Part shown: piece by piece, positions 1-64,000 of the stretch | Position numbering within the stretch: the first letter of the stretch is position 1 | Layout: the number at the start of each line of letters is the position of its first letter | Origin: Candidatus Nanoarchaeia archaeon | GTDB taxonomy: Archaea; Nanobdellota; Nanobdellia; Woesearchaeales; SKIA01 | Direction of reading: 5' to 3' | NCBI GenBank assembly: GCA_028279685.1 | Contig: JANQNG010000002.1 | Span: 11,922 to 75,921 of the forward strand | DNA: 64,000 nt | Program-made: the position numbers and the translations under genes | The notes under the pieces: generated by a model | What the model was told of the DNA's origin: nothing | The model's database searches: none | Seen by the model: only the letters and a program-made list of their open reading frames with translations

Positions 1-1057
1 CACTATGGGTGTTTACTGGACTATGAAATATCCTAATGAAAAAGACAAAGATCTCCTAGAGGAATGGGGATTTAAGCCAAAAGGACTTGATGTAAATATT
101 TACACACCACATGGCTATTATGACTCCTACAAAGAGAAAGGAATTCCTACTGATCACCCCTTTAGTGTGAAGCCATCTGAATTAGATGCAGAAGATTGGG
201 CAATAACGTTTGGTATTGATCGTCATGACACTGTTGGCGTGCTCATTGAACGTATTATTCATCGATTGAAAGAGCAGCTTGATGATTACGATATTGATGA
301 TATTATGCATGCGCTTATGGCAGACACTGAAGCTGATGAAGATACGCAACACGCAGCTAAAAATCTATTTGTGAATGCAAAAAATTGGGGTGTCTTCAAA
401 AAAGATGGCACTCCTCTAAGTGAACTAGCTAAAGGAGGACAAGTAACAGTATTAGATGTAAGCTGTTATGCAACTTTACCTGGTGGGTGGAATATCAAAA
501 ATCTTATTGTTGGATTAGTAAGTCAAAAACTATTCATTGAACGCATGGTTGAGCGTAAAGATGAAGAATTCAAAGACATCAATAAAAAAACAAAATTCTT
601 CAGCGAAGAAGAAAAGGGGAAAAAACAAGAATTTCCTCTTGTGTGGTTAGTTCTTGATGAAGCGCACGAGTTCCTGCCTGTGAAAGGAAAAACTATGGCA
701 ACAAATCCTCTAGTAACAATATTGCGAGAAGGTAGACAACCAGGCATCTCTTTGATATTAGCTACGCAGCAACCAGGAAAAATCCATACTGATGTAATGA
801 CGCAATCAGACACCATTATTGCACACCACATTACCGCAAAACTCGACACTGATGCCCTTGGAATGCTCATGCAATCATATATGCGCAGTGGATTGGATGT
901 TTTACTGAATGATCTTCCACGAGTGAAAGGTGCTGCTTTGATTCTTGATGACAACAACGAAAAAATATATCCTATCAGAATTCGCCCACGCTTTACCTGG
1001 CATGGAGGAGAATCACCAATAGCTTTACACAAAGAAAAGAAGATGTTTGATTTTTAG
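1..1057 (+). CDS. HerA/FtsK-like (DUF87-type) P-loop ATPase, C-terminal part; 5' end truncated by the window edge
   Basis: ORF 5..1057. Walker-B-like VLDEAHEF and LILATQ motifs are present, but no Walker A GxxGxGK[ST] occurs in the 350 aa, so the N-terminus must lie upstream of the window. Confidence 0.5.
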   Translation, partial: TMGVYWTMKYPNEKDKDLLEEWGFKPKGLDVNIYTPHGYYDSYKEKGIPTDHPFSVKPSELDAEDWAITFGIDRHDTVGVLIERIIHRLKEQLDDYDIDDIMHALMADTEADEDTQHAAKNLFVNAKNWGVFKKDGTPLSELAKGGQVTVLDVSCYATLPGGWNIKNLIVGLVSQKLFIERMVERKDEEFKDINKKTKFFSEEEKGKKQEFPLVWLVLDEAHEFLPVKGKTMATNPLVTILREGRQPGISLILATQQPGKIHTDVMTQSDTIIAHHITAKLDTDALGMLMQSYMRSGLDVLLNDLPRVKGAALILDDNNEKIYPIRIRPRFTWHGGESPIALHKEKKMFDF

Positions 1058-1060
1058 AAA

Positions 1061-2203
1061 ATGGAATTCATCCACTATTTTTCTGGAATGTCAAGGATGC
1101 TTAGAAGAAGGTTCAAGAAAGAGTATGATCAATTCGAAGGGAATGCTGAAGAGATCTGCAAACAAATCGTTGAGCAATGCTGGAACGGAAAGTTCTTCCA
1201 AACCAGTTTAGGACATTTCTCCGTGTTCTTCATGAGAGACTTCGGTATGTGCTGTGAAGCGTTACTTAATCTAGGCTATCGAATGAAAGTCATAAAAAGT
1301 TTAGACTATGCATTACAGTGTTTTTTCAAACATAACAAAATAGGAACCGATATTGCTCTTTCAGGAGTTCCTCTCTACAGCTTTGATTATCCTTCTGATT
1401 CATTGCCTTTTCTCTTAAGAAGTCTCCGTCTGGCAAAAGCAGATAGTTTACTAGAGAAATATAGAGAATTTCTACAGAAAAAAATCTTTGAGTATAAAGG
1501 TGTTTTGCTTGATGAAAAGAAAGGCATTGTGAAAGCAAACGCAAACCTTTCAACAAGCAAAGATCATTATCATAGACCAAGCTGTATGTATGCAAATAGT
1601 ATGCTTGGTATGGTCAATGTAGAAATCGAACGTATCAATAAAATATATCGATCACAGCTTCAAGGCAAAGATTTTTTTGAGAATCCATTTGCAGAATATA
1701 ATCTTAAGAAAATAATGAAGAAAACATTCTGGAATGGAATTTATTTCTATGATGATTTGTTCAAAGAGAAATATGTTGCAGGCGATGCCAACATCTTTCC
1801 TTTTTATTGCAATGTTTTCGATGCAAAACATGACAAAGCTATGTTGCTTTCCTGCATTCATGAGATCATAAAAACCAAGCTTGATATTCCCGTTCCTATC
1901 AAATACACAAATCACCAGGATAAGAAAAAAGAGATTTGGCCACAAACATGGGTTTCTCCAAATTATGAAGGAGACACGAATTGGGCTCATGTAGGGCTAT
2001 GTTATATGTATGTTATCTCAGAAGTTGATAAGAAGCTGCTAAAAAAATATGTGAATACATATGAAAAACAAATTCTTAAGTACAAGAATTTCTTAGAGTT
2101 ATATAATCCAGATGGAACACCCTACAAAGCAGGATTATACAATTGTGACGAAGGTATGCTCTGGGCTGCCATGTGGCTGGATTTGAAGAGGAAAGTATCA
2201 TGA
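1061..2203 (+). CDS. hypothetical protein, possibly an (alpha/alpha)6-barrel glycosidase-like fold
   Basis: A 380 aa ORF with no antisense competitor. Its stop overlaps the next start (ATGA), suggesting translational coupling. No motif could be assigned confidently. Confidence 0.45.
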   Translation: MEFIHYFSGMSRMLRRRFKKEYDQFEGNAEEICKQIVEQCWNGKFFQTSLGHFSVFFMRDFGMCCEALLNLGYRMKVIKSLDYALQCFFKHNKIGTDIALSGVPLYSFDYPSDSLPFLLRSLRLAKADSLLEKYREFLQKKIFEYKGVLLDEKKGIVKANANLSTSKDHYHRPSCMYANSMLGMVNVEIERINKIYRSQLQGKDFFENPFAEYNLKKIMKKTFWNGIYFYDDLFKEKYVAGDANIFPFYCNVFDAKHDKAMLLSCIHEIIKTKLDIPVPIKYTNHQDKKKEIWPQTWVSPNYEGDTNWAHVGLCYMYVISEVDKKLLKKYVNTYEKQILKYKNFLELYNPDGTPYKAGLYNCDEGMLWAAMWLDLKRKVS

Positions 2204-3087
2204 TAAACAGACATTATTTTTTTGTCAGTCTTGCAGGAATTTTATCAGGACTAGTTATTTTTGGAGGCAAAATATTCGCTGATTTCGGATTATCTTTGAT
2301 AGAATTAGCAACATTACCTTATTTCCTTGCAATTTTTGTCTTAGGACCTTTTGTTATGCTAAACAAAAAATTACGATGGACAAAAAAAATGATGCCAATA
2401 CTAATGCTCTACGGACTTGTCAGCATATTTATTGTGCTCACCCAATTTGGAGCAGTATTATTGAATGTGCCCGTAGCCACCATTGTATTGCTGCTCTACA
2501 CTCAACCATTGTGGACTATTCTGATAACAAGAATATTTTTCAAAGAAAAAATTACGAAATACAGCATTATAGCTTGCATCATTGTACTTTTAGGAGTATT
2601 ATTTCTTGTAAATCCTCTTGATATGATTCATACAAATTGGATAGGCATTCTTGTCGCCTTAGCTGGGGGAATCTCTCTATCTGGATGGGTTATTGTTGGA
2701 AGTTGTGCAAGCAAACAAAAGATCCCCCCTATTACTTCAAAATTCTCTGAAACGTTATTCATGATATTAGGACTCGCAATACTCTTTCCGGTATTATCTA
2801 TATTTATCAAGAATCCTGTAGTCACATCATTCTCATTATCATGGCCTTTGAAAGTATGGATTTATTTGATCTTATTCAATCTTATTGCACAAATACTCAA
2901 TCATCTTTCTTATCTCGAAGGTGTGAAAAAGGTTCCAACTTCAAATGCAGGAATTATTCTTCTATTGGAACCTGTTAGTGCAGCAGTATTGGCAGCATTA
3001 TTCTTGCACCAGCCAATAACACTAAATGTAGTTATTGGAGGTATCCTGATTCTGATTGCTAATTATTTAGTGATAAAGAAAGGGTGA
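2200..3087 (+). CDS. EamA/DMT-family membrane transporter
   Basis: About 10 predicted TM helices in two repeated halves, a hydrophobic profile typical of EamA. The ATG at 2200 overlaps the upstream TGA; the ORF track starts at GTG 2173. Confidence 0.55.
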   Translation: MINRHYFFVSLAGILSGLVIFGGKIFADFGLSLIELATLPYFLAIFVLGPFVMLNKKLRWTKKMMPILMLYGLVSIFIVLTQFGAVLLNVPVATIVLLLYTQPLWTILITRIFFKEKITKYSIIACIIVLLGVLFLVNPLDMIHTNWIGILVALAGGISLSGWVIVGSCASKQKIPPITSKFSETLFMILGLAILFPVLSIFIKNPVVTSFSLSWPLKVWIYLILFNLIAQILNHLSYLEGVKKVPTSNAGIILLLEPVSAAVLAALFLHQPITLNVVIGGILILIANYLVIKKG

Positions 3088-3122
3088 TGACTTTTTGAAG
3101 AGGAAATGTAAATTACTATGTA

Positions 3123-3578
3123 CTAAACGACTCTTTTCCAAGATCCATCTGGATAAGGGGCTTTTGTTGCTAAATCGGCATCATCAAAAATATAGTCGCT
3201 ATGTTGTGCATAATCAATTAGTTTTTCTTCAAGTTCAATAATGTTCTCTTCATCAAGATTTCCCACTTCAGGAACAACACTGGCAAATAATTCAAGTCTT
3301 TTAGCATCTTCTAATTTCAAATAATTATCAAAAAATTCAATAACACCTCCAAGCATACCACAATCAAAACACCTATATAAATTCAAGTCTTTCGCAAAAT
3401 ACAATGTTCCAACATCATATTCATTTTCCGTTCCAGGACAATACGTTACTAAATATGTCTTGTTCTTAGCAATTTCCTCTATAAAATAACTATTTGGGAA
3501 ATACTTCAAAAACAGATCCTCAATCTTTATTTTTTCCATTAATTCATCTGCTAATCTGACAATATCTTGTTTATCCAT
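3123..3578 (-). CDS. small stand-alone CHC2-type zinc-finger protein (DnaG-primase-like zinc-binding domain)
   Basis: The motif YCPGTENEY...YRCFDCGMLGGVIEF resembles the primase zinc finger CPFHxE...CFGCG. The protein is 151 aa and acidic. Confidence 0.4.
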   Translation of the reverse strand: MDKQDIVRLADELMEKIKIEDLFLKYFPNSYFIEEIAKNKTYLVTYCPGTENEYDVGTLYFAKDLNLYRCFDCGMLGGVIEFFDNYLKLEDAKRLELFASVVPEVGNLDEENIIELEEKLIDYAQHSDYIFDDADLATKAPYPDGSWKRVV

Positions 3579-3653
3579 AAAGCCAGAGATTAACCAGCAG
3601 TATATATTTCTTACGTAGTAACAACCAATCTTTATAAATAAAAATGATCCTTT

Positions 3654-6362
3654 TTGACTATGTTCTCATTTTATCAAAAAGAGGTGGGTGAGTGTTTTCA
3701 TCAGCTGCATAGCTCTGCAGAAGGACTCTCTGAACCAGAAGCAAAAAAGCGCCTCAATAAATATGGCTACAATAAACTCACAGAGAAAAAGAAAGAGACA
3801 CTATTGCACAAGCTCTTCAGTCAATTTACTGATGTACTTGTTATTGTCTTAATCGCTGCTGGATTGATCTCATTTCTCATGGGCGATAAAAGCGACGCCC
3901 TAGTTATCTTCATTATTGTATTAATCAATGCAAGCATTGGATTCTGGCAGGAATTCAAAGCGGAACGCTCACTCGAAGCGTTGAAAAAAATGGTCAAATC
4001 TGAAGTAGAAGTAATCAGGAAAGGAAAGATACAGAAGATTGATGCTAAATTCCTCGTTCCTGGAGACATCATAGCACTTCAAGAAGGTGATTCCATTCCT
4101 GCCGATGCAAGAATTATAGAAGCTGTAGAATTGAAAACAAATGAATCTGCTTTAACAGGGGAGAGTATCGCAAAACCAAAAATAATAGAGAGCATAGCCA
4201 AAAAAATATCAAACAAAAGCGATATGCATAATATGCTCTTCATGGGGACTGTGGTTACACATGGTCATGGCAAAGCTGTTGTTGACAACACAGGAATGAA
4301 TACTGAATTCGGAAAAATTGCTAAACTTACCACTGAAGTGAAAGAAGAAAAAAGCCCTCTCCAAAAAGAACTTAATCACACAGGAAAATTCATCGCTCGC
4401 ACCGTCTTGATTATCTGTATTCTTGTTTTCGTAACAGGAGTTGTATTAGGTCAATCTTGGTTCGATATGCTCTTTTTTGCTATCGCATTGGCAGTCGCAG
4501 GGGTTCCTGAAGGATTGCCTGCAACAGTAACTATAGCATTAGCGCTAGGTGTTTCACGCATGGTAAAAAATAACGCTATTATACGAAAACTTTCATCAGT
4601 GGAAACGTTAGGATCAACAACAGTCATTTGTTCTGATAAAACAGGAACGTTGACAAAAAATGAAATGACAGTGAAGAAAATATTAGTCAATAATAATGTT
4701 GTCGAGGTTACAGGAGAAGGATATGACATAGGAGGAGGCTTTCTTAAGAACGGCAAGGATTACAAGGATTCAACACTTGAATTATTATTGAAAATAGGAT
4801 ATTATTGTAATGACGCTTCATTTTCAGAGAAACATGAGCTTCTTGGAGATCCTACAGAAGGGTCATTAGTAATCTCTGCGCAGAAATATGGATTGAAAAA
4901 CACCACCCCTCGAATTGATGAGATTCCTTTTGATTCTGAGAGAAAGATGATGAGTACTATACATGAAATAGACAAGAAAAGAATGGTATTTGTCAAAGGC
5001 GCTTCAGGAAAAATTATTGATGCTTGCACCCATATTGTTATTGACGGCAAGAAAACAGCAATGACTGATGCAAAACGAAAAGCGCTTAGAAACACAGTTG
5101 AGCAATTTGCATCAGAAGCATTACGCGTGATGGGTTTCGCTTACAAAGAAATACATACACATGAGAAAAAAGATCATTACGAGAAAGATCTTATCTTTGT
5201 CGGTTTGCAGGGAATGATTGATCCTCCCCGACCAGAAGTTGCAGAAGCAGTTAAGATGTGTAAGGAAGCACATATGAGAATATTTATTGTCACAGGAGAC
5301 TACGGCAATACAGCAAAAGCTATTGCTAAACAAGTAGGTATTGCTGATAAAGATACTCAAGTCATCAAAGGATCTGCACTTGAGCATATGTCTGATACGC
5401 AGCTTAAGAAAATATTGAAAGCTCCTACTGCGATCTTTGCAAGAGTAGCCCCTGAGCATAAGATGAAGATCGTTTCAACACTTCAAGAAATGGGAGAAAT
5501 AGTTTCTGTGACTGGTGATGGCGTTAATGACGCTCCCGCATTGAAAAAAGCTAATATCGGAGTTGCTATGGGTATTGCAGGCACCGAAGTATCAAAACAA
5601 GCCGCCGACATGGTATTAATGGATGACTCATTTGCAACTATTGTAAAAGCAGTACGGGAAGGCCGTACTATCTATGATAACATTAAAAAATTCGTAATGT
5701 ATGTTTTCTCAGGCATAGGGGCAGAAATATTCTTGGTCATTGTTGCTATGCTCTTAGCATTGGTTGTTCCTGGTATGGAATTTATTGCCCCTATTACTGC
5801 TATCCAGATTCTCTTTGTGGACTTAGGTACTGAGGTATTGCCTGCATTAGCATTAGGAGTTGATAAAGCAGAAAGAGACATTATGAAGCGTAAACCTCGA
5901 AAACACAATGAAAGAATTATTGATAAGCATTCAATGGCAAGAATTATTCTTAATGCTACTTTTATTATGCTTATCTGCATGGCTGTGTTCTTACATATAA
6001 AACCAGAATCTATAGTGAAAGCACAAACAATGGTATTTGCGATTGTAATAATGTCGCAAATGTTCAATGCGTATAATTTCAGAGCTAAAGATAAATCTAT
6101 CTTCACGGTGAATATATTCAGCAACATTAAACTGATATTCGCTACACTAACATCAACGATTTTATTACTACTGCTCTTACACATTCCATTATTAATGGAA
6201 GCTTTTCATTTAGCCGCATTAACGCTTTCAGAAATGGGATTGATTCTTCTACTTGGATTTCTGATCATTCCATATAATGAAATAGTAAAGCTCTTTCTTA
6301 AAGAACGACGCCACACTACAATTCCACACCCAAAACTCCCTTCACAAGCAATCCCACAATAA
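3654..6362 (+). CDS. P-type cation-transporting ATPase (P2-type, Ca2+/cation pump-like)
   Basis: Phosphorylation motif CSDKTGTLT, hinge motif [22 protein letters not shown], and TM segments flanking a large cytoplasmic loop; 902 aa. Confidence 0.9.
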
Positions 6363-7185
6363 AACTTACAATAGCCACGCCTAATGAAATGGTAGCCATT
6401 TGAACAAATCGTGTCCAAAACTTGAGGCTCTTTGCTGTCGCAATATAGAAATTAAAGCATGCAATGACTGTGATAACAATAAGTAACATTATTCCTAAAG
6501 CTATGAATATATTACTGATAAGGAAATAAGGCAACACAAGAAGAACAACCGTAAGCAAATAAGCAAACCCTGTATATAATGAAGATTTCAAAGGTTTTTT
6601 CTTCTTATTTTGAGATTGTTCTTCTTTAGCACTCAAAAATTCTGAACCTGCCATACTCAATGACGCAGCAATACCCATGATTACTCCAGAAAGCGCAATC
6701 AACCTGCTGTTTTGAAATGCAAAAGTAAATCCTGCCAATGCTCCAGAAAGTTCAACTAATGCATCATTCATCCCCAACACAACGGAACCCGCATATTCTA
6801 ATCGCTCTTCTTCAATAAGATTAAGCATCACTTTTTCATGCTTTTGCTCATCTTTGATCAGCTTATGCACTCCTTTAATATGATACTTGTGTTGATAAAC
6901 TCTTTGCGCAACTTGCTCTCCCCGTTCCATTAGTTTTAGCGTAAATGACAATCCTAGTAATCTCGCTAAAAGCACATACCACCAGACCTTGAACGCATTT
7001 GGTTTGACCTCTTTTTTCGTCTGTGATTTCCAATACTCATAATGTCTCTTTTCATCACGAGAAATATCCCTCAATATCTTGCTATTTTTCTTATCTTTGA
7101 TAATCTTAGCAAGATCTGCATAGATATGATGTTCAGTAATCTCATTCTTCTGCGCATGCAGCATAAGTTTAGTGAGATTTGCCAT
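6316..7185 (-). CDS. VIT1/CCC1-family Fe/Mn transporter with an N-terminal ferritin/rubrerythrin-like domain
   Basis: The motif LEYAGSVVLGMNDALVELSGALAGFT matches the CCC1 signature. A C-terminal TM bundle is present. The N-terminal E/H-rich helical domain is ferritin-like. Confidence 0.7.
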   Translation of the reverse strand: MANLTKLMLHAQKNEITEHHIYADLAKIIKDKKNSKILRDISRDEKRHYEYWKSQTKKEVKPNAFKVWWYVLLARLLGLSFTLKLMERGEQVAQRVYQHKYHIKGVHKLIKDEQKHEKVMLNLIEEERLEYAGSVVLGMNDALVELSGALAGFTFAFQNSRLIALSGVIMGIAASLSMAGSEFLSAKEEQSQNKKKKPLKSSLYTGFAYLLTVVLLVLPYFLISNIFIALGIMLLIVITVIACFNFYIATAKSLKFWTRFVQMATISLGVAIVSFIVGLLVKGVLGVEL

Positions 7186-7265
7186 AGAGAACTATTGAAT
7201 ATCCTATTTAAATTGATTGCGATATTTTCCAGAAGCAAAATATGGATAAATACAACAGAAATCAC

Positions 7266-8366
7266 TTATTTTTCGTAGAGAGGATCATACTCGACCACAA
7301 ATCCATCATAGGTAGGATATTTAGTCATAACACCAACTTCTATAATCTCAGGAATCTTTCGCTTGATCACTTTCTCCACAAAATCAATATGCAGATGAAT
7401 CTTCCTTCCTTCCACGGCAATCATTTCTTTAGGGATTTTGCTCTTGAGCATTATTCTCTTTGCGCATACTTCCCGATCAGCAGATGATGTCAATTTTATA
7501 ACTCCGAACACCAACATTCCTTCATCATCAATCTCTTGATATGGTTTCTTGATATTCTTTGCGCGTAATTTTATCCTGTTTGCCATCTGCATGGCATCCT
7601 TAAGCTTACATGTACAGTAATGTGCTCGCATATTCAATTCTTTGCATCGTTCAAGAATTCTCATCGCTAATATCTCGCTTCCTTCAACAGCATACGACAT
7701 ATCGTCCTTACACACAATCTCCCGTTGCTCTTTAGTTTTCTGCCATACTTTATTATCTGCAACCTCTAATTCATTCAGATTCAAAAAATCAATTTTTCCA
7801 TTCACAAAATCAAGAAATTTATCATAATGTTCTTCAAGCCATGGAATAACTGGAATCTCTACTCCAACATCCCAAGAAAACTTCTTTGCTAATTTTATTT
7901 TCTCCCAATGTTTTTTATCATCAACATCAACATGAAATCTAATTTCATCCAATCCAGAATCAAATAATTTCTTCAACTTAGTTTCATCAACCAAATCAAG
8001 AGGAGTATAGAGATGTATATGAAACTCTTTGCCAAATTCTTTTTTCAATCTTATAATAGCACCACATACTCGATCTAACTTAACTAAAGGATCTCCCCCA
8101 GTAATACCTGCTCCTTTTGCCTCGCAAAGTTTTGTTTCCTCGATAATTTTGCTAAAATCATTTTCAAAATCAGTAATAGGAACTTCATTTGCATAAATCA
8201 CATCTTTGTATATTTTCTGATCAGAAACCGGACAGAAAGGACATCGTTTACCACATAATCCTGTAATAAAAAGTACTAACTTCCTACCTTGGACGCAAAG
8301 ATCACAGCCTTTTGCTAATCGATGAATACGCCAGGAATAATAAGGGGTTTTCTTGATATCTGCCAT
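7266..8366 (-). CDS. radical SAM protein
   Basis: The CGKRCPFCP (CxxxCxxC) 4Fe-4S cluster motif lies near the N-terminus and a glycine-rich SAM-binding segment GAGITGGDP follows. Confidence 0.75.
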   Translation of the reverse strand: MADIKKTPYYSWRIHRLAKGCDLCVQGRKLVLFITGLCGKRCPFCPVSDQKIYKDVIYANEVPITDFENDFSKIIEETKLCEAKGAGITGGDPLVKLDRVCGAIIRLKKEFGKEFHIHLYTPLDLVDETKLKKLFDSGLDEIRFHVDVDDKKHWEKIKLAKKFSWDVGVEIPVIPWLEEHYDKFLDFVNGKIDFLNLNELEVADNKVWQKTKEQREIVCKDDMSYAVEGSEILAMRILERCKELNMRAHYCTCKLKDAMQMANRIKLRAKNIKKPYQEIDDEGMLVFGVIKLTSSADREVCAKRIMLKSKIPKEMIAVEGRKIHLHIDFVEKVIKRKIPEIIEVGVMTKYPTYDGFVVEYDPLYEK

Positions 8367-8390
8367 AATAGAAAAAACATCTCATTATTT

Positions 8391-9041
8391 TTATTTCTTT
8401 TCTGTTGTTGCTTCCCAGAGATCGAACACAAAAAACCCTTTTTGCGTCTTCTTGCCAAGCAACTGCTTATATGCTTGAGAAACTGCCAACGCAGCAGTAG
8501 CATACGAGACGGTATTAATGAATCCTTCCTCTTTCTGTTTAATAAATCTCTCAAGATCATCAAATGTTGATGAAGGCGTAAAGACTTGAACTGCTCCTTT
8601 GCTCCCTCTATGATAAACACAAATATAGCCCATTTTTTTCTTTTTGCAGTACTCCCAAATAAATGCATTTAATTTTGGATCAGAACTTGCATCAATGACA
8701 AGGCTTGCATCAACCATAAAAAGTGTGTCCTCAGAAATTTCTTCATTAAATCCCTTGATATTGGCATCCTTATTGAGATTCTTCAATATTTTTTTCGCTT
8801 GATTCGCCTTAAATTTCCCTATATCAGCCTCTGTATAGAGCCCTTGGCGATCAATATCATCTAATTTGACTCTGTCTCTATCGATAATTCTTATTGGAAT
8901 TTTAGCTCTTGTCAGAATTTCTGCGCAAATACTGCCTATTCCTCCTAAACCAACTACTGTAACAGTCATGCCCTGAAGCTTTTTAATTCCTTTGGAACCG
9001 ATTTCTTTGAAATCCGCAAAATGTTTATATCCTTGTGTCAT
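8391..9041 (-). CDS. ThiF/MoeB/E1-like adenylyltransferase
   Basis: Rossmann motif VVGLGGIGS and DRDRVKLDDIDRQ (the ThiF D-x-D-x-V-x-x-S/D-N-L-N/D-R-Q box). It is short (216 aa) and no CxxC pairs were seen. Confidence 0.7.
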   Translation of the reverse strand: MTQGYKHFADFKEIGSKGIKKLQGMTVTVVGLGGIGSICAEILTRAKIPIRIIDRDRVKLDDIDRQGLYTEADIGKFKANQAKKILKNLNKDANIKGFNEEISEDTLFMVDASLVIDASSDPKLNAFIWEYCKKKKMGYICVYHRGSKGAVQVFTPSSTFDDLERFIKQKEEGFINTVSYATAALAVSQAYKQLLGKKTQKGFFVFDLWEATTEKK

Positions 9042-9156
9042 ATTTAAAAGGAGTCAATAATCCATATATAAATCTTGCTCTTCTAAACTCTCATGAAACA
9101 TTAAGATTCACAGGACAATCACCTCAATAACATTTATAATGCAATAATAATGCCAA

Positions 9157-10362
9157 TTGACAATGCCAAGATGTCCTAAATGTGGTCTCACTGACCCTGG
9201 AAAATGCAAAGATCCAAAATGTCCCATCAAAGCGAAGCTCTTCTCTCAAAAGAAGATTAATATCAAAGCAAAGGAGCACTTTGCAGGAAAAACTCCTAAT
9301 ATCTTTGTTGGACGATATGGATATCCTAATATCAATGTAGGCTTCCTTTCTACTGAAGAATATGATAAACACGATGAACCATTAACATGGAGTAAAGAGC
9401 ATTGGGACATTCCTCGAATTGTCGATAAACGCATCACTCTCATAAACTCCAGATTTAAAAATTTAAAGAATAATTTCAACAACAAATTTATGGAACTTGT
9501 TCAAGAAACAAGTCTTTCTCATAATCCTGTTGAAACAGAAATCACATTGACAAAAAAACCAACATTACAATTATCATTAAACATCGAAGCATCTCCTCAC
9601 GGACCTAATGTAGGCATTAAAAAAGCTTTTATTACTGAAAATGTAAAAATCCCTCGTGCAGTGGATAAAATTGTTGATGATACTGACTTCAAGGCAGCAC
9701 CTGCCATGACTTCACTATATGGTAAAGGATTTGATGAACATTATTTAACAAAAATCCTCAGCGCAGGAAATCTTGGTGTAAAAAAACAAAGAATATTAGT
9801 CCCTACTCGTTGGAGCATTACAGCAACAGATGACACTTTAGGAAAATCTATCGCAAAGGACATTTTTAATTACAAAGAAACTCCCTATCTCTCATTTCTT
9901 GATGGTTACTTAGGAAATAATTATTTGGTGCTATTTTTCCCAGGATTATGGAGATATGAATTAGTTGAGATGAGTGTAAGTAATGGAAAAATCACAGGAG
10001 TGTGGACAGATTATGAGAATTTCAAAGGAAGAAAAGACTATGCAAGCAATACTGTTGGAGGTTATTATGCTGCAAAACTTGCTGTGCTTGATTATATGAA
10101 AGAAAAGAAAAGAAGAGCTTCTGTTCTTGTTTTGCGCTTCATCAGCGACGAATATTACGCTCCATTAGGAGTCTGGGTTTGCCGAGAAGCATGCAGAAAA
10201 TCAATGAAATCAAAACCTATTGAATTCGACAATAAGGAACTGTTATTAGCATATGCAAAGAAAATAGCAAAAAAAAGATTCGGTATCGACATTACCTCTG
10301 TTCTTCGAAAGAGCAAGCTTCTCAAAGAACTCAAACAACAGAAGAGATTGGTTGATTATTAA
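9157..10362 (+). CDS. Nre-family (archaeal DNA repair-associated) protein with an N-terminal zinc ribbon
   Basis: N-terminal CPKCG...CKDPKCP zinc ribbon and about 400 aa. Overall architecture resembles the COG1602/Nre family; this is recalled from memory, not searched. Confidence 0.4.
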   Translation: MTMPRCPKCGLTDPGKCKDPKCPIKAKLFSQKKINIKAKEHFAGKTPNIFVGRYGYPNINVGFLSTEEYDKHDEPLTWSKEHWDIPRIVDKRITLINSRFKNLKNNFNNKFMELVQETSLSHNPVETEITLTKKPTLQLSLNIEASPHGPNVGIKKAFITENVKIPRAVDKIVDDTDFKAAPAMTSLYGKGFDEHYLTKILSAGNLGVKKQRILVPTRWSITATDDTLGKSIAKDIFNYKETPYLSFLDGYLGNNYLVLFFPGLWRYELVEMSVSNGKITGVWTDYENFKGRKDYASNTVGGYYAAKLAVLDYMKEKKRRASVLVLRFISDEYYAPLGVWVCREACRKSMKSKPIEFDNKELLLAYAKKIAKKRFGIDITSVLRKSKLLKELKQQKRLVDY

Positions 10363-10401
10363 CAACACAATCTTTTTAAATTCAGAAAAGGTTTATCCAC
10401 C

Positions 10402-11121
10402 ATGTCAATTAATTATAAGCAAGGGGTATTGAATTTTCTTATGAATAGATTCGGAAAACTTATAGGAGAAACTATTCTTGATAACTATCTTGAAGACGCA
10501 GGACTGAAATCATTGAACGATCTCCAAGAGCATGAACAAGTGAAATTCATAGATAATATCCTCGAATCAATTCTGAACAAACACTATTCAAGAGAGGAGA
10601 TAGAAAATATCAAGATTCAACTCAGTATCCAGGTCTGCATTGATCAAGCAGCTGATGCCACCACACAAGTATTAGGAGAAAAAATATCAATAGACCCTAT
10701 AAAAGTATCCCATAGATCAGATAAAGAATTCCTTGCAACGGCAGAACATCTGCTGAACGACAATGAACCTATTTATGTCAAAATAGAAGGTGATAATGAA
10801 GGAAGAGCTGTCTTCTTTATCCCGAAAGATCAAGTTGAGAAAATCAACGATGCTGTGTTAGATAAACTGATGGAAGGCCAAAGAGATTTGAGCCATCACG
10901 CGATTAAACAATTGTTTATGATGTTCTGTACCCCCTTATCAGAAGCATTTAAAGAAGTCCTTGAAAAAAACATCACACTGACAGTGACTTTAGGAAACCC
11001 TGAGAAGATGTTTAAAGAATTGCAAGAACCAACTATTGTATCAAGCGATATCACACTACATATCAAAACTGAGTCCTACAAAGGAATCATCTACATATTG
11101 ATATCGAAGAAAAACATATAA
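10402..11121 (+). CDS. hypothetical protein
   Basis: A 239 aa ORF co-directional with its neighbours; no recognisable motif. Confidence 0.45.
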   Translation: MSINYKQGVLNFLMNRFGKLIGETILDNYLEDAGLKSLNDLQEHEQVKFIDNILESILNKHYSREEIENIKIQLSIQVCIDQAADATTQVLGEKISIDPIKVSHRSDKEFLATAEHLLNDNEPIYVKIEGDNEGRAVFFIPKDQVEKINDAVLDKLMEGQRDLSHHAIKQLFMMFCTPLSEAFKEVLEKNITLTVTLGNPEKMFKELQEPTIVSSDITLHIKTESYKGIIYILISKKNI

Positions 11122-11125
11122 AACA

Positions 11126-12061
11126 ATGATTCTTCACGAAAGTATGGTATTTCCATTCATCAAAGATGGTGTTTTTATTGAAAAAAAGCTCTGGAAAGAA
11201 CACATCAGAACTCTACAAAGAGAAGTAGGAACTACATTATACAGAGATAAAGAAATTTGCATTCAACTACTAAAAAAAACATTTATGCAAATCATGGAAG
11301 AAATAACTCCTAAGAAGCCGTTTGGTATTATGTTCTCAGGAGGGGTTGATTCCGCACTGATTGCTCTAGCATGCAAAAAACTTAAGAGAAATTTCTATTG
11401 TTATACTGTGGGTTTCCAAGAAGATGGTACTAAAGAACCAGAAGATGTCACTTTCGCAAAACGAATAGCAAAACAACATAATCTTCCTTTAAAGATCAAG
11501 TTATACAACAAGAGAGAGTTGCTTTTGTTGCTGAAAGAAACGATGCAGATCCTCGGCGAAGATAATGATCCTGATGCCAATATAGTAGTAAATGCAGGAG
11601 TAGGTGCTGTATTACTGGGATGCACCAAACTTGCGAATAAAGACAACATAGCGTCACTTTTTTCAGGCATCGGCAGTGAAGAGATTTTTGCAGGTTATTT
11701 CCGCCATGTTAAAGCAGAAGATAAGCAGCAGGAATGTTGGAATGGTCTTTACCAGTTATTTGAACGAGATCTTATGCGGGATGGAAAAATTGCTTTAGCG
11801 ACTAACATTACTTTCATCACTCCCTTCCTTGAAGATGATCTTATTGATGTAGCGATGAAAATTCCTGCTTCTTTTAAAATAAAAGGAAAAAAGAAAAAAT
11901 TAATAATGAGGGATGTTGCTCAAGCATTAGGACTTGATACAAAGGCTGCACAACGACGCAAACAAGCTGCCCAATACGGCAGCAGAATTGATGCAACCAT
12001 AACTAAATTTGCACGCAATCATCCTAGCAAAAAAGCATTCCTTACGAGTCTATTACTATGA
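11126..12061 (+). CDS. PP-loop ATP pyrophosphatase, asparagine synthetase C-terminal-domain-like
   Basis: The SGGVDS PP-loop motif occurs in FSGGVDSALIA. The protein is 311 aa and no glutaminase domain is present. Confidence 0.6.
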   Translation: MILHESMVFPFIKDGVFIEKKLWKEHIRTLQREVGTTLYRDKEICIQLLKKTFMQIMEEITPKKPFGIMFSGGVDSALIALACKKLKRNFYCYTVGFQEDGTKEPEDVTFAKRIAKQHNLPLKIKLYNKRELLLLLKETMQILGEDNDPDANIVVNAGVGAVLLGCTKLANKDNIASLFSGIGSEEIFAGYFRHVKAEDKQQECWNGLYQLFERDLMRDGKIALATNITFITPFLEDDLIDVAMKIPASFKIKGKKKKLIMRDVAQALGLDTKAAQRRKQAAQYGSRIDATITKFARNHPSKKAFLTSLLL

Positions 12062-12552
12062 TTATCGAAATTATCAACAGAACATTGGACACGATCATAG
12101 CGAAATTTGTCACTGGCGTAATCATTATCATGCTCGCTATTGTCGTTGGTAATATCTTAAAGAGTCTTATTATTGAAATACTAAAACGAACTATACTCTG
12201 GACACAGAAACGAACAAAATCACTGAGTATACTTCTTGCTTCGTTAGTAAAATACTTCATTATTGCTGCAGGCATCATCGCAGGGCTTGACAGCATAGGA
12301 CTCCTTAATCTCATCATCAAGTTTGTTATTGCAGTCTTCGTTCTTCTTACTATTATCTATGCTATTCTCATAGCTGTTGATTTCCTTCCAGAAGTGATAA
12401 GTAAGAGAAAAATGAACCTGTATGAGGGTCAGAAAATCAAGAGAAAAAATATCAAAGGCATTATCGTGAAGAAAAGATTCACTTCGCTACTTCTCAGAAC
12501 AGATTCGGACGAACTTTTATTACTACGCTATACTTGGTTTAAAAATCCTTAG
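12058..12552 (+). CDS. small integral membrane protein (MscS-like N-terminal TM region?)
   Basis: Three or four hydrophobic helices followed by a basic tail. Its start overlaps the upstream stop. Confidence 0.4.
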   Translation: MIIEIINRTLDTIIAKFVTGVIIIMLAIVVGNILKSLIIEILKRTILWTQKRTKSLSILLASLVKYFIIAAGIIAGLDSIGLLNLIIKFVIAVFVLLTIIYAILIAVDFLPEVISKRKMNLYEGQKIKRKNIKGIIVKKRFTSLLLRTDSDELLLLRYTWFKNP

Positions 12553-12821
12553 GAACAGATCATCTCGAGCATAGAACTAATGCTCCATATTTTAGGTCGA
12601 ACCCCTTCAGGAAGGCTTCCTGATTCTGCAATTTCATCAAAATCAGAAAGAATTTTATGAATCTTCAGCTTGATATCGTCGCAGTTCTCTAGATCCTTGA
12701 CCATCTCGCTAATTCTTTGCTTAACGTTCTTTGGTATCCCTGATTCTTCCTGAAGATCATTAAGTGCTTCAACAATACCTGATAATTGCTCCTGATCTAC
12801 ACTAACTGCAGCCATCATCAC
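12549..12821 (-). CDS. UPF0147-family small archaeal protein
   Basis: A 90 aa helical acidic protein whose pattern ...SGIPKNVKQRISEMVKDLEN... resembles the conserved archaeal UPF0147 family. Confidence 0.5.
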   Translation of the reverse strand: MMMAAVSVDQEQLSGIVEALNDLQEESGIPKNVKQRISEMVKDLENCDDIKLKIHKILSDFDEIAESGSLPEGVRPKIWSISSMLEMICS

Positions 12822-13138
12822 TCCTCCTTCTCCTTCATATCTTTCATAATCTCTGATTGCAATTCTTCAGCTTTTTCTTTAAGCTTACTCTCTTGTTTCT
12901 CTAACGATTTAAGCCTGAGATCAATAACTTCTTTTCTTTTTGTAAGATCATCTTCAAGTTTTTTCTTTGATGAAGCAACCATGATATTACCAATAATTTT
13001 GTATCCTTTTTCGACGTTCTGCAATTCTTCTGTTGCCGATTCAATTTCAAAAAGAGCTGATTGATATTGCTGCTTCTGCGTAAGAAGAGAATGCATGTTC
13101 TGTTGCAGCATTGTCAGCTGATTAATTTTTTCTTGCAT
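12818..13138 (-). CDS. pfdB: prefoldin beta subunit
   Basis: Coiled-coil Q/L/E-rich halves flank a central beta-hairpin segment (KGYKIIGNIMVASS). The likely start is MQEKIN at 13138; the ORF track extends it to 13165. Confidence 0.65.
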   Translation of the reverse strand: MQEKINQLTMLQQNMHSLLTQKQQYQSALFEIESATEELQNVEKGYKIIGNIMVASSKKKLEDDLTKRKEVIDLRLKSLEKQESKLKEKAEELQSEIMKDMKEKEE

Positions 13139-13355
13139 ATGTATCGACCTTTTCTTTGATAACAAGATTTTTTGTGATGGTGTTGAATGCTGCTCTCAAT
13201 GAAGATGCATCCTTTGCCTTAATTATGAATACAAGCTTCTCATCTCTTTCTTCAATACTGTAGTTTGCTCGTTCTCCAATTTCTTTGTCCTCAAGCAAAA
13301 AGAGCTTTTTCGTCTGCTTGTCAAGAGGAACAATGATCTCAGCTTGATAGCTCAT
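13122..13355 (-). CDS. KEOPS complex subunit Pcc1-like
   Basis: A 77 aa protein with the ...KDASSLRAAFNTITKNLVI... pattern typical of Pcc1. It sits in the conserved archaeal position next to rpoP and L37ae. Confidence 0.5.
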   Translation of the reverse strand: MSYQAEIIVPLDKQTKKLFLLEDKEIGERANYSIEERDEKLVFIIKAKDASSLRAAFNTITKNLVIKEKVDTYARKN

Positions 13356-13488
13356 CGTGCAAGGACATGGGTGCTTCTTGTTCTTGGTTTAAAAAGCACT
13401 TTTGAGCCACAGTAAGGGCATCTCACTTTCTTCTTTACATATTGTGGCTCCACACTCTTAAGGCAAAAGAAGCACTTGTAGTCTGCCA
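13351..13488 (-). CDS. rpoP: DNA-directed RNA polymerase subunit P (RpoP/Rpb12-like)
   Basis: Not in the ORF track because it is under 60 aa. Manual translation gives MADYKCFFCLKSVEPQYVKKKVRCPYCGSKVLFKPRTRSTHVLAR, with a CxxC...CxxC zinc ribbon matching archaeal RpoP. Confidence 0.8.
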
Positions 13489-13490
13489 TA

Positions 13491-13736
13491 TTATATCTCC
13501 TCGACCTCTGTCTTGATCTGTGATGGTTTCACCGGTGCATACGCTTTACTGGTGAATTTAATACCGCATTTTTTGCAAGCCCAAACGCCTGAAAACTGTC
13601 GGATAACTTTAGGATAGGTGCAATTAGGACATACTGTATTCTTTGCACTCTCATTGTTGGCTAATCGAATCCTATTGGTCAGCCCATATCTAGGACCAAA
13701 TCGGGTCGCATATCCTTTTTTCTTCTTCTGGGCCAT
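13491..13736 (-). CDS. rpl37ae: 50S ribosomal protein L37Ae (eL43)
   Basis: MAQKKKKGYATRFGPRYGL...CPNC...GVWACKKCG is a C4 zinc ribbon. Start taken at the second Met. Confidence 0.85.
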   Translation of the reverse strand: MAQKKKKGYATRFGPRYGLTNRIRLANNESAKNTVCPNCTYPKVIRQFSGVWACKKCGIKFTSKAYAPVKPSQIKTEVEEI

Positions 13737-13782
13737 TTTCTTCAGGAGAATTATCACGCCTTTATAAAGGTAATGGTTGGAA

Positions 13783-15492
13783 TCAATGCTTCTTCAATAG
13801 AATTTGTATCATGGAGCCAAAGGCAGGTCTTGTGATAATAACACCAATAGAGACTCCAATTATGGTAGTAATAGCAAATCCTTTGAGTAGTCCCGCTCCT
13901 GCAAACATCAAAGGAACCATGGCTACGAGCGTAGTTAAATATGCTGCTGTGATAATAAAAAATGCTTTTTTGAGCTTCTCTTTCCAGCCTAGTTCAACAT
14001 TTCTTTTTCTTCCCAGAGTCTCATCAGTAATCACAATCTGATGATCTACTCCAGTACCTACTGCAATAATAATACCAGCAATAGCTGCCAGATCAAGGTT
14101 CCATCCAATTAATGAAGCAACACCTAATAGTATGAACACTTCAGAAAGCATGGTGATAGCCATTGGAATTGCTATAGTAAATCTTTTGTATCTTATAGAA
14201 ACAACAACAACCACGGCAAGAATAGCCAATAATCCGATCAGCAAAGCATTATCTATGAATTCTTCACCTAACATAGGAGAGATACTGTCTACTTTGACAA
14301 TATCAAGCTTCACCGGAAGACTTCCTGTGATCATGATTGTCTGTAATCGTTTCATACTCTGTAAGGCATCAGAAATGGCCTCTTGTTGCGTTTCTCCTGC
14401 GCCTCCTCCACTAATCTGAATGTCCGTTACAGCTCTTCCCTTAAGATCTGCGCCAATATTCAATTGATCAACAAGCTCATCATCAAGATATAATTCAATT
14501 TGACTCTCAAGATAACTCTGGCCGTTCTCATCAGTGTAAACATCGAGATCTTTCGTTGCATCAGCTTGACGTTGTGCTGCTTCTGGATCAAGCGTGATCG
14601 AGAATGCAAATTCACATTGCCAACCTCCTGCAGTACTAGGTGCGCAACCTCCTTGACGAGCAATACCTGAACATTCAGCGCTTCGGCAGACATACTTAAT
14701 ATCTTTACCCCCTACAAACACAGTTTCATTATTGATCTTTGCTTCAAACTTTCCTTGACTTGAAATTAAATCTTTGACTTCTTCATCGTTTGCCCCAGAT
14801 ACCTCAACAAGAATGAAGTTCTTACCGGAAAAATCCTTAACTGCTCTAACAATCACATCAGACAATCCATACACATTTACTCTCTGCTTGATGTTTTGGA
14901 TTATAAGATCAAGATCTTCCAAATTTACTTGTTTTTCAGGCTCAAGCAATACTCTTGTTCCTCCTTGAAGATCAAGTCCTTTTCGTATATTATTCGTTGG
15001 CACAGGATACACAACAATACCTAATGGTTCAACACCTAACGATCGTTGTTCTGATTTCTGACGCGTTTCGTATCTTGTGACATTAGTTGTTTCATTTGTG
15101 GTTTGGTTGAATAGTTCCTCAGTAATTTTGACTTGTTCAGTTTCATTAAGATAGATCGTCTCGAACATCTCTCTAGTAACAAGAGTATAACTTCCCTTAC
15201 TTGTCTTAATGCGAATTGTTCTATTAGGGCCAAAATCATCAATAATCGAGTAATACTCTTCTTCTGAGTTGACCTGCTGATTATTAACGCTTAGAATGAT
15301 TTCTCTGCTTCTTGGAAGTATATTTGCTTTTGGAGAATCCATTGCTTCTGCTGCTACTGTGTTTTTCTCTATTCCTCTAATAGCAACACCTTCAGGCATG
15401 ATATTTGGATTAATAGCAACAAGAGAGAAGAGCAAAAACACTAATAGAATGATGATCCTTACATTGGTAAAAATCTTTTTCAGTTTCCCCAT
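13783..15492 (-). CDS. secD: protein-export membrane protein SecD
   Basis: N-terminal TM helix, large periplasmic domain and C-terminal six-TM bundle. Its stop and start overlap the downstream secF partner. Confidence 0.8.
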   Translation of the reverse strand: MGKLKKIFTNVRIIILLVFLLFSLVAINPNIMPEGVAIRGIEKNTVAAEAMDSPKANILPRSREIILSVNNQQVNSEEEYYSIIDDFGPNRTIRIKTSKGSYTLVTREMFETIYLNETEQVKITEELFNQTTNETTNVTRYETRQKSEQRSLGVEPLGIVVYPVPTNNIRKGLDLQGGTRVLLEPEKQVNLEDLDLIIQNIKQRVNVYGLSDVIVRAVKDFSGKNFILVEVSGANDEEVKDLISSQGKFEAKINNETVFVGGKDIKYVCRSAECSGIARQGGCAPSTAGGWQCEFAFSITLDPEAAQRQADATKDLDVYTDENGQSYLESQIELYLDDELVDQLNIGADLKGRAVTDIQISGGGAGETQQEAISDALQSMKRLQTIMITGSLPVKLDIVKVDSISPMLGEEFIDNALLIGLLAILAVVVVVSIRYKRFTIAIPMAITMLSEVFILLGVASLIGWNLDLAAIAGIIIAVGTGVDHQIVITDETLGRKRNVELGWKEKLKKAFFIITAAYLTTLVAMVPLMFAGAGLLKGFAITTIIGVSIGVIITRPAFGSMIQILLKKH

Positions 15493-16463
15493 TAGCGTTC
15501 ACTCTTCTTCGTTTTTCGTTCTAAATATAATCTGATGATACCTACATTCTGTATCCAAGTATTAATAATATCGACAAGCAATCCAATCAGTACAATAGTC
15601 ATGATCTGTGAAATCACTTCAGATCTTGAAACAATGAGTCCTAGAGCAACAGCCACAATAGTAGTAACTTGCATAGTCAATCCTGTTTTCATTGCTCCTA
15701 TCACTCTTTTTATGATACTTCCTGATTTTTCTCTAAGTACTCTGGTGCTGAGGAGAATATCGGTATCTACTGAATAACCGATAAGCATAAGGAATGCTGC
15801 AATACCTGCTGTTGACAGACGGATATCAAGCAGGTTTATTATCGCCAATGTTACAATAATGTCCGATACTGCCGCTAAGATAACTGCAATACTTGGCACG
15901 AATGTTTTGAAATAAAGAAATACCACTATACCCATAAAGACGAAAGCAATAAGAATTGCTGTTAAAGTTTGATTGAAGAAAGACGCTCCTAAGCTCGGAC
16001 CTGTTGATTCAGCAGAATAGTCAATAATATCAATTTTGTTCTCTAATGTTGCTATCATCTCTTTTTCAGCAATATCTGAAGTATCTATAGTAACACCTGT
16101 GTGTTCTCCAAGCGTTCTTAATGATCGTACAACAACATCTCTCCCTGGAAATGTTTCCTGAAGATACTGATCAATCATTGCAGCATCAGCATCAGTCTGA
16201 ATGGTAAGTGAGAGTCCTCCTTTTAATGAAACTCCTCTATTGATGAAATCACCAGTCATAGCAACTTTGGAGATAATAAGAATAATAGCTATTAATAATA
16301 TGATGAAGGGAATAACGAGAAGCTTCTTGTAATGCTTATCATATACCTCAAGCACAGGATTAGATTTCTTTTTAAGTTCCTCTTCTTTTGTTTCTTCTTC
16401 AAAATATTTATGGTGCTTTCTCTTGAATTTCTGCTGTTTACGCTGTTTTCTCGATAATGTCAT
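15492..16463 (-). CDS. secF: protein-export membrane protein SecF
   Basis: TM1, a periplasmic loop, then a five-TM bundle in an SSD-like arrangement, immediately upstream of secD. Confidence 0.8.
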   Translation of the reverse strand: MTLSRKQRKQQKFKRKHHKYFEEETKEEELKKKSNPVLEVYDKHYKKLLVIPFIILLIAIILIISKVAMTGDFINRGVSLKGGLSLTIQTDADAAMIDQYLQETFPGRDVVVRSLRTLGEHTGVTIDTSDIAEKEMIATLENKIDIIDYSAESTGPSLGASFFNQTLTAILIAFVFMGIVVFLYFKTFVPSIAVILAAVSDIIVTLAIINLLDIRLSTAGIAAFLMLIGYSVDTDILLSTRVLREKSGSIIKRVIGAMKTGLTMQVTTIVAVALGLIVSRSEVISQIMTIVLIGLLVDIINTWIQNVGIIRLYLERKTKKSER

Positions 16464-16527
16464 CCAACCTAACCCCTAATATAAGGTCGTGAGAAAAGGA
16501 TTCCATTTATATAGGTTGTGGTGAGAC

Positions 16528-17640
16528 TTAAGAACTCATTTTCACAAATTCTCCGTTCTTGACTGTTTTAATGATAAATTCTTTTACTGCATCGCCGTTT
16601 TCATCAAATGAAAATTTACCTCCTGCACCATTGTATGCAATTTGATAGATGCAATCCTTTACCGCATCAGGAACATTATGAGCTTCTTCAATACACCAAG
16701 TCAGTATGTACAATGCATCATAAGCATTGGCTGCGAGCATCTCAGGATATGCATTGTAGCGTAAATAATACTTCTCTCTAAACACTCTCTGTATTGAATC
16801 ATCACTCTCTGCATCATACGGATACGGAAAAACCAATCCTTCAGCTGCAGATCCTGCTGTGGTAATAAGCTCTGATCCAATTGCTCCAGATGTCGCAAAG
16901 AAAATAATATCCATATCCAATTCCTTCGCTTGCATCAACATATTGCCTGCCATCTTTCTTGTCATGGCAAGAAGCACATACTTCGCATTTTGTTTTTTGA
17001 GTTTGAGCAAATACGTTCTATAATCTGTTTCCTGCACATCAATTTTCTGTATTGTTCCTATAATGAAGTCATTTGTTTCTTTATATTCATCAAAACTTTG
17101 AATTATGGAATCTGCGTATGCAGTATTCATAAGCAAGAGATGCAAAGGTTCTTCGTTAATAATAGGTTTAAGATAATCTGCAAAGAAAGAAATTTCTTGC
17201 TTTGTGTGAATTTGCGTTCTAAAAATATAATCTCCTGCTTCAGATACTTTATTGGATTGCGATGCAGGACTTATGAGTATAACTTTATTTTGTTCAGCTA
17301 TAGGAGCCATAGCTAATGTTACTGATGAACCATGTGCTCCAACAACATACTGTACTTTGTCAATATCAATAAGTTTTTTTAGTACAGTTGCACCAGTCTG
17401 AGGATTATACTGTGTGTCTTCAAAGAGTATTTCGTAATTATACTTATAATTAGGATTATTATTGATCTCTTCTAATGCCAGCAACGCTCCTTCTCTTTCA
17501 TATTCTCCTCCATCCGAACTTGGACCTGTTAATGCAACAGCCATTCCTATTTTTACTGTATTGTCGTTGACTACATTGCCTGTAGTGCAACTTATCATTA
17601 TTAGAGCTAACGCTAGCACTATACCAATTAGTAATCTCAT
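16528..17640 (-). CDS. ABC transporter substrate-binding lipoprotein, LivJ/branched-chain amino-acid-binding type (Peripla_BP_6)
   Basis: KIGMAVALTGPSSDGGEYEREGALLALEEINNN is characteristic of the type. The likely start is MRLLIGIVLALALIMISC (signal peptide plus Cys) at 17640; the ORF track extends upstream. Confidence 0.75.
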   Translation of the reverse strand: MRLLIGIVLALALIMISCTTGNVVNDNTVKIGMAVALTGPSSDGGEYEREGALLALEEINNNPNYKYNYEILFEDTQYNPQTGATVLKKLIDIDKVQYVVGAHGSSVTLAMAPIAEQNKVILISPASQSNKVSEAGDYIFRTQIHTKQEISFFADYLKPIINEEPLHLLLMNTAYADSIIQSFDEYKETNDFIIGTIQKIDVQETDYRTYLLKLKKQNAKYVLLAMTRKMAGNMLMQAKELDMDIIFFATSGAIGSELITTAGSAAEGLVFPYPYDAESDDSIQRVFREKYYLRYNAYPEMLAANAYDALYILTWCIEEAHNVPDAVKDCIYQIAYNGAGGKFSFDENGDAVKEFIIKTVKNGEFVKMSS

Positions 17641-17687
17641 AAGATCATCCTCCGAGGAGAAAAACACACATTTACTATATAAAATTG

Positions 17688-17708
17688 TGTTGTTAAAAAT
17701 TAACAACA
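17688..17708. promoter_or_regulatory. perfect 9-bp inverted repeat TGTTGTTAA-AAA-TTAACAACA between the divergent SBP and trmB promoters (candidate TrmB operator)
   Basis: Seen directly. It abuts the TATA-like AAATATAAAT at 17708-17717 (about 25 nt upstream of the trmB ATG). A second TATA-like CTATATAAAA at 17674-17684 faces the substrate-binding-protein gene. Confidence 0.5.
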
Positions 17709-17737
17709 AATATAAATGAGTAGATATTTCCGATAAA

Positions 17738-18472
17738 ATGGATAAAAGAAAGCTTAAAGAAATTGGTTTTACCGACAAAGAAGTTGATGTTTATCTCACA
17801 TTATTACGGGTACAAGAAGCTACCGTTTCTGAGATAGCTAAGAAAACCAAAATAAATAGAAGTTTGATGTATAGTGTTTTAGATAGTCTTGCTGAGAAAG
17901 GTATTTCCACATACATCATTAAGAATAATGTAAGATACTATAGAGCAGCAGAACCAGGAAAAATACAAGCTATGTTAAAAGAGAAAGAAAAAATATTTTC
18001 TTCATTGCTTCCTGAACTTATTGCATTACATAAGCCACAAAAGAAAAAACCTATTGTTGAAATTTTAGAAGGAAAAGAAGGTATAAAGACTGTGCTTAAT
18101 GATATTATGACAGTAAAAAAAGAATGGTTTGCATTTAATATTCCTGGAAAAGGTCGAGAATTATTGGGAGGAATGGTTGATGCATTTCAGAAAGAGCGTG
18201 CAGAAGAAGGAATTACTTTGCATGTTATTTATGTGAAAACTCCAAGCGGGATAAAAAGAGGTCAAGAACTCGGAAAAATCAAGAACACCTATGTTAAGTG
18301 CATGCCTGAATCATATGATAGTCCTGCATCAAATCTTATCTACGGCGATAGAATCGTTATTGTTTTCTGGTCTAAAGAACATCCTTTTGCAATACGTATT
18401 ATCGACAAAGATCTTGCAGAGAGTTATAAGAACCAATTCAAAGCCGTATGGAATATCGCTAAAAAAGAATGA
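17738..18472 (+). CDS. trmB: TrmB-family sugar-responsive transcriptional regulator
   Basis: N-terminal winged HTH (FTDKEVDVYLTLLRVQEATVSEIAKKTKINRSLMYSVLDSLAEKG) plus a C-terminal effector domain; 244 aa. Confidence 0.7.
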   Translation: MDKRKLKEIGFTDKEVDVYLTLLRVQEATVSEIAKKTKINRSLMYSVLDSLAEKGISTYIIKNNVRYYRAAEPGKIQAMLKEKEKIFSSLLPELIALHKPQKKKPIVEILEGKEGIKTVLNDIMTVKKEWFAFNIPGKGRELLGGMVDAFQKERAEEGITLHVIYVKTPSGIKRGQELGKIKNTYVKCMPESYDSPASNLIYGDRIVIVFWSKEHPFAIRIIDKDLAESYKNQFKAVWNIAKKE

Positions 18473-18477
18473 TATGC

Positions 18478-18647
18478 GCCGTGGGAGAGAACCGAGAGAA
18501 CGAAGTTCTCGTGGCACCAAAAATCTTTGATTTTTGAGTGTTTCGCCCTTGAGGTTTTATCAATCTATATCGATTCGAACCCTCACTCTGTTAGGCACAG
18601 AACTCGGTCTTGAGCCGAGCGCCAAACCTGACTAGGCTTCCACGGCA
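18478..18647 (-). tRNA. tRNA-Leu(CAA), class II, with an ~84-nt non-canonical intron in the T-loop (position 59/60)
   Basis: On the minus strand the 5' acceptor GCCGTGG pairs perfectly with the 3' CCACGGC+G that lies 169 nt away. The D-arm is GCC/GGC. The anticodon stem-loop CTCGG-CTCAAGA-CCGAG gives anticodon CAA. A variable-arm hairpin TCTGT-GCCTA-ACAGA is present. The T-arm GAGGG-TTCGAA is split from T-CTCTC by the intervening sequence. Position 8-9 is AA, which is unusual. Confidence 0.5.
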
Positions 18648-18689
18648 TAAAATAAAAAAATTTAAATAATTTGAAATCTTTACGAATAA

Positions 18690-18745
18690 TACTCTGTTAG
18701 GCATGGAATTTCTTTGAGTCGGTGCCACTGGTTAGACATCCGCTT
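18690..18745 (-). pseudogene. degenerate partial copy of the tRNA-Leu 5' half (D-arm to variable arm)
   Basis: GGCACCGACTCAAAGA...TGCCTAACAGAGT on the minus strand aligns to GGCGCTCGGCTCAAGA...TGCCTAACAGAGT of the tRNA, about 45 nt upstream of it. Confidence 0.35.
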
Positions 18746-18916
18746 TTATTTTACACATAAATTTTATAAACTTCGGAAATAATTCAACACATACTTCGGT
18801 GGAAGGAAGCTCCAGATCGAGCGACCTTTTTCTTTTTTGTTCTAGAAAACTAAATAGTACTTAAACAATTCCACCAAAAATGTCCTGTGGAAATTTACGA
18901 AGGTTTCGGAAGATAT

Positions 18917-19270
18917 TCACTCAATCCTTTCCCTTTCCTCAATACTATCGAAGAATTCAAAGTTTTTCAGTGTACGATCTGGACTGAACCATATCTTGAT
19001 ACTGCGGCCTTTATCTTGTCTTGTAAAAGTATCTTTACCTCCGAAGAAGTAGAATTCTTCATGGCTTTTATGAACAAGAATATCCAATGTGAACAAACAA
19101 CCTTCTTTTGAGCATTCCTTTTCATAATCTTCCAAGATACCTACGGTTAATCCCATTACATCATTGCGATCAATGTCTCCAGGATTTATTTCTTTAATCA
19201 GAGATCCTGCAGGTGTATCTGTACATGAAGCAATAAAAAGAAGTAAAAGAAATAATAACACATATTTCAT
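18917..19270 (-). CDS. small secreted lipoprotein, hypothetical
   Basis: Signal peptide MKYVLLFLLLLFIASC with a lipobox-like Cys; 117 aa. Confidence 0.45.
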   Translation of the reverse strand: MKYVLLFLLLLFIASCTDTPAGSLIKEINPGDIDRNDVMGLTVGILEDYEKECSKEGCLFTLDILVHKSHEEFYFFGGKDTFTRQDKGRSIKIWFSPDRTLKNFEFFDSIEERERIE

Positions 19271-20991
19271 TTTTTTAGCTGCAACCCTAACTCATCTAAC
19301 TGTTCTTTTTTCACACCAGAAGGAGCACCCATCATAAGATCTTCTGCATTCTTGGTCTTTGGGAATGCTATTACATCTCGTATTGACTCTCCTCCAGACA
19401 TCAACATAACTAAACGATCAAAGCCAAATGCAATACCTCCGTGTGGAGGAGCTCCATATTGTAATGCTTCGATCAAAAAACCAAATTTCTCATTTGCCTC
19501 TTTCTCTGATAAGCCTAACTTCTCGAATACCTTCTTCTGTATATGCATATCATGTATCCTTATAGAGCCTCCTGCAATTTCAAATCCATTCAACGTAAGA
19601 TCATAACCAAGACTTTGTATTTCTGCCAGCTCTCCGTCAAGTTCTTCCGCATCACTAATCTTTGGCATAGTGAAAGGATGATGCATACTCACATATCTTT
19701 CATCTTCTTCATTCCATTCAAACATTGGAAAATCTGTGACCCAACAAAACTGCCATTCCTCTTTCACAAGATTCAATTTATTTGCAAGTTCAATACGCAA
19801 AGCACCTAATGCTTCACAAGTAATAAGCCATTCATCAGCTACAAAAAATACAGTCTCTCCTTTTTGCAGATTCAACTTTTCAATCAGTTCTTTCTTTACA
19901 CTATCAAGGAATTTTGCAACACCACCTTCTAAATCATTGTCGTATTTCACCCAAGCTAATCCTTTTGCTTTATGCACTTTCACCACATCAGTAAGCTTAT
20001 CTATCTCTTTCCTCGAGAAATCATTTTTTACCTTAATACACTTGACTGTTTTCGCATTTTTGAAGACGTTGAACTCTGTTTTCTTCATTATATCAGTAAC
20101 ATCATACAATTCAAGATCAAATCGCAGATCAGGCTTATCACTGCCATAAATATTCATCGCATCTTTATAGCTCATACGCTGGAATGGTATGCTGATATCC
20201 TCGCCAAAGATCTCCTTCCAAAGATATTTCATGAATTTTTCATTTATGCCAATAATATCATCTTGCTCAATAAAACTCATCTCTAAATCAATTTGCGTAA
20301 ATTCTGGCTGGCGATCTTTTCTGAGATCTTCATCTCTAAAACACTTTACAATCTGCACATATTTATCATATCCTGCAATCATAAATAATTGTTTGAAAAT
20401 CTGAGGAGACTGAGGTAATGCATAAAACATACTTTTGTTAATTCTGCTAGGCACAAGATAATCACGCGCACCCTCTGGGGTCGATTTGCCAAGTATAGGT
20501 GTTTCAAGTTCAATAAATTCCTCTTTATTGAAGAAATCTCTCGTAGCTTTAAGGACCTTACTTCGGAGCATCAAAGTATCTTGCATTGGCCTTCTTCTCA
20601 GATCAAGATAGCGATGTTTCAATCTTGTATCTTCAGTCATTTCAGTATTGCCTTCAATATCAATAGGCATTTGTTTTGCAGTACTTAATACTCTTACTTC
20701 TCCATGAATCTCTATAGCTCCTGTTGCTATTTTTTTATTCGGTTGAGGTTTCTTTTTCACAACTCCTTGCACCTGAATAACAAACTCTCTCTTAATATCT
20801 CCTTCTTTAATATTCTCCGCAACTATTTGTGTGATCCCATAACGATCTCTGAGATCTATAAACGTCACATTACCATGATATCTCATAGAATGGATCCATC
20901 CAGCTAGCATAACTGCCTTTCCTTCATCTTTGATTCGCAATTCCCCGCAGGTATGTGTTCGATACATGGAATAAGAGATATGAATGCTCAT
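19267..20991 (-). CDS. aspS: aspartyl-tRNA synthetase, bacterial type with GAD insertion domain
   Basis: N-terminal OB anticodon-binding domain, class II motifs (FRDEDLRKDRQPEFTQIDLEMSF; GGSIRIHD...; GAPPHGGIAFGFDRL), and a ~574 aa length with an insertion between motifs 2 and 3. Confidence 0.9.
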   Translation of the reverse strand: MSIHISYSMYRTHTCGELRIKDEGKAVMLAGWIHSMRYHGNVTFIDLRDRYGITQIVAENIKEGDIKREFVIQVQGVVKKKPQPNKKIATGAIEIHGEVRVLSTAKQMPIDIEGNTEMTEDTRLKHRYLDLRRRPMQDTLMLRSKVLKATRDFFNKEEFIELETPILGKSTPEGARDYLVPSRINKSMFYALPQSPQIFKQLFMIAGYDKYVQIVKCFRDEDLRKDRQPEFTQIDLEMSFIEQDDIIGINEKFMKYLWKEIFGEDISIPFQRMSYKDAMNIYGSDKPDLRFDLELYDVTDIMKKTEFNVFKNAKTVKCIKVKNDFSRKEIDKLTDVVKVHKAKGLAWVKYDNDLEGGVAKFLDSVKKELIEKLNLQKGETVFFVADEWLITCEALGALRIELANKLNLVKEEWQFCWVTDFPMFEWNEEDERYVSMHHPFTMPKISDAEELDGELAEIQSLGYDLTLNGFEIAGGSIRIHDMHIQKKVFEKLGLSEKEANEKFGFLIEALQYGAPPHGGIAFGFDRLVMLMSGGESIRDVIAFPKTKNAEDLMMGAPSGVKKEQLDELGLQLKK

Positions 20992-21084
20992 TAAAAAAGC
21001 TTTGCCTGTTCTAGATTGATAAATATTCTACAGAAAAGAGGTAACAAGGCTCAGATTTATATATATTAATTGAATCCCTCTTCT

Positions 21085-21831
21085 ATGAAAAAAACACTAA
21101 AGAAATTGAAAAGAACGCTTTTTCCCGAGGAACATAGAGAAGAACAAAAGAATACCATAAGCACTCTTGATCAATTTGTCATGAATATGAATACTGGTTT
21201 ACTGTTATCAAAAAAAGAATCACTCAGCAATCTTGAAAGAGGCTTAATTGAACTAACAAATGGTCGCAGACATAGATCGAATGGATTGCTTATCACTGAA
21301 AATGGCTATTTTCTAACAGCAAGACATTGCCTTGAAAAAAAGAAATCTCCAAAAACAATACGTACTCATGATGGCAGAAAATATAATATTGAAAAAGTAT
21401 GTGTAAATGCAAAAAAATATGATCTCTGCTTAGCCAAAGCAAATATTCCTGGTAGACCAATCCCCTTCTTATACAAGATCTATAACACAAATAATCTAAA
21501 AGGAACTAGCATTATGCTACATACAAGAGAAAGTAGAGAAATAAAGAAAAAAAGTGGTTTTGTAACCTTCTATATTATGGGAAAAAATACTGAAAACTAT
21601 GTTGAGAACACTGATTTTTTTATCAATCATATGGAGTTACGTCCAGGAGATTCAGGAGGCATATTGACAAATCCTGATGGAGAGCTTATTGGCATAGCAG
21701 TCGCCACCATACAAAATAAAACAAAAATGATGGATTACACTAATGAGGGGTGGGGAGTCAGAATTGTAGCAGGATTAGATGTTATAGAATACTATAGATC
21801 TATATTGGCTAATAGAATAAACCATTTCTGA
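21085..21831 (+). CDS. trypsin-like (S1/chymotrypsin-fold) serine protease
   Basis: Catalytic triad contexts TARHC (His), DLCL (Asp) and GDSGG (Ser). The ORF track starts at TTG 21070; the first ATG is at 21085. Confidence 0.75.
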   Translation: MKKTLKKLKRTLFPEEHREEQKNTISTLDQFVMNMNTGLLLSKKESLSNLERGLIELTNGRRHRSNGLLITENGYFLTARHCLEKKKSPKTIRTHDGRKYNIEKVCVNAKKYDLCLAKANIPGRPIPFLYKIYNTNNLKGTSIMLHTRESREIKKKSGFVTFYIMGKNTENYVENTDFFINHMELRPGDSGGILTNPDGELIGIAVATIQNKTKMMDYTNEGWGVRIVAGLDVIEYYRSILANRINHF

Positions 21832-21844
21832 TTATAAAATCCCA

Positions 21845-21925
21845 AAAGGCGCAGGCACAAAGCCCGCCACCTTCTGGGAAAAAGAGGTGAACAAGGGCAT
21901 TCAGAATTAACTTTGTGCCCTTGCC
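21845..21925. other. GC-rich structured intergenic element (candidate small RNA or terminator structure)
   Basis: GGCACAAAG (21853-61) is complementary to CTTTGTGCC (21911-19). A nested hairpin AAGGGCA-N16-TGCCCTT is present. Local GC is far above background. Confidence 0.25.
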
Positions 21926-22034
21926 AGTCATTAGGATTGGCCTAGATATATTTAAAGATTATTGTTTTGTAACCATTCTAGAATAGTATATAAACCAAGA
22001 GCAACTTTAAAAATCCTCTGAAACACCAAAATTC

Positions 22035-22511
22035 ATGACACACAAGACTTCACCAGAGCTCATAGAAAAGCGATTAAGAAGACATATTAGAGTGCATAAG
22101 CTCCTCCTTGATAGCAAACAAAAATACAACATATTCTCTGACGATTCTCTTGAGTTCCATACCGCAAAAAAGATGCTTGAGCGTATTTTCAAAGGAAGGC
22201 TGAAGCTCACTGAGGTGAAGAAGAAATCCAAAGGATGTATCATCCCTATTAGTCTCGAGGAATACATCTCATGGAAATTGAGTTATTACTTTGACAATAA
22301 GCCTTTTGATGAAGAGCACCATATATTTCTTCTCCAAAATATCCTTGAGGAAGAATTATTGATGTTGAAGAAGAAATATAAGCTCAAAGGTTCTTTACAG
22401 AAAACAAAATTCAAGAGAGAAAGAGTATTTATTGAAGCTATTGCTAAAGATTATCCTGAAGTGAAATTCGGGATGCTGAAGAGTATTGAACATGTTTTAA
22501 AATATCCGTGA
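22035..22511 (+). CDS. hypothetical basic protein
   Basis: 158 aa ORF; no motif identified. Confidence 0.4.
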   Translation: MTHKTSPELIEKRLRRHIRVHKLLLDSKQKYNIFSDDSLEFHTAKKMLERIFKGRLKLTEVKKKSKGCIIPISLEEYISWKLSYYFDNKPFDEEHHIFLLQNILEEELLMLKKKYKLKGSLQKTKFKRERVFIEAIAKDYPEVKFGMLKSIEHVLKYP

Positions 22512-22565
22512 TTTCTCCGAAAAAAACTACCACAGTATTATTAATAATTTAATAATAAGAAGTAG

Positions 22566-23606
22566 ATGAGCAAAACAATCGCAGTGGTGATTATTTTTGT
22601 ATCGCTGATAGTATATTCATTATGTTCTTTCAATGTAGTGGACCCCAGAGCATTGATTGACATTATCACACAAGAATATGACTTTTCAAAGCATATTCCC
22701 TATCACATTCCTGAAGAGAACGGCTCATATGAACTATATTTTTGCCCAAGAGAAGATTGTGAGCAGATTCTGTATGATAAATTAGAAGAACACAATGATA
22801 TCAAATGCGCTTTTTTCGATCTTGATCTGGAAAAAATTGTTGATATTTTGGTCATGAAGAATGCTTCCGTACTGATTGATGAAGAAGATTATCATAATAA
22901 TGAGCATTTGTACACTGATAATTTTATTAAGATAACATCTTCTGGATTGATGCACCATAAGTTTTGTATTTTAGATCAAGAGATTGTCATTATGGGTTCT
23001 ATGAATCCTACCTTTCGCGGAACGTATAAGAACAACAACAATTTGTTTGTAATAGAATCTAAGTATTTATCGCAGAATTATCTCAATGAATTCTATCACA
23101 TTATGAGTTATGAAGGCAAATACAGGACGGATGAGCAAGAGAAAACTTATCCTGTCATCAACCATAATAACTTCATCATTAAGAACTATTTCTGTCCAAG
23201 CGATAAATGTGAAGAAAAAGTCATCGAAGAGTTGAAGAAGGCAAAGCATTCAATTTATTTCATGACTTTTAGTTTCACAAGTGATGCAATAGGCGATTAT
23301 CTGATCAATAAGAAAGATGAATTAACTATCAAAGGAATATTCGAAAAAACGCAAGCAGGAGGAAAATATTCAGAATATCATAAGATGAAAAATGCCGATA
23401 TGGATGTAATTCTGGATGCGAATAAAGCCAATATGCATCACAAAGTATTCATTATCGATAATACCACAGCGATATTTGGAAGCTACAATCCTACAAAGAA
23501 CGGTAATGAGCGCAATGATGAGAATATATTGATTATCTCAAATGAAAATACCACATCAGAATTTCTATCAGAATTTGGCTTCCTGAGAGCTCAAAAAACC
23601 AAATAA
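22566..23606 (+). CDS. phospholipase D-family (HKD) nuclease/phosphodiesterase, membrane-anchored
   Basis: Two HxK(x)4D(x)6GSxN motifs, HHKFCILDQEIVIMGSMNPT and HHKVFIIDNTTAIFGSYNPT, plus an N-terminal TM helix. Confidence 0.8.
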   Translation: MSKTIAVVIIFVSLIVYSLCSFNVVDPRALIDIITQEYDFSKHIPYHIPEENGSYELYFCPREDCEQILYDKLEEHNDIKCAFFDLDLEKIVDILVMKNASVLIDEEDYHNNEHLYTDNFIKITSSGLMHHKFCILDQEIVIMGSMNPTFRGTYKNNNNLFVIESKYLSQNYLNEFYHIMSYEGKYRTDEQEKTYPVINHNNFIIKNYFCPSDKCEEKVIEELKKAKHSIYFMTFSFTSDAIGDYLINKKDELTIKGIFEKTQAGGKYSEYHKMKNADMDVILDANKANMHHKVFIIDNTTAIFGSYNPTKNGNERNDENILIISNENTTSEFLSEFGFLRAQKTK

Positions 23607-23650
23607 CATAACCACTCTCTAGTCGTCATTATAATAACGTTTATAAATTT

Positions 23651-24742
23651 ATGAACATTTCTCTCCCTATGAATGAAGAGCCCGTACATACAGAGACTAC
23701 TGCTGTACAGCCCTATCTAGGGCATAAGCCAACATCAACTTGGGAGAAAATTCTCTGGAGTATTGGCATTTTCAGTGCCAGAAAAATAGCAAAAAACAGA
23801 GCAAAGAAACTTGAGAGAATAATAGAAACTGAAGACCTCAGACTAGCAGAAGATTTGATGCACCTCTACGGTAAAAATAGTGTCCTTCTCGCCGATGATT
23901 ATGTAAGACTTGAACATCTTCTTGAACAAAAGAAAGGACATAGAAATTTCAACAATATGCTCGAAGAAGATAATGACGAAGGAGCCAGAACTCTTGTCAA
24001 TCAATGGAAAGAAAACGGAACCTATGCTATCGCAGATATAAAATCATTCGAAGAACGCCTTTACATAAGAAGCGAAGAAGGAATGTATAAATACTTCGTT
24101 GAATCATCAGGAAATGAAAAGATAAAAGTTGGACGAGAGTATATAGAAAGATTCAGCAGAGCAGATACTTTAGAACCTAATTCCAATCACCTTAGCGACG
24201 TATCCGAAGAAACTTTTCTTCTTGAACTTGATCTCCTATCAAACAGATTAGATAAAGGCACTTTTGAAAGAAACTACACATATATGATAGACGTAAGAGA
24301 TTTTTGGCGAAAAAATTCTCCCTCTCTTGAAAAAGGAAAAGGAGAATTATCCAATATCCTTAAGAACAAATCAGACGAATTTCTGGAAAAAGGAAGAATA
24401 AAGAAGGTGGGCCATATTAGCATCGGATCAAAAGTCAGAACGAAAATAAATCACTGGACTGATTATTCAAGTAGTTATTTAGGAGACAGAAATGCTGCGT
24501 TCCCTATAGGATCCTACGGAAAAGTAATAGATCTCCGCAATGATGTAGCATCTGTTGAATTCTCTGAGTGCAAAAGCGGAAGATGGCAAATGCGATTAAA
24601 ACGATGTACTCTTTCAAAAAGCATTAATAGTGCTGACTACGTATTAGGAGAGCTCATCCTCTTATCATCTTATTCTTCTGTGGAAACCATAAAATTCAGT
24701 AATGCTATTGATGAAATTATATCCATCATTAACAGGGAATAG
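23651..24742 (+). CDS. hypothetical protein
   Basis: 363 aa ORF; no motif identified. Confidence 0.45.
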   Translation: MNISLPMNEEPVHTETTAVQPYLGHKPTSTWEKILWSIGIFSARKIAKNRAKKLERIIETEDLRLAEDLMHLYGKNSVLLADDYVRLEHLLEQKKGHRNFNNMLEEDNDEGARTLVNQWKENGTYAIADIKSFEERLYIRSEEGMYKYFVESSGNEKIKVGREYIERFSRADTLEPNSNHLSDVSEETFLLELDLLSNRLDKGTFERNYTYMIDVRDFWRKNSPSLEKGKGELSNILKNKSDEFLEKGRIKKVGHISIGSKVRTKINHWTDYSSSYLGDRNAAFPIGSYGKVIDLRNDVASVEFSECKSGRWQMRLKRCTLSKSINSADYVLGELILLSSYSSVETIKFSNAIDEIISIINRE

Positions 24743-24839
24743 TGTAAAACTACGATAATTCTATGAGAAACTTTATAAATAACTGCAGGATATTCTCGGT
24801 AGGCAATTTTGCCAAAAGAATATGGAGATATGAAATACA

Positions 24840-25289
24840 ATGTATGGAAATAGTGGATTTGGAAATAGGTCTGGTGGTCGAGGAGGCTTCCAGCAAAGGT
24901 TTTCCCCGGTTAAAGAGGGAGAAGAATATAATGTGAAGATTGAGACGGTTGGCGAAAAAGGCGATGGTCTCGCAAGGATCAAAGGTCTTGTGATTTTTGT
25001 ACCTAACACACAAGCAAATGAAGAATGTAAGATCAAGATCACTCGAGTCTTGAAGAAGGTTGCTTTCGGCGATAAACTAGGCCCTGCTGATGGTCCTGTT
25101 GTTGTGGAAGATTCCAAAGATGAGAAGAAAGAAGAATCAACCGTAGAAGAGATTGAACAACCTCAAGAAGAAGAAACATACGACACAAGCAACGACAGTG
25201 AAAGCTTTGGTGACGAAGAAGGCGATGCTGAAGAAAGCACTGTAGAAGAAATTGAAGAACCTGCAGAAGATAAAAAGAAAGAGGAGTAA
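24840..25289 (+). CDS. TRAM-domain protein with an acidic C-terminal tail
   Basis: EYNVKIETVGEKGDGLARIKGLVIFVPNTQANEECKIKITRVLKKVAFG has a TRAM-like OB fold. The N-terminus is glycine-rich and the C-terminus is E/D-rich. Confidence 0.7.
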   Translation: MYGNSGFGNRSGGRGGFQQRFSPVKEGEEYNVKIETVGEKGDGLARIKGLVIFVPNTQANEECKIKITRVLKKVAFGDKLGPADGPVVVEDSKDEKKEESTVEEIEQPQEEETYDTSNDSESFGDEEGDAEESTVEEIEEPAEDKKKEE

Positions 25290-25343
25290 AATCCTCATTT
25301 TTTATTTCTAAACATTTATTAATAATAGCTTCTTGTCTTATTC

Positions 25344-25787
25344 ATGGCCGAGAAAATAGGTGTTGGCTTTGGTGTAATGGTTCTAAAAGATAATAAAGTA
25401 CTTCTAGGTAAAAGACATGACGACCCTGAGAAAGCAGATTCTCTGCTAGAAGGAGCCGGAAAATGGACAATGCCTGGAGGCAAATTGCATTTTGGAGAGA
25501 CTTTTGAAGAAGGTGCCATTAGAGAAACAAAAGAGGAGACAGGAATTACCTTGAAAAAAATGAAAGTCATCTGTATCAATAATGATATTGTAGAGAAAGC
25601 ACATTTTGTCACTATAGGAATATTATGTGAAGACTTCGAAGGAGAACCTCAAGTGCTAGAGCCAGATGAAATTACAGAATGGAAATGGTTTCCATTAGAC
25701 AAACTCCCCTCTCCTATGTATTTTCCATCAGAAAAAGTATTAAAAAATTATAAAGAAAAAAAATTTTATATAAGAAAAAATGATTAA
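25344..25787 (+). CDS. NUDIX hydrolase
   Basis: Nudix box GGKLHFGETFEEGAIRETKEETGI (Gx5Ex7REUxEExGU). Confidence 0.8.
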   Translation: MAEKIGVGFGVMVLKDNKVLLGKRHDDPEKADSLLEGAGKWTMPGGKLHFGETFEEGAIRETKEETGITLKKMKVICINNDIVEKAHFVTIGILCEDFEGEPQVLEPDEITEWKWFPLDKLPSPMYFPSEKVLKNYKEKKFYIRKND

Positions 25788-26373
25788 AGCTGTTATTTTT
25801 GATGTTGGAGGAGTTTTAGAAAAGAAAATTCATCAGAGAATCATAAAAGAATTAGCAGATAAGCATAATCTTGATTACGAATGTATGCTAAAGAATTCTG
25901 AACCTATTTTTCATGATGTTATGATAAATAAATTGACTGAATCACAATATTATGAATACGTCATAAAACACAATAATCTCCCTGTCGAAGTTGAAGAACT
26001 TACTAAAAGATGGAAAGATCTTACAGAGCCTATTGAAGGTAGTTGGGAGATTGTAAATGAATTAAAAGGAAAATACAAATTAGGAATAATTTCAGATATG
26101 GGGATTGAGTGGGCAGAATTTAGAGAAAACAAAAATAATTTGAGAGACATCTTTGATGTCATAATCTGGTCTTATGATGTAAAAACAAAAAAACCAGGAG
26201 AGAAAATATTCAAATATGCATTGGAAAAATTAAAACTTAAAGCAGAGGAATGTATTTTTATAGACGATTATGAAAAAAATATTGAAATCTCTAAGAAATT
26301 AGGAATAAAATCAATTCTTTTTGAGAACTCGGAACAATTAAGAAAAAAATTAAAAAAATTAATCAGCCTTTAA
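25780..26373 (+). CDS. HAD-superfamily hydrolase (subfamily IA-like)
   Basis: Motif I FDVGGVL (DxDG-like) and a distal IFIDD motif. It overlaps the upstream stop by 8 nt. Confidence 0.65.
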   Translation: MIKAVIFDVGGVLEKKIHQRIIKELADKHNLDYECMLKNSEPIFHDVMINKLTESQYYEYVIKHNNLPVEVEELTKRWKDLTEPIEGSWEIVNELKGKYKLGIISDMGIEWAEFRENKNNLRDIFDVIIWSYDVKTKKPGEKIFKYALEKLKLKAEECIFIDDYEKNIEISKKLGIKSILFENSEQLRKKLKKLISL

Positions 26374-27391
26374 ATTCTTCAAATTTTTCTTCTCTGACGA
26401 AGAATGCACATTCGTTGTCAGGTAAGTTAGGAGAATCGATTAACTTCGCTACTCTGCATCCTTTCTTTCCTTTACGTAAATAAATTCTAAAGGTCGATGC
26501 ATGCGCAACAATGTTTCCACCGATTGGCTTCGTTGGATCTCCAAAGAATTGCGCGGGATCGGCGCTTACTTGATTCGTCACAAAGATTGCTAAGTTATGC
26601 ATATCTGCTAATTTAGATAACACATGCATATGCTTGTTCAGTTTCTGTTGTCGTTCAGCTAATGTTCCTCTTCCAATAAACTCTGCTCTGAAATGTGCCG
26701 TCAAACTATCAACAATAACGAGTTTAACATCAAGCCCCTGATTGTTAATCAGATCAGTAACTTTTTCTGCTAACAACATCTGATGATCAGAGTTATATGC
26801 TCTTGCCACTTTGATACGTTTCAATATCTCTTGAGGATCAACATCAGCACCTTTTGCAAATTGTGCAATTCTTTCTGGCCTAAATGTGTTTTCTGTATCA
26901 ATATACACTACAGATCCTTCAGGGCACTGTTTCAACACTCTTACTGCAAGCAAATGTCCTACTTGTGTTTTTCCTGAGCCAAATTCTCCAAATGCTTCTG
27001 TGATAGCTCCTGTTTCAAAGCCACCTCCCATAAGTTCATTAAATGAATCAACTCCTGTCGTTATCTTGATAACTTTATCTCTTTTAGCCATCAATTCATC
27101 GCCTGAGAAGAATCCCATATCTAATGCTTCACGCGCTGCATGAATCATCTTCCTTGAAACACTCTCAGATACTCCTGAAGCTTCCACAAGCTCTCCAGGA
27201 GTAGCTACTGCTACAGCCATAACAGTGTCGAAGCCAGCTAGCATCAGCTTTTCAGCTGTTGCAGGCCCTACACCTGGCAGATCAGCTACCGTAATATCCT
27301 TTTGTTTGGACTCTTTCTTTGTGGTCTTAGCCTCTTTTTTAGGAGCTTTTTCAGGTTCCATTAATATTGCCTCTTGTTTCATGGTAATCAC
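26363..27391 (-). CDS. radA: DNA repair and recombination protein RadA
   Basis: N-terminal HhH (DLPGVGPATAEKLMLAGF), Walker A GEFGSGKTQ and Walker B LVIVDS; archaeal-type RecA-family length. Confidence 0.9.
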   Translation of the reverse strand: MITMKQEAILMEPEKAPKKEAKTTKKESKQKDITVADLPGVGPATAEKLMLAGFDTVMAVAVATPGELVEASGVSESVSRKMIHAAREALDMGFFSGDELMAKRDKVIKITTGVDSFNELMGGGFETGAITEAFGEFGSGKTQVGHLLAVRVLKQCPEGSVVYIDTENTFRPERIAQFAKGADVDPQEILKRIKVARAYNSDHQMLLAEKVTDLINNQGLDVKLVIVDSLTAHFRAEFIGRGTLAERQQKLNKHMHVLSKLADMHNLAIFVTNQVSADPAQFFGDPTKPIGGNIVAHASTFRIYLRKGKKGCRVAKLIDSPNLPDNECAFFVREEKFEEFKG

Positions 27392-27440
27392 CTTCCATTT
27401 ATGTTTTTTTTTATTTAGTTGTTTTTAATATAAGTTTAGG

Positions 27441-27474
27441 TAAAAAAATGAAAAAAATGACGGCTCATGCCGTG
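27441..27474 (-). terminator. hairpin (ACGGC-TCAT-GCCGT) followed by two T7 runs on the minus strand, downstream of the PC4-like gene
   Basis: Seen directly; oligo-T tracts are the archaeal termination signal. Confidence 0.35.
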
Positions 27475-27494
27475 ATCTTTACGATCTTTAAAAG

Positions 27495-27788
27495 CTAAGC
27501 TTCTACAGGTCCATTATCGGCAAAGCTGACATATTCATACGCTTTGTTCAGAACCAAGACCAATTTAGGCAGATCCATAGCACGCATGCTGTTCGTATTC
27601 TGCCATTCATCATTCTTATCCTTGTAGGATCTCTCTATCGAGACTGTCCTAAAAGAACTCTCTTTGCCGTCTTTGGTGACGGCATTGTTTTTCCAAATAG
27701 TTGCGCAGATTGCGCCAACTCTAAACTTTTTTTCAGGTGTATTCAGCTTTGCTGAATGCTCAGAAAATTTTTTTTCTGTTGTGTTCAT
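27495..27788 (-). CDS. PC4/YdbC-like single-stranded-DNA-binding protein (tentative)
   Basis: FRVGAICATIWKNN...SFRTVSIERSY...RAMDLPKL resembles a PC4-like fold. The likely start is MNTTEKKF. Confidence 0.35.
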   Translation of the reverse strand: MNTTEKKFSEHSAKLNTPEKKFRVGAICATIWKNNAVTKDGKESSFRTVSIERSYKDKNDEWQNTNSMRAMDLPKLVLVLNKAYEYVSFADNGPVEA

Positions 27789-27844
27789 GTAGAACACCTC
27801 CACTTGCTTTTCGCTTTTTGTTTCAACTAAACACATAGTGTGTT

Positions 27845-27960
27845 TAGTGTGGAGCCTCCGTTATAGGGCACAGCTACTTGTGCTGTAAGATCCCTCTCAC
27901 AGCACAGGTGCCTAGGAGACTGGACGTGAGGTAAGAACCTCGTTGCCGACGTTTTTCAGT
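27845..27960. other. GC-rich structured intergenic region (candidate ncRNA)
   Basis: The 8-bp stem TGTGCTGT/ACAGCACA is enclosed by GGCAC/GTGCC. An additional hairpin GAGGT-TCTT-ACCTC is present. A TATA-like TTTATATAT lies at 27992-28000. GC content is far above the ~33% background. Confidence 0.3.
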
Positions 27961-28035
27961 ACAGCAACAATACCTATAGAATCGTTCTCCTTTATATATC
28001 TCACAAGCCAATGTCCAGTGGGAAGTGGGTATTTT

Positions 28036-28060
28036 CCGGAAATCTTCCGGAAGAATACGG
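28036..28060. promoter_or_regulatory. two tandem self-complementary TTCCGGAA octamers (CTTCCGGAAG, TTTCCGGAAA)
   Basis: Seen directly; this is the same half-site family found in other intergenic regions of the window. Confidence 0.35.
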
Positions 28061-28073
28061 AAAGATTACGAAA

Positions 28074-28718
28074 TTAAAACTTCAAGAATTCCATAACTTT
28101 AGCGACGTGCTGTTCATCAATTACAAAGATAGTATCAGTCCAACAACTCATTGTTTCTACTATATTTATTCCTTTTTGAGCAAACAAACCATACAAATAC
28201 CCTACTATTCCTGGAGTATTTTCAAGATCTTCCGGACTTTTCAAAGTGATCATAGCATAGTTGTTGCTTACTTTAACTAAATTCTTTTTGAAAAGCGTTT
28301 CAATATCCTTCTGATATTTTTCAGTCGTTATTATAGTAAAGACTTTTGTTCCTTCGACTGCATAAAAGGTGTCTACTTTCGATCTTACTTCTTTCTCAAT
28401 ATCAATCAAATTATCTAAATATATTTTTTTATCAATTATTGCTACAAGTATTTTATTCTTAATCTCCAATGAACTTTTTTTCAAAACTGAAAGTATTTCT
28501 TTTTCCTTTATACTTTCTTTACTTGTTTTTTGAACATATCTTCTGCAAGCAACAAGTATTGCTTCTACTGATGTTTTTTTATCTACTCCTATCTCTTTTG
28601 CTATTTTTCTAGAAAGCTTCGAATAATTAACTAAGTCATTCTTCAAACAATCCTGAATACTAGGATGTTCTTCAATATATTTTCCTGCTAACTCAGCTGT
28701 CGAAGTCATAATGCCCAA
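28074..28718 (-). CDS. hypothetical protein with a C-terminal ACT-like domain (tentative)
   Basis: PGIVGYLYGLFAQKGINIVETMSCWTDTIFVI resembles the small-molecule-binding ACT fold. Confidence 0.35.
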   Translation of the reverse strand: MGIMTSTAELAGKYIEEHPSIQDCLKNDLVNYSKLSRKIAKEIGVDKKTSVEAILVACRRYVQKTSKESIKEKEILSVLKKSSLEIKNKILVAIIDKKIYLDNLIDIEKEVRSKVDTFYAVEGTKVFTIITTEKYQKDIETLFKKNLVKVSNNYAMITLKSPEDLENTPGIVGYLYGLFAQKGINIVETMSCWTDTIFVIDEQHVAKVMEFLKF

Positions 28719-28726
28719 AATAAAAG

Positions 28727-29845
28727 CTAGTTTATAAATGTTTCATTTTGGACATTGTTGTTTATTTTAGCAAATTTTTTAGCAATTTGAACATATAATT
28801 TTGATGCTAATGGCACCTTTTCCCAAATAACAAACTCATTTGGCTTGTGGATACATGATTTCTCACCTGGTCCAATAACCACTGAAGGTATTCCTTTCTT
28901 TGTATAAAAACAAGCATCATCAGCACCCATTGCAACTGTTATTTTAGCATTAGCTTCTTTCTTAACTAACTGAAGAATAACTTCGTCATTTCCTGTTAAT
29001 GAAGGATCAGTTGGTTTACTATAATAAGTAACTTCTGCCAGATCACCTATCGCAGATTGAATAATCACAATAGCATCTTTATGCATAGCAGGTGTTGTTC
29101 TTAAATCACATATCATGTAACACGTTTCTGGAATGACATTCGGAGAATTTCCTGATGAAATCATAGTTCCAATTGCAATCGTGGGCACTCCTAAAATAGA
29201 ATCTTCATATTTTTTCAAATCCATCTTCTCTAAAATATGTGCGCATTTCATAATTTTCAAAAAAGCATTATTCTTGTTATTAGGATTGCTTGCGTGACCT
29301 CCTTCTCCTTTTGCAGTTATTTTAAAAAAAATACCTCCTCTATGTCCCTGTTCAACAGCTTTCAAACTAGTTGGTTCTGTTAGCACACAAGCCTGATTCT
29401 TGTAAGAATATTTTTTTGTAAACAAATCTAAAAAAGACGATGTTCCAGAACCATCAAGTTCTTCCTTAACAACAAATGCAAAACATAAATCACAAGGAGG
29501 ATTATCTTTCAACAAATCAATAGTGTTCACTAAGGATACAATGGAAGCTTTTTCATCGCTAGCACCCAATCCACATATCTTTTTACCATCTTCTTTAGGT
29601 TCTAGAGGATCAGAATCCCAAGATTTTGGATCAGTATTAACCGTATCCATATGAGCATTAAAATGCAATAAAGTATCTGATCCTGTTTTGAAATGGACAA
29701 TAACGTTATCGTCTTTTAAAACTACAGGAACTTTCATTTTTTTCAAGAAATTATAGAGGTATATGGCTAATTCTTTTTCATCTCCTGATATAGAAGATAT
29801 TTTCAAGATATCAAAGAAAAATTGCTTTAATTTGTCTTCGTCCAT
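28727..29845 (-). CDS. M20-family metallopeptidase (ArgE/DapE/LysK-like deacylase)
   Basis: HFNAHMDTV and GLGASDEKA metal-binding motifs; 372 aa. Confidence 0.8.
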   Translation of the reverse strand: MDEDKLKQFFFDILKISSISGDEKELAIYLYNFLKKMKVPVVLKDDNVIVHFKTGSDTLLHFNAHMDTVNTDPKSWDSDPLEPKEDGKKICGLGASDEKASIVSLVNTIDLLKDNPPCDLCFAFVVKEELDGSGTSSFLDLFTKKYSYKNQACVLTEPTSLKAVEQGHRGGIFFKITAKGEGGHASNPNNKNNAFLKIMKCAHILEKMDLKKYEDSILGVPTIAIGTMISSGNSPNVIPETCYMICDLRTTPAMHKDAIVIIQSAIGDLAEVTYYSKPTDPSLTGNDEVILQLVKKEANAKITVAMGADDACFYTKKGIPSVVIGPGEKSCIHKPNEFVIWEKVPLASKLYVQIAKKFAKINNNVQNETFIN

Positions 29846-29847
29846 GT

Positions 29848-31041
29848 TTACACCTTTTCTATTTTTTCCCAGTTCGAAATAGCATCCTGATAATCAATAC
29901 CTCCAACAAGTCCAAAGTATTTGTAAAGACCATTATCTTGGTTTGACATACACAACACCATTCCTCCTTTGTTTTCAACTTTCTGAATAACCTCTTGCGT
30001 TGAATTTGCTTTAGTGCTAGTGGATCCTAAATAAACTGCATCACCAAAAAATGGCATTAATGAATCTTTCATAAGAAATGCTGGAGTTGCTGCAGTAGGG
30101 CGTATATTTGGATCAATGACATAATATTCTCCTTGAAAATCTTTCAAAATATCGAAACCAACAATCCCGTGATATCCCATCTCAGCAACTTTTTTTGCAG
30201 CGTTTTGTCCTATCGTGAATAATTCATGTTCAGGTTCTTTTTCAAGATAACAAACCACTCCTTCATATTCTCCTTCAGAAGTCATAAATTGTTCTCCAAA
30301 GCCTATATAATGTATTTCATTACTTTTATCAATAAGAAATTGAATGCTATAATTATGATTTGCTTCAATATAATCTTCTACTATGATCTGAGATACATCA
30401 CTAAAAAATCCATTTAATTTTGCAAGATCTTTAGGTGATTTTAATATCTTTAGACCATCACCTGCCGAACCTTCTGTCTTCTTAAGAACAACAGCTTTTT
30501 GCTTGACTATATCCTCTAAGAAATTTGTATCTTGAAGAGAAAAAAGCTGACGTTGGGGTATTTGATCAGTAAACAAATGTAAGTTAGACTTATCATTTAA
30601 CATAAATAATAAATCAGGGTCGTTTGCATATACTTCTGGAGCAATATTGTCGTAAGGATGCAAAACATGCAACGATTTCTCAGGCAAAGAGTTAGCTAAA
30701 TCAGTATAGTGTTTAGCATTACTATTATCATACAATAATATAGGCGAATCATGTTTTCCTAACATTCCAGAGAGATTCGTTACTTGTTCCTCGGGAGCTT
30801 GCATAGGCATTAAGAAACCTGCTCCACTCATCATTGCTAGAGGAAGAAATCGTAATGTTTCTGCAACAATAGTAATATCACTATATCCTCCCTCTGCAAA
30901 AGGATACTTGTGAGTATCTCCTTTGTCTTTCCCATTAACTAACTCAGGATATTTCATAAAAAGATATGATCCTTTATATGTTTCTTCCAAAGCCTTCATT
31001 AAGCTTTTTTGTTGTATAGTTTCTGTTTCCATAGTGTTCAA
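29848..31041 (-). CDS. ATP-grasp domain protein (carboxylate-amine ligase)
   Basis: C-terminal ...HGIVGFDILKDFQGEYYVIDPNIRP resembles the ATP-grasp catalytic loop; 397 aa. Confidence 0.6.
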   Translation of the reverse strand: MNTMETETIQQKSLMKALEETYKGSYLFMKYPELVNGKDKGDTHKYPFAEGGYSDITIVAETLRFLPLAMMSGAGFLMPMQAPEEQVTNLSGMLGKHDSPILLYDNSNAKHYTDLANSLPEKSLHVLHPYDNIAPEVYANDPDLLFMLNDKSNLHLFTDQIPQRQLFSLQDTNFLEDIVKQKAVVLKKTEGSAGDGLKILKSPKDLAKLNGFFSDVSQIIVEDYIEANHNYSIQFLIDKSNEIHYIGFGEQFMTSEGEYEGVVCYLEKEPEHELFTIGQNAAKKVAEMGYHGIVGFDILKDFQGEYYVIDPNIRPTAATPAFLMKDSLMPFFGDAVYLGSTSTKANSTQEVIQKVENKGGMVLCMSNQDNGLYKYFGLVGGIDYQDAISNWEKIEKV

Positions 31042-31112
31042 ATCCTCCTATTTTTGATATATGTATTGACTAATCTCAAACATTTTTTCATCTATTTGTT
31101 CCATTTCAAACA

Positions 31113-32810
31113 TTACATCTCCTCAGGTAATTGAATACCTAGCAAGTCCATTGCATTATTTACTGTCGTCACATATGACTGCACAAGTGCGAGCTTTGTC
31201 TCTTTTTGATCTCCTGCATCTTTAACACTAACAGTGTTGTAAAATGCATTAAATGCTGAAGACAATTCATAGGCATAGTTTGCAATAATGTGCGGCTTGT
31301 ATTTTTCAACAGCAGCTTCCACTCTTAATGGAAACATTGCTAACTGCTTCACTAATTGCTTCTCAGAATCTGACTCAATATGAGTTACTTCATATTCAGC
31401 AGAACTTCCATTTTTTCTTAGTATGCTGCTTGCTCTGGCATGAGCATACTGAATGTATGGAGCAGAGTTTCCCTCAAAGTTAAGAGCTCTTTCCCAGCTA
31501 AACTCGATGTTTTTAGGATAGTCAACACCTAAAACCATATACTTTACCGCTCCAACACCAACCATTTTCGCAACATCTTCTTTGTTTTCAAGATCTGGAT
31601 TTTTTTCATCAATAACTTTCTTGGCCATTAATGTTGATTTATCTAGAACCTCTTCAAGATAAACAATTGTTCCCTCTCTTGTAGACATTTTTCCATCTGC
31701 AAGATTTATCATTCCAAATGAAACATGAAAGCAATCATCTGCCCAATCATTTCCTGCTTTATCTAATATCCCGAAGATTTGCTTAAAGTACTGTTCTTGT
31801 TCGTTTGCAACAACATACAATAATTTGTCAAAATCGAAATGCTCTTTACGGTATGTTGCAGCTCCAAGATCTTGTGTTGCATAAATTGCTGTTCCATCTG
31901 ATTTCAAAACAACTTTTTCTGGAAGCTTATACTCATCTAAGGATACAACAACTGCACCATCTTCAGTTTTCTCCGCAACTCCCTTTTCTAACATACTTTG
32001 AATTACTTCTTTTCCTTTGTCGGAAAATTTGCTTTGTCCAGTTATTTCATCAAACTGAACATCCAAGAGATTATACACTCTATTGAATGCATCCATGCTC
32101 ATCTCTGAAATAAAATCAAGAGTTTTTGTAGTGGCAAGATCTCCTTCCTCTATTTTCTTAGCAGTTAGTTTAGCTTTTTCTTCAAGTTCAGGATTATCTG
32201 CCATTTCTTTATTGAATCTCACATAGAGATTCAATATTTCCTCTTCAGGATTCTTAGCAAGTTTTTCTGGGCTACTCCAAAGGTCATAGGCTGCAACAGT
32301 TTTTGCTATATGCAATCCTACATCTCCTAAATAATTAATGCCAAAAGTTTCATATCCTGAAAACTGCATTATTTTTATCAGGCTGTCTCCTAATATTGTT
32401 GAACGGATATGTCCTACATGAAGAGGTTTTCCTATATTTGGCGCAGAATAATCAAAAACAACTAACTTATCTTCACCAATATTGTTTCTTCCGTAATCTT
32501 CTCCTTGCTCTATTACTTGGTCTAATGTTTGATTAGCAAGATAATCTGAATTAATAAAAAAATTCAAAAAACCATTTTGAGACTCTGCAGATATATACTC
32601 TGGAAACTCAGCATTATCTGCAATGAACTGTGCTGCTTCACCAGGATTATCAAAGCCTAAAACTTTTTGGAAAGGTGAACAATGAATTGCAAAGTCACCC
32701 ATTCCAGCTTTTTGAGGCATTTGCATCATAGCAGTTAATTTGTCTTTAGGAATAACTCCTCCAACAAATTCATTGAGTCCTTTTGCTAATTCTTGTTTTG
32801 CAGCTTTCAT
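31113..32810 (-). CDS. argS: arginyl-tRNA synthetase
   Basis: HIGH-type motif HVGHIRS, KMSTR (KMSKS variant), an N-terminal Arg_tRNA_synt_N-like region and a C-terminal DALR anticodon-binding domain. Confidence 0.9.
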   Translation of the reverse strand: MKAAKQELAKGLNEFVGGVIPKDKLTAMMQMPQKAGMGDFAIHCSPFQKVLGFDNPGEAAQFIADNAEFPEYISAESQNGFLNFFINSDYLANQTLDQVIEQGEDYGRNNIGEDKLVVFDYSAPNIGKPLHVGHIRSTILGDSLIKIMQFSGYETFGINYLGDVGLHIAKTVAAYDLWSSPEKLAKNPEEEILNLYVRFNKEMADNPELEEKAKLTAKKIEEGDLATTKTLDFISEMSMDAFNRVYNLLDVQFDEITGQSKFSDKGKEVIQSMLEKGVAEKTEDGAVVVSLDEYKLPEKVVLKSDGTAIYATQDLGAATYRKEHFDFDKLLYVVANEQEQYFKQIFGILDKAGNDWADDCFHVSFGMINLADGKMSTREGTIVYLEEVLDKSTLMAKKVIDEKNPDLENKEDVAKMVGVGAVKYMVLGVDYPKNIEFSWERALNFEGNSAPYIQYAHARASSILRKNGSSAEYEVTHIESDSEKQLVKQLAMFPLRVEAAVEKYKPHIIANYAYELSSAFNAFYNTVSVKDAGDQKETKLALVQSYVTTVNNAMDLLGIQLPEEM

Positions 32811-32811
32811 T

Positions 32812-34170
32812 TTACAACCTCAAAATAACCTGAGTCAAACAGTGTGGTCCTCCGTATGCCATATTCAAATGATTGAACGGTAAGAGAGTCTCTTCTACTC
32901 CTGCTTTTTTCAATACTGTATTATATTCAGTACTTATTTCAGCATAATTCCTTTGTTCTAATCCAGGAAGAGCTCCCAGTTTTTCTCCAAGCTTATGTAT
33001 ATTTTTGTAAAATACTTCCTTCTTAGCTATATCCACGCCGATAATCTTTCCATCTCCGACTGTCAGGAAATTAATGCCGTATGACATCTGCAGATCTTTA
33101 CTTACAGGAATAATCTCAAATCCTTCATCACGTAAGCAATCAGAAAATCTATTGTATTCTTTCATAAGCGTATATTTTCCACTAGGTTGTCGTTCATAGA
33201 CATCAACTGAAGGTTCTCTATTGTCTCCATTTTTTGCTTGGCCTACTCTGTTTTCAAGCACTATTGCTTTTCCTTTTGCAGGAATATTAAAGTAAGTATC
33301 CAAGTGCATTTCTGTTTGACTTTTCCATTCATCCTTAACTACACCAACTTTACTATAACCAAAGCAATCATTGTCAAAAAGTTGTGCTATTGCATCAGGA
33401 TTTGTTCTATGGCCTGTTCCAATAAATGCAATTTCTCCTGCAGGAATGAAATCTCCTCCTTCAAGTCTTCCTGAGCAATTAACTTTGTAAATTGGTTGAA
33501 TACCTAATTTCTTAAATGCGAGTTCTGTTATTGCAACTTCGTCTGTTCTCTCTTTTGAATTCATAGATCCAATAACAACTCCTTTATCAGTAGTTATCTG
33601 TTGATCTCTGAAAAACGTCTGATTATATACTGGTTTTATCTGCACAGATGCTGCATATTCAGAATTATTTTCATCACTATACGACAAATTATATGTCGGT
33701 TGAAGCAAAATAATCTCTACTAAATCTTCTGGAGCCATAAATTCAACTGAAAATTTCTTTTGCTGTCCAATTTTAGCCCGATCACACATGGTTTGAATTC
33801 CATCAGTTAACAAATGCATCGAATACAAAGCCATCTGCCTTAATTCATCAGTAACAGGACCTTCGATTATATTTCCAGTTGTGTCTCTAGTTCCATTAAG
33901 TAATATATCTCTAAGATGCAGCACTTCAGCTCCTTGCTTTTCAAGCTCTTGTACATATGCATCGTGCTCTTTTGCAGCCATCCTCCTATCCATAGGTCCC
34001 TCGTACAATGCTGCTGAAAAAAAAGCTGATCCGATAAGCATCTCTAATGAAGGCCTATGTACAATTATGGTTTTTGCAGTATCATACTCTGCAGTTACTT
34101 TTGGTTGTATTCCTTCCATTTTTGTTTTCCTCCTTTGTATAGCTCTCGCTAAGTGAATTGTTTTCCTCAT
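32812..34170 (-). CDS. amidinotransferase-superfamily enzyme (arginine deiminase/DDAH-like)
   Basis: C-terminal catalytic GGPHCLTQV (Cys nucleophile context as in the arginine deiminase GGGHCMT motif); 452 aa. Separated from argS by 1 nt. Confidence 0.6.
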   Translation of the reverse strand: MRKTIHLARAIQRRKTKMEGIQPKVTAEYDTAKTIIVHRPSLEMLIGSAFFSAALYEGPMDRRMAAKEHDAYVQELEKQGAEVLHLRDILLNGTRDTTGNIIEGPVTDELRQMALYSMHLLTDGIQTMCDRAKIGQQKKFSVEFMAPEDLVEIILLQPTYNLSYSDENNSEYAASVQIKPVYNQTFFRDQQITTDKGVVIGSMNSKERTDEVAITELAFKKLGIQPIYKVNCSGRLEGGDFIPAGEIAFIGTGHRTNPDAIAQLFDNDCFGYSKVGVVKDEWKSQTEMHLDTYFNIPAKGKAIVLENRVGQAKNGDNREPSVDVYERQPSGKYTLMKEYNRFSDCLRDEGFEIIPVSKDLQMSYGINFLTVGDGKIIGVDIAKKEVFYKNIHKLGEKLGALPGLEQRNYAEISTEYNTVLKKAGVEETLLPFNHLNMAYGGPHCLTQVILRL

Positions 34171-34311
34171 AATTAGCAGAGCTCACGCTAATTAGGCTAG
34201 CTTCTTATGCTCTGGTCTACTTATAAGAGAGCGCCGAGAAGGTATATATATTCGGTTCATTCATTCTCAACCATCTGGTTGAACTTCTCAGTACCCTTTC
34301 TGTTATGAGTG

Positions 34312-34767
34312 TCAGTTGAAATGATGCTCATCCGTCATGAATTGTTCATGATGGATGGTGTCTATGAGGTTGAAGACATGCTTCTCCGTGATTGAGTTGC
34401 TGTCTTCAAGATCGTCAATGAAGTCTTGCGCTTCTTTCTGATTCTTGAATATGCAATCAACATGAAAATCATGTCCTGTATTGATATGATGTATAGTGTT
34501 GACATTACTGCTTGCTTTGAAATATTCAAGCAGCGATTCTCTTTTTTCCGACGGTGTTTTCAAAGTGATAAACATCCTAATAGGAAACCCCAAACGTTCA
34601 TACGCAGGCACGGTGACATGCCTGAGCAACTTGCTCTCTTCCATTTTATGGAGGAGATCAGCCATCGACGACACAGGAAGATCGTTTTCCTTTGCAATCG
34701 CGTTAACTCTTGCTCTGCCATTCTTCCTGAGACCTATAATCAACCTTTTCTCTTTCTTGGTAAGCAT
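34312..34767 (-). CDS. lrp: Lrp/AsnC-family transcriptional regulator
   Basis: N-terminal HTH (KRLIIGLRKNGRARVNAIAKENDLPVSSMADLLHKMEE) plus a C-terminal RAM domain; 151 aa. Confidence 0.85.
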   Translation of the reverse strand: MLTKKEKRLIIGLRKNGRARVNAIAKENDLPVSSMADLLHKMEESKLLRHVTVPAYERLGFPIRMFITLKTPSEKRESLLEYFKASSNVNTIHHINTGHDFHVDCIFKNQKEAQDFIDDLEDSNSITEKHVFNLIDTIHHEQFMTDEHHFN

Positions 34768-34785
34768 TGTTCTCTCCCTTCTTTT

Positions 34786-34870
34786 CTTATTTCGGAATTA
34801 TTCATATACATTTGGGAATTATTCTCGAAGATCTTCCGTTGTTGTAACGATATCTTCCGAATAATTCGTT
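34786..34870. promoter_or_regulatory. three copies of a GAATAATTCCG(A)-like motif between two Lrp genes (candidate Lrp operator array)
   Basis: tcggaattattc (34792), gggaattattctcg (34814) and cttccgaataattcg (34856). The half-site TTCCGAA recurs elsewhere in the window. Confidence 0.4.
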
Positions 34871-34886
34871 TTTTTCCGTGATTATT

Positions 34887-35363
34887 TCATACTCTCGACG
34901 TGAGATCCATCAACACTATATCGGTCATGAATGCCTCACGTTTTATGTCTTCAACAATATAATGTATTCTACTATCTTCAATAACGAATTTATCATTAAG
35001 TTGTTCTATGAACCCTTCTGCATCTTTGATATGGTGAAATACTCCTTCAACCATGAAATCAAATCCGTTATTGATCCTGAATACTGAATTAATTGATTGA
35101 TGTTTAACCAGATGATTCATCAAAGCCTCTTTATCTTCTCTCGCCACTTTCAAATTCAATGTCGCTCTTGTATGAAATCCAAGTTTACTGAAATCAATCA
35201 ACGTTGTATGTTTCCTGATGATATTATTCTCATGAAACTTCAATCGGTCAAATATGGTTGATACCGGTATTGAGGTTTTTTTGCTAAGTTTAGTTAATGA
35301 CATCCTTGCATTGTTCCTCAATTGTGATATGATCCTTAGGTCATTTTTGTTCATGATTCTCAC
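34887..35363 (-). CDS. lrp: Lrp/AsnC-family transcriptional regulator
   Basis: HTH_AsnC plus RAM domain. It is a clear paralog of 61847..62329, sharing ...IPVSTIFDR...FSKLGFH...INNG(F/Y)DF(M/L)VEGVF.... Confidence 0.85.
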   Translation of the reverse strand: MRIMNKNDLRIISQLRNNARMSLTKLSKKTSIPVSTIFDRLKFHENNIIRKHTTLIDFSKLGFHTRATLNLKVAREDKEALMNHLVKHQSINSVFRINNGFDFMVEGVFHHIKDAEGFIEQLNDKFVIEDSRIHYIVEDIKREAFMTDIVLMDLTSRV

Positions 35364-35516
35364 TCGAAATTATTATCTCCGTATTGAATTACTTCTTAGA
35401 ATGTTGGAAATATTATATATTTTTGCCAATTATAATTATTACTCGTAATTATATAATTACAAAAGGAAAAAATATATAAATAATGGAATATTTCCTTATT
35501 TCAAGGTAAAATTACA

Positions 35517-36455
35517 ATGAAACGAAAAATCAATAGAGTAGGACAAAACACACTTACAGTGAGTCTACCCAGCAAATGGGCTAAAGAGAAGGAATTACAG
35601 CAAGGAGACGAAATTGAGCTCACAGAGCTTCCAGAAGGCCTTCTACTTCAACAAGAGGGAAAAAGCAGAGAATCTAAGCGTATTTCTATTAATATAGACC
35701 ACTTTGCGTATTATTCACTATCTCGCTATCTTACTGTGTTATATAGGGCTGGCTATGATAAAATAACGCTTATTCATAATAAGCATGAGACGTTTAATGA
35801 TAAGAAAGGAAAATACCTAAAAACACAGGATGTTATTAAGAAATTAGTCAATAGATTTGTTGGTTCTGAAATTATTTCACAAACAAGTTCAAAAACTGAG
35901 ATAGAATGTCTTGTTACAGAGAAACAACAAGATCTGAATAAAATCCAGAAAAGGATCTACTTTCTTATTAAAGAGACTTTTAGCGAGATTCTTAATGCAG
36001 TTAATGAAGATTATGCTACCTTTCACGATTCTATTTATAGTCATCATGATCATATTGCAAAATTCATTAATTATTATTTGCGAGAACTTATTGCTTCTGA
36101 TACACCTGCTGCAGAGAAGCATATGAGTTATTCACTCTATATGATTATTGATAAGCTTATTGATAAAATAAGACATATTAGTGAGAAAATTCATGAATAC
36201 GGCTGTAGTAAGAAAATACATAATCATCTTGGACAGATCTTTGAAATAATAAGCGATCAGTTCTTAAGTTTATATAAACAAGAATATACAAGAGATCTTG
36301 TGAAGAAACGATATAATCTTGTGAAGAAAATTGAGAAAGAGAAATACACACCGTCAGAGCTCCAAGTTATCTCAGAAGCGAAGATATTCTTGGATACGAT
36401 CAATGACTTCACAGAATTGATTGTCTGTCAGAATTTGAAAAAGATGGAAGAGTGA
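35517..36455 (+). CDS. AbrB/SpoVT-type swapped-hairpin DNA-binding domain fused to a PhoU-like helical domain (tentative)
   Basis: N-terminal RVGQNTLTVSLPSKWAKEKELQQGDEIEL is AbrB/MazE-like. The remaining ~250 aa are helical repeats, as in archaeal PhoU-like regulators. Confidence 0.45.
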   Translation: MKRKINRVGQNTLTVSLPSKWAKEKELQQGDEIELTELPEGLLLQQEGKSRESKRISINIDHFAYYSLSRYLTVLYRAGYDKITLIHNKHETFNDKKGKYLKTQDVIKKLVNRFVGSEIISQTSSKTEIECLVTEKQQDLNKIQKRIYFLIKETFSEILNAVNEDYATFHDSIYSHHDHIAKFINYYLRELIASDTPAAEKHMSYSLYMIIDKLIDKIRHISEKIHEYGCSKKIHNHLGQIFEIISDQFLSLYKQEYTRDLVKKRYNLVKKIEKEKYTPSELQVISEAKIFLDTINDFTELIVCQNLKKMEE

Positions 36456-36456
36456 A

Positions 36457-38574
36457 TTAATCAAGTTTTTCGAAATTTGATTCCATATACTCTTCTACTA
36501 AACACTTTTCAAACATTCTATACATTTTTTTATAATGATGATTTTTTGCAATTAGACAAGATTTAATTAAATCTCTGAGGTTATTATCTTTTATATTATC
36601 ATCGACTTTCTGCAGATACGGCTTTAAACGTTCGCCTGTAGTATCAGCGTAGACTTCATCACGTTCATCCTTAATATTATGCGCATGAATAGACAATTCC
36701 ATACTAGGAGATTCAGCAAAAATATGCTCATCAGTAGCCATCTTATACATCACTTGACCTAACGAAACAAGATCATTAGGCATCTGGCCTTTACCACCAT
36801 ATCTCCTATTATACCCCTTCTGCAACGCATACTTATCAGTCGTCGCAGTACCAAAATCAATAATCACAGCTCTATCTTTCTGCTCATCAACCATAATATT
36901 TGCAGGCCTAATATCTCTGTGAAACCAAATACTTGCCTGACGCATCTCGAAAAGACCGTTCATAATATCAGAAGCATAACGCAATACATCCTCTGAAGAT
37001 AATTCTTTCTTTTTTATTGTACTTTCTAAAGTATCTCCTTTAATATATTCAATTTTTACTCCAATATCTTCCTTGTGATCTAAATAACTAGTTTTGCTAA
37101 ATCCATCATCACTAATTACATCGCCAGGTTCTCCCAGAACTTTAATAATATTTTTTTGTTTTCCTTCAAACCTTTTATTAATCATATCTAAAAACTTATA
37201 CTCTTTCTGTATTTCCTTAGAGAACTTCCAAGCATCATTTTCAGCTCTAAGCACTATGCCATTAGCTCCCGTTCCAATACAACCAAGATTTTCAACTTTG
37301 CTCGTAACATCCCTATAGTTGTATAATGAATCTAGGAGCTTAAGTAGATTATGATGATTTTTAATTTTATTAGGATCAATTCCAAGTCTTGCAATTACAG
37401 GTATCTGGTAACTCTTAACTTCCCCAGGGTAAGAATCTGCAACCTCTGGAGAAACATCAAACATAAAAAATTTAGCAATAGTAAATCCATCAAATCTTTC
37501 AGGATAAAAGTTAGCTCTTTCTGGATCTACTCCTGCAAAAAACAACCTTTTTATCATCCATGCTGAGAATCTTTTGCCGCAAACAGCAACATATGGATTA
37601 GCATCATCAGGATGGACAAACCCCATAGATTCTCCACGATCCCAAGTATTTGCTAGTACTGAAGCTTCTTCCCAATCAAAAGAAGCATCATATTTATTCG
37701 CAATCTCATGAGAAACACCATACAATATAAACTCTCGAATTGAAACCCCACCATACCTTTCATCATATTTATCAGCTTCTTCAGGCGACACATTACCGTC
37801 AATCAGATATCCAATTTCGTAAGCATTAAACCTTTTGTTGTACGTAAGCACTTTTTCAATTGTAACATTTTCCTTTCTCTCAAAATCAACATTTTTAAAA
37901 AAAAGTGTTTCTATATCATCTTTGTTAAATCGTTCTGTTATCTCTATTGATTGTTCAGGAAGAATATCTACAAAGAGTTGCATACCTAATTGATAATCAC
38001 TAAGGCTATTAGGATATAACGATGCTCTCTCAGCATCAACATCTAATTTTTTCAACTTAGCAATATGTACTCCTCTAAATCTTTTATCATAACATATCGC
38101 TTCTTCATTTAGAACATTACCTCTATGAAGAATTGCAATATCCCATCCTGTAAATCTATTATCATAACTTTCTGCAATAATATGATCGATTCCTTCATTT
38201 ACCATATACTCAATTTCAGATCCACAAAATCTTGAATTAAATGTGATTGCCTTTTCATTTAGGACATTTGCTTTTATTAACTGAACAATATCATAACCAT
38301 TAAATCTTTTATCATATACTTCTGCTTGTTCAGGTGTTATTTCATTCTCATAAAGATTAGCAATATCCCAACCACTAAACCAAGAAGGATATTTATTTAC
38401 CACCTCTGGAAGTAAAGTCTTAAAATAAAGAAAATGACTAAGATCTTCCTCTCCAAATCTAGCATCATATGTATTTGCAACTTCAGGAGAAACTCCATGT
38501 TTAGCTAATTTCTCCTTATATTTGCCAAAGCGATCATCATATTCCTCAAGCGCAAACTCATCAATACTCATCAA
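36457..38574 (-). CDS. Ser/Thr protein kinase (Hanks-type catalytic domain) with ~12 N-terminal ~35-aa Y-x-x-R-F-x-G repeats
   Basis: Catalytic loop HRDIRPANIMV and IIDFGTATTD (DFG) in the C-terminal third. The N-terminus carries repeated YDARFGEEDL / YDKRFNGYDI / YDNRFTGWDI / YDKRFRGVHI / YNKRFNAYEI / YDERYGGVSI / CGKRFSAWMI / YPERFDGFTI units. Confidence 0.7.
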   Translation of the reverse strand: MMSIDEFALEEYDDRFGKYKEKLAKHGVSPEVANTYDARFGEEDLSHFLYFKTLLPEVVNKYPSWFSGWDIANLYENEITPEQAEVYDKRFNGYDIVQLIKANVLNEKAITFNSRFCGSEIEYMVNEGIDHIIAESYDNRFTGWDIAILHRGNVLNEEAICYDKRFRGVHIAKLKKLDVDAERASLYPNSLSDYQLGMQLFVDILPEQSIEITERFNKDDIETLFFKNVDFERKENVTIEKVLTYNKRFNAYEIGYLIDGNVSPEEADKYDERYGGVSIREFILYGVSHEIANKYDASFDWEEASVLANTWDRGESMGFVHPDDANPYVAVCGKRFSAWMIKRLFFAGVDPERANFYPERFDGFTIAKFFMFDVSPEVADSYPGEVKSYQIPVIARLGIDPNKIKNHHNLLKLLDSLYNYRDVTSKVENLGCIGTGANGIVLRAENDAWKFSKEIQKEYKFLDMINKRFEGKQKNIIKVLGEPGDVISDDGFSKTSYLDHKEDIGVKIEYIKGDTLESTIKKKELSSEDVLRYASDIMNGLFEMRQASIWFHRDIRPANIMVDEQKDRAVIIDFGTATTDKYALQKGYNRRYGGKGQMPNDLVSLGQVMYKMATDEHIFAESPSMELSIHAHNIKDERDEVYADTTGERLKPYLQKVDDNIKDNNLRDLIKSCLIAKNHHYKKMYRMFEKCLVEEYMESNFEKLD

Positions 38575-38700
38575 CCATACCTCTCACAGCCTCTAAAAAT
38601 AGGAATTGAAGCTAGTTTATATCTCTGCTTTTCTATCGCTTTCTATGTTTATAAAATTTACTACTTTTTAGTAGTTTCTTAATTATTTTCCATATAGAAT

Positions 38701-39501
38701 TTATAATATGTTTTTCACATCGTAAATAGATGGTACGCGAATAACATTCTCCTGTTCTGGATATTCATCTGTAGAAATATGAATTACGTTCATACCAAGA
38801 GAGGTTGCAGGGACAACATCGCTATGATATAAGTCACCAACATAGACAATCTCTGAAGGATGTGCTCCAGTGATTTCAAGAATTTTTTCAAATGGTTCTA
38901 ATGATGGTTTTTTATCTTTAACAACTTCTGAACAAATAACAAGAAATGGTGTGTCTGTTTTCATATGAAATGCAGAAAGCGGTATTGCAAGTGCATTGGT
39001 TACTTTTTCAACGGTAGAAAATACTTCTGATGTCATAATACCTAATTGATATTTATCGTCGAGATATTCTACTAAACCACACAACTCTTTATCTTCTGCA
39101 AGTATTGATGCAAAATCAGTATTACCCACAAGTCTTGCTACAAATCCAGCATCAGTATCAAAAATATTAGTGAATAATTTTCCATTCGAATGATATTGTT
39201 CAAGAAGATTATCATAATGCATTTTCATTTCTTCAGGAAATGATGCAATCGCTTCTAGTAAAGTATTATTTTGAATATGTTCTTTGTATTCTTGTATTAC
39301 TTCATTAGCTAATGCTTCAGGATCAGGAATACCTTCTTCTCTTGCTTTTGAGAAAGCAGAATATCTAAAGAACTCATGAGAATTCTGCACCGTACCTCTA
39401 CCAGGAATGTATTCTCTCTTCTTCCCATACAATGTACCATCAACATCAAAAATAACATATTTGATATTTTTCCAATTCATATGCACACCAATGTTCTCCA
39501 T
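38701..39501 (-). CDS. HAD-superfamily hydrolase/phosphatase
   Basis: Motif I FDVDGTLY, a distal VYVGD motif and a cap domain. It is embedded between kinase genes. Confidence 0.7.
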   Translation of the reverse strand: MENIGVHMNWKNIKYVIFDVDGTLYGKKREYIPGRGTVQNSHEFFRYSAFSKAREEGIPDPEALANEVIQEYKEHIQNNTLLEAIASFPEEMKMHYDNLLEQYHSNGKLFTNIFDTDAGFVARLVGNTDFASILAEDKELCGLVEYLDDKYQLGIMTSEVFSTVEKVTNALAIPLSAFHMKTDTPFLVICSEVVKDKKPSLEPFEKILEITGAHPSEIVYVGDLYHSDVVPATSLGMNVIHISTDEYPEQENVIRVPSIYDVKNIL

Positions 39502-39543
39502 TTTATAAAGTTTTCCATTTTTATTCCTGATTGGTAGTAATAA

Positions 39544-42183
39544 TTACGAAGGAACTATCGCTAAATCAATCTGACTATACTCCAACGTATCTCTATCTAT
39601 CAAGTATCTCTTCCCCACATCTGAGACAATAACGCCTTGCTCTGTAGGAACAATATCAAATCGAGGATAAGCTACAACACTCTTTTCTCTTTGTGCAAAC
39701 AGCCTTCTTCTAAATCTATCAGTCAGTATACCTTTATCTATAAAATCAAGAAACATTACCTCAATCTCTTCCCTCTTTTCAGAATATTTTTCTTTCGAAA
39801 TTCCAAGCATATGAAGCAATAAATACCAATTACGATTAAGAATCACATGATACTTTTTTACACACTCATTCATATCAAACCCAGAATCATACATAAGTTT
39901 CATTTCCCATCCATCAACATGCACATCATATTTTCCAACATAAGAATCAGGAATATCTTCTTGGATAAAGAAATGAATCTCTTCAGGAGAATATCTTAAC
40001 TTCTCTTTGAGAATCGTATTCTTGAAAATATATTTTTCTGCTTTTTCAAGAGGAACATTGTTATTCATAAAATAGGCAAGCGCATACAAATCAAAATCAG
40101 GGTGTTTCTTTTCAAGTATTTCTGATGGAAGTTGCTCATTGATGACTTGCCCTATTTTTTTCTTATCACTATCTTCTAAATACTTAACAATCCACTCATC
40201 CTCTCCACAATCATCATCCTTTAGCAAATATTCTATGCGTCCTTCATATTCAGGATGTCTTTTGGCTATAATATTATCAGATCCTACCGCTTTACTAACA
40301 ATCTCCTCAACATTCTCAGGAATGTAGTCAGCATATTCGAGCAATTCATACCATTCAAACATACGTTTCACTTCACGAATTTTCTCAATAGAAGGTTGCT
40401 TCCAAAGATCGTCATAAATCATATACAAGATTATTTTCTTCAAAGATTTTTGTTTTCCAGGAAAACTTATTCTGTCCTTAACAAAAGAAGCTGACCAAAA
40501 CATATTATCTCTTTCATATCGACTTTCTCCAAAAGGAGCATCCATGATTTTTTTAATATATTCTTCTGAAAGACGACCTAATGAATATGCCTTTTCTCTT
40601 TCTTCCCGAACATCATCTTTATAATCATCAGTACTATCAAATTCCTCGCTGAACAAATTATGAGTTGTCGCTAATTTGTAAAGAATTAATCCTAAGGAAA
40701 GAAGATCATTATTACCACCATACGCACGATTCAATGGATGAATCTCTTCAGGATTAGTTGTAGCTGCTCCTAAATCAATCAAAGTAGCGTTCATTGTTTT
40801 TTTATCATACATAATATTAAGAGGATGAAGATCTCTATAATAGAGCCCTCCTTCTCTAAGTTCTTCAAATCCAAGAATCACTCCTAACCCTACATTTAAT
40901 ATGTCTTCCTCTTGTAAAGGTTCAGGAGAAATATATTCTGTTCTCCAATTCCAGCCTAATTCAGGAGTTAATGTTTCAATGAGAGGTCTCCCTTCTACAT
41001 GCTTAAGAACTAACATACCTTTCTCTTTATCATATCGCTTACATTGAACAACATGCTTCGCATTCGGAATTCTTTGATAAAAACTGAATTCTTCATCAAG
41101 ATCATCACCAAATTTGTACGCTTCTTTGTTGAAAGGATCAATTAGCACATATGTTCCAGAACCAGGATGAGTAATATCGAGTAATGTATCAAGATCCTCT
41201 CCTTTTATCGCTCTTCTAAGTTCTTTCCGTATCACACTTTTTAACCTTGTAAAAAAATACTTAGAAGGACTTATTCCTCTTTGAGACAGCATTGGAAATA
41301 TTTCCAATTGATTAGCAATTCTGCCAAAGTACGTTTTATGAGAAGGAAGTTCATTATCGCAGTCCAGTTTATTCCAGATATCTATCACCTCTTGGATTTG
41401 CTGAGCATTCATAAATGCAGAAAGTCTTAGTGTAGAACGGAAACGATCAAAATGTATTTTTCTATCAAACTCATGATCATATGGATCATGAGGATCTCTC
41501 TGCCAATCCACATGACAAACGCTAAAAAATGATTCATTCTTTTCAAGAAGTTTATTGAATCTTTTAATTGCCTGTTGATTATAATCAGTCATCAATACAT
41601 TCATTCTCCCAAGGATACGTTCAACAACAGTTAATACATCCATATGCTCAGTTTTGTATGCAACATCGATAGCCTGTTGAAGAATATTTTTTATTTCAGG
41701 GACAGCCATAAGACCCATCCAATGTTCATGAATCTCACCCATATGATCAAATTGTTCAAGAACCTCTTTATAGTACGTACTTGTTTGTTCCTCAGCAAAT
41801 GCTTTTCTTTCTTCTTCTGTTTCTAGATCATACATCTTGACTATATCAAAAGAAATAAATTCTGTATCGGAATAATGATGAAAATGATATGCCATTTTAT
41901 GACCTATTCTATCAATAAGAAGAGGTTCATCATGATATAACTCAAGTATTTGTATGTATTGATCTTGAAGTTTAACATTATTTGGATATCGATCAAACCA
42001 TCTCATCCAATCAACAGCCCATTCAAATAATTGTTCCTTATATCTATCTTCATAGTAATCTTTCATCTCTTCGAAAAGAACCGTTAAAGCAGAGGTAAAA
42101 CGTTCTTTTTTTGTTTCTTCTAGAACTAATTTCTCAAGAGGTGCAATATCTTTAACATGCAATGAAATTTTTTCAATACTCAT
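39544..42183 (-). CDS. large protein with a central atypical protein-kinase-like domain
   Basis: YYRDLHPLNIMY (HRD-loop variant) and IDLGAATT (DFG variant), followed by NRAYGGNNDL, which is shared with the 42180..43979 kinase; 879 aa. Confidence 0.55.
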   Translation of the reverse strand: MSIEKISLHVKDIAPLEKLVLEETKKERFTSALTVLFEEMKDYYEDRYKEQLFEWAVDWMRWFDRYPNNVKLQDQYIQILELYHDEPLLIDRIGHKMAYHFHHYSDTEFISFDIVKMYDLETEEERKAFAEEQTSTYYKEVLEQFDHMGEIHEHWMGLMAVPEIKNILQQAIDVAYKTEHMDVLTVVERILGRMNVLMTDYNQQAIKRFNKLLEKNESFFSVCHVDWQRDPHDPYDHEFDRKIHFDRFRSTLRLSAFMNAQQIQEVIDIWNKLDCDNELPSHKTYFGRIANQLEIFPMLSQRGISPSKYFFTRLKSVIRKELRRAIKGEDLDTLLDITHPGSGTYVLIDPFNKEAYKFGDDLDEEFSFYQRIPNAKHVVQCKRYDKEKGMLVLKHVEGRPLIETLTPELGWNWRTEYISPEPLQEEDILNVGLGVILGFEELREGGLYYRDLHPLNIMYDKKTMNATLIDLGAATTNPEEIHPLNRAYGGNNDLLSLGLILYKLATTHNLFSEEFDSTDDYKDDVREEREKAYSLGRLSEEYIKKIMDAPFGESRYERDNMFWSASFVKDRISFPGKQKSLKKIILYMIYDDLWKQPSIEKIREVKRMFEWYELLEYADYIPENVEEIVSKAVGSDNIIAKRHPEYEGRIEYLLKDDDCGEDEWIVKYLEDSDKKKIGQVINEQLPSEILEKKHPDFDLYALAYFMNNNVPLEKAEKYIFKNTILKEKLRYSPEEIHFFIQEDIPDSYVGKYDVHVDGWEMKLMYDSGFDMNECVKKYHVILNRNWYLLLHMLGISKEKYSEKREEIEVMFLDFIDKGILTDRFRRRLFAQREKSVVAYPRFDIVPTEQGVIVSDVGKRYLIDRDTLEYSQIDLAIVPS

Positions 42184-43979
42184 GATTTATACCTCTCGAA
42201 CATCGCTTTTGCTTCAATAACATCTTCTAACTCAGGTTGCACCCACAAATCACCATCCAACAAATCAACAATAATATCGGCCAACACAGAATCAGCAACA
42301 TCCTCACGAATTTTACACAAATACTCCTGCAACAACTCAGGATCATCATACACTTCCTCTCTCTTAGTTTTAACACCTTTCTTCACAACACTATAACAGG
42401 TGAATCCAGGGCCTTCATTAAACAAATTACGACCAGTAGCCATCTTATACATCAACTGACCAACACTAATTAAATCATTATTACCACCATAAGAACGATT
42501 CAAAGAATGAATCTCAGAAGAATCAGTAGTCGCAACACCCAAATCAATTACAACAGCACGATCTTTTTTCTCATCTATGAGTATATTCCTATCGTGTATG
42601 TCTCTATGATAAATTCCTACTTCTCTTAACTCAATAATCCCATTAATAACATCTTTAGTGTAGGAAAATGTTTTCTCTATTAGGAAAGGCTTTCTGCTCA
42701 AAAGCTTCTTCTCTAATGTTTCTCCAAAAATGCGCTCTATCTTTATTGCTAGATTATGCTCCTGTATCGATCTTTTAGCATAATCTGGTTTGTCCAACAG
42801 CCTAACAACATTTGATTTTTCCTTTTGTTTCTTTCGAAGCAACTCTAATAATTCATATTCATGATCAATACCATATGAGAATTTCCAACTAATATCTTCT
42901 TCATTAAAAATAAATGATTCTCCTCCTGAAGCAAATAAACTTAATGTCTTGTAAAGTGTATTAAAAAAAACTTTCGATTCAACTATATCTTCAAGTAAAT
43001 AAGATAAACCTTGGCTTTTATATTCTTTATACCCATCATAATTTATACCTAAATGCCGAAGCATTCTAAGCTGCATTAACCCCAAAGTATTCCTTTCGCT
43101 GTAAAATCCATTCGCTTCTTCAGGAGTATATCTTTCTGAGAAAAAATATTCAAACTTTTCAAAATCATTTAACATTTCATACTTTTGAACATATTCTGGA
43201 GAAATATTTTCATTTATAATTTTCAATATTGTATTCGAAGTAATAGTATTTTTTTTAGAGCGAAATCTTATATCAGTTTCAAACATAAATTTTCTTATAT
43301 TTTTTACCGATTGAACATTATTATCTTTTCTAATATCAAAATCTTTTCTTCGTCTTTTTAGTAATGAAAGAGCAGCATTATGCATTTCCTTACTAGTAAG
43401 AGGCTTCCTATTCTGATAAATAGAAGGGTTTTGATTAAGATGAACTTTTATTATTTCATCTGCTTTTTCAGCAGAAACATTATTTTCTATCAACTCAAAT
43501 ACACTATGCGGAGTTATTCGAGAATCATAAATATTAACTTCCCGAGCTTTGACACCATTAAGAACACAATTTAGTATCTGATACGCATCAAACCTTTTAC
43601 TATACTGATTTATGTGACTCGGAAACTTTCCAAGCTTTCTTAAGAGAATTAATATATCTGATCGTCTATTAACAACATCATTAGCACGTCCAAAGATTTC
43701 TTGTTTCATTTGCAGCATTTCATAAGCAATTCCCCCAGCATGATCCTCTCTATGAGCTAACTTTTCAAGTAAACTTTCAAGGCCTACTCGTTTTCCCCTA
43801 AATCTTTTCCCATACGCATTTGCGGTAGAAGGAGGTATTTTATTCTTATAGAGAAAGACAATATCTTCTCCTTCAAATTTATGATGATATTCATTAAAAG
43901 CAACAGGAGGTATGTTGAATTCTTTCATTATTTCTTCATTTGACATAAGCATTAATCTTATTGATTCATCACTATTCAT
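42180..43979 (-). CDS. protein kinase with N-terminal Y-x-x-R-F repeats (paralog of 36457..38574)
   Basis: IYHRDIHDRNILI, VIDLGVATTD and NRSYGGNNDL. N-terminal YGKRFRGKRV / YSKRFDAYQI repeats. The stop overlaps the downstream start. Confidence 0.65.
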   Translation of the reverse strand: MNSDESIRLMLMSNEEIMKEFNIPPVAFNEYHHKFEGEDIVFLYKNKIPPSTANAYGKRFRGKRVGLESLLEKLAHREDHAGGIAYEMLQMKQEIFGRANDVVNRRSDILILLRKLGKFPSHINQYSKRFDAYQILNCVLNGVKAREVNIYDSRITPHSVFELIENNVSAEKADEIIKVHLNQNPSIYQNRKPLTSKEMHNAALSLLKRRRKDFDIRKDNNVQSVKNIRKFMFETDIRFRSKKNTITSNTILKIINENISPEYVQKYEMLNDFEKFEYFFSERYTPEEANGFYSERNTLGLMQLRMLRHLGINYDGYKEYKSQGLSYLLEDIVESKVFFNTLYKTLSLFASGGESFIFNEEDISWKFSYGIDHEYELLELLRKKQKEKSNVVRLLDKPDYAKRSIQEHNLAIKIERIFGETLEKKLLSRKPFLIEKTFSYTKDVINGIIELREVGIYHRDIHDRNILIDEKKDRAVVIDLGVATTDSSEIHSLNRSYGGNNDLISVGQLMYKMATGRNLFNEGPGFTCYSVVKKGVKTKREEVYDDPELLQEYLCKIREDVADSVLADIIVDLLDGDLWVQPELEDVIEAKAMFERYKS

Positions 43980-43991
43980 TCAACATACCCC

Positions 43992-46694
43992 TCAATCATT
44001 ATTTTTGAACGGACCGCTCATATCAAATATCTTCCCCCTGCAACTATTGTTAGTTTCATCAGATTCTCTATAATTATTATCAGAATCTACTATAAAACAA
44101 AAAGACAATAAAGCATTGCCATGCTTTTCATAATATTGTTTAACTTTATCAAATGGAACATACGGTCCTAGATACATTTGATCTTTATTTCCAGGTTCTA
44201 AGGAAATCTTACTATCCAACATTAAATCTATTTCAGGAATCCCAAATTTTATCGGAATATTTTCTAAATAATATGGACTATCATTGTAAAAATTAGCTCT
44301 AACTTGATACATAAAATGCTCTTCTCCAGATCTACTAGGACTAAAAGTCTCATAACTGTATGGATCTGCCCTTAAATCAATAGGTTCATCAGAAACATTT
44401 AATCCACCTACACACACCTCACTTTTCCTACCATCACTTACAGAAAAAACAACATGATAATAACCATTATGCTGAGAATTTGGGGTAAATGTAAACTTCT
44501 TCCCTTGACTAATCACTCTCGTACTATCTGTTAATAAAGTGACATTCGAACCTAAGGAAATATGCTCTTCAAAAACATCTTCTCCTTCTTCTTTCTCTTG
44601 AAGAACAACCCATTTATAATACAACGAATCACCATCCAGATCTTCGACATTAGCTGCAAAATTTATTGGAACTCCTATTGGAACATCAGGATAAGGATCT
44701 CCTTTAAAGAAACGTTCAGGAAATACAGTAATAATACTTGGAGAATAATTACCTTTAACTAAAACATTCCATTCTTGAGTCGATTCAAATACACCATCAT
44801 TTACCACACACTTTACTCTGTGGTTACCAGGATCAATAACCTGAAAATCTAGTTTTACCCTGTCTTTATCATTTGAAAGAGGAACATTATCAAGAAACCA
44901 AGAAAATGAAACATCATCTCTTGATATAAGATCAACCAGAGAAAAATATGCTTCGTCACCTTTTCCAAATTTATGTTTAAGCCTATATGGTCTAAGCTCA
45001 TCTTTTACATCTACCTTAAATTCAACAGGTTTATCTTTCTCTGAAGTCTCAAAAAACCTTTTTTCAGGTTTATATGCATCAATACGAGGAGCTCTATTTT
45101 CATATGATATAAAAATTATTTTCGTATAAATATCTGCTAATCTATCTGAAACAGTTCTTGTCGAAGAAGTATCAGTTTCCATCTGTGCATTTCGTATAAA
45201 ATAAACAATCTCATCATTTTCCTGTCTTTTCTTAAAATCAAATGAGAATCCATATACATAATGACTGCTTTTATCTCTTCTAAGAAACTCAGCCTCTTGC
45301 TTCTTCTTAAGAACACCATTCAATATCCAATAACACGTAGCTCCTTCAAGATTAGCAGAAGTAATTAAAATTTCAGGAAGATCATCTGCCAAACAATACA
45401 TTGGCTGTTCAAATGTTTTTACTGCTTTATTTCGCTCATTTCTTAAAGCCAAATTAGTCGTATCGCTTTGATCATCCCAAATCCATTTAACATAAGAAGT
45501 GTCAGCTCCTCCTTCTATTATAAAATTTTCACCACCATCATTAAAATAAGATTCAAAAGTAGGATATTTATTTCTAAACTCTAGAGCATCTTCAATCCAA
45601 CCTCGTTCATTAGCACGCCATTTTTCATATTCTTTAATTATTCTATTTCCTTCAAATCTTCTCCAAGAAGCATCTCCTGTCAAAAACAAGCCATACAATG
45701 CTGCTGAGCCCAGAAGTATATAAGCAGGAATCTTAATTTTATTCCAAACAGCTTTTCCTATCTTTCCAAAGTTTATTTTTTTTAACTTTCTTCGAAAGCG
45801 ACGTACTTTTCCAAAATCTCTTCCCAACTCACCAACACTTTGAAATCGCTCATCAGGGTCGTAGCGAAGACATTTTCTTAATATTCTTTGAATTCTTTTA
45901 TTTTTTATTCCTTCAAGCTTTCTCTCTAAACTATCATAACTCTTAGGATTATTCAAAACATCTTTCATTTCAGATTTCTTCTCGCATTGGAAAGGGCGTT
46001 CTCTCAGGCAAAGTTCATACAACAACACTCCTAACGACCAAACCTCTGAACGCGCATCAAATTTACCATCAAGCGTTTCAGGTGCTTGATATTCTCTATC
46101 ACCAGAATAGTCTCCTGTAATATCATCACCCATAGCAATACCATAATCAACAACCTTCACCAAACCAGATTTTTCAAGCATAATATTCTCTGGTTTAATA
46201 TCCCTATGAAAGAATCCAGCATGATGAATAGCAGCTACTCCTTTAGTAGTTTGCGAAAATATTGAAACAATCTCACCAAGAGATAATTCCTTCTTTCGCT
46301 CTTGCAAAGAAAGAAGTGTCTCTCCACGAATAATATCAAACAATAAACCATCTACCTTTCTTTCCCTTTCTATCCCATCATTCTCTTCAACAATAGTAAT
46401 ATCATTAATATTTGCTCTATAATTTGCAAGATTAGGATGTTTCAGCATTGAAAGCACATAACCTGTTCTTGATTCAACTTGAGAAAGATCTATTCCTTCT
46501 TTTCTCCTAACTCCTTCAAGCATACGATACGCATTTGAACTATCTCTCAAAGGATTTCCTGGAATAATTTTTAGAGCAAAGATATTATCTTTATTCTTAT
46601 CATCCTGAACTTCAAAGTAATTTCCCGTAGCACCTTCTCCTAATCTCTCAATAACATTATATCCAGGTGCTTCCACGGAAATAATTCTAATCAT
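43992..46694 (-). CDS. transmembrane receptor-like Ser/Thr protein kinase with a large extracytoplasmic beta-rich (Ig/PKD-like) domain
   Basis: N-terminal canonical kinase: GEGATGNYF (Gly loop), ALKII (VAIK Lys), HRDIKPENIML, VVDYG (DFG) and APETL (APE). A single TM helix lies at ~aa 323-341, followed by an ~550-aa extracellular region. Confidence 0.85.
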   Translation of the reverse strand: MIRIISVEAPGYNVIERLGEGATGNYFEVQDDKNKDNIFALKIIPGNPLRDSSNAYRMLEGVRRKEGIDLSQVESRTGYVLSMLKHPNLANYRANINDITIVEENDGIERERKVDGLLFDIIRGETLLSLQERKKELSLGEIVSIFSQTTKGVAAIHHAGFFHRDIKPENIMLEKSGLVKVVDYGIAMGDDITGDYSGDREYQAPETLDGKFDARSEVWSLGVLLYELCLRERPFQCEKKSEMKDVLNNPKSYDSLERKLEGIKNKRIQRILRKCLRYDPDERFQSVGELGRDFGKVRRFRRKLKKINFGKIGKAVWNKIKIPAYILLGSAALYGLFLTGDASWRRFEGNRIIKEYEKWRANERGWIEDALEFRNKYPTFESYFNDGGENFIIEGGADTSYVKWIWDDQSDTTNLALRNERNKAVKTFEQPMYCLADDLPEILITSANLEGATCYWILNGVLKKKQEAEFLRRDKSSHYVYGFSFDFKKRQENDEIVYFIRNAQMETDTSSTRTVSDRLADIYTKIIFISYENRAPRIDAYKPEKRFFETSEKDKPVEFKVDVKDELRPYRLKHKFGKGDEAYFSLVDLISRDDVSFSWFLDNVPLSNDKDRVKLDFQVIDPGNHRVKCVVNDGVFESTQEWNVLVKGNYSPSIITVFPERFFKGDPYPDVPIGVPINFAANVEDLDGDSLYYKWVVLQEKEEGEDVFEEHISLGSNVTLLTDSTRVISQGKKFTFTPNSQHNGYYHVVFSVSDGRKSEVCVGGLNVSDEPIDLRADPYSYETFSPSRSGEEHFMYQVRANFYNDSPYYLENIPIKFGIPEIDLMLDSKISLEPGNKDQMYLGPYVPFDKVKQYYEKHGNALLSFCFIVDSDNNYRESDETNNSCRGKIFDMSGPFKNND

Positions 46695-46790
46695 ACCACT
46701 ATACCGGAATTCAAATCCTTATAAATAGCTTACGAATATACTAACTGTAAAGTAGTATTCTTAATTATTTTCCATATGGAAATTTGTTCT

Positions 46791-47225
46791 TCAAATCACA
46801 AACCCTTCTCGCTTGATTTCATCGAGAATGAAGATCTCGTTGAGACTCGTAATATTAAACTGCTGCAAGGCATCTTTAAAGCCACCCATCTCTTTCATAT
46901 CCTTAAAAATACATTCAGCATAGAAATCATATCCATCCACCAGCGAAGACAACGTATTCACATGCAGACATTCCGAAAGATACTTCTTCAACTGTTCTTT
47001 CTTTTCTGCTTTAATAGCAAAATTGACCTTCACTGAAAAACCAATCTTCTCATAATCTAGCAACGAAACATGCTTTACAATCACATCACCTTCAAGTGCT
47101 TTCATCCTGTTGAATAATGTTGAGACAGGAACATCTATTTCTTTTGAAATCTGCGCGAGACTCTTCCTTGAATCATCACGTAAATGTTTCAATAATGCTT
47201 TTTCGCTCGACGTTATAACAACCAT
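46791..47225 (-). CDS. lrp: Lrp/AsnC-family transcriptional regulator
   Basis: HTH (EKALLKHLRDDSRKSLAQISKEIDVPVSTLFNRMKALE) plus a RAM domain; 144 aa. Confidence 0.8.
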   Translation of the reverse strand: MVVITSSEKALLKHLRDDSRKSLAQISKEIDVPVSTLFNRMKALEGDVIVKHVSLLDYEKIGFSVKVNFAIKAEKKEQLKKYLSECLHVNTLSSLVDGYDFYAECIFKDMKEMGGFKDALQQFNITSLNEIFILDEIKREGFVI

Positions 47226-47269
47226 TTTCTAATTATGTAATATATTCCATTCTTTATATGTCTTGCCTG

Positions 47270-47308
47270 TGATTTTCTGAAAATCTTCTGGATAAATCAG
47301 GAAAATCA
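47270..47308. promoter_or_regulatory. inverted repeat TGATTTTCTGA...TCAGGAAAATCA upstream of the Lrp promoter
   Basis: Seen directly. A minus-strand TATA-like ACATATAAAG (47252-47260) lies about 30 nt upstream of the Lrp start at 47225. Confidence 0.3.
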
Positions 47309-48493
47309 TCTTCTTAGGACATATTTGTTATTTTTCGGACGAGGAGATACAATTTTCTTTTCCCCTCTTGCTGTCTTCATATACATACTTTCATTCATTT
47401 CAATGCGAGGTATTCTATTCTTATTACAATAACCGAAGTTTGCTGAATAAGCAATCCCTTCCCATGCATGAAAACTAGCATCATAATACTCTAATACAAG
47501 CTCCCATTTCTCTAATGCCTCTTGAGAAATAATCTTACTCTGTCCTTCAGGTAAACTTCCTCCTGGAAACGCAAATATATCACTAATTCTTGAAGGATCA
47601 TCAACGCAACTCTCTAATGCGTTCTTCGTCATTTCAAATTCTTTTCTGATCTGTTCAGGCGATGCATGCTCTAGTCGTACATGGTGATAAGTATGATGTC
47701 CTATATTGAACCCCATATCAAGCAGTTGATTAATCTTCATAGCACCAAATCCTTCCTGGCAAAAAGGTTCTTCATATGATCCATTGAATGCTTTATCGTT
47801 ATTAGCAAAATCTATGAAGAAAATCCCTTTCAATCCCCAATCTGGATGCTTTTTATTGAATTCCTTCATAAGAGAGACAGCACAATGTTCATCAAGCATA
47901 GGCTCTCCTGACTCCTCATAAAGAGGCTCATCTCCGTTAATGATATACTCCATCTGTCCTCTATTAGCATCATCAAAGGTTAAAAGAATTGGTCTTGTTC
48001 CTTCAGGAAGATCATAACTATTGGTGATAAACTCTTCATAACTAATTGGTCTAAATCCATATCGATAATAGGTTTCAAGATGATTCCAAAAGCTTTCCGG
48101 ACTTGTTGTGTAATTATCACCATGATGATCATCAATGACATGATACATCGGAATAGGAATGGTTGTTATGTTCGGATTGCGTTGAGATGTAATCACCATA
48201 GAAGGCGTTTTCCGATGAATAGGATCTTGTCTTAATTTCCAAGCCCATTGGAAATCAATAAATTCCTGATAATCAACAGGATTGATAGTGCAGACCACTT
48301 GCGTATCCGAGGAAGCATACAATGTAGAATCAATCATTGGACGGACAATCTCAACATAGAAAGACTTGTTGGAAAATAATTTTTCTTGAACATCGTTATT
48401 GTGAATAGTAGCATCGTGAGCAAATAAAGTTGTTGTACCTAACACAAACGCCAGTGCTGCTCCAAAGATTCCTTTTTTTATTACATTCATCAT
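47306..48493 (-). CDS. secreted polysaccharide deacetylase (NodB homology/CE4 family)
   Basis: Signal peptide; LLTFDDA (TFDDG motif), HHTYHH His motif. Confidence 0.75.
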   Translation of the reverse strand: MMNVIKKGIFGAALAFVLGTTTLFAHDATIHNNDVQEKLFSNKSFYVEIVRPMIDSTLYASSDTQVVCTINPVDYQEFIDFQWAWKLRQDPIHRKTPSMVITSQRNPNITTIPIPMYHVIDDHHGDNYTTSPESFWNHLETYYRYGFRPISYEEFITNSYDLPEGTRPILLTFDDANRGQMEYIINGDEPLYEESGEPMLDEHCAVSLMKEFNKKHPDWGLKGIFFIDFANNDKAFNGSYEEPFCQEGFGAMKINQLLDMGFNIGHHTYHHVRLEHASPEQIRKEFEMTKNALESCVDDPSRISDIFAFPGGSLPEGQSKIISQEALEKWELVLEYYDASFHAWEGIAYSANFGYCNKNRIPRIEMNESMYMKTARGEKKIVSPRPKNNKYVLRR

Positions 48494-49374
48494 AATGTAT
48501 TCACTTGAAGATATTGTTTATGTTCTATAAGCTCAGGAGGCATCCTGATACGCTCTTTCTTGTATGGTGTAAAATTAGAAGGATCTCCACTCTTTGTTCT
48601 TCTCTTCTTATAGACTTTGTTGAATTTGCTATTGAACTCAAAGATATCATCATAATATTCTTCATCGCCTGCAACTTTTTTTGCAATAGCTCTGAGCGAC
48701 TCCTTACCAGTTGCCTCATAATATTCTCGAGGAATATAATCTTCAAGCGATTTCTTTTCTCCCGAAGTAAAACTATATTGCACAACCTCTGACTTGTTTT
48801 TCACTATGTCGGAAGGGATCCTTAGTATCTGCGCTTTCTCAATCACATTAGATTTCAGTTTATTGTGATCATAGATTCTTTTCCAAAGACTTCCATCTCC
48901 TGATATTTTCTTTGCAATCATAACAAGATATTCATCAGGCTGCACAACATAGAGATGTTCTTTCCTTGCTGTGTTGATAGGAATTGCAGGTGCTATCTCT
49001 TTTGGAGAAGGCTTCTTTGTCGTTTGCATGGGAACAGTATTTTGTTTCTCTTCTTTTTTTCTCAATAAAGTATACTCTCCCTTAAGACGCTTATGCTCAT
49101 CCTTGATGCTGTCTTTCTCAGCCTTCAAACGATCATACTTTGCCTGAACTTCCTTTGCACGTTGTTTCTCAATTTGATATTCCGTCAGATAAGTCCTTGT
49201 AGTCTGTACAACTTCTTTCTCATCAAATTTATTATTGATCCATATTCCTCCTGTGACTCCTCCTGCAATCAGCAAAGCAGTCATAACTACTCTTCCAAAA
49301 CGCCTCTTTTTCTGTCTAGAACCCATCCTATTTCCAGGACTTTCATGAGGTTTATTATCTGCGAAGAATCTCAT
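48490..49374 (-). CDS. membrane-anchored LysM-domain protein with a coiled-coil
   Basis: TM helix VMTALLIAGGVTGGIWI, a coiled-coil, and LysM-like YVVQPDEYLVMIAKKISGDGSLWKRIYDHNKL...ILRIP. Confidence 0.55.
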   Translation of the reverse strand: MRFFADNKPHESPGNRMGSRQKKRRFGRVVMTALLIAGGVTGGIWINNKFDEKEVVQTTRTYLTEYQIEKQRAKEVQAKYDRLKAEKDSIKDEHKRLKGEYTLLRKKEEKQNTVPMQTTKKPSPKEIAPAIPINTARKEHLYVVQPDEYLVMIAKKISGDGSLWKRIYDHNKLKSNVIEKAQILRIPSDIVKNKSEVVQYSFTSGEKKSLEDYIPREYYEATGKESLRAIAKKVAGDEEYYDDIFEFNSKFNKVYKKRRTKSGDPSNFTPYKKERIRMPPELIEHKQYLQVNTL

Positions 49375-50627
49375 ACTACCACCTTCTCATACATAGCATC
49401 AATATGTTTACTTAGTTTCTTTTCTGTCATATTCGGTATGTTTTTTGATAGAAAAAAAGGTTTAATGTATTCTATCTCTTTTTGCAGACTACGCACTGTT
49501 TGATAAGCTGCATCAATAGTAAAACAAACATCAAACTCAGTTGAATTTCTTTCACTTTCAAAAGATTTTGACACATCACATCTAGAAAAATCATGAAAAT
49601 GCTCTTTAAAATATGCTATTTCTCTTTTCATTTTGTTATGCATCATTCCCACTTTCGAATCATAAGGTGAAGCAATAAGATAATCATTTACTGTACGAAT
49701 AAACGTTCTTAGTTTCGATATATACTGTCTGGTATTTTCTAATGCGCTTTGAAGGTCAGTACAACTGTTCTTTTGATCCTTGTATAATCTCTCTCTATAT
49801 TGTTCTGTTCGAGGATCATGAAAGTTTATTATTCTATATGCTGCTTCGAGAACTTTTTCAGCAGGATTTAATAACTCATACGAAGCACATAATTCTTGTT
49901 GTCTTTCGATGAAATCTTTAATTTCATTAACTAATACTTTACTAGTGATGTTAGATATAGATGTCTTCGCACTCATCATTCTATTATAATTCTCGCCAAG
50001 TGATGTTGATTCTGTTGTTTCCATCACAACTTCTTTTTTGGCAGAATCATCAGTAACCCATTTTACTCTTTCTAGAGATATAGATACTTTTTCCGCTCTT
50101 TTTTTGAGTAACGCAATCATGCTCTCCTCAGGACATATATTAGAAGCTATCACATCCTCAATAGTATCTTTATCAATATTATCGATGAATGCATCTATCA
50201 TCAGTATTGCTTTAAGATCATGAATATCAGAAGCGTTCTTGATAAGTGATCTGGCCATTGTACTATTAATCATACTCGAATATTGAGATCCTGCAATATG
50301 AGATTCTATATTGGAAATAGATATATTCTTTTTTCTCTTTGATAATGAATTTCCATTTCGTCTATTTGCAGCATAAGTAAATAAATCAAGAAGATGTTTG
50401 TTATTCGCAAAAAGTATATTCGAAGGTATTTTTTTTTGATCACTTATTCTCTTAAAATAATCGCAAGCGACAGCATTTCGCAGATTATGTGCTCCCACGT
50501 GGCGATGTCTTGATAATTCTGGAGCAAAATAACTTAAAAATAAAGAAGATCCGAGAGGAAGGCTATGATTTACTTCTGCTTTTCTTTCTACTGCTCCTAT
50601 AATATGTGCAATTGTCATAATCATCAC
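49371..50627 (-). CDS. hypothetical protein
   Basis: 418 aa ORF whose stop and start overlap its neighbours (operonic). Confidence 0.5.
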   Translation of the reverse strand: MMIMTIAHIIGAVERKAEVNHSLPLGSSLFLSYFAPELSRHRHVGAHNLRNAVACDYFKRISDQKKIPSNILFANNKHLLDLFTYAANRRNGNSLSKRKKNISISNIESHIAGSQYSSMINSTMARSLIKNASDIHDLKAILMIDAFIDNIDKDTIEDVIASNICPEESMIALLKKRAEKVSISLERVKWVTDDSAKKEVVMETTESTSLGENYNRMMSAKTSISNITSKVLVNEIKDFIERQQELCASYELLNPAEKVLEAAYRIINFHDPRTEQYRERLYKDQKNSCTDLQSALENTRQYISKLRTFIRTVNDYLIASPYDSKVGMMHNKMKREIAYFKEHFHDFSRCDVSKSFESERNSTEFDVCFTIDAAYQTVRSLQKEIEYIKPFFLSKNIPNMTEKKLSKHIDAMYEKVVV

Positions 50628-51334
50628 TCTTTGATTTGTAATTCAACTATGCCATTAATCTTATGTAGTGCATTAAGTCCATCTTTCTTGATATCGATAT
50701 TATGTGCATTGAATACTTCATCAACCATTGTTATTCTTTCTTTTACACTATCACATAATCCGTTCACATCACTATAAGCGGGATGAATACGAAGAAGATA
50801 GTCACACAACACCACCATGTGATGCTCTTCAGCAGAGATCTTTTCTAAGTACTTATCAAATGAAAGCTGAACATATTTGTGAATAACATTCTCTGCCATC
50901 TCCTGTTCAATTGATTTCATAGGCTGCCTTCCGCCACGCTGTACTCTTCTGATAAAATTATTGAGCTTCTTTGAGCATGATTGAGCAACATAAGCTGCCC
51001 AATAAGAGGGAGATATGTGTTGTTCCAGAAAATCATAGAGCTGCTTATCTCCATACTCCTGAGCATAGACATCAGACATGAGTAATACTGCTGTGTTCTT
51101 TGAAAAATCAATTTTATCTACATCCAAATGCTTAAGATAATATTTTGATAATAGATGTTCCTCTAATGTAAGCCCCTCTTCTGAGCACTTCTTCGTTGGT
51201 TCAGCTATAATGCCTTGTTCGAAAGATATCTTTCTTTGATAAACACCTCTAGGAATTCTTTTTCCTTTACCCTGTACTTTAATATTATGAGATCTTGCTT
51301 TCAGTAGCTGTCTTACATCAACCATAGCTTTCAC
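50624..51334 (-). CDS. hypothetical protein
   Basis: 236 aa ORF; overlaps both neighbours. Confidence 0.5.
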   Translation of the reverse strand: MKAMVDVRQLLKARSHNIKVQGKGKRIPRGVYQRKISFEQGIIAEPTKKCSEEGLTLEEHLLSKYYLKHLDVDKIDFSKNTAVLLMSDVYAQEYGDKQLYDFLEQHISPSYWAAYVAQSCSKKLNNFIRRVQRGGRQPMKSIEQEMAENVIHKYVQLSFDKYLEKISAEEHHMVVLCDYLLRIHPAYSDVNGLCDSVKERITMVDEVFNAHNIDIKKDGLNALHKINGIVELQIKE

Positions 51335-52628
51335 TCGATTTAGTTTTTTTAATACCTTTACCTGATTTTTTCGAAATCTTTCCGGATTTCTTCATAATTC
51401 GTCTAATTTTCTTCAATTTAGTTGCATGTTTTTTCTTTGCATATCTGTTCTTACTAAGAATATTTTTCAATTCATTTCTAGTATCTTTCGTTATCTCATC
51501 AAATTCCTCTTTATGCTGCTTGTAAATTTCTTTCATTGCTTCAATACGCTTATCCCATCTCCATATCCTCGTGCCTCTTTCCACATAATCACCTTTTTTT
51601 ATATCTCCGACATTACCACGATATTCTCCTGCAAGTATTTTTGAGACTATTCCAAGCACTCTCTCTCCTTTATTCTCTGACTGTTGTAATTTTTGATAAT
51701 ACTTTGTAATCAATGAACGATATCTTCTCTTTGGTATTTGTTCTTCAGAAAAGGTTTTCTCTTTCAGCACATTCTTCGTCTTAATTTTTGTTTCTAGATC
51801 ATCACCAACTTGCTTTTTTGAATCATCATCATTTTTTCCAACAACTTGATATTCTCCCAGTCTTTTTCCATCTCTACCAATAATCACTCTTTCTTTCAAT
51901 TGAGTCACAATATCTTCTTTTTCCTCATCATCTGGAGTAAAATGACCTTCTTCTATGATATTCAAAGGAATATGTTCATAGCGATTTCTTATTGCTATTC
52001 TCTCTCCTTCTTGAATTTGAGGATACGCTATATTCATTGTCGCATATGGTGTGTCATTATGTTGGTTCATCACAAGACCGTAAGTATACTCAAGATAATA
52101 TTGTTCGCCATCCTCCTGCTCAACAGGAATATCTTTGAACATCCTATAATCAGTAAGAAAATTTTCAAATGTTCTGACATCCCTGCCAGAGAAAAAATTA
52201 GAAAATTTTCCATGAGAATGAGCCCATCCTGCAATTCGTTTATTGAGATTATGTTTAATATCTCTCTCTGATGTAATAGCACCTCCCCCTGATATTGTAC
52301 AATATCCTGGATAGACCGTCTGATCATGTGCAATATACGCATCATTGATAACAGGTTTTCCTTCTCTAACTGTATCTTTCTCCGCAAGAAGATAAATTGC
52401 CATTTCATGCGAAGGTAAATGAGCCTCTTGAGTTATATTCCCAAATGCACTAATAATATGTTCAAGTTTTTCTTTCGCATAAGCTGTTATATTAATTCCT
52501 TCAGCAGCAAAAGCATTAGCATGCTCTCTTATTTCAGCATTTTCCTCATCAACAGTAGTATATCCAAGCATTATTTCACCTTCTTGCATTACGTTCAACA
52601 TAGATTCGTTGAGGTAATTCCGTAGCAT
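51318..52628 (-). CDS. JAB/MPN (JAMM) metalloprotease-domain protein with a long C-terminal extension and Lys-rich tail
   Basis: Complete JAMM motif: E (SHEMAIYLL) ... HSHGKFSNFFSGRD (HxHx7Sx2D). The C-terminus is KKKHATKLKKIRRIMKKSGKISKKSGKGIKK. Confidence 0.75.
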   Translation of the reverse strand: MLRNYLNESMLNVMQEGEIMLGYTTVDEENAEIREHANAFAAEGINITAYAKEKLEHIISAFGNITQEAHLPSHEMAIYLLAEKDTVREGKPVINDAYIAHDQTVYPGYCTISGGGAITSERDIKHNLNKRIAGWAHSHGKFSNFFSGRDVRTFENFLTDYRMFKDIPVEQEDGEQYYLEYTYGLVMNQHNDTPYATMNIAYPQIQEGERIAIRNRYEHIPLNIIEEGHFTPDDEEKEDIVTQLKERVIIGRDGKRLGEYQVVGKNDDDSKKQVGDDLETKIKTKNVLKEKTFSEEQIPKRRYRSLITKYYQKLQQSENKGERVLGIVSKILAGEYRGNVGDIKKGDYVERGTRIWRWDKRIEAMKEIYKQHKEEFDEITKDTRNELKNILSKNRYAKKKHATKLKKIRRIMKKSGKISKKSGKGIKKTKSSESYG

Positions 52629-54057
52629 AACTCATAGGACCATCAATGACATTTTTCATTGAATTATAATCAAGTACATGAATCATCTCTCCAACCATGG
52701 CTGCAGCGATAATTTCATTAGACATTACTACACTAGGATTAGGACCATCGCAAATATTTCCCCCTTCTGGAAAACCTTCAAGATCTAGTTGATCTCCTAT
52801 TGAAGAAGTTACACCAGGTATATAGACAGCAACTTGCCCTGCTTTTGGATGTGTTCCTCCATCTATATAAGGTACGTTGTGTTTTTTAGTGAATGTATTC
52901 ATCCAAATTCTTGCATGCTTATTATCTACACATCCAAGCACCACATCATATTGCTTTTTAGTAAGTTCCTTTTCAGAAATTAATTTTATATTCTCTCTCT
53001 TATCTTCTCTAGAAAGCACATCTCCTAATTTTCCATTATAGACATCTGATTTTATCTTATGATCTATATTGCGAACACGCATAGAAAGCACTTCAGCCTT
53101 ATTGTGTCCGATGAAATTTCTCAATTCTGTCTGTCTATTAAGATTTTTGTGTTCTGCAACATCATAATCAACAAAATCAATCCTGCCAATTCCAAGATAG
53201 CGTAAATAAATCGAAGCCCAATTTCCTAATGCTCCCGCACCAACCACCAGCACATTATTCTTTCTATAAGTCGGAAGATTATTCTTTCTTAGATTAGATT
53301 TTAATCCTTTTCTATTCTTACTATATAAGTTATAGATAAGACGATGATTACTTGGAAGATGAGCATCATCATCGTTATACTTAAATGCATATTTCCTCAC
53401 TTCTTCAACAGCTATACCAGAAACAATTCCACTTGTAAAGCCTCCTTGATCCTTTCCATTGAATTCCTCATGTACAAGAGCATCAAGATCAGGATTCTCT
53501 TTAAGCACATTTACTCTTCCTTTATTCTTTGGCCAATAGCAAGCAATAGCGCTTCTATCTTCATCTGATGATAACGAAATAACAGGTATAGGGTTGTTCT
53601 TTCTCCTAAATGCGTAGCGAAGCACTTTTTCTTTCGAAACAACTTCATTTGTAGCATCGATAAGTATATCTGGGTTAAACCCCATGATAAACGCTTCAGC
53701 AAATCTACCATGTCTTTTGATCGTTGGAGGTGTATGGTCAATTTGATGTAATGCCTCAAAAACCATATCACTCTGCTTTTTTCCTGCAATTTTTTCTCTC
53801 TTTCCATAGAGAAATCCTTTGTCTTTTGAAGTAACTGAACGTGAATTATCAAAATAATAAATATTCCTAACACCTAAACCATAAAGTGATGCAAGCACCA
53901 TTTGCCCAAGCAAATTAGTACCCACTACAGCCACTTTTAGCTTATTTACCATCTCCTGCCTTTCATTACCCAGCATACCATCTCCGAATGCAACACTATT
54001 ACAAACATGAATTTCAGAAACCGCATCTACGTCACCCATTCGCATCGACCCCCACAA
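52576..54057 (-). CDS. E1-like (ThiF/MoeB/UBA-family) activating enzyme with two tandem Rossmann/adenylation-like domains
   Basis: The C-terminal active-type domain has VLVVGAGALGNWASIYLRYLGIGRIDFVDYDVAEHKNLNRQ. The N-terminal degenerate domain has VAVVGTNLLGQMVLASLYGLGVRNIYYFDN. Its start overlaps the upstream JAB gene. Confidence 0.75.
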   Translation of the reverse strand: MWGSMRMGDVDAVSEIHVCNSVAFGDGMLGNERQEMVNKLKVAVVGTNLLGQMVLASLYGLGVRNIYYFDNSRSVTSKDKGFLYGKREKIAGKKQSDMVFEALHQIDHTPPTIKRHGRFAEAFIMGFNPDILIDATNEVVSKEKVLRYAFRRKNNPIPVISLSSDEDRSAIACYWPKNKGRVNVLKENPDLDALVHEEFNGKDQGGFTSGIVSGIAVEEVRKYAFKYNDDDAHLPSNHRLIYNLYSKNRKGLKSNLRKNNLPTYRKNNVLVVGAGALGNWASIYLRYLGIGRIDFVDYDVAEHKNLNRQTELRNFIGHNKAEVLSMRVRNIDHKIKSDVYNGKLGDVLSREDKRENIKLISEKELTKKQYDVVLGCVDNKHARIWMNTFTKKHNVPYIDGGTHPKAGQVAVYIPGVTSSIGDQLDLEGFPEGGNICDGPNPSVVMSNEIIAAAMVGEMIHVLDYNSMKNVIDGPMSYATELPQRIYVERNARR

Positions 54058-55388
54058 CCATTATTGTAATATTCTCTTTCATATGTTTTGATAAGATTTA
54101 GCATAGACTCACAAACATCTCTTTTCTGCTCGAGTTTCTTAATTCCGATCACCCAACCAGGAAATACATTATTACTTATCCTTCCATTAATCAAATCATG
54201 AACATCATCAATATATTTTTTCTTTGGCACTAATACATCTAATAATTCATTGAATCTTGTATCAAGAATTGAAGTCTGTTTATTGCGGTGGTCTTTATCA
54301 GACATAATGACGGTTTGTGCATCACATATAACACCATAGACTTCCTCTATTGGATTAAAAGAATTAACCCCTTTGATATTATTAAAATTATGAGAAACAA
54401 TATTTGTTGCTTCATGAATTCTTTTATAGATCGAGTCATAAGTACTATTAAAAAAATCTAATTGTTTTTTCTTATGAGAATTTGTCTTTGCAAATTTATC
54501 TTCTTCTACATACAACGTTCTTTCTCTATTGAAAATTCCTGCTGGAATACCTTTTTTCTTGACCAGATTTTTATCTCTAGTAACAATTATGCGTTCTCTA
54601 ATCTGATTGACCCTTGATTTAATCTGCTGATCAATATCTTCTGTTTTAATACAAGGCACTTGCTCTTCTTCGATCTCTTCAAAAGGAACATTTTCAATTA
54701 GTGTAATTCCATTTCCCTTAGAGTAGCCAATTACTGTAAATGGCCTATCATTATCAGCATTGAATACCATTCCATATGTGTATTGCACCTCTGCAGAACC
54801 GTAAGACATAACTGTTAAAGGATGATTCTTTACCTTCTTAAGATCGAACTTATCAAAAAAACTGGAACGAACCATCTTCTGTTTATTTGGTTCCACTTGA
54901 AGATACGTTTTCCCCTTGTGTTTTACAAAACGCACATCGTCTTCTTTTTCAGTTTCTTGCATTTCAACATCAAGAAACATCTTATTGTCTTCGAGAAAAT
55001 AATTGAATGTTTTTCTATCTCTTTTTGAAAAGAAAGTGGAAATATCCCCATGCGAATGCCCCCATCCAACAACACGCATTCTTAGATTATTCTTGATATC
55101 CCTCATAGAAGTAATCAACCCATCACCTGATATAATACAATAATCAGGATACGCCTCTTGATCATGGGCAATATAGACATCACTAATAAGAGGTCTGTTC
55201 TTTTTTGCTTCTTCTTTTGTAGCAAGCATCAAAAATCCTATCTCATATGTTGGCAGACTTAAAGAAGAACAAATTGCTTTCACTCTTCGTGCAATAAGCT
55301 CACTTTTCATTTTTGCACGAGAAGTAATCCTGATAGGCGAGATCATGCTTTCAATCTTTTTATCTAATGTTGTCTCCCTCATTTTCAA
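54027..55388 (-). CDS. JAB/MPN (JAMM) metalloprotease-domain protein, paralog of 51318..52628
   Basis: VVGWGHSHGDISTFFSKRD is a perfect HxHx7Sx2D. It shares the context DVYIAHDQEAYPDYCIISGDG with DAYIAHDQTVYPGYCTISGGG in the paralog. Confidence 0.75.
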   Translation of the reverse strand: MKMRETTLDKKIESMISPIRITSRAKMKSELIARRVKAICSSLSLPTYEIGFLMLATKEEAKKNRPLISDVYIAHDQEAYPDYCIISGDGLITSMRDIKNNLRMRVVGWGHSHGDISTFFSKRDRKTFNYFLEDNKMFLDVEMQETEKEDDVRFVKHKGKTYLQVEPNKQKMVRSSFFDKFDLKKVKNHPLTVMSYGSAEVQYTYGMVFNADNDRPFTVIGYSKGNGITLIENVPFEEIEEEQVPCIKTEDIDQQIKSRVNQIRERIIVTRDKNLVKKKGIPAGIFNRERTLYVEEDKFAKTNSHKKKQLDFFNSTYDSIYKRIHEATNIVSHNFNNIKGVNSFNPIEEVYGVICDAQTVIMSDKDHRNKQTSILDTRFNELLDVLVPKKKYIDDVHDLINGRISNNVFPGWVIGIKKLEQKRDVCESMLNLIKTYEREYYNNGCGGRCEWVT

Positions 55389-56695
55389 TTCTTAAAGATT
55401 CTTTCCTCAGATATACCATGTTTTTTTGCATAGTCTTTTGCATCATCCTCATTTAACGCAATAGGAGTATAATTAGAGATGCTATGCACAGGAGTCAGCG
55501 TATTACCAATATATCCTGTTGTAATATTTCCTGTTGCTTCCCAGAGCATAAGTGCAACTCTTCGTGCTAATCCTTTATCTTTTATAGAATACTTATGAAG
55601 AAACTTAACATTAAGGTAAGACCATCTTTCCGCACCTGCAAAACAAATTCTTCCACTTGGATAGACAAAAGGATGATTATATGGCATATCACGTAATGTC
55701 GGCTCATTCTTAATAGTAACATATCTATCAGTAATATCTAGTGTTGTACCTACTCGAACACGTTTACTTCCTTCTTTTCCTTCTTCATTGAATGCATAAT
55801 ATTTCCCATCCTTCTCAAGCAAATAAGGCTCAATCTCTGCATAGAACAAATACTCATTATTGCCTCTAGGTTCATATCTTATATTACCTACTTTCTTTCG
55901 AGTTTTTTTTACTTTTTTTTTAGAAATATTTGCATCAATTTCTTTTTCTTTTTTATACAATAATAAAATTTGATTCTTAAATTTTTTACCATGTTGCAAC
56001 GCAACTTGTTCTACATCTGCACGAAGACGCAATCTATATTCATCTGCTAGCTTCTGAAGAGGCATTAATGGCTTAAGCGAATAATCTGTTCCTTTGAATG
56101 TTAAAGTTCCGTTTCTTCTAGCTTTAGAAGAAATAAGTTCATAACATGTACCAGCAATAGTCACAATACCTGGACGAGGAATTAAATCATAAATACGCGT
56201 TTCTATGTTATGTAAGTCATCTAATGCAGGATAACTATTTATTGCTGTATCGATCTTAGGATCTTCAATAACAACTTCCTTCTTTTTTTCTCTTTGATAA
56301 TTATAAATCTTAAAAACATCTTGAATAAACCTATCAAGAGATTGCTCTTTCATAGAACCATAGTAATTTATTTTTTTCGAAACTTGTGAGGATAGTTCTT
56401 TGAGTCTTCTAATAAGTTTAAAATCAATAACCCAACTCATATACTCCTTAAGATCATCTTCATTATCTTTGAATAATTCTCTCTGAAAAAGAGAAAGCTC
56501 ATCAGACTCAAAGAGAGGATATTGCTCCTTAAGATATTTCCATGCATTACCATTTGCTGAAGGAGTATTCCTTTCAATAGTATAGATACGAGAATCTAAC
56601 AACGCAAATGTTTCTCCAGACATCATGAACTTATCTAATATTGTTGGAGCTAAACAAATCTCTTTTTTCATAATACCCCCTCTACAAAAAAGCAC
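55385..56695 (-). CDS. large protein with a C-terminal ubiquitin-conjugating-enzyme (E2/UBC)-like domain
   Basis: MPYNHPFVYPSGRICFAGAERWSY matches the UBC active-site signature HPN[IV]xxxGxIC[LF]xxLxxxW, including the catalytic Cys. The N-terminal ~300 aa has no assignable domain. Confidence 0.5.
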   Translation of the reverse strand: MLFCRGGIMKKEICLAPTILDKFMMSGETFALLDSRIYTIERNTPSANGNAWKYLKEQYPLFESDELSLFQRELFKDNEDDLKEYMSWVIDFKLIRRLKELSSQVSKKINYYGSMKEQSLDRFIQDVFKIYNYQREKKKEVVIEDPKIDTAINSYPALDDLHNIETRIYDLIPRPGIVTIAGTCYELISSKARRNGTLTFKGTDYSLKPLMPLQKLADEYRLRLRADVEQVALQHGKKFKNQILLLYKKEKEIDANISKKKVKKTRKKVGNIRYEPRGNNEYLFYAEIEPYLLEKDGKYYAFNEEGKEGSKRVRVGTTLDITDRYVTIKNEPTLRDMPYNHPFVYPSGRICFAGAERWSYLNVKFLHKYSIKDKGLARRVALMLWEATGNITTGYIGNTLTPVHSISNYTPIALNEDDAKDYAKKHGISEERIFKN

Positions 56696-56704
56696 ATAAC
56701 ATGC

Positions 56705-57184
56705 CTAATCACAGAGCTTGTCCTCAAGGTTCACATACGCTGATGTTCCTCCAGGCACACTTCTTCTGGCAATAAAATCAATCAATTTATACTTCTCTTT
56801 AGCGTTGGTTTCAGAATCAATTTCTTCCTTTGTTCTAATAATCGAATCATATTCAGCAACTCGACCATCTAAATCCAAAGGTATTGGTTCTCCATTATCA
56901 ACTATTGCCTTGATCGAGACCTTGTAGTTATCAGGATCCGCATTCATATCTCTGAACCATTTACTCACTGTATTTGCTACATCTCTTTCTTCCGCATTGT
57001 ACGCTTCATTCAATGCATCTGCTTCTGGATCGATAAGTTTTCTAATCAAATCCTCCACAGTTCCTTCAAGATAAGTCTGTTCAACTTTCTTCACCAGTAA
57101 GACACCCTCATCATTGTCCTTTATCGGGACCATAGCATCAAGAGTGACATATATTGGCTTGTCATCCATAATATCAACCTCCAA
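56705..57184 (-). CDS. small acidic protein; candidate ubiquitin-like modifier precursor (internal Gly-Gly followed by a 13-aa tail)
   Basis: The ORF is robust: 159 aa, the first gene after a hairpin+T8 element, immediately upstream of the E2-like gene. The Ubl call itself is inferential. It rests on the ...ARRSVPGG|TSAYVNLEDKLCD C-terminus and beta-strand-like segments (KPIYVTL, YKVSIKAIV). Confidence 0.3.
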   Translation of the reverse strand: MEVDIMDDKPIYVTLDAMVPIKDNDEGVLLVKKVEQTYLEGTVEDLIRKLIDPEADALNEAYNAEERDVANTVSKWFRDMNADPDNYKVSIKAIVDNGEPIPLDLDGRVAEYDSIIRTKEEIDSETNAKEKYKLIDFIARRSVPGGTSAYVNLEDKLCD

Positions 57185-57228
57185 AAGTTATACTATACTA
57201 ATATCGTAATCATTCATAAGTCTTTACC

Positions 57229-57264
57229 AAAAAAAACCGCAAAATTTCCGTCGAGAAACGGAAG
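57229..57264 (-). terminator. hairpin CTTCCG-N8-CGGAAA followed by T8 on the minus strand, directly after the ATP-grasp stop codon
   Basis: Plus strand reads A8-CCG-CAAAAT-TTCCG-TCGAGAAA-CGGAAG; the TAA stop of 57267..58211 abuts it. Confidence 0.45.
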
Positions 57265-57266
57265 AA

Positions 57267-58211
57267 TTACATTCTATATTTCTTTCCTTGTGCAATATGC
57301 ATTAAGCGTCTTCCTATGAGTCTATTGAAATCATGCATATTCTCAAAATCAGGATGATCAAAGAATTTCCGGTCAATAACTCCGTATCTCCCATCACAAT
57401 CACATTCAATCACATAATTGTTTCTCTCGTGATCCTGTACAATATCAACCACACCAATATCAAATCCAACAGCATCTGCAGCCTGCAAAGCAATCCTCCT
57501 GAGATCTTCTGATGGCTCCATAAACACATAATGCGCTCCTCTAGCGATATTGATAATAGCTTCGCCAGGAGTATTAACATGTTCCTTTTCTCGTATGGTT
57601 CCAAAAGGCACCTCGTCTCCTAGCACATACATTCTCAATACACTTTTGTTAAAATCCCCATTATCTCCTATATATTCTTGCAGAAGATAAGGAGCAGCAA
57701 TAACAGAATCACCTATCTCAACATATCTTTCCTTTTCTACAATATCATATTTTCCTTCGTTATTATAAGCTACATAATTACCATGCTCCTTCATCAATAC
57801 AAAATGCTTATTTCCTGCACAATCATAAGGATACTTCAGCATAGCAATATCTCTTGTACTCATGAAAACATCTATCGCCCTCTTATTAGAGCAAAGCTCA
57901 AAGAAAGGATGGGAAATGTTGTTCTTCTTGAATAACTCATTAGATTTTATTTTATTCATGGCAATCTCTTGAGCACTATATGCGTTTATAATGGGCGTCC
58001 TCTGAGACCACCTCTCAAAATCGAATTTTGGACCGTGCATCATCATATAAGCAACATCATATCCTTCTAGCAGTTCTACATTCCCTTCTGTAAGACGATC
58101 ACATACAAACCCTTCCCTACGTATAGTCTGCTGAAGAGGCTCTACAAAATGTACATCATAATACGTATCTTTCCCCGCAATAATAGCAAATTTCAAACTG
58201 ATCCCCTCCAT
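57267..58211 (-). CDS. ATP-grasp amidoligase (RimK/glutathione-synthetase-like)
   Basis: MLKYPYDCAGNKHFVLMKEHGNY, LLQEYIGDNG...LRMYVLGDEV, and VGFDIGVVDIV...YVIECDCDG (ATP-grasp C-terminal VLEVN-type motif). Confidence 0.6.
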   Translation of the reverse strand: MEGISLKFAIIAGKDTYYDVHFVEPLQQTIRREGFVCDRLTEGNVELLEGYDVAYMMMHGPKFDFERWSQRTPIINAYSAQEIAMNKIKSNELFKKNNISHPFFELCSNKRAIDVFMSTRDIAMLKYPYDCAGNKHFVLMKEHGNYVAYNNEGKYDIVEKERYVEIGDSVIAAPYLLQEYIGDNGDFNKSVLRMYVLGDEVPFGTIREKEHVNTPGEAIINIARGAHYVFMEPSEDLRRIALQAADAVGFDIGVVDIVQDHERNNYVIECDCDGRYGVIDRKFFDHPDFENMHDFNRLIGRRLMHIAQGKKYRM

Positions 58212-58852
58212 TCTTCATACCAATGACTCGCCTCTCCATCAAGCAATACTTTTACTTCTTTATGTTTGACATCATACGTGTGATAAGCAGGATCAATAAA
58301 AAGATCTCCTGGTTCAAGATCAACCCAAGCACATGCGTGTTTTACATTTCTTCCAAAACAATCTACTTTTACACTAGTGTAATGACTTGTTAATCCTACT
58401 GTTCTTGCCATAACAACATACAAGTAAGCCATCTCTCCACAAACACCTTCACGATCACGCATTACCTCTTCTGCATTCTTATATCCATTGGTTCTCATTG
58501 ATTTTCCATAATCTATATTATTCTGCATCCAATCAAAAATACTTCTTGCTTTCTCTTGTAATGTAGAAAGTTGTATTACTTCTTTCTTTAGAAAGTTAGC
58601 AGCATTCACAGGCATGCCAAAAGGACTCTGTATGGTATCATCAACAATAAGCACTCTGTAATTACTGTTGATCTTGCTTAAGTCAAGAGTAGTATCTATC
58701 TGTTTCCTTTTCTTGAGCTTAAACCGAATATGAGATGTATCATCACAATAAGGATTAACCTGCGTTCTTCTTTTTTTCAGCGATTCTCTGATAGTACTAT
58801 CATTGTGCATTCTTCCATGAAGCTTTCGCTTAATAAGTACATTAAGAGTCAT
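58193..58852 (-). CDS. transglutaminase-like cysteine peptidase-fold protein
   Basis: GVCGEMAYLYVVMARTVGL (catalytic Cys context of the transglutaminase-like core), with downstream His/Asp candidates (HACAWVDLEPGDLFIDP). Confidence 0.6.
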   Translation of the reverse strand: MTLNVLIKRKLHGRMHNDSTIRESLKKRRTQVNPYCDDTSHIRFKLKKRKQIDTTLDLSKINSNYRVLIVDDTIQSPFGMPVNAANFLKKEVIQLSTLQEKARSIFDWMQNNIDYGKSMRTNGYKNAEEVMRDREGVCGEMAYLYVVMARTVGLTSHYTSVKVDCFGRNVKHACAWVDLEPGDLFIDPAYHTYDVKHKEVKVLLDGEASHWYEEWRGSV

Positions 58853-58861
58853 ATATTCTCC

Positions 58862-59923
58862 TCATGAAAGATATCTCATCGAATCTGTGAGATTTGCTCT
58901 CTGGACATCTCCTAAGAGCTGTGCCATCACAGCATTCTGTCTATCAGCAGCATCTAACCCTGGATGTGACTGTATAGTATCTCTTATATTTTCCAATGCG
59001 GAACTATAGCTCGCATTAAGATCGTCCTGATATTGTTGGAGCATACCAATACCTGTTGAAACTATACTCATCATATCTGAAAGTTCTACAACAGGCTCTA
59101 CTGATCCTGCAAGATCATCAAGATGTTCTTGATAAAATGAAGTGAGTGTTGACATTCTCTGTGCACCTTCAATAACAGCAGCAAATAATCGTTCAGAGAG
59201 CCATATATTCCAAATACGCTGCCTAATATGAGTAACGCTCATCGCTGAATTAAAAAACTCTCCTGTCGTATCACTTTTCTCTCTCACTACTTTCATATAT
59301 TGTTGAAGCGCATCACTATGTTTTTCGGGATCAGCATCCGGATCCAACCCTTGTAACGTTTCCTGAAGCGATTTCTCATTATACACTTGTTTAGGAACTT
59401 CCTCTTCAAGAAATTTTTTTCTCAAAGTCTCATCTCTGTTTTCAGGAATAAGCGTATCTAATGTTCCTTTTACCTCATCAAGCTTGCTTGAATATGACTC
59501 AACCATCGAATCAAGAATTGAATTTAATTGTCGCACTCTTTCCTGCTGTTCAGGGAAAATTTGATGTAAATCACGGCGATTTATGGGTTGTCTTACTATT
59601 TTATCAGCAAAATAATATTTAACATCAAGCATAGTTTTTTTCAATGGTCTTGCTTCTCTGTATTCAACATATCTTTCAAGTTCTTGCTGTCCTTTATCTA
59701 TCCCTTTAATAATATAATTAACATCTTCCATTCGAGGATTAACATTAACTGCTGTTGAACCCCCTAAGTAAGGGAGCACATCAGTTCTTGTTCGACCTAT
59801 TCTCATAGGATCTCCTGTCTGATTTCTTGGACTTGTTTGCGTTCTTGTTGTAAGAGAATTATCTTTTGTATTAACAACTACTTTTCTTCTTAATTTAAGA
59901 CTATCTTTTATTGAATCGACCAT
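58862..59923 (-). CDS. hypothetical alpha-helical acidic protein (possible Alpha-E-like partner of ATP-grasp/TGase systems)
   Basis: 353 aa from the first ATG (the ORF track starts at GTG 59932). It leads the three-gene group and is preceded by a TATA-like ATATAAAA and an AAAGGTGG ribosome-binding site. Confidence 0.45.
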   Translation of the reverse strand: MVDSIKDSLKLRRKVVVNTKDNSLTTRTQTSPRNQTGDPMRIGRTRTDVLPYLGGSTAVNVNPRMEDVNYIIKGIDKGQQELERYVEYREARPLKKTMLDVKYYFADKIVRQPINRRDLHQIFPEQQERVRQLNSILDSMVESYSSKLDEVKGTLDTLIPENRDETLRKKFLEEEVPKQVYNEKSLQETLQGLDPDADPEKHSDALQQYMKVVREKSDTTGEFFNSAMSVTHIRQRIWNIWLSERLFAAVIEGAQRMSTLTSFYQEHLDDLAGSVEPVVELSDMMSIVSTGIGMLQQYQDDLNASYSSALENIRDTIQSHPGLDAADRQNAVMAQLLGDVQRANLTDSMRYLS

Positions 59924-59989
59924 AGCAACCACCTTTTATTTAAATTAAACATAATATCAACGATCAAAACTATTTTATATGTCTTCGCT

Positions 59990-60024
59990 AAAAAAAACCG
60001 AAACAATTCCGACAGTGATCGGAA
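59990..60024 (-). terminator. hairpin TTCCGA-CAGTGA-TCGGAA adjacent to an A8/T8 run
   Basis: Seen directly. On the minus strand the order is hairpin, then T8, then the BRE/TATA of the next gene. Confidence 0.45.
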
Positions 60025-60041
60025 AAACTTCAATATACTCT

Positions 60042-60323
60042 TTAATCAATTATCTTATCACCAATTGAATAAGCTGGCATCTGTTCTACAACAGTATATG
60101 CAGATTGCTGCATCGTCATGCCGTTTGCTTCTTCACAACCGTTCATAAGACTCCCTACAATTATTCCTCCAAGAACCAATCCTTCAATATACAATGCCAT
60201 ATCAAGTTTTGTGCGCTCTCCTTTATCGTATTTTTCTTCATAGATGTAATTTCCTCTGACATCACCGCCAGTTTTAGCACGCTTTGCCAAACGATACAAT
60301 GCATTAAACGCTAATACTATCAT
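60042..60323 (-). CDS. hypothetical small protein with a Gly-rich hydrophobic segment
   Basis: 93 aa; LVLGGIIVGSLMNG is a possible TM or glycine zipper. Confidence 0.4.
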   Translation of the reverse strand: MIVLAFNALYRLAKRAKTGGDVRGNYIYEEKYDKGERTKLDMALYIEGLVLGGIIVGSLMNGCEEANGMTMQQSAYTVVEQMPAYSIGDKIID

Positions 60324-60652
60324 TGTTTTCCCTCATATTCACTATTTTTGTCCTTTCTCTTTTGAAGACTATACGGCAATGATGTTTGAGCAGGCATAAC
60401 CCCTTCCATATCATTTTGAACCAAAGGCTGCTTCTTCAAAGTATAGGGTGCAATTTTAAGTTCTTTTTCTAGTCTCTCGCGCTCATCAAGAGGCAGATCA
60501 TTCTTCAGTAGTTTATATGCACCATGACCAAACATTCCTGCCAATGATGATAAAAAAAAGCTACTAACAATCGAGTCTGATTTCACTGTCTTCTTTGTAC
60601 ACTGATAAAATCCTCCTAAACAACCATACCCGATAAGCTTTCCAAGACCCAT
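60320..60652 (-). CDS. hypothetical small protein
   Basis: Likely start MGLGKLIGYGCLGG, preceded by GGGGAAAAT. The ORF track extends it to 60784. Confidence 0.4.
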   Translation of the reverse strand: MGLGKLIGYGCLGGFYQCTKKTVKSDSIVSSFFLSSLAGMFGHGAYKLLKNDLPLDERERLEKELKIAPYTLKKQPLVQNDMEGVMPAQTSLPYSLQKRKDKNSEYEGKQ

Positions 60653-60662
60653 ATTTTCCCCT

Positions 60663-60854
60663 TTATTCGAGAAGCTCTTCAAGTGATTTCTCATATGTTG
60701 TATCTGGCATTGCAGTCGTATCTGCAATAGTAATTTCAGCTGTTGATTCAGCAACCCCTTTCTGATAGCCAATATTATATACAACAGGAGAAACTATAAG
60801 AGAGGCTAAAGCTCCATAAAATACAAAACGCTTAGCATAAGTAAATACACTCAT
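60663..60854 (-). CDS. small membrane protein, hypothetical
   Basis: 63 aa with one TM helix (FVFYGALASLIVSPVVY). Confidence 0.35.
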   Translation of the reverse strand: MSVFTYAKRFVFYGALASLIVSPVVYNIGYQKGVAESTAEITIADTTAMPDTTYEKSLEELLE

Positions 60855-61339
60855 TCTCCTTTCACCTTTTTAACAATGTAATCTTTTGCCTCTTGCATTT
60901 TCTCCCAGACTAACTCTCCTTTCTCTTTAGCAACTTTTCCTGCCTCTTCAAACGCATCATCGATACTCCCCATAGCGTCATCAATCACTTGTTTCTTCAT
61001 ATAGGCTTTCGCTTTTGATCCAAAATGATCTATCAACTCAGGCTGTTCTTCTACTTTTTCTTTTACATATTCAAACATTATCTTCCTCGTCTTCATGTTT
61101 ATATCATCGTATTCGAGCGAAGTAATTCCAAGATATGCTATTCTATTTGCATAAGTAGGATGCTCTGCAAGAACCTCTTGCTTTGCTTCAAGTTTCGATA
61201 CTAAGGCATCAAGTGCTTCATCTTCCGAGCGGCCAAGGCAAGAATACAATCCTACAGCACATAATAATGCGATTCCTGTATAGACAACAAATTTTCCAGC
61301 CCTTTCTTTTTTTGGTTTTCGAGTGTGTGTTGTTTTCAT
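60851..61339 (-). CDS. membrane-anchored hypothetical protein
   Basis: N-terminal basic stretch plus TM helix with Cys (IALLCAVGLYSC), then an acidic helical domain. Confidence 0.45.
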   Translation of the reverse strand: MKTTHTRKPKKERAGKFVVYTGIALLCAVGLYSCLGRSEDEALDALVSKLEAKQEVLAEHPTYANRIAYLGITSLEYDDINMKTRKIMFEYVKEKVEEQPELIDHFGSKAKAYMKKQVIDDAMGSIDDAFEEAGKVAKEKGELVWEKMQEAKDYIVKKVKGE

Positions 61340-61377
61340 AACAACAGATTAAATAGTATTCTTTTAATGTCTTGCCC

Positions 61378-61400
61378 AAAAAAAATCGGAAGAATTCCGA
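61378..61400 (-). terminator. A8/T8 run plus hairpin TCGGAA-GA-ATTCCGA, ~20 nt downstream of the 61419..61760 stop
   Basis: Seen directly. Confidence 0.45.
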
Positions 61401-61418
61401 AACACTCCAGAAAATATG

Positions 61419-61760
61419 CTAAAGATAATATTTTTTTAGATGCGTGTTAAAATCAACAACCATATTTTTAAAATATTCACTGTTTTCATCAAATCCTAAC
61501 AACGCAAGATTAGCGGCACCTTTCTGTTGGATGGTACAGTCATTATACTTATTAGTGAAATTAATAGTATTTCCATTCGACGATCGAATAAAATATATTG
61601 TTCCTTTATTCATAATCTCGAAAATCTCATACAAACATCCAGAAAAACTTGTACTTGATTTACTTCTAGCATCATATTTTCGAAAAAGTTTTCTCACCTC
61701 TCTTTCAAGCTCTGAAGAGTTGTTCGGCATCAATGACTGTAACATAATATTGACTCCCAT
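61419..61760 (-). CDS. hypothetical protein
   Basis: 113 aa ORF bounded by A8/T8 elements on both sides. Confidence 0.45.
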   Translation of the reverse strand: MGVNIMLQSLMPNNSSELEREVRKLFRKYDARSKSSTSFSGCLYEIFEIMNKGTIYFIRSSNGNTINFTNKYNDCTIQQKGAANLALLGFDENSEYFKNMVVDFNTHLKKYYL

Positions 61761-61846
61761 ATGCGCATATATATCTGGTTGTTTTTATGACTTACCTAAA
61801 AAAAACCGTAAAACTTCCGAAAAAACTAGAATAATCTTGTCAGTTT

Positions 61847-62329
61847 TCACAATGATTCTTTTGCTGTTTCCATCAAATTAAACAACATAATATCAGTCAT
61901 GAACGCTTCTTTCTTGATATCGTCAACAATATAATAGATTTGCGTTGATTCTATCTTAAATGCATCCTCTAATGATTCTTTGAACGCCTCCATATCTTTG
62001 ATCTGCTTGAAAACACCCTCAACAAGAAAATCATAGCCGTTATTAATCTGATACATGCTATTCACCGAAGGATGCTTGAAGAGATGCTTCTGCAGGTTCT
62101 TTCTATCTTCTCTATTGACTTTAATGAAGAGCTGTGCTTTTGCATGAAACCCAAGCTTAGAGAAATCAACAAGGCTGGTGTGCTTTGTGATAATATTTTC
62201 TTCATGTTGTTTCATTCTATCAAAGATAGTTGAGACAGGTATCCCTGTCTTTTTACTCATCTTAGTCAGTGCAATTCGTGCATTTGATCTCAATTGTGCC
62301 AGTATTTTCAGATCGTTTTGATTCACCAA
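61847..62329 (-). CDS. lrp: Lrp/AsnC-family transcriptional regulator (paralog of 34887..35363)
   Basis: HTH_AsnC plus RAM domain; 160 aa. Confidence 0.85.
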   Translation of the reverse strand: MVNQNDLKILAQLRSNARIALTKMSKKTGIPVSTIFDRMKQHEENIITKHTSLVDFSKLGFHAKAQLFIKVNREDRKNLQKHLFKHPSVNSMYQINNGYDFLVEGVFKQIKDMEAFKESLEDAFKIESTQIYYIVDDIKKEAFMTDIMLFNLMETAKESL

Positions 62330-62395
62330 CGAACACCTCTACATATCCTATATCTTTTATCATTCAAGAACTTTTGCCCTTGAAAACTGAAAATA

Positions 62396-62413
62396 TTCCG
62401 GTGTAGACCGGAA
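62396..62413. promoter_or_regulatory. palindrome TTCCGG-TGTAGA-CCGGAA (extended AATATTCCGG...CCGGAAATAT) in the divergent region between two Lrp-family genes
   Basis: Seen directly; it lies about 70 nt upstream of the 61847..62329 start. Confidence 0.4.
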
Positions 62414-62614
62414 ATATGAATTCATAGCAATAATCATGTTTGTATAGCTATCTCTAGTTCGTTGTTTCTAGAAAAATACTGCCCAAAAAACTCGCGTAAT
62501 TGTCCCCGAAAACTTTGTATTATACATTCTTCAGGGAAACTCATATTTTAAGATTCTTATCAAAATTTTGTGAAAAATAACAAAATTTATATAATAAATG
62601 TCATTATTTATTAT

Positions 62615-63595
62615 ATGAGAAGGGATAAACTAAAAATCGATCTTCTTGATCGTAAGATCCTTTACTATCTTGACATCAATGCGCGGCAGCCAACCACCAC
62701 ATTAGCAAAAAAAGTCCGTGCTAGCCCCGCAACTGTTGAATACAGGATCAAACGTATGGAACGAGGAGGGTTAATAAAGAATTATATGACCTTTCTTGAT
62801 GCGGGAAAGATAGGATACATGGTTTGGAATGTCTATCTTGAACTGCATAATGTTACAGAAAAAGAGGAATCTGAGCTGTTCACATATCTTTGTAATTTAG
62901 AGAATAGTTGGTGGGTTGCTCGTTGTGCAGGAAAATGGGACGCAGTCTATAGTATAGGAGTCAAAAACATCAAAGAGTTTTACCGTACAGTAACTGATGT
63001 CTGGAATAGATTCAGCAAGTATATCATCAGACAAAGTATTGAAGCGCATGTTGAACTTGCAGTAATATCAAGAGGCTATTTTCTAAACAAGCCAGGCATT
63101 AGTGTTCCTTGGTATACAACATTTCAGCAAGAGATACTAACAGAAATAGAAAGAAAAATACTTAAAACTATCTCGGAAAACGCAAGAATGCCAACCACAG
63201 AAATCGCAAGAAAAACTACGTTGACTCCTAAAATCGTCTCTTATCATCTCAAAGATCTTGAACGAAGAGGAATTATTAGTAGATACAGACTTCAACTTGA
63301 TGTTTCGAAAATTGGATTCAAATTCTTCAAAGCAATTGTCTATCTAAAGGTTTTTACCTATGAAATGAATATGCAACTCAAAGAATACTGTATTCAAGAA
63401 GGTAATATCTTTCATTATGAGCAAAAAATAGGACACTGGATGCTTGAACTCGAACTTGATGCAAGAGATTTCGAGCGTGCAGATAGCCAGATGAAGAAAC
63501 TGAAAGAGCGTTTCCCTGACTTTATTAGAAATTATGAATTGCTACTCATCACAGAAGAACTCAAAGGAGACCTTGACTTTAGTAAGGTATTGTAG
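62615..63595 (+). CDS. internally duplicated (tandem) Lrp/AsnC-like regulator
   Basis: Two HTH_AsnC-like units (LDRKILYYLDINARQPTTTLAKKV...IKRMERGGLI and IERKILKTISENARMPTTEIARKT...LKDLERRGII), each followed by a RAM-like segment. Start taken at MRRDKL. Confidence 0.7.
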   Translation: MRRDKLKIDLLDRKILYYLDINARQPTTTLAKKVRASPATVEYRIKRMERGGLIKNYMTFLDAGKIGYMVWNVYLELHNVTEKEESELFTYLCNLENSWWVARCAGKWDAVYSIGVKNIKEFYRTVTDVWNRFSKYIIRQSIEAHVELAVISRGYFLNKPGISVPWYTTFQQEILTEIERKILKTISENARMPTTEIARKTTLTPKIVSYHLKDLERRGIISRYRLQLDVSKIGFKFFKAIVYLKVFTYEMNMQLKEYCIQEGNIFHYEQKIGHWMLELELDARDFERADSQMKKLKERFPDFIRNYELLLITEELKGDLDFSKVL

Positions 63596-63656
63596 ATTAC
63601 TGAGGCAGTATTGTACAAGGAAATCAAGAAGTTATCGTGATGAGCATAAGCTATTC

Positions 63657-64000
63657 TTAATCAATGTGAATAAAAATATCCTCATAATCTGTTGTCGTTG
63701 TATTAGTGGCTGTACAATTCACAACATAATTACCTCCGCTATCATACTCGTGTTTCATATAAATGAAAGAACTGTCGTCTATAGTGAGATTCTCTAGGCT
63801 CTCAATAGTGTTATTATCTCCCATGTCACAAGACCAGGAAATATTTCCGATAGTGTAATTTACATTGTTATTGATGCTAAAGGCAAATATCAAAGGCAAT
63901 TTGGAAAGCCTATGCATTATATCAAGGCCAAAAATAGGAATGGTCTGTGTCATTGATTCTTGAGCAGAGTAAACATCATCTTCCACTGTAGCACCTACGG
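63657..64000 (-). CDS. C-terminal part of a beta-rich (PKD/Ig-like) surface protein; N-terminus beyond the window edge
   Basis: NISWSCDMGDNNTI and YVVNCTATNTTT resemble PKD-domain strands. The ORF is open to the window end. Confidence 0.35.
   Translation of the reverse strand, partial: VGATVEDDVYSAQESMTQTIPIFGLDIMHRLSKLPLIFAFSINNNVNYTIGNISWSCDMGDNNTIESLENLTIDDSSFIYMKHEYDSGGNYVVNCTATNTTTTDYEDIFIHID

What the first reader, a model, noticed from the sequence alone, without database searches (positions are those of the whole stretch)
51318..57184. Operon encoding an E1 - E2-like - 2xJAB/JAMM - candidate Ubl set: a ubiquitin-type conjugation system in a DPANN-like archaeon
Five consecutive minus-strand genes with overlapping stops and starts encode the components of a ubiquitin-type conjugation system. 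They are a tandem-domain E1 (52576..54057), a protein ending in a UBC-like HPFVYPSGRICF active-site motif (55385..56695), two paralogous JAMM metalloproteases with the complete E...HxHx7Sx2D signature (51318..52628; 54027..55388), and a small acidic protein whose C-terminus carries GG followed by a 13-residue tail (56705..57184). This component set matches eukaryotic Ub systems, the Caldiarchaeum/Asgard Ub operons, and bacterial Bil/CBASS-Cap2-Cap3/Bub-type operons. Its architecture is unusual in three ways: the JAB is duplicated, the E2 is a 436-aa fusion, and the E1 is pseudo-dimeric. Two uncharacterised proteins and a secreted LysM plus CE4 deacetylase pair sit in the same operon. The whole locus could be either a housekeeping protein-tagging system or a defence or symbiosis module.
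Basis: partly seen in the sequence, partly recalled or inferred. Interest (0 to 1): 0.9.

Follow-up and report, generated by a model that had tools for sequence, protein, structure and literature searches.

The report
Ubiquitin-like tagging operon in DPANN archaeon
A tiny-genome (DPANN/Woesearchaeota-type) archaeon carries a conserved gene cluster that looks like a complete ubiquitin-style protein-tagging machine (activating enzyme, a previously uncatalogued conjugating-enzyme family, two trimming proteases and a tag precursor), laid out like the bacterial anti-virus 'Bil' systems.

Summary
Five tightly packed minus-strand genes (51318-57184) encode: a two-domain ThiF/E1 (Pfam 1.7e-42), two paralogous JAMM proteases (E...HxHx7SxxD invariant in 12/12 relatives; profile hits BRCC36/Rpn11), a 428-aa protein whose C-terminal ~175 aa carry a Y-x-HPFV-x5-8-IC signature (Cys in 135/152 family representatives) that aligns specifically, but only weakly, with the UBC HPN-Cys loop, and a 154-aa acidic protein ending in VPGG plus a variable, unconserved tail. 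The order Ubl-E2-(JAB)-E1-JAB is kept in every one of about nine divergent lineages I could recover, all metagenomic; the two named genomes are Woesearchaeota and Nanoarchaeota. The E2-like family (231 representatives) has no Pfam, NCBIfam, PADLOC or PDB sequence match. Best reading: a Bil-like E1-E2-Ubl-DUB conjugation cascade, a new archaeal variant of a known kind. The beta-grasp fold of the tag and the UBC fold of the E2 remain unproven (AF2 pLDDT 37 and 67). Biological role (defence versus regulation) is inferred only.

The parts
56705..57184 (-). Candidate ubiquitin-like modifier precursor (probable start ATG 57169, 154 aa, pI 4.4). Gly-Gly at residues 140-141 of the 154-aa form (codons about 56747-56752), followed by a 13-residue tail.
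   Evidence: Terminal Gly kept in >=90% of 10 divergent homologues, VPGG in most; tails of 1-28 aa are unconserved. Always immediately upstream of the E2-like gene. Fold unproven: AF2 pLDDT 37.5, no PDB sequence hit, hhalign to a validated Ub profile E 0.006 against controls 0.07-0.84.
55385..56695 (-). E2-like protein (probable start ATG 56671, 428 aa). N-terminal ~250-aa domain of unknown fold (E2N) plus C-terminal ~175-aa UBC-like domain (E2C) with Y339-x-H341-P-F-V...I350-C351 (motif at 55643-55675).
54027..55388 (-). JAB-A: JAMM/MPN+ metalloprotease (Glu49, H111-S-H113-x7-S121-xx-D124; motif at 55017-55058) with a beta-rich insert and a helical C-terminal region.
   Evidence: Motif invariant in 12/12 aligned homologues. 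Profile vs PDB: BRCC36 6e-4, Rpn11 1.6e-3, Caldiarchaeum Rpn11-like 3e-3, AMSH-LP. Pfam JAB and Prok-JAB only 17-18 bits, below cut-off. Present only in the two-JAB ('type 1') loci.
52576..54057 (-). E1: single-chain tandem ThiF. The N-terminal domain has a degenerate nucleotide loop (VGTNLLG, res 45; inactive adenylation domain). The C-terminal domain is an active adenylation domain (GAGALGN 273, NLNRQ 305, DNKHAR 378). Candidate catalytic Cys436 lies in the crossover loop (codon 52750-52752).
   Evidence: Pfam ThiF 1.7e-42, 2 stretches. Alignment of 8 homologues with a Cys just before (D/N)PSVVMSN in 8/8. Profile vs PDB: UBA3 1.2e-21, UBA1 1.3e-21, SAE2, MoeB 4e-20; single sequence best UBA5 1e-11.
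51318..52628 (-). JAB-B: second JAMM/MPN+ metalloprotease (Glu75, H137-S-H139-x7-S147-xx-D150; motif at 52179-52220) with a conserved helical C-terminal domain and a Lys-rich tail.
   Evidence: The single JAB of 'type 2' loci (L006, L013, L016) is JAB-B-like, so this is the core protease.
58862..59932 (-). X356: conserved protein of unknown function (probable start ATG 59923), first gene of the upstream unit.
   Evidence: Homologues in L001, L003-L005, L007, L009 and L012 next to the transglutaminase gene or close to the Ubl operon. No Pfam or PDB match.
58193..58852 (-). Transglutaminase-like (papain-fold) cysteine protease/transglutaminase with Cys138, His172, Asp187.
   Evidence: Pfam Transglut_core 3.4e-13. 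PDB 3isr, putative cysteine protease, 4.7e-6. Conserved beside the system in L001-4, L009-10, L012, L014-15.
57267..58211 (-). RimK-type ATP-grasp ligase, the lineage-specific occupant of a variable slot between the transglutaminase and Ubl genes.
   Evidence: Pfam RimK 5.6e-10, NCBIfam rimK_fam 4e-12. No homologue in related loci; the slot holds a vWA-like protein in L001/L005/L007 (VWA_2 2.4e-5; 38% identical to each other) or a short E2C paralogue plus a 262-aa protein in L014.
57231..57263 (-). Palindrome TTCCG-N8-CGGAA plus T-tract, between the ATP-grasp stop and the Ubl promoter-like/SD region. A twin copy lies at 59992-60024 upstream of X356.
   Evidence: Two exact pattern matches against 0 expected. 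Same palindrome about 95 nt upstream of Ubl in L013 and L008. Function (terminator or operator) not tested.
47306..51334 (-). Downstream same-strand neighbours: unknown 236-aa (50624-51334) and 418-aa (49371-50627) proteins, a membrane-anchored LysM-like protein (48490-49374) and a CE4 polysaccharide deacetylase (47306-48493). Probably not part of the conserved system.
   Evidence: No homologues beside the system in other loci, except the first ~60 aa of the 418-aa protein in L007. Pfam: Polysacc_deac_1 1.3e-10; LysM 19.4 bits, just below cut-off.
61847..62329 (-). Lrp/AsnC-family regulator upstream of the cluster (paralogue at 46791-47225 downstream). Candidate regulator.
   Evidence: Pfam HTH_24 and AsnC_trans_reg. 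36-41% identical homologue directly upstream of the system in L001, L003 and L004.

Best explanation
The locus encodes a ubiquitin-like protein-conjugation cascade of the Bil type (Ubl-E2-DUB-E1 order) in a DPANN archaeon. Proposed steps, all inferred unless marked otherwise:
(1) The 154-aa acidic precursor is trimmed after Gly141 by one of the two JAMM proteases, which exposes a C-terminal Gly-Gly.
(2) The single-chain E1 binds it. Its degenerate N-terminal ThiF domain plays the role of the second protomer. The C-terminal domain adenylates the Gly carboxylate and passes it to the conserved crossover-loop Cys436.
(3) The tag is transferred to Cys351 of the UBC-like C-terminal domain of the E2-like protein.
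(4) With no E3 in the cluster, the ~250-aa N-terminal domain of the E2 probably selects targets, and the tag is attached to lysines.
(5) The second JAMM protease reverses the modification.
Shown from sequence and conservation: the identity of the E1 and of the JAMM active sites, the invariant Cys/His signature of the E2-like family, the conserved terminal Gly with a disposable tail, and the strict synteny.
A separately transcribed, co-conserved unit (X356, a transglutaminase-like Cys protease, and a variable ATP-grasp, vWA or short-E2 gene) most likely supplies an accessory sensor, effector or substrate function.
The patchy distribution and the swappable accessory slot favour an accessory conflict or stress system (for example antiviral, as for Bil) over a housekeeping one. 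This role has lower confidence (about 0.4).
For: E1: Pfam ThiF 1.7e-42 with two stretches; intact GxGxxG, NLNRQ and DN..AR only in domain 2, and a Cys before DPSVVMSN in 8/8 homologues; the profile hits UBA3, UBA1 and SAE2 at about 1e-21.
JAMM: E...HxHx7SxxD invariant in 12/12; profile hits are BRCC36, Rpn11, archaeal Rpn11-like and AMSH.
Ubl: conserved C-terminal (P)GG followed by a variable tail in 9 of 10 homologues.
Synteny: Ubl-E2-(JAB)-E1-JAB in every recovered locus.
The gene order and the IAD-AAD E1 match the published Bil operons (PMC10557695, PMC11601596), in which the JAB protease pre-processes the Ubl.
No rhodanese or biosynthetic genes are present in the cluster.
Against: No curated model (UQ_con, Prok-E2, ubiquitin, ThiS) reaches threshold for the E2-like or Ubl proteins.
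The canonical HPN Asn is replaced by an invariant Phe.
The Ubl model failed (pLDDT 37.5). Its similarity to ubiquitin is marginal (E 0.006, Prob 6%), and at 141 aa it is twice the size of a beta-grasp.
The E1 lacks the large mobile CYS domain of BilD and of eukaryotic E1s.
No thioester or conjugate has been demonstrated, and nothing here identifies targets.
Nothing links this particular locus to viruses or defence islands, and PADLOC hits only the E1.
Confidence: 0.7

Rival explanations
1. The biochemical cascade is the same, but its role is housekeeping or regulatory: proteostasis, proteasome targeting, or regulation of surface or host-interaction proteins in the DPANN cell. It is not a conflict or defence system.
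For: The locus sits in a chromosomal region with AspRS, ArgRS, SecDF and Nre, and its GC content matches the rest of the window. No relatives turned up in IMG/VR or GenBank phages. No PADLOC hit except the generic E1. It is flanked by Lrp/AsnC regulators and three Ser/Thr kinases. The JAMM profile is closest to Rpn11- and BRCC36-type DUBs.
Against: The distribution is very sparse: 2 hits in one-genome-per-species GTDB contigs by pattern scan, and only 7 proteins in the 5.8-billion-cluster word-indexed search. Sequence divergence is fast. There are two architectures and an accessory slot whose content changes between close relatives. L016 is flanked by toxin-antitoxin-like DUF6036, DUF5680 and PIN genes. 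All of these are typical of accessory or conflict systems.
Confidence: 0.3
2. E2-independent tagging, as in archaeal SAMP/UbaA or TtuB. The E1 alone activates and conjugates the tag. The 'E2-like' protein is a non-catalytic adaptor or an unrelated enzyme whose HP...C motif resembles UBC only by convergence.
For: Known archaeal Ubl systems outside Aigarchaeota and Asgard work without an E2 (PMC4895103, PMC4443979). All UBC evidence here is sub-threshold. The HPN Asn is missing.
Against: Cys351 and His341 are conserved in about 90% of 152 representatives. The gene is invariably wedged between the Ubl and the E1/JAB genes. Control profiles do not give the UBC hit. NCBIfam SAMP-E1 scores 55 bits against a cut-off of 450.
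Confidence: 0.12
3. A biosynthetic or sulfur-transfer module (ThiS/MoaD-, MccB-, PaaA- or QbsCDE-like). The E1 adenylates the C-terminus of a carrier or precursor peptide for thiocarboxylation or for peptide natural-product formation. The JAB proteases only mature the carrier.
For: The E1 profile also hits MoeB (4e-20), MccB (8e-19), ThiF and PaaA. JAB plus E1 plus a small GG protein occurs in siderophore and cofactor pathways (PMC1779556). An ATP-grasp ligase and a transglutaminase-like enzyme are adjacent.
Against: There is no rhodanese, cysteine desulfurase, MoaE/ThiG or other pathway enzyme in any of the loci. The carrier is 141 aa and acidic, not ThiS- or MoaD-like. Two DUB-type JAMMs and a conserved Cys-bearing UBC-like protein are unnecessary for sulfur transfer. 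The ATP-grasp is not conserved.
Confidence: 0.06

Closest known systems
Bacterial BilABCD (Bil, Type I and II; antiphage Ubl conjugation)
   Same: Gene order Ubl-E2-JAB(DUB)-E1. [quoted passage not shown] JAB expected to pre-process a Ubl that carries a C-terminal extension. No E3 gene. A divergent E2 that library UBC models do not detect (PMC10557695, PMC11601596).
   Different: Archaeal (DPANN) host. An extra JAB after the E1, or in type-2 loci a single JAB placed after the E1. No large CYS-domain insertion in the E1. The E2 carries a 250-aa N-terminal domain and an HPFV...IC signature (Type II BilB is 'CEHH'). The Ubl is 141 aa with no detectable similarity. A co-conserved X356, transglutaminase and vWA/ATP-grasp unit is present. 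None of the PDB hits carried a Bil name. Direct comparison with Bil sequences was not possible.
Caldiarchaeum subterraneum / Asgard eukaryote-like ubiquitin operons
   Same: Archaeal operon with Ubl, E1, E2 and an Rpn11-like JAMM that processes the pro-Ubl. The JAMM profile here hits the Caldiarchaeum Rpn11-like structure 6fjv at 3e-3 (PMC5654768, PMC3082918).
   Different: Those systems have a bona fide ubiquitin, a canonical UBC E2 and a small RING E3, all detectable by standard models. Here no RING was found, and neither the E2 nor the Ubl passes any library model.
Bacterial Bub (6E/DUF6527) operons
   Same: Ubl plus E1, E2 and JAB domains in one operon. The E1 domain matches at about 26% identity (L018, L019).
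   Different: Bub uses Ubl-E2 and JAB-E1 fusions, a DUF6527 serine protease and oxyester (Ser) intermediates (PMC11601596). Here the proteins are separate, Cys residues are conserved, there is no DUF6527, and this family's JAB, E2 and Ubl HMMs do not hit the Bub proteins.
Archaeal SAMP/UbaA/HvJAMM1 sampylation
   Same: Archaeal, with a ThiF-type E1, a GG-ended small modifier and a JAMM protease.
   Different: Sampylation has no E2, uses a single-domain homodimeric E1 and ThiS/MoaD-type modifiers, and is linked to sulfur transfer. NCBIfam SAMP-E1 scores only 55 bits against a cut-off of 450. A separate single-domain ThiF at 8391-9041 may be this genome's housekeeping E1.
UBA5-UFC1 (UFM1) pair
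   Same: The best single-sequence PDB hit of the E1 is UBA5 (1e-11), which also uses a crossover-loop Cys without a CYS domain. The top Foldseek hits of the E2 model are UFC1.
   Different: The Foldseek hits are not significant (E 0.25). UBA5 is a homodimer without an inactive domain. No UFM1-like protein was detected.

Membership tests
ThiF/E1 adenylyltransferase superfamily | Match to the ThiF Rossmann-like adenylation domain above the curated threshold | tested here: met
   PF00899 145.7 bits against a cut-off of 28.1, two stretches.
ThiF/E1 adenylyltransferase superfamily | Intact ATP-binding and adenylation motifs (GxGxxG, NxNRQ, DN..aR) and a candidate catalytic Cys | tested here: met
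   GAGALGN 273, NLNRQ 305, DNKHAR 378 and Cys436 in the crossover loop, conserved in 8/8 homologues. Activity itself is not testable here.
Bil-type / canonical E1 (IAD-AAD-CYS) | Tandem inactive plus active adenylation domains in one chain | tested here: met
   The N-terminal domain has a degenerate loop (VGTNLLG) and lacks NLNRQ; the C-terminal domain is intact.
Bil-type / canonical E1 (IAD-AAD-CYS) | Mobile helical CYS-domain insertion carrying the catalytic cysteine | tested here: not met
   There is no large insertion between the PG.T strand and DPSVVMSN. The conserved Cys lies in a short crossover loop, as in UBA5 and MoeB-type E1s.
UBC/E2 superfamily | Match to UQ_con, Prok-E2 or another curated E2 model at threshold | tested here: not met
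   No Pfam, NCBIfam or PADLOC hit for the window protein or for 48 family members.
UBC/E2 superfamily | HPN...Cys active-site loop (His-Pro-Asn, Cys about 10 residues downstream) | tested here: inconclusive
   H341-P-F...C351 has the same spacing of 10 and aligns with the UBC loop (HMM vs PDB E 0.17-1.7; hhalign E 2.2e-4 with clean controls). However, the Asn is replaced by an invariant Phe.
UBC/E2 superfamily | UBC alpha/beta fold (beta-meander, Cys loop, crossover helix) | tested here: inconclusive
JAMM/MPN+ metalloproteases | E...HxHx7SxxD zinc-binding and catalytic motif | tested here: met
   Present in both window paralogues and invariant in 12/12 homologues.
JAMM/MPN+ metalloproteases | Significant profile similarity to known JAMM domains | tested here: met
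   Family profile vs PDB: BRCC36 6.3e-4, Rpn11 1.6e-3, further Rpn11, AMSH and CSN5 hits. Single-sequence Pfam scores are below the gathering cut-off (17-18 against 22.5-25 bits).
Ubiquitin-like (beta-grasp) modifiers | C-terminal Gly(-Gly), optionally followed by a cleavable extension | tested here: met
   VPGG plus tails of 1-28 unconserved residues; the final Gly is kept in >=90% of 10 homologues.
Ubiquitin-like (beta-grasp) modifiers | Beta-grasp fold | tested here: inconclusive
   AF2 failed (pLDDT 37.5). No PDB or Pfam hit. hhalign of residues 82-139 to a validated Ub profile gives E 0.006, Prob 6%, against controls 0.07-0.84.
BilABCD operons | Operon order Ubl-E2-JAB-E1 | tested here: met
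   Window and all type-1 loci: Ubl-E2-JAB-A-E1, followed by an extra JAB-B (order as given in PMC10557695).
BilABCD operons | Sequence homology of each component to the BilA-D families; antiphage function | not testable with these tools
   No Bil HMMs or sequences are available here. The PDB profile searches returned no Bil-named chains. Function needs experiment.
Bub (6E/DUF6527) operons | DUF6527 serine protease and Ubl-E2 / JAB-E1 fusions using Ser (oxyester) catalysis | tested here: not met
   No DUF6527 hit. The proteins are separate and Cys residues are conserved. The Bub loci L018 and L019 match only through the E1 domain.
Caldiarchaeum/Asgard ubiquitin operons | Canonical ubiquitin, a UBC E2 and a RING E3 detectable by standard models | tested here: not met
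   No ubiquitin, UQ_con or RING/zf hits in any ORF from 46.8 to 62.3 kb.
CBASS Cap2/Cap3 | E1-E2 fusion with a CD-NTase and an effector | tested here: not met
   PADLOC Cap2 models match only the E1 adenylation core (E about 1e-13, residues 265-353). There is no CD-NTase.

The most novel reading that the evidence does not exclude
This is a lineage of E2-dependent ubiquitin-like conjugation, apparently centred on DPANN archaea, that has not been catalogued. It has its own E2 family (HPFV...IC, usually fused to a 250-aa putative target-recognition domain) and its own 141-aa, possibly two-domain modifier. It is coupled to a transglutaminase-like protease and swappable vWA, ATP-grasp or short-E2 modules. 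It evolved separately from the Aigarchaeota/Asgard ubiquitin operon and is related only distantly to bacterial Bil. It may act as an archaeal antiviral or host-interaction tagging system.
Probability: 0.35. Interest if true: 0.8.

Novelty: new variant of a known kind. Interest (0 to 1): 0.66.

Why it matters
E2-dependent ubiquitin-like conjugation was long thought to be confined, among archaea, to Aigarchaeota and Asgard lineages. In bacteria it has only recently been shown to be a family of antiviral systems (Bil, Bub, CBASS-Cap2).

A conserved, complete E1-E2-Ubl-DUB operon in genome-reduced DPANN archaea matters for three reasons:
- It would extend this biochemistry to a third archaeal group.
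- It would add an E2 family and a modifier family that no current library recognises.
- It would give a compact, experimentally tractable set of five soluble proteins for testing how E3-less E2s choose targets.

It also bears on whether ubiquitin-type cascades were spread by horizontal transfer of conflict systems before eukaryogenesis. The co-conserved transglutaminase-like protease and vWA/ATP-grasp modules hint at additional, unexplored chemistry attached to Ubl tagging.

Tried and rejected
- Pfam, NCBIfam, PADLOC and PDB sequence searches gave nothing for the E2-like and Ubl proteins.
- The AF2 model of the Ubl, built from a 2-sequence alignment, was unusable (pLDDT 37.5).
- The afdb50 fold library was unavailable.
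- The word-indexed homologue searches returned only 4, 2 and 7 proteins. The exhaustive representative search was needed to see the 231-member family.
- Pattern scans of metagenome and genome contigs were limited by poor peptide conservation, giving 3 and 2 loci. Two alignments were rejected as too divergent.
- There are no relatives in IMG/VR or GenBank phages.
- An exact look-up of the window's own E2 gave no contig record, and cluster look-up gave no names.
- I tested whether the E2 N-terminal domain is a degenerate UBC/UEV repeat. hhalign found no similarity to E2C or to UBC (E 0.097 and 0.65), so this idea is unsupported.
- X356 has no PDB or Pfam similarity.
- A plasmid tblastn with the E1, run in the hope of finding Bil operons for direct comparison, returned only ThiF/MoeB genes and Bub operons.
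- Literature searches for a DPANN or Woesearchaeota ubiquitin-like system found nothing specific. This library is incomplete, so prior description cannot be excluded.

Full report
**1. Observation**

They are tightly packed. The ORFs of JAB-B/E1 and E1/JAB-A overlap, JAB-A overlaps the E2-like gene by 4 nt, and the Ubl and E2 genes are 9-33 nt apart depending on the start chosen. Database entries identical to the window proteins and their homologues indicate real starts at ATG 57169 (Ubl, 154 aa, preceded by GGAGGT) and ATG 56671 (E2-like, 428 aa). The quoted motifs are all present:
- HPFVYPSGRIC at residues 341-351 of the 436-aa ORF
- HSHGDISTFFSKRD in JAB-A and HSHGKFSNFFSGRD in JAB-B, with upstream Glu49 and Glu75
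- VPGG followed by 13 residues in an acidic (pI 4.4) protein

**2. Host and setting**

The window carries housekeeping genes (AspRS, ArgRS, SecD/F, a P-type ATPase) and the archaea-specific Nre protein. GC content is uniform at 0.32-0.38. No tRNA or Rfam element was found. The only named genomes that encode relatives of the E2-like protein are a Candidatus Woesearchaeota MAG and a Nanoarchaeota MAG. A DPANN archaeal chromosome is therefore the best reading.

**3. E1**

The 493-aa protein hits Pfam ThiF at 1.7e-42 with two stretches. In an alignment of eight homologues:
- The N-terminal domain has a degenerate glycine loop and lacks the NLNRQ and DN..AR motifs, so it is an inactive adenylation domain.
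- The C-terminal domain keeps GAGALGN, NLNRQ and DNKHAR.
- A cysteine (Cys436) just before (D/N)PSVVMSN is present in all eight.
- There is no large CYS-domain insertion.
- The window protein has lost the Zn CxxC pairs that some relatives keep.

The family profile hits UBA3, UBA1 and SAE2 at about 1e-21 and MoeB at 4e-20. The single sequence hits UBA5 best.

**4. JAMM proteases**

Single-sequence Pfam scores are below threshold (17-18 bits). However, the E...HxHx7SxxD motif is invariant in 12/12 divergent homologues. The family profile retrieves BRCC36 (6e-4), Rpn11 (1.6e-3), the Caldiarchaeum Rpn11-like protein (3e-3), AMSH-LP and CSN5. JAB-A and JAB-B are paralogues, 36% identical over 262 aa. 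JAB-A carries a beta-rich insert. JAB-B carries a conserved helical C-terminal domain and is the type found in single-JAB loci.

**5. E2-like protein**

No Pfam, NCBIfam, PADLOC or PDB sequence match exists for it or for 48 family members.

Family size and signature:
- An exhaustive profile search found 231 representatives at E<=1e-3. Most are 420-440 aa. Many are 200-250 aa and match only the C-terminal ~175 residues.
- In 152 aligned representatives, Tyr339, His341, Pro342, Phe343 and Cys351 are conserved in 130-139 sequences.

Evidence for a UBC relationship is convergent, but each line is weak:
- (a) The His-to-Cys spacing (10) equals that of the UBC HPN...C.
- (b) The family profile against PDB gives 13 sub-threshold hits. 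Eight are E2 enzymes, all aligned on PP.V...HPN...G.IC (E 0.17-1.7).
- (c) hhalign against a UBC profile gives E 2.2e-4, Prob 45%. I built that profile and validated it (274 PDB E2 chains at <=1e-20). Eight unrelated profiles from this locus, the reversed E2C profile and the E2 N-terminal domain give E 0.15-0.74.
- (e) Foldseek's top hits are UFC1 and other E2s, but at E 0.25-1.7.

The canonical Asn is replaced by an invariant Phe. I therefore call this a probable, divergent UBC-like E2, not a member of a curated E2 family. The N-terminal ~250 residues (E2N) show no similarity to E2C or to UBC.

**6. Ubl candidate**

Homologues keep a C-terminal Gly (>=90%), mostly as VPGG. It is followed by 1-28 unconserved residues. 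This is the pattern of Ubl precursors that need proteolytic maturation. The fold is unproven:
- AF2 on a 2-sequence alignment failed (pLDDT 37.5).
- There are no PDB or Pfam hits.
- hhalign aligns residues 82-139 with ubiquitin 1-76 at E 0.006, Prob 6%, against 0.07-0.84 for controls.

A compact C-terminal beta-grasp preceded by an ~80-residue domain is plausible but untested.

**7. Synteny**

I fetched 17 related loci: 16 carry the system or part of it (L015 holds only the accessory genes). I scanned all their ORFs with HMMs built from the window proteins. Every locus with enough flank shows Ubl -> E2(N+C) -> [JAB-A] -> E1 -> JAB-B.
- Type 1 (window, L001-5, L007, L009-11, L014) has two JABs.
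- Type 2 (L006, L013, L016; L008 and L017 are truncated) has Ubl-E2-E1-JAB.

E2 identity among these lineages falls to 24-28%, so the linkage is ancient and under selection.

Type 1 loci also carry an upstream unit: X356 (unknown), a transglutaminase-like cysteine protease (Pfam 3.4e-13; Cys138/His172/Asp187; PDB 3isr 4.7e-6), and a variable slot. The slot holds:
- a RimK-type ATP-grasp in the window (5.6e-10)
- a vWA-like protein in L001, L005 and L007
- a short E2C paralogue plus a 262-aa protein in L014; a short E2C alone in L012

The downstream 236-aa and 418-aa proteins, the LysM-like protein (19.4 bits against a cut-off of 20.9) and the CE4 deacetylase (1.3e-10) have no counterparts next to the system elsewhere. 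The one exception is the first ~60 residues of the 418-aa protein, which recur in L007.

**8. Transcription-unit hints**

The motif TTCCG-N8-CGGAA plus a T-tract occurs exactly twice in the window against 0 expected. One copy lies between the ATP-grasp stop and the Ubl gene, the other just upstream of X356. Each is followed by an A/T-rich box and a GGAGG-type ribosome-binding site. The same palindrome lies about 95 nt upstream of the Ubl gene in the distant loci L013 and L008, and degenerate copies occur in L001, L009 and L010. This suggests two units with a shared terminator- or operator-like element. An Lrp/AsnC regulator is conserved upstream in the window and in L001, L003 and L004.

**9. 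Mechanism (inferred)**

1. A JAMM protease trims the precursor after Gly141.
2. The IAD-AAD E1 adenylates Gly141 and forms a thioester on Cys436.
3. The tag transfers to Cys351 of the E2-like protein.
4. The E2's N-terminal domain selects targets, since no E3 is encoded.
5. The other JAMM reverses the modification.

This follows the experimentally established logic of Bil systems, where BilC pre-processes BilA and BilD/BilB conjugate it to lysines without an E3 (PMC10557695; operon description in PMC11601596). It also follows the Caldiarchaeum system (PMC5654768). None of these steps was or can be shown here.

The biological role is open. Sparse distribution, rapid divergence, two architectures, a swappable accessory slot and toxin-antitoxin-like neighbours in L016 favour an accessory conflict or stress system. 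The chromosomal housekeeping context, the absence from viral collections and the lack of defence-library hits leave a regulatory role open.

**10. Comparison and novelty**

- **Bil:** closest in design (same gene order, IAD-AAD E1, E3-less, divergent E2). This system differs in host domain, the extra or relocated JAB, the absence of a CYS domain, the E2 architecture and signature, the Ubl size and the accessory unit.
- **Bub:** excluded. There is no DUF6527, no fusions, and Cys rather than Ser; the Bub loci L018 and L019 match only in the E1 core.
- **CBASS Cap2/3:** excluded. There is no CD-NTase and no E1-E2 fusion.
- **SAMP:** excluded. An E2-like protein is present, and the E1 is far below the SAMP-E1 cut-off.
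- **Caldiarchaeum/Asgard type:** excluded. No canonical Ub, UBC or RING was found.

I found no paper describing such a system in DPANN, but the searchable library is incomplete. Verdict: a real, conserved, probably functional Ubl-conjugation operon, and a new archaeal variant of a known kind. Its E2-like and modifier families are absent from the Pfam, NCBIfam and PADLOC releases and PDB sequences searched here.

Noticed in passing
window 57231-57263 (-) and 59992-60024 (-); also 62396-62413, 61386-61400; L013 981-997; L008 2469-2485: A palindrome TTCCG-N8-CGGAA followed by a T-tract precedes both transcription units of the locus (2 exact matches against 0 expected). It recurs about 95 nt upstream of the Ubl gene in distant type-2 loci. 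A decamer TGAATGATTA about 45 nt upstream of the Ubl ATG is shared by the window and L013/L008. It could be a terminator, or an operator for the flanking Lrp/AsnC regulators.
   Followed up: partly
L012 2241-2981; L014 736-1413; L015 717-1394: Stand-alone short paralogues (225-246 aa) of the UBC-like C-terminal domain sit directly after the transglutaminase-like gene. In L014 they occur in addition to the full-length E2-like gene, which suggests a second E2-type activity tied to the transglutaminase.
   Followed up: partly
L001 15229-15684 (also L002 7414-7869): A second paralogue of the Ubl candidate (37% identical) follows JAB-B but lacks the C-terminal Gly-Gly. It may be a non-conjugatable decoy or partner.
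   Followed up: no
L001 8308-9072; L005 1602-2387; L007 3050-3907: The slot that holds the ATP-grasp gene in the window is occupied by a vWA-like protein in the nearest relatives (Pfam VWA_2 2.4e-5, just below cut-off). The accessory module is therefore exchanged between close lineages.
   Followed up: partly
L007 4530-5777 and 5778-6311: In the Woesearchaeota MAG Meg19_1012_Bin_325 the E2-like gene appears as two adjacent ORFs (415 aa and 177 aa) that both match the C-terminal domain. This is a frameshift or partial duplication, or an assembly artefact.
   Followed up: no
window 8391-9041 (-), with 7266-8366 (-) and 9157-10362 (+): A second, single-domain ThiF/MoeB-type E1 (Pfam 1.2e-32) lies next to a radical-SAM gene and the archaeal Nre gene. 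It may be the housekeeping sulfur-carrier or SAMP-type E1 of this genome.
   Followed up: no
window 39544-46694 (-): Three consecutive large Ser/Thr protein-kinase genes (879, 599 and 900 aa) lie just downstream on the same strand. The last carries weak, sub-threshold PKD/Ig-like matches C-terminal to its kinase domain. This is unusual density for a small-genome archaeon.
   Followed up: no
window 62570-63595 (+), 61847-62329 (-), 46791-47225 (-): Three Lrp/AsnC-type regulators bracket the locus, one of them a duplicated (two-HTH) 341-aa form.
   Followed up: no
L016 8889-12177: A type-2 locus is followed by DUF6036, DUF5680 and PIN_9 genes (toxin-antitoxin-like) and preceded by a run of small ORFs. 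This looks like a mobile or defence-island context.
   Followed up: no
L018 and L019 (Rhizobiaceae plasmids NZ_CP034911.1, NZ_CP049218.1): Bub-type operons turned up with the E1 query, next to UvrD-like helicases: a multiubiquitin-domain protein, a JAB-E1 fusion annotated only as 'ThiF family adenylyltransferase', and DUF6527.
   Followed up: partly

Follow-up and report, generated by a model that had tools for sequence, protein, structure and literature searches.

In eukaryotic E1 enzymes, an inactive and an active adenylation domain are combined with a mobile Cys domain, and the origin of this architecture is an open question. Among archaeal enzymes, Haloferax UbaA and the E1 of Caldiarchaeum subterraneum are single-domain proteins that work as homodimers. 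The only prokaryotic precedent for the eukaryotic arrangement is bacterial and already has a Cys domain: BilD, whose inactive and active adenylation domains are seen in structure 8TYZ of the Type II BilABCD system of Ensifer aridi (10.1101/2023.09.26.559546). The genes of BilABCD follow the order Ubl-E2-DUB-E1, and its authors argued for bacteria as the place where complete ubiquitination pathways first evolved (10.1101/2023.09.26.559546). An earlier note on the DNA studied here had set eukaryotic E1s against prokaryotic homodimers built from single-domain subunits; the premise that prokaryotic E1s come in this form only is outdated by BilD (10.1101/2023.09.26.559546).

So far, the Ubl-E2-DUB-E1 layout has been described in bacteria only. 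We find what looks like a complete archaeal version of it in a window of 64,000 nucleotides (the whole stretch of DNA analysed), and consider it probable that the E1-like gene in it encodes the activating enzyme of a ubiquitin-type protein-tagging operon in a DPANN-type archaeon. The E1-like gene (52576..54057), which like all features located below in this gene and its neighbors lies on the minus strand, is a single uninterrupted ORF of 493 aa from a TTG start. Its database copy (P0001) begins at an ATG at 54045, four codons downstream, and has 489 aa. The host is archaeal, as RadA, Nre and TrmB in the window show. A viral or plasmid origin of the window is rejected: it contains archaeal housekeeping genes, and a tRNA and Rfam search of it gave no matches. 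No recognisable defence island was seen around the operon. The window also holds a separate, ordinary single-domain ThiF gene (8391-9041).

The protein had been read as an E1-like enzyme with two tandem adenylation-type domains, active at the C-terminus and degenerate at the N-terminus. This reading held up: Pfam ThiF matches both halves, and the motifs originally quoted (GAGALGN, DYDVAEHKNLNRQ, GTNLLGQ and YYFDN) are all located as described. The active adenylation domain (AAD; aa 257-490, 52588..53289) scores 115.8 bits against Pfam ThiF. Its nucleotide-binding GxGxxG loop is GAGALGN (aa 273-279, 53221..53241); DYDVAEHKNLNRQ (aa 297-309, 53131..53169) contributes Asp297, which binds the ribose, together with the N305/R308/Q309 box, and GCVDNKHAR (52909..52935) contains Arg383 and Asp378, the Mg-binding Asp of E1s. 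Nine residues, G273, G275, G278, D297, N305, R308, Q309, K320 and D378, are invariant in 24/24 family members and near-invariant across 142 wider representatives.

The inactive adenylation domain (IAD; aa 29-250, 53308..53973), identified by Pfam ThiF, hhalign and residue tables, carries a degenerate G-T-N-L-L-G motif in VVGTNLLGQ (aa 44-52, nt 53902-53928), followed by IYYFDN (aa 66-71, nt 53845-53862). As originally observed, it lacks the NLNRQ box; the Arg/Gln box is lost and Thr136 occupies the place of the Mg-binding Asp, a position held by Thr or Ser in 132 of the 142 representatives. Taken alone, the N half (aa 29-248) exceeds the Pfam ThiF cut-off of 28.1 bits (32.8 bits, E 4.9e-8), and the match covers profile positions 10-223 of 238. 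A profile–profile comparison of N halves with C halves (hhalign, 24 family members) gave a probability of 99.3% and an E-value of 1.5e-20 over 202 aligned columns. The N half thus resembles ThiF far more closely than chance would allow, and the predicted single chain, whose N-terminal adenylation domain is degenerate and whose C-terminal one is intact, is confirmed. A dehydrogenase-type Rossmann domain in the N half is ruled out, with the best match of that type, 2-Hacid_dh_C, reaching only 12.9-15.8 bits versus a cut-off of 25.1. The same applies to a VanH identity, whose score is far below cut-off while that of ThiF is above its own.

At E<=1e-30 the family comprises 522 clusters (50% identity). 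Its relatives appear to be nearly confined to DPANN genomes, with a Patescibacteria case at one locus (L018). Both domains are spanned by all 24 aligned full-length homologs and by the best 150 database representatives, and the two-domain architecture is also present in 14 GTDB genomes. This recurrence rules out an assembly artefact or a fusion of two ORFs, an outcome that the earlier note had allowed for. Its proposal of an intragenic duplication fared less well: an HMM of the N halves scored the family's own C halves at a median of 33.9 bits and unrelated single-domain ThiF proteins at 41.5 bits, so that a recent duplication is not specifically supported. The two halves may stem from an old duplication or from fusion of two paralogs, which the sequences cannot tell apart. 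An hhalign comparison of the family IAD with that of BilD, bearing on a common origin, gave no match.

The AF2 model of the protein (pLDDT 89.3, pTM 0.91) shows the two domains packed as a MoeB-like pseudo-dimer, as in E1s of the canonical type. In a Foldseek search with this model, UBA7, UBA6 and UBA1 came out on top, with E-values of about 1e-21 and a query TM-score of 0.65. The suggestion that the protein is built like canonical eukaryotic E1s is thus borne out for the pair of inactive and active domains, but does not extend to the remaining parts. No helical Cys domain (SCCH/CYS) was found inserted in the crossover loop of the model, and a C-terminal UFD is absent, as the modeled chain ends about 30 residues past the last AAD helix.

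The crossover loop itself, as defined by AF2 secondary structure, spans 31 residues (aa 413-443, 52729..52821). It holds a Cys downstream of the active domain, where the earlier note had advised looking for one: the candidate catalytic Cys436 (nt 52750-52752), around which the model has low pLDDT (residues 432-437). The column is Cys in 22 of 24 aligned homologs, and a Cys lies within one position in 24/24; among the wider representatives, 141/142 have a Cys within the crossover segment, whose median length is 35 residues. Two further positions vary within the family. At the N-terminus most relatives have an Arg, a residue that in E1 structures helps the partner domain bind ATP, and the window's own clade has Cys19; this clade also lacks the Zn-binding CxxC kept by most family members. 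For these two reasons the predicted activity is surer for the family than for the orthologue in the window.

The E1-like gene belongs to a conserved module. Its genes are ordered Ubl, E2-like, JAB, E1, JAB, with reading frames that overlap or nearly abut, and of 22 loci all carry E1, 21 the E2-like gene and 19 a JAB gene. The Ubl gene was detected by BLAST at 12/22 loci, and an HMM added more. Three genes upstream of E1 lies the putative Ubl precursor (159 aa, 56705..57184), in which ...VPGG146 is followed by the 13-residue tail TSAYVNLEDKLCD (nt 56708-56746). Gly146 is near-invariant, and in most aligned orthologs a variable tail of ~1-13 residues comes after it. The gene is co-located with E1 in other loci too, and its conserved product is 134-159 aa long. 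A Ubl fold is proposed; searches against Pfam and PDB profiles gave no match, nor any detectable similarity to a beta-grasp family.

Two JAB/JAMM metallopeptidase paralogs flank E1, both with the complete E...HxH...S..D motif. The first (453 aa, 54027..55388) has E49 and H111-S-H113...S121..D124 (nt 55017-55058). It lies upstream of E1 in the nearest relatives (L002 and L006); some other loci have an upstream JAB-like ORF, and in many a JAB upstream of E1 is absent. The second (436 aa, 51318..52628), with HSHGKFSNFFSGRD at aa 137-150 (nt 52179-52220) and a basic C-terminal tail, has orthologs after E1 in most JAB-bearing loci. Further upstream, a transglutaminase-like protein (219 aa, 58193..58852; Pfam Transglut_core, E 3.4e-13), whose gene recurs upstream in 7/22 loci, is a possible accessory component.

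The remaining member, the E2-like protein (436 aa, 55385..56695), has a C-terminal domain (aa ~271-436) with the HPx7C motif H341-P-F-x7-C351 (nt 55643-55675), in which Phe replaces the Asn of canonical HPN. Word-indexed searches retrieved 4-5 homologs, and the resulting 5-sequence alignment yielded a poor structure model. Adenylation and conjugation might be real while this neighbor serves as an adaptor or target and E1 transfers the modifier directly, as in SAMP/UbaA sampylation. We regard this as unlikely, since His-x9-Cys is invariant with exact canonical E2 spacing in 23-24/25 orthologs, E2s aligned at the active site are the sole significant-looking PDB/Pfam neighbors of the C-terminal domain, and the gene, found in 21/22 loci, immediately adjoins the Ubl and E1 genes. 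Identification of the protein as an E2 is moderately supported.

With an E2 in place, the proposed pathway would run as follows. A JAB peptidase would trim the 13-residue tail off the 159-aa Ubl-like protein, exposing Gly146, which the AAD (aa ~257-490), binding ATP and Mg, would then adenylate. The IAD (aa ~29-250) would act as a structural partner, the role played by the second subunit in MoeB and ThiF homodimers. Cys436, on its short flexible crossover loop, would attack the adenylate to form a thioester, and the Ubl may next move to Cys351 in the neighboring E2-like protein, which would attach it to target lysines. Tag removal by the JAB peptidases may also occur. By analogy with Bil, the system could be antiviral; it could also be regulatory.

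The features of the C half might instead point to a sulfur-carrier or cofactor-type adenylyltransferase (MoeB, ThiF, UbaA or TcdA-like), engaged in sulfur transfer or cyclisation on a carrier protein or tRNA base with no protein conjugation, and with the N-terminal domain as a built-in dimer partner. Indeed, the nearest named families of the C half are ThiF, MoeB, UbaA and TcdA, all far below their equivalog cut-offs (NCBIfam ThiF 90.6 bits versus 275, UbaA 55.5 versus 450), the best PDB sequence matches, closest to the AAD, are UBA5 (E 9.5e-12) and MoeB (4.4e-8), and Cys436 occupies the short-loop position known from MoeB and ThiF. However, MoaE, ThiG, ThiS, rhodanese and tRNA-modification genes are absent from the conserved module, in which E1 is instead partnered by a pair of JAB peptidases and an E2-like protein that bears a Cys. 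Moreover, the window has its own single-domain ThiF gene, and the pseudo-dimeric architecture is known so far from conjugating E1s alone (10.1101/2023.09.26.559546). Such a cofactor role therefore appears improbable. A peptide-maturation enzyme of the MccB, PaaA or AclA type, with the 159-aa protein as a precursor modified at its C terminus and the JABs as leader or tail peptidases, is highly improbable, because such enzymes match just one of the two domains and are homodimers with an N-terminal peptide-clamp domain that is absent here, a conserved folded protein of 134-159 aa is unlike a RiPP precursor, and the invariant crossover-loop Cys and the conserved Cys of the E2-like partner fit a thioester relay.

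If the protein-tagging reading is correct, it adds a conjugation system to the DPANN archaea, which have reduced genomes and otherwise little regulatory machinery. Were the E2 or Ubl assignment to fail, the result would shrink to a modest addition to the ThiF superfamily. With its hundreds of clusters, its fused pseudo-dimer with a short-loop Cys and its E2-like partner with canonical His-Cys spacing, the archaeal family differs from BilD and would offer a simpler form of E1, open to biochemical and phylogenetic testing. We found no literature on archaeal or DPANN two-domain E1s in a survey that under-covered subscription papers, and an earlier description is possible.

BilD (8TYZ) is the top structural match of the archaeal E1, at 12% identity. 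The archaeal operon shares the Ubl-E2-JAB-E1 order of BilABCD and adds a second JAB after E1. In comparisons with the Type II Bil system, hhalign of the E1 against E. aridi BilD gave a probability of 16-25%, reflecting the generic ThiF motif only, and the E2-like protein had no match to BilB. Among the 25 matches listed by PADLOC for the E1 were Cap2-type E1-E2 models only, and its neighbors matched no Bil-type or E2/JAB-family models. Both proteins lack a UFD, and the dead and live domain pair of BilD and UBA1, which the earlier note had proposed for comparison, is shared; the position of the Cys is not, since BilD has a helical CYS domain of ~80 residues in the crossover loop whereas the archaeal loop of about 31 residues holds the Cys itself. 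The archaeal IAD is recognisable as ThiF by Pfam, while the N-terminal half of BilD was first taken for an E2 domain. BilB has a Cys...His (CEHH) pattern; in the archaeal E2-like protein the His instead precedes the Cys by 10 residues, and this protein differs further in its length of 436 aa with a large N-terminal region. The hosts differ as well, BilD being bacterial and the archaeal E1 coming from DPANN.

Relative to UBA1, UBA6, UBA7 and the heterodimers NAE1-UBA3 and SAE1-SAE2, at about 1000 aa, the archaeal E1 has 493 aa and dispenses with the FCCH/SCCH half-domains and UFD of canonical eukaryotic E1s. In UBA5, MoeB and ThiF the catalytic Cys likewise lies in a short crossover loop, and the CxxC Zn motif is common to this group and most members of the archaeal family. 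These enzymes, however, are dimers of chains with one adenylation domain each, whereas the partner in the archaeal E1 is a covalently linked degenerate copy. Haloferax UbaA and the Caldiarchaeum subterraneum E1 are likewise archaeal and associate a ThiF-type domain with Ubl and JAB proteins (PMC5654768). Taken together, we see about an even chance that the family is a large, undescribed and mainly DPANN group of 'minimal canonical' E1s. In such enzymes a fused IAD and AAD would form a pseudo-dimer with its Cys on a short MoeB/UBA5-type loop, working with an E2 that has the eukaryote-like His-x9-Cys active site. Their Ubl-E2-DUB-E1 system would be complete, archaeal and distinct from those of Caldiarchaeum/Asgard and SAMP, and their architecture would be intermediate between homodimeric E1-like enzymes and the E1s of eukaryotes and BilD.

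The E1 gene (52576..54057, minus strand) is a single unbroken reading frame encoding 493 aa from a TTG start; its public database copy (P0001) begins at an ATG four codons downstream and is 489 aa long. All the motifs quoted in the earlier note are present in this ORF: VVGTNLLGQ (aa 44-52) and IYYFDN (aa 66-71) in the N-terminal half, GAGALGN (aa 273-279) and DYDVAEHKNLNRQ (aa 297-309) in the C-terminal half. The reading of these halves as two tandem adenylation domains is borne out by profile searches. Pfam ThiF matches the full-length protein in two stretches (1.7e-42). When scanned alone, the C half scores 115.8 bits, and the N half (aa 29-248) reaches 32.8 bits at E = 4.9e-8, a match that exceeds the family cut-off of 28.1 bits and covers profile positions 10-223 of 238. 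Moreover, profile-profile comparison of the N halves with the C halves of 24 homologues gave a probability of 99.3% (E = 1.5e-20, 202 columns). On the strength of these scores and this match, the two-domain architecture is real and well beyond chance. An artefactual fusion of two ORFs does not fit the unbroken frame, nor does it fit the family at large: a word-indexed search retrieved about 25 full-length homologues, an HMM run exhaustively against 1.84 billion representatives yielded 522 clusters at E<=1e-30, and the best 150 of these 522, barring a few fragments, span both domains (430-580 aa). An unrelated Rossmann domain in the N half fares no better, since ThiF is above its cut-off there and the sole dehydrogenase-type matches fall far under theirs.

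The residues G273, G275, G278, D297, N305, R308, Q309, K320 and D378 of the C half, the full set that defines an adenylating E1, are conserved without exception in the 24 aligned homologues and almost without exception among 142 full-length representatives of clusters at 50% identity. Their N-half equivalents have degenerated, in agreement with the proposed division into an active and a degenerate domain. The N-terminal glycine loop is degenerate (G-T-N-L-L-G), the Arg/Gln (NLNRQ) box is absent, as had been stated, and the Mg-binding Asp position is occupied by Thr136 (132 of 142 representatives have Thr or Ser there). The domain is nonetheless conserved, with G46, K142 and R221 invariant, and by its sequence it appears to be retained as a structural partner rather than decaying.

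A candidate catalytic Cys downstream of the active-site motifs is Cys436 (N-I-C-D-G-P-N-P-S-V), which follows the final strand of the C half and precedes its last long helix. This crossover segment contains a Cys in 141 of 142 representatives, and the lone exception has no aligned residues there. A confident AlphaFold2 model computed from the alignment of 24 sequences (pLDDT 89.3, pTM 0.91) displays two Rossmann-type domains and a crossover loop of about 31 residues (aa 413-443), whose single low-confidence stretch, 432-437, contains Cys436. Since the loop is this short (family median, 35 residues), there is no inserted helical Cys domain; a C-terminal UFD is likewise absent from the model. 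Foldseek searches of the PDB with the model returned UBA7, UBA6 and UBA1 (E ~1e-21, query TM-score ~0.65). These matches are single-chain eukaryotic E1s, and the two halves are therefore predicted to pack as a pseudo-dimer, the same one as in BilD and eukaryotic E1s according to the model. The suggested resemblance to canonical eukaryotic E1s thus extends to the paired inactive and active domains and their predicted packing, but not to the helical Cys domain or the UFD.

The earlier note also raised intragenic duplication. As a recent event this is not indicated, because an HMM of the N halves gives unrelated single-domain ThiF proteins, taken from other genomes, scores (median 41.5 bits; maximum, 63.3) that equal or exceed those of the C halves in the same family (median 33.9 bits; maximum, 47.3). 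The domains may stem from an ancient duplication or from two paralogues that fused, and the N half may or may not share an origin with the inactive domains of BilD or eukaryotic E1s.

Within the family, the window's clade deviates in two respects. The N-terminal Arg of most relatives, which in MoeB and UBA1 structures the partner domain uses to help bind ATP, is replaced by Cys19 (window 54001-54003). This Cys is invariant in the clade (CN versus RN/RQ elsewhere) and occurs in 10 of 24 sequences of the family alignment but in only 4 of 142 representatives. About 80% of the family has a CxxC Zn motif that the clade lacks, the window E1 having SSIGDQ at that position (aa 418-423, nt 52789-52806). 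Separately, in a subgroup of homologues (P0010-P0013, P0016) the active domain is enlarged by 40-50 residues inserted outside the crossover loop (columns 509-560 of the family alignment, which fall between residues ~340 and 350 of the window E1).

The gene lies in a same-strand run with overlapping or near-abutting frames, in the order 356-aa protein, transglutaminase-like protein, RimK-type ATP-grasp, 159-aa protein, 436-aa protein, JAB (453 aa), E1, JAB (436 aa) and four more genes. The JAMM motif is complete in both JABs, and ten orthologues share it without change (E49, H111-S-H113, S121, D124). The 159-aa protein, a putative Ubl precursor, ends in VPGG146 followed by a 13-residue tail, and a near-invariant Gly with a short tail of variable length is seen in most of its ten aligned orthologues. 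In this respect it resembles BilA, for which the same pattern has been described and which is trimmed by the BilC peptidase (10.1101/2023.09.26.559546). Profile searches with the 159-aa protein returned no Pfam or PDB match. The 436-aa protein has an H341-P-F-x7-C351 motif, kept in 23-24 of 25 orthologues. Aligned with UbcH5b, it has the same His-to-Cys spacing of 10 as HPN...Cys85. The only PDB neighbours of its profile at this region are E2s aligned at their active sites (E 0.7-1.1), and one orthologue matches Pfam UQ_con (E 0.03). An AlphaFold model from a shallow alignment is poor overall (pLDDT 58) and reaches 70-85 in the C-terminal domain. Taken as a whole, the protein is probably, though not established to be, an E2.

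In a set of 22 loci, 21 pair the E1 with the E2-like gene, 19 have a JAB gene and most have the Ubl-like gene. Most JAB-bearing loci have one copy after E1, and some, like the window, also have one upstream. The transglutaminase-like gene (58193-58852, minus strand; Cys-protease fold), directly upstream of the module, recurs in 7 of the 22; the RimK-type ATP-grasp gene (57267-58211, minus strand) lies downstream of it in the window and at one further locus. The product of either gene may serve the system as an accessory protease or ligase. The last genes of the run (47306-49374, minus strand) encode a protein containing LysM and a polysaccharide deacetylase with a hydrophobic N-terminal leader; their functions are cell-wall-directed and possibly linked to a host-associated lifestyle, and the genes are not conserved in the other E1 loci.

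Two-domain matches in GTDB representatives come from MAGs labelled Woesearchaeota, Pacearchaeota or Nanoarchaeia, from several 'uncultured Methanosarcinales' MAGs (one bulk submission) and from one Patescibacteria MAG; additional matches cover the active domain alone. The contig labelled Patescibacteria (L018, JBNMFJ010000001.1, 6083-11005) encodes the whole module of Ubl-like, E2-like, two-domain E1 and JAB proteins at 28% identity. Its presence on a CPR-assigned contig could stem from mis-binning, or the module could have passed horizontally between ultra-small episymbionts. In a Woesearchaeota MAG (L011, JABJCP010000009.1, ~100-7800), about five Ubl-like and three E2-like paralogues precede a lone E1, which suggests an expanded modifier and E2 repertoire sharing that enzyme. 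Another locus, L007, encodes three short E2-like paralogues (2863-3510, 6215-6730, 6770-7402; 171-215 aa) consisting of the C-terminal domain only; in one, Asp replaces the catalytic Cys (NIIDF), recalling inactive UEV-type E2 variants.

The window is part of a cellular archaeal genome and carries RadA (26363-27391; Rad51 plus HHH_5), archaeal Nre (9157-10362), a TrmB regulator, ArgRS, AspRS and SecD/F; no tRNA or Rfam matches were found in its 64 kb. An ordinary single-domain ThiF-family gene (8391-9041, minus strand; 216 aa, Pfam ThiF 113 bits) adjoins a radical-SAM gene (7266-8366, minus strand), so that the genome holds a classical E1-like enzyme in addition to the two-domain E1. Elsewhere on the minus strand, four consecutive large genes (36457-46694; 705, 879, 599 and 900 aa) each encode a eukaryotic-type Ser/Thr protein kinase domain, one additionally with Ig, PKD or cadherin-like domains. 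In an otherwise archaeal genome, the AspRS (19267-20991, minus strand) is of bacterial-type architecture, with a GAD insertion domain. At 31113-34170 (minus strand), a gene for arginine deiminase directly precedes that for arginyl-tRNA synthetase, and ATP-grasp and M20 peptidase genes follow on the same strand.

The best-supported reading of the E1 module is a ubiquitin-type thioester relay. A JAB would trim the Ubl precursor, exposing Gly146, which the C-terminal E1 domain would adenylate; a thioester would then form at Cys436 in the flexible crossover loop, and the Ubl would be handed to Cys351 of the E2-like protein and conjugated to targets, from which the JABs would take it off. The E1 architecture, the motifs and the linkage of the genes are observed, whereas the chemistry is inferred, as are the fold of the Ubl, its targets and the role of the system. 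By analogy with Bil, an antiviral role is possible; the E1 neighbourhood in the window has no defence-island marker.

The earlier view of prokaryotic E1s as single-domain proteins has been superseded by BilD of bacterial Type II Bil operons, in which an inactive and an active domain are combined with a helical CYS domain (10.1101/2023.09.26.559546). The Bub E1 is a homodimer with no Cys (PMC11601596); the same paper states that the Cys of all known E1s lies in the crossover loop, whether directly or on a helical domain that the loop contains. Unlike BilD, the present family has a short-loop Cys, and it joins this feature with a fused pseudo-dimer. In the literature we covered, itself incomplete, we found neither a description of that combination nor a report of such a two-domain E1 in archaea. 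The family is structurally closest to Bil and is predicted to function like a Bil member, yet sequence similarity of its E1 and E2-like proteins to BilD and BilB is negligible, so we do not class it as one. Rather, these proteins represent minimal, archaeal, Bil-like two-domain E1s in a probable complete Ubl-E2-DUB-E1 module.

Follow-up and report, generated by a model that had tools for sequence, protein, structure and literature searches.

A probable E2-type enzyme of a new family in a predicted Bil-like conjugation operon of DPANN archaea

The 64,000-nucleotide stretch analysed here (the window) encodes on its minus strand a protein that, judged by its sequence, is a real E2-like enzyme, probably catalytic, and represents a new family. 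We give a probability of about 0.78 to its being a divergent, catalytically competent E2-type (UBC-fold) carrier in a self-contained ubiquitin-like (Ubl) conjugation operon of a DPANN archaeon, and the system is a variant of the known Bil-like kind of conjugation system. This upholds the E2-like reading of the original prediction and builds on directly observed sequence motifs, the conservation of His-Pro...Cys, fold resemblance and operon architecture, together with an HHalign profile comparison. The operon's conserved gene order starts with a ~150-aa Gly-Gly protein and the E2-like protein, followed by one JAMM peptidase, the ThiF E1 with its tandem domains and another JAMM peptidase. Its carriers are Woesearchaeota/Nanoarchaeota-type (DPANN) archaea, and the copy in the window is assigned to the chromosome. 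The genes and motifs in the window are:

58862..59932, minus strand: helical protein preceding the transglutaminase gene, 356 aa
58193..58852, minus strand: transglutaminase-fold (papain-like Cys) protein, 219 aa (Pfam Transglut_core 3.4e-13)
58447-58433, minus strand: its catalytic-Cys motif GVCGE
57267..58211, minus strand: RimK-like ATP-grasp ligase, 314 aa (Pfam RimK 5.6e-10)
56705..57169, minus strand: candidate ubiquitin-like modifier precursor, 154 aa, always directly upstream of the E2-like gene
56755-56747, minus strand: Pro-Gly-Gly of the modifier (residues 139-141), followed by the 13-residue tail TSAYVNLEDKLCD
55385..56671, minus strand: E2-like protein in three modules, 428 aa (ATG 56671) or 436 aa (GTG 56695)
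56671-56288, minus strand: its N module, residues 1-128
56194-55904, minus strand: its M module, residues 160-256
55987-55388, minus strand: its UBC-like C-terminal domain, approximately residues 229-428
55622..55675, minus strand: its active-site motif HPFVYPSGRICFAGAERW, residues 333-350 in the 428-aa numbering and 341-358 in the 436-aa numbering, with His333 at 55675-55673, Trp350 at 55624-55622 and, between them, Cys343 (55645-55643) as the predicted catalytic residue
54027..55388, minus strand: JAB-A, 453 aa, a JAMM/MPN+ metallopeptidase extended at its C-terminus by a long helical region
55058-55017, minus strand: JAMM motif of JAB-A, HSHGDISTFFSKRD
52576..54057, minus strand: E1-like activating enzyme, 493 aa; its N-terminal Rossmann half is degenerate, and the active ThiF adenylation domain after it carries GAGALG at 53241-53224, NLNRQ at 53145-53131 and the crossover-loop Cys436 at 52752-52750
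51318..52628, minus strand: JAB-B, a second JAMM peptidase and paralog of JAB-A, 436 aa
52220-52179, minus strand: JAMM motif of JAB-B, HSHGKFSNFFSGRD

The predicted ORF of 436 aa (55385-56695) is present on the minus strand, reading from a GTG at 56695 in the ORF call of the window; public gene calls place the start at the ATG at 56671, which gives 428 aa (P0001). The N-terminal ~255 aa are an internal tandem duplication, and these duplicated modules are probably a scaffold for docking or for selecting targets. The M module is helical and Lys-rich.

The exact string claimed as an E2-like motif is found at 55675..55622, and its His, Pro and Cys are conserved in relatives. Its supposed position at the C-terminus needs correction, because 78 residues follow it. 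In the six-frame translation of the window, the pattern HP.[IV].{5}[IVL]C occurs once, with 0.13 occurrences expected from residue shuffles, and the same pattern extended with the downstream aromatic and Trp was matched in 0/300 shuffles. By these counts the active-site motif is not a chance match; the stronger sequence argument is its conservation. Among 153 family representatives of at most 50% pairwise identity, His333 is kept in 138/143, Pro334 in 133/143 and Cys343 in 131/142, and members are otherwise only 20-50% identical. Neighbouring positions are also well kept (Tyr331 in 127/143, Val336 in 114/143, Ile342 in 113/142), and position 350 is W in 66 and F in 25 of 133 representatives. 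The Asn of HPN is absent, with Phe at position 335 in 126/143 and Leu, His or Tyr in the remainder. The spacing between His333 and Cys343 is 10 residues, the canonical E2 value. The most Ubc9-like part of the window's string (VYPSG) falls in variable columns of the family alignment, and this resemblance to Ubc9 is coincidental.

The surrounding genes provide a context compatible with the predicted thioester on the E2-like protein, namely an E1 with an invariant Cys436 and a Gly-Gly modifier. Across operons the terminal Gly of the modifier is invariant (PGG, VGG, PSG or IEG), with 1-13 aa of variable tail after it. This ~150-aa candidate, which has no sequence match in Pfam or PDB, would be a beta-grasp protein. 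The E1 matches Pfam ThiF (1.7e-42) in two stretches, and its closest PDB relatives are UBA5 (1e-11), MoeB, SAE2, UBA1 and Cap2; GxGxxG, NLNRQ and DN are intact in its C-terminal half, and Cys436 is invariant in a 7-sequence alignment. Further, E...W-x-H-S-H-G-x6-S-x2-D is invariant in seven JAB paralogs and orthologs, in agreement with zinc binding by E...H-x-H-x7-S-x2-D. Pfam matches of the JABs (Prok-JAB, JAB) are weak and under the gathering score, and the best PDB sequence matches of the JAB profile are Rpn11 (3e-4) and BRCC36. The order Ubl-E2-JAB-E1 is found in the window and in loci L002, L006, L010 and L014; L007 and L013 have no JAB between E2 and E1, and a JAB-B-type gene follows E1 in all operons examined.

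Upstream of this core, the transglutaminase-fold gene is a frequent companion (L002, L004, L005, L010, L014). The ATP-grasp gene, whose product matches NCBIfam rimK_fam at 4e-12, below the curated cutoff, is a variable one, present in the window and L010/L011. Its place in L002 is taken by an unrelated 254-aa protein, which we considered as a divergent ATP-grasp enzyme and rejected, finding no detectable relation. The 356-aa helical protein has no significant family in Pfam and NCBIfam scans and is weakly conserved (pairwise E 3e-4 with the equivalent 348-aa protein of L010); its position is also filled in L002, L004 and L005. A Pfam scan of the operon revealed neither canonical ubiquitin nor a RING E3, nor the context of an Rpn11-type proteasome lid.

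From this gene set we infer the chemical steps of a conjugation pathway and a sharing of tasks between the two JABs. JAB-A or JAB-B would trim the 13-residue tail off the modifier precursor and expose the Gly-Gly end. The single-chain E1, with one inactive and one active adenylation domain, would then adenylate the modifier Gly and form a thioester on Cys436. From there a transthioesterification would move the modifier onto Cys343 in the E2-like protein, 10 residues past the conserved His-Pro as in eukaryotic E2s. The E2-like protein might hand the modifier on to an amine of a target with no separate E3 involved, and a JAMM peptidase could undo the modification.

How the protein relates to known E2s depends on deep profiles. 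A word-indexed homolog search returned only 4 proteins, and the family became visible by exhaustive profile search, comprising 232 clusters at 50% identity, none of them named or covered by Pfam, NCBIfam or PADLOC. A limited pattern scan with a shallow alignment was positive for 2 metagenome contigs and 2 genome contigs, and found no family member in viral contigs. The original prediction looked to curated E2 profiles and to a UBC alpha/beta fold for support, and the two fared differently. The window's protein had no match in Pfam, PADLOC and NCBIfam scans, none of 130 aligned members matched an E2-clan model of Pfam (UQ_con, Prok-E2_A-E, UEV, UFC1, RWD) at E<=0.01, and 10 isolated C-domains matched none even at E<=10. 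The fold was borne out, with the N-terminal helix, antiparallel beta-meander, active-site loop and crossover helix of a UBC domain. The AF2 model in use comes from the 130-sequence alignment and replaced a 4-sequence model too weak to rely on (pLDDT 66); Foldseek against PDB gave no significant match. Picornavirus VP1 and aminotransferases came up as PDB matches of the shallow 4-sequence profile but not of the deep one, for which reason we set them aside as noise; a PIF1 match in one long member lies within the Lys-rich helical M module and is regarded as compositional noise. With the deep profile, the motif aligns in register with the active sites of UBE2A, Rad6 and Ubc9, and HHalign of the family profile against canonical E2s gives a P of 7e-4 in local mode. 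We consider it quite unlikely that the domain is non-homologous to E2s and its His-Pro...Cys convergent, as it would be in another Cys enzyme, e.g. a peptidase or acyl-transferase, with the modifier, or the products of the adjacent transglutaminase and ATP-grasp genes, as its substrate.

A protein of UBC/UEV/RWD-like fold might also be a non-catalytic adaptor (a pseudo-E2), with E1 alone conjugating as in the E1-only SAMP/UbaA conjugation of archaea. The missing HPN Asn would fit such a role, as would a sub-threshold UEV match in one long member (E 0.006), the lack of Cys from some members and from a tandem extra copy in L008, and the similarity of our E1 to the NCBIfam SAMP-E1 model (5e-15, under its cutoff). 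Nevertheless, this appears quite unlikely: Cys343 persists with His333 and Pro334 at catalytic spacing in a family this diverged, conservation that indicates purifying selection of the kind catalytic residues show, and UEV and RWD domains characteristically lack the catalytic Cys (PMC1779556). Finally, a pathway for a sulfur carrier or a cofactor, of the ThiS/MoaD-ThiF/MoeB type and with the 428-aa protein as accessory factor, is very improbable. ThiF and MoeB are indeed the nearest named models of the E1, and small Gly-Gly-ended proteins also act as sulfur carriers (PMC1779556), but the ThiF and MoeB equivalog scores (NCBIfam) all lie far under their cutoffs and the operon has no thiamine or molybdopterin biosynthesis genes. 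Moreover, a tandem-domain E1 alongside two JAMM peptidases, a tail that has to be processed and a Cys protein resembling E2 is a combination typical of conjugation (PMC10557695).

As a predicted catalytic carrier in a conjugation operon, the protein finds a close counterpart in bacterial Bil (BilABCD; '6d', CEHH/'6C'), whose order Ubl-E2-JAB DUB-E1 (PMC10557695) is identical to that of the archaeal operon. Both have a Ubl precursor extended past its C-terminal Gly, no E3 gene, a single-chain E1 that pairs an inactive with an active adenylation domain in tandem and has a catalytic Cys, and an E2 with a catalytic Cys, predicted in the archaeal protein. On the other hand, Bil is bacterial and BilB has ~150-200 aa, whereas the DPANN protein has ~430 aa with a duplicated N-terminal module and matches no PADLOC or Pfam model at the sequence level; the archaeal operon also adds a second JAB paralog and, frequently, transglutaminase-fold and ATP-grasp genes. 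In Bil/6d E2s the classical upstream His is missing and a His that follows the Cys is conserved (PMC1779556, PMC10557695), while here the upstream His333 is nearly invariant and the downstream His359 is present in only 27/131 members. Relative to canonical eukaryotic and archaeal E2s (UQ_con; Caldiarchaeum, Asgard), the protein has Phe in place of the HPN Asn, a match under every curated threshold, extra beta-strands in the core, a stretch from the Trp to the long helix that is longer by ~17 residues, and the ~255-aa N-terminal extension.

In contrast to type II CBASS with its Cap2 (E2-E1 fusion) and Cap3 (JAB), E1 and E2 have a gene each, a dedicated small Gly-Gly protein takes the place of the cyclase C-terminus as modifier, and no CD-NTase/nucleotidyltransferase or effector family was found in the operon (Pfam, PADLOC); PADLOC matches are confined to the E1 part, with no other defence match within the operon. 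The SAMP/UbaA/HvJAMM1 and Urm1-type systems share archaeal Ubl conjugation, a ThiF-type E1 and JAMM deconjugation, but they are E2-less with a single-domain homodimeric E1, unlike the Cys-bearing E2-like protein and tandem-domain E1 found here. Bub (6E/DUF6527) works through oxyester intermediates on Ser (E2) and Tyr (E1), has no catalytic Cys and includes a serine protease of the DUF6527 type (PMC11601596), whereas the archaeal operon conserves the E2 and E1 Cys and has JAMM peptidases and no DUF6527 domain.

Bacterial Bil guards its host from viruses by tagging a virion protein. The biological role of the archaeal operon could be antiviral or conflict-related by analogy with Bil, or else regulatory. 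A more elaborate and doubtful combination would make this an undescribed archaeal tagging system built around an E2/E3 hybrid: the duplicated N-terminal modules would select targets, the Phe-for-Asn site would steer the modifier to an unusual acceptor or support altered chemistry, the transglutaminase-fold and ATP-grasp enzymes would cooperate with the hybrid in two-layer tagging and cross-linking, and DPANN archaea would use the system against viruses or at the host-symbiont interface.

To our knowledge, full E1-E2-Ubl-DUB sets outside eukaryotes comprise canonical ones in few archaea (Caldiarchaeum, Asgard) and bacterial Bil, Bub and CBASS; archaeal SAMP pathways have no E2. In our literature search no relevant work tied DPANN or Woesearchaeota to E1/E2/JAB systems, and the entire E2-like family has been missed by annotation pipelines. 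It adds a DPANN-archaeal branch that combines Bil operon layout, a eukaryote-like HP...C signature and an unusual multi-module E2. Since the family has kept the His-Pro...Cys lost in Bil E2s, it could be an independent deep archaeal E2 branch, which, if true, would bear on how the ubiquitin system of eukaryotes arose. The set of about five genes is suited to asking how well E2 chemistry copes without the HPN Asn, how an E2 can come to choose targets independently of an E3, and whether ultra-small symbiotic archaea have Ubl-based immunity or regulation.

The protein encoded at 55385-56695 on the minus strand would, with a probability of roughly 0.78, function as an E2-like carrier. The original observation is confirmed and its interpretation supported, after corrections to where the motif lies, to the Asn of HPN and to the account of the N-terminal region. 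Its open reading frame of 436 aa is present as predicted, with a GTG start; an identical protein in public gene calls (P0001) starts at an ATG at 56671 and has 428 aa, the numbering used here. The motif HPFVYPSGRICFAGAERW occupies residues 333-350 (window 55675-55622, minus strand), not at the C-terminus as first proposed: it sits within the last quarter of the protein and is followed by another 78 residues. Of the E2 active-site consensus claimed in the original prediction, His-Pro, Cys and Trp are present, while the family has Phe in place of the Asn of canonical HPN. His and Cys are 10 residues apart, as in canonical E2s (H75 to C85 in UbcH5). Translated in six frames, the window gave a single match to the pattern HP.[IV].{5}[IVL]C, versus 0.13 matches expected from shuffles, and 0 of 300 shuffles matched the E2-core pattern extended by an aromatic residue and Trp.

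A word-indexed homolog search with the protein yielded only four proteins; an exhaustive HMMER profile search over 1.84 billion cluster representatives recovered 232 at E<=1e-3 and 139 at E<=1e-10, and none of the 232 carries a name. Most members are 410-445 aa long and a few have additional N-terminal extensions. Others of about 180-250 aa match profile positions ~250-433 only, so the C-terminal module can also occur on its own. Counts across 153 representatives at <=50% mutual identity show strong conservation of the active-site core: Tyr331 (127/143), His333 (138/143), Pro334 (133/143), Phe335 (126/143), Val336 (114/143), Ile342 (113/142), Cys343 (131/142) and Trp350 (66 W and 25 F of 133). 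Downstream of it, after a long helix, Gly386-Tyr387...Pro394-Val395 is also conserved. The Ubc9-like VYPSG of the window protein lies in variable family columns and is coincidental. The Cys is absent in a few, e.g. Ala in P0082, and at L008 4530-6311 (Ca. Woesearchaeota JAFCDD010000026) a 415-aa E2-like gene is directly followed by a 177-aa partial second C-terminal domain with Asp at the catalytic position (NGSIDYDGG), possibly an inactive paralog of UEV type or else an artefact of assembly. A PIF1-helicase Pfam match in the long member P0064 (residues 273-363, 30.1 bits vs a gathering score of 25.9) falls in a Lys-rich helical middle module and is probably compositional noise.

Scans against Pfam, PADLOC and NCBIfam matched neither the window protein nor any of the 130 aligned family members, and the isolated C-domains (the UBC-like C-terminal part) of ten divergent members gave no match even at E<=10; in one long member UEV scored below the threshold (E 0.006). 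Run against all PDB sequences, the 130-sequence profile gave 21 matches at E<=10, of which 20 were genuine E2s (UBE2A/B and Rad6 at ~0.02-0.2, Ubc9 at ~1), with the segment 'kgpPrVln.kpYkHPFVysdgsICygg.skrwk' aligned in register with their active sites. HHalign of the C-domain profile with seven canonical E2s aligned the same core (P 7e-4), versus P ~0.3 for the two other modules. These matches are singly marginal, yet their specificity is high and they involve the right residues.

Four sequences gave only a weak AF2 model (pLDDT 66), and one from the 130-sequence alignment reached pLDDT 93.9 and pTM 0.73. In the latter the C-terminal ~200 residues follow the UBC order of elements, plus extra strands:

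Predicted elements of the C-domain (AF2, residues)
229-254, helix
between 264 and 320, strands of a beta-meander
after the meander, Tyr-x-His-Pro-Phe-Val loop, then Cys343
348-352, short helix with Trp350
368-385, long helix
408-417, helix

Foldseek with this model returned no match at E<=1e-3 and a single E2 at E 0.17; we therefore rate the modelled UBC fold as well supported but not proven. The N-terminal region, originally described as of unknown function, resolves into two modules (residues 1-128 and 160-256), each predicted as a meander of four strands with long helices after it. They are mutually homologous (HHalign probability 97.3%, E 2e-11, 82 columns), HHalign detected no relationship to the C-domain or E2s, and they may form a docking or target-selection scaffold.

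The gene lies in a same-strand array with overlapping neighbouring gene boundaries:

Gene array around the E2-like gene
58862-59932, minus, 356-aa helical protein
58193-58852, minus, transglutaminase-fold protein
57267-58211, minus, RimK-like ATP-grasp
56705-57169, minus, 154-aa Gly-Gly protein, candidate ubiquitin-like modifier (Ubl) precursor
55385-56671, minus, E2-like protein
54027-55388, minus, JAB-A (JAMM peptidase)
52576-54057, minus, ThiF E1
51318-52628, minus, JAB-B (JAMM peptidase)
47306-51334, minus, four ORFs with overlapping boundaries (236, 418, 294, 395 aa)
46791-47225, separate 144-aa ORF

The core (small protein, E2-like protein, JAB, E1, JAB) was found again in all loci inspected (L002-L007, L010, L011, L013-L015), down to ~25% identity, with the JAB between E2 and E1 missing in two. 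The identical contig L001 also has the ORFs downstream of JAB-B, but they are not evidently conserved in more distant operons; those of 236, 418 and 294 aa matched no family and the 395-aa ORF has a polysaccharide deacetylase domain. Among the companions the transglutaminase gene is frequent and the ATP-grasp gene variable. In several divergent operons a transglutaminase-fold Cys protein (intact GVCGE) and a ~350-aa helical protein directly precede the Ubl gene, often joined by the RimK-like ligase (window 57267-59932, minus; L002, L010, L014), and these genes may constitute an additional module, for peptide tagging or processing, that is linked to the Ubl pathway. An AsnC/Lrp-type regulator (HTH_24 + AsnC_trans_reg), a candidate for control of the operon, heads the array both here (61847-62329, minus) and in a 46%-identical lineage (L002 5658-6086; L004 843-1271). 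Just downstream of the Ubl/E2/E1 array, on the same strand, four consecutive large genes (36457-46694, minus; 705, 879, 599, 900 aa) each encode a eukaryote-type Ser/Thr kinase domain, a density unusual for a small archaeal genome.

The window is archaeal chromosome (AspRS, ArgRS, SecD/F, archaeal Nre, P-type ATPase), and further loci carry the archaeal markers RpoH/Rpb5_C and SUI1. Relatives in named genomes are confined to one Candidatus Woesearchaeota MAG and one Nanoarchaeota MAG, and a limited pattern scan of viral contigs found no copies. Neither a tRNA gene nor an Rfam family at gathering score occurs in the 64 kb; GC is ~35%, and the skew, persistently negative from about 26 to 62 kb, matches the long run of minus-strand genes.

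The E1 has a degenerate Rossmann domain in its N-terminal half and an active adenylation domain in its C-terminal half (closest PDB relatives UBA5, 1e-11, MoeB, SAE2, UBA1 and Cap2), and is thus a single-chain inactive/active tandem. Its GxGxxG, NLNRQ and DN motifs are invariant, as is the crossover-loop Cys436, which lies just ahead of PSVVMSN. The two JABs are paralogs with an invariant E...W-x-HSHG-x6-S-x2-D motif and best PDB matches to Rpn11 and BRCC36. The small protein, without a detected family in Pfam or PDB sequence searches, has an invariant Gly (PGG, VGG, PSG or IEG) before a variable tail of 1-13 residues, the pattern of a Ubl precursor whose tail has to be cut off, as has been demonstrated with BilA and BilC (PMC10557695). 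Motifs, conservation, fold similarity and synteny were observed; the chemical steps are a proposal: a JAMM peptidase would trim the tail, the E1 would adenylate the exposed Gly and bind it as a thioester on Cys436, and the modifier would pass to Cys343 of the E2, which would conjugate it to targets without an E3, aided by the duplicated N-terminal modules; a JAMM peptidase would reverse the modification. The Phe in place of the HPN Asn hints at a possible departure from canonical E2 catalysis in the final step.

Among known systems, Bil shares the layout Ubl-E2-DUB-E1, and BilD, like eukaryotic E1s, is also an inactive/active single-chain tandem (PMC10557695). However, Bil/6d E2s have no upstream His and carry a His after the Cys (PMC1779556), whereas this family keeps the upstream His almost without exception and does not conserve His359, so the Bil signature is lacking. 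Bub/6E was rejected, since it forms Ser and Tyr oxyesters and has a DUF6527 protease (PMC11601596), as were CBASS Cap2 (no fusion protein and no CD-NTase in the operon), the Caldiarchaeum/Asgard type (no UQ_con match, no RING) and SAMP, in which an E2 is absent. A 2006 catalogue of prokaryotic E2 operons contained bacterial ones without exception (PMC1779556), and our full-text literature search found no paper tying an operon of this kind to DPANN archaea. The description that fits the protein best is that of a first example of an E2-like family so far without annotation, in a Bil-like Ubl conjugation operon of DPANN archaea, whose biological role may lie in defence, symbiosis-related conflict or regulation.
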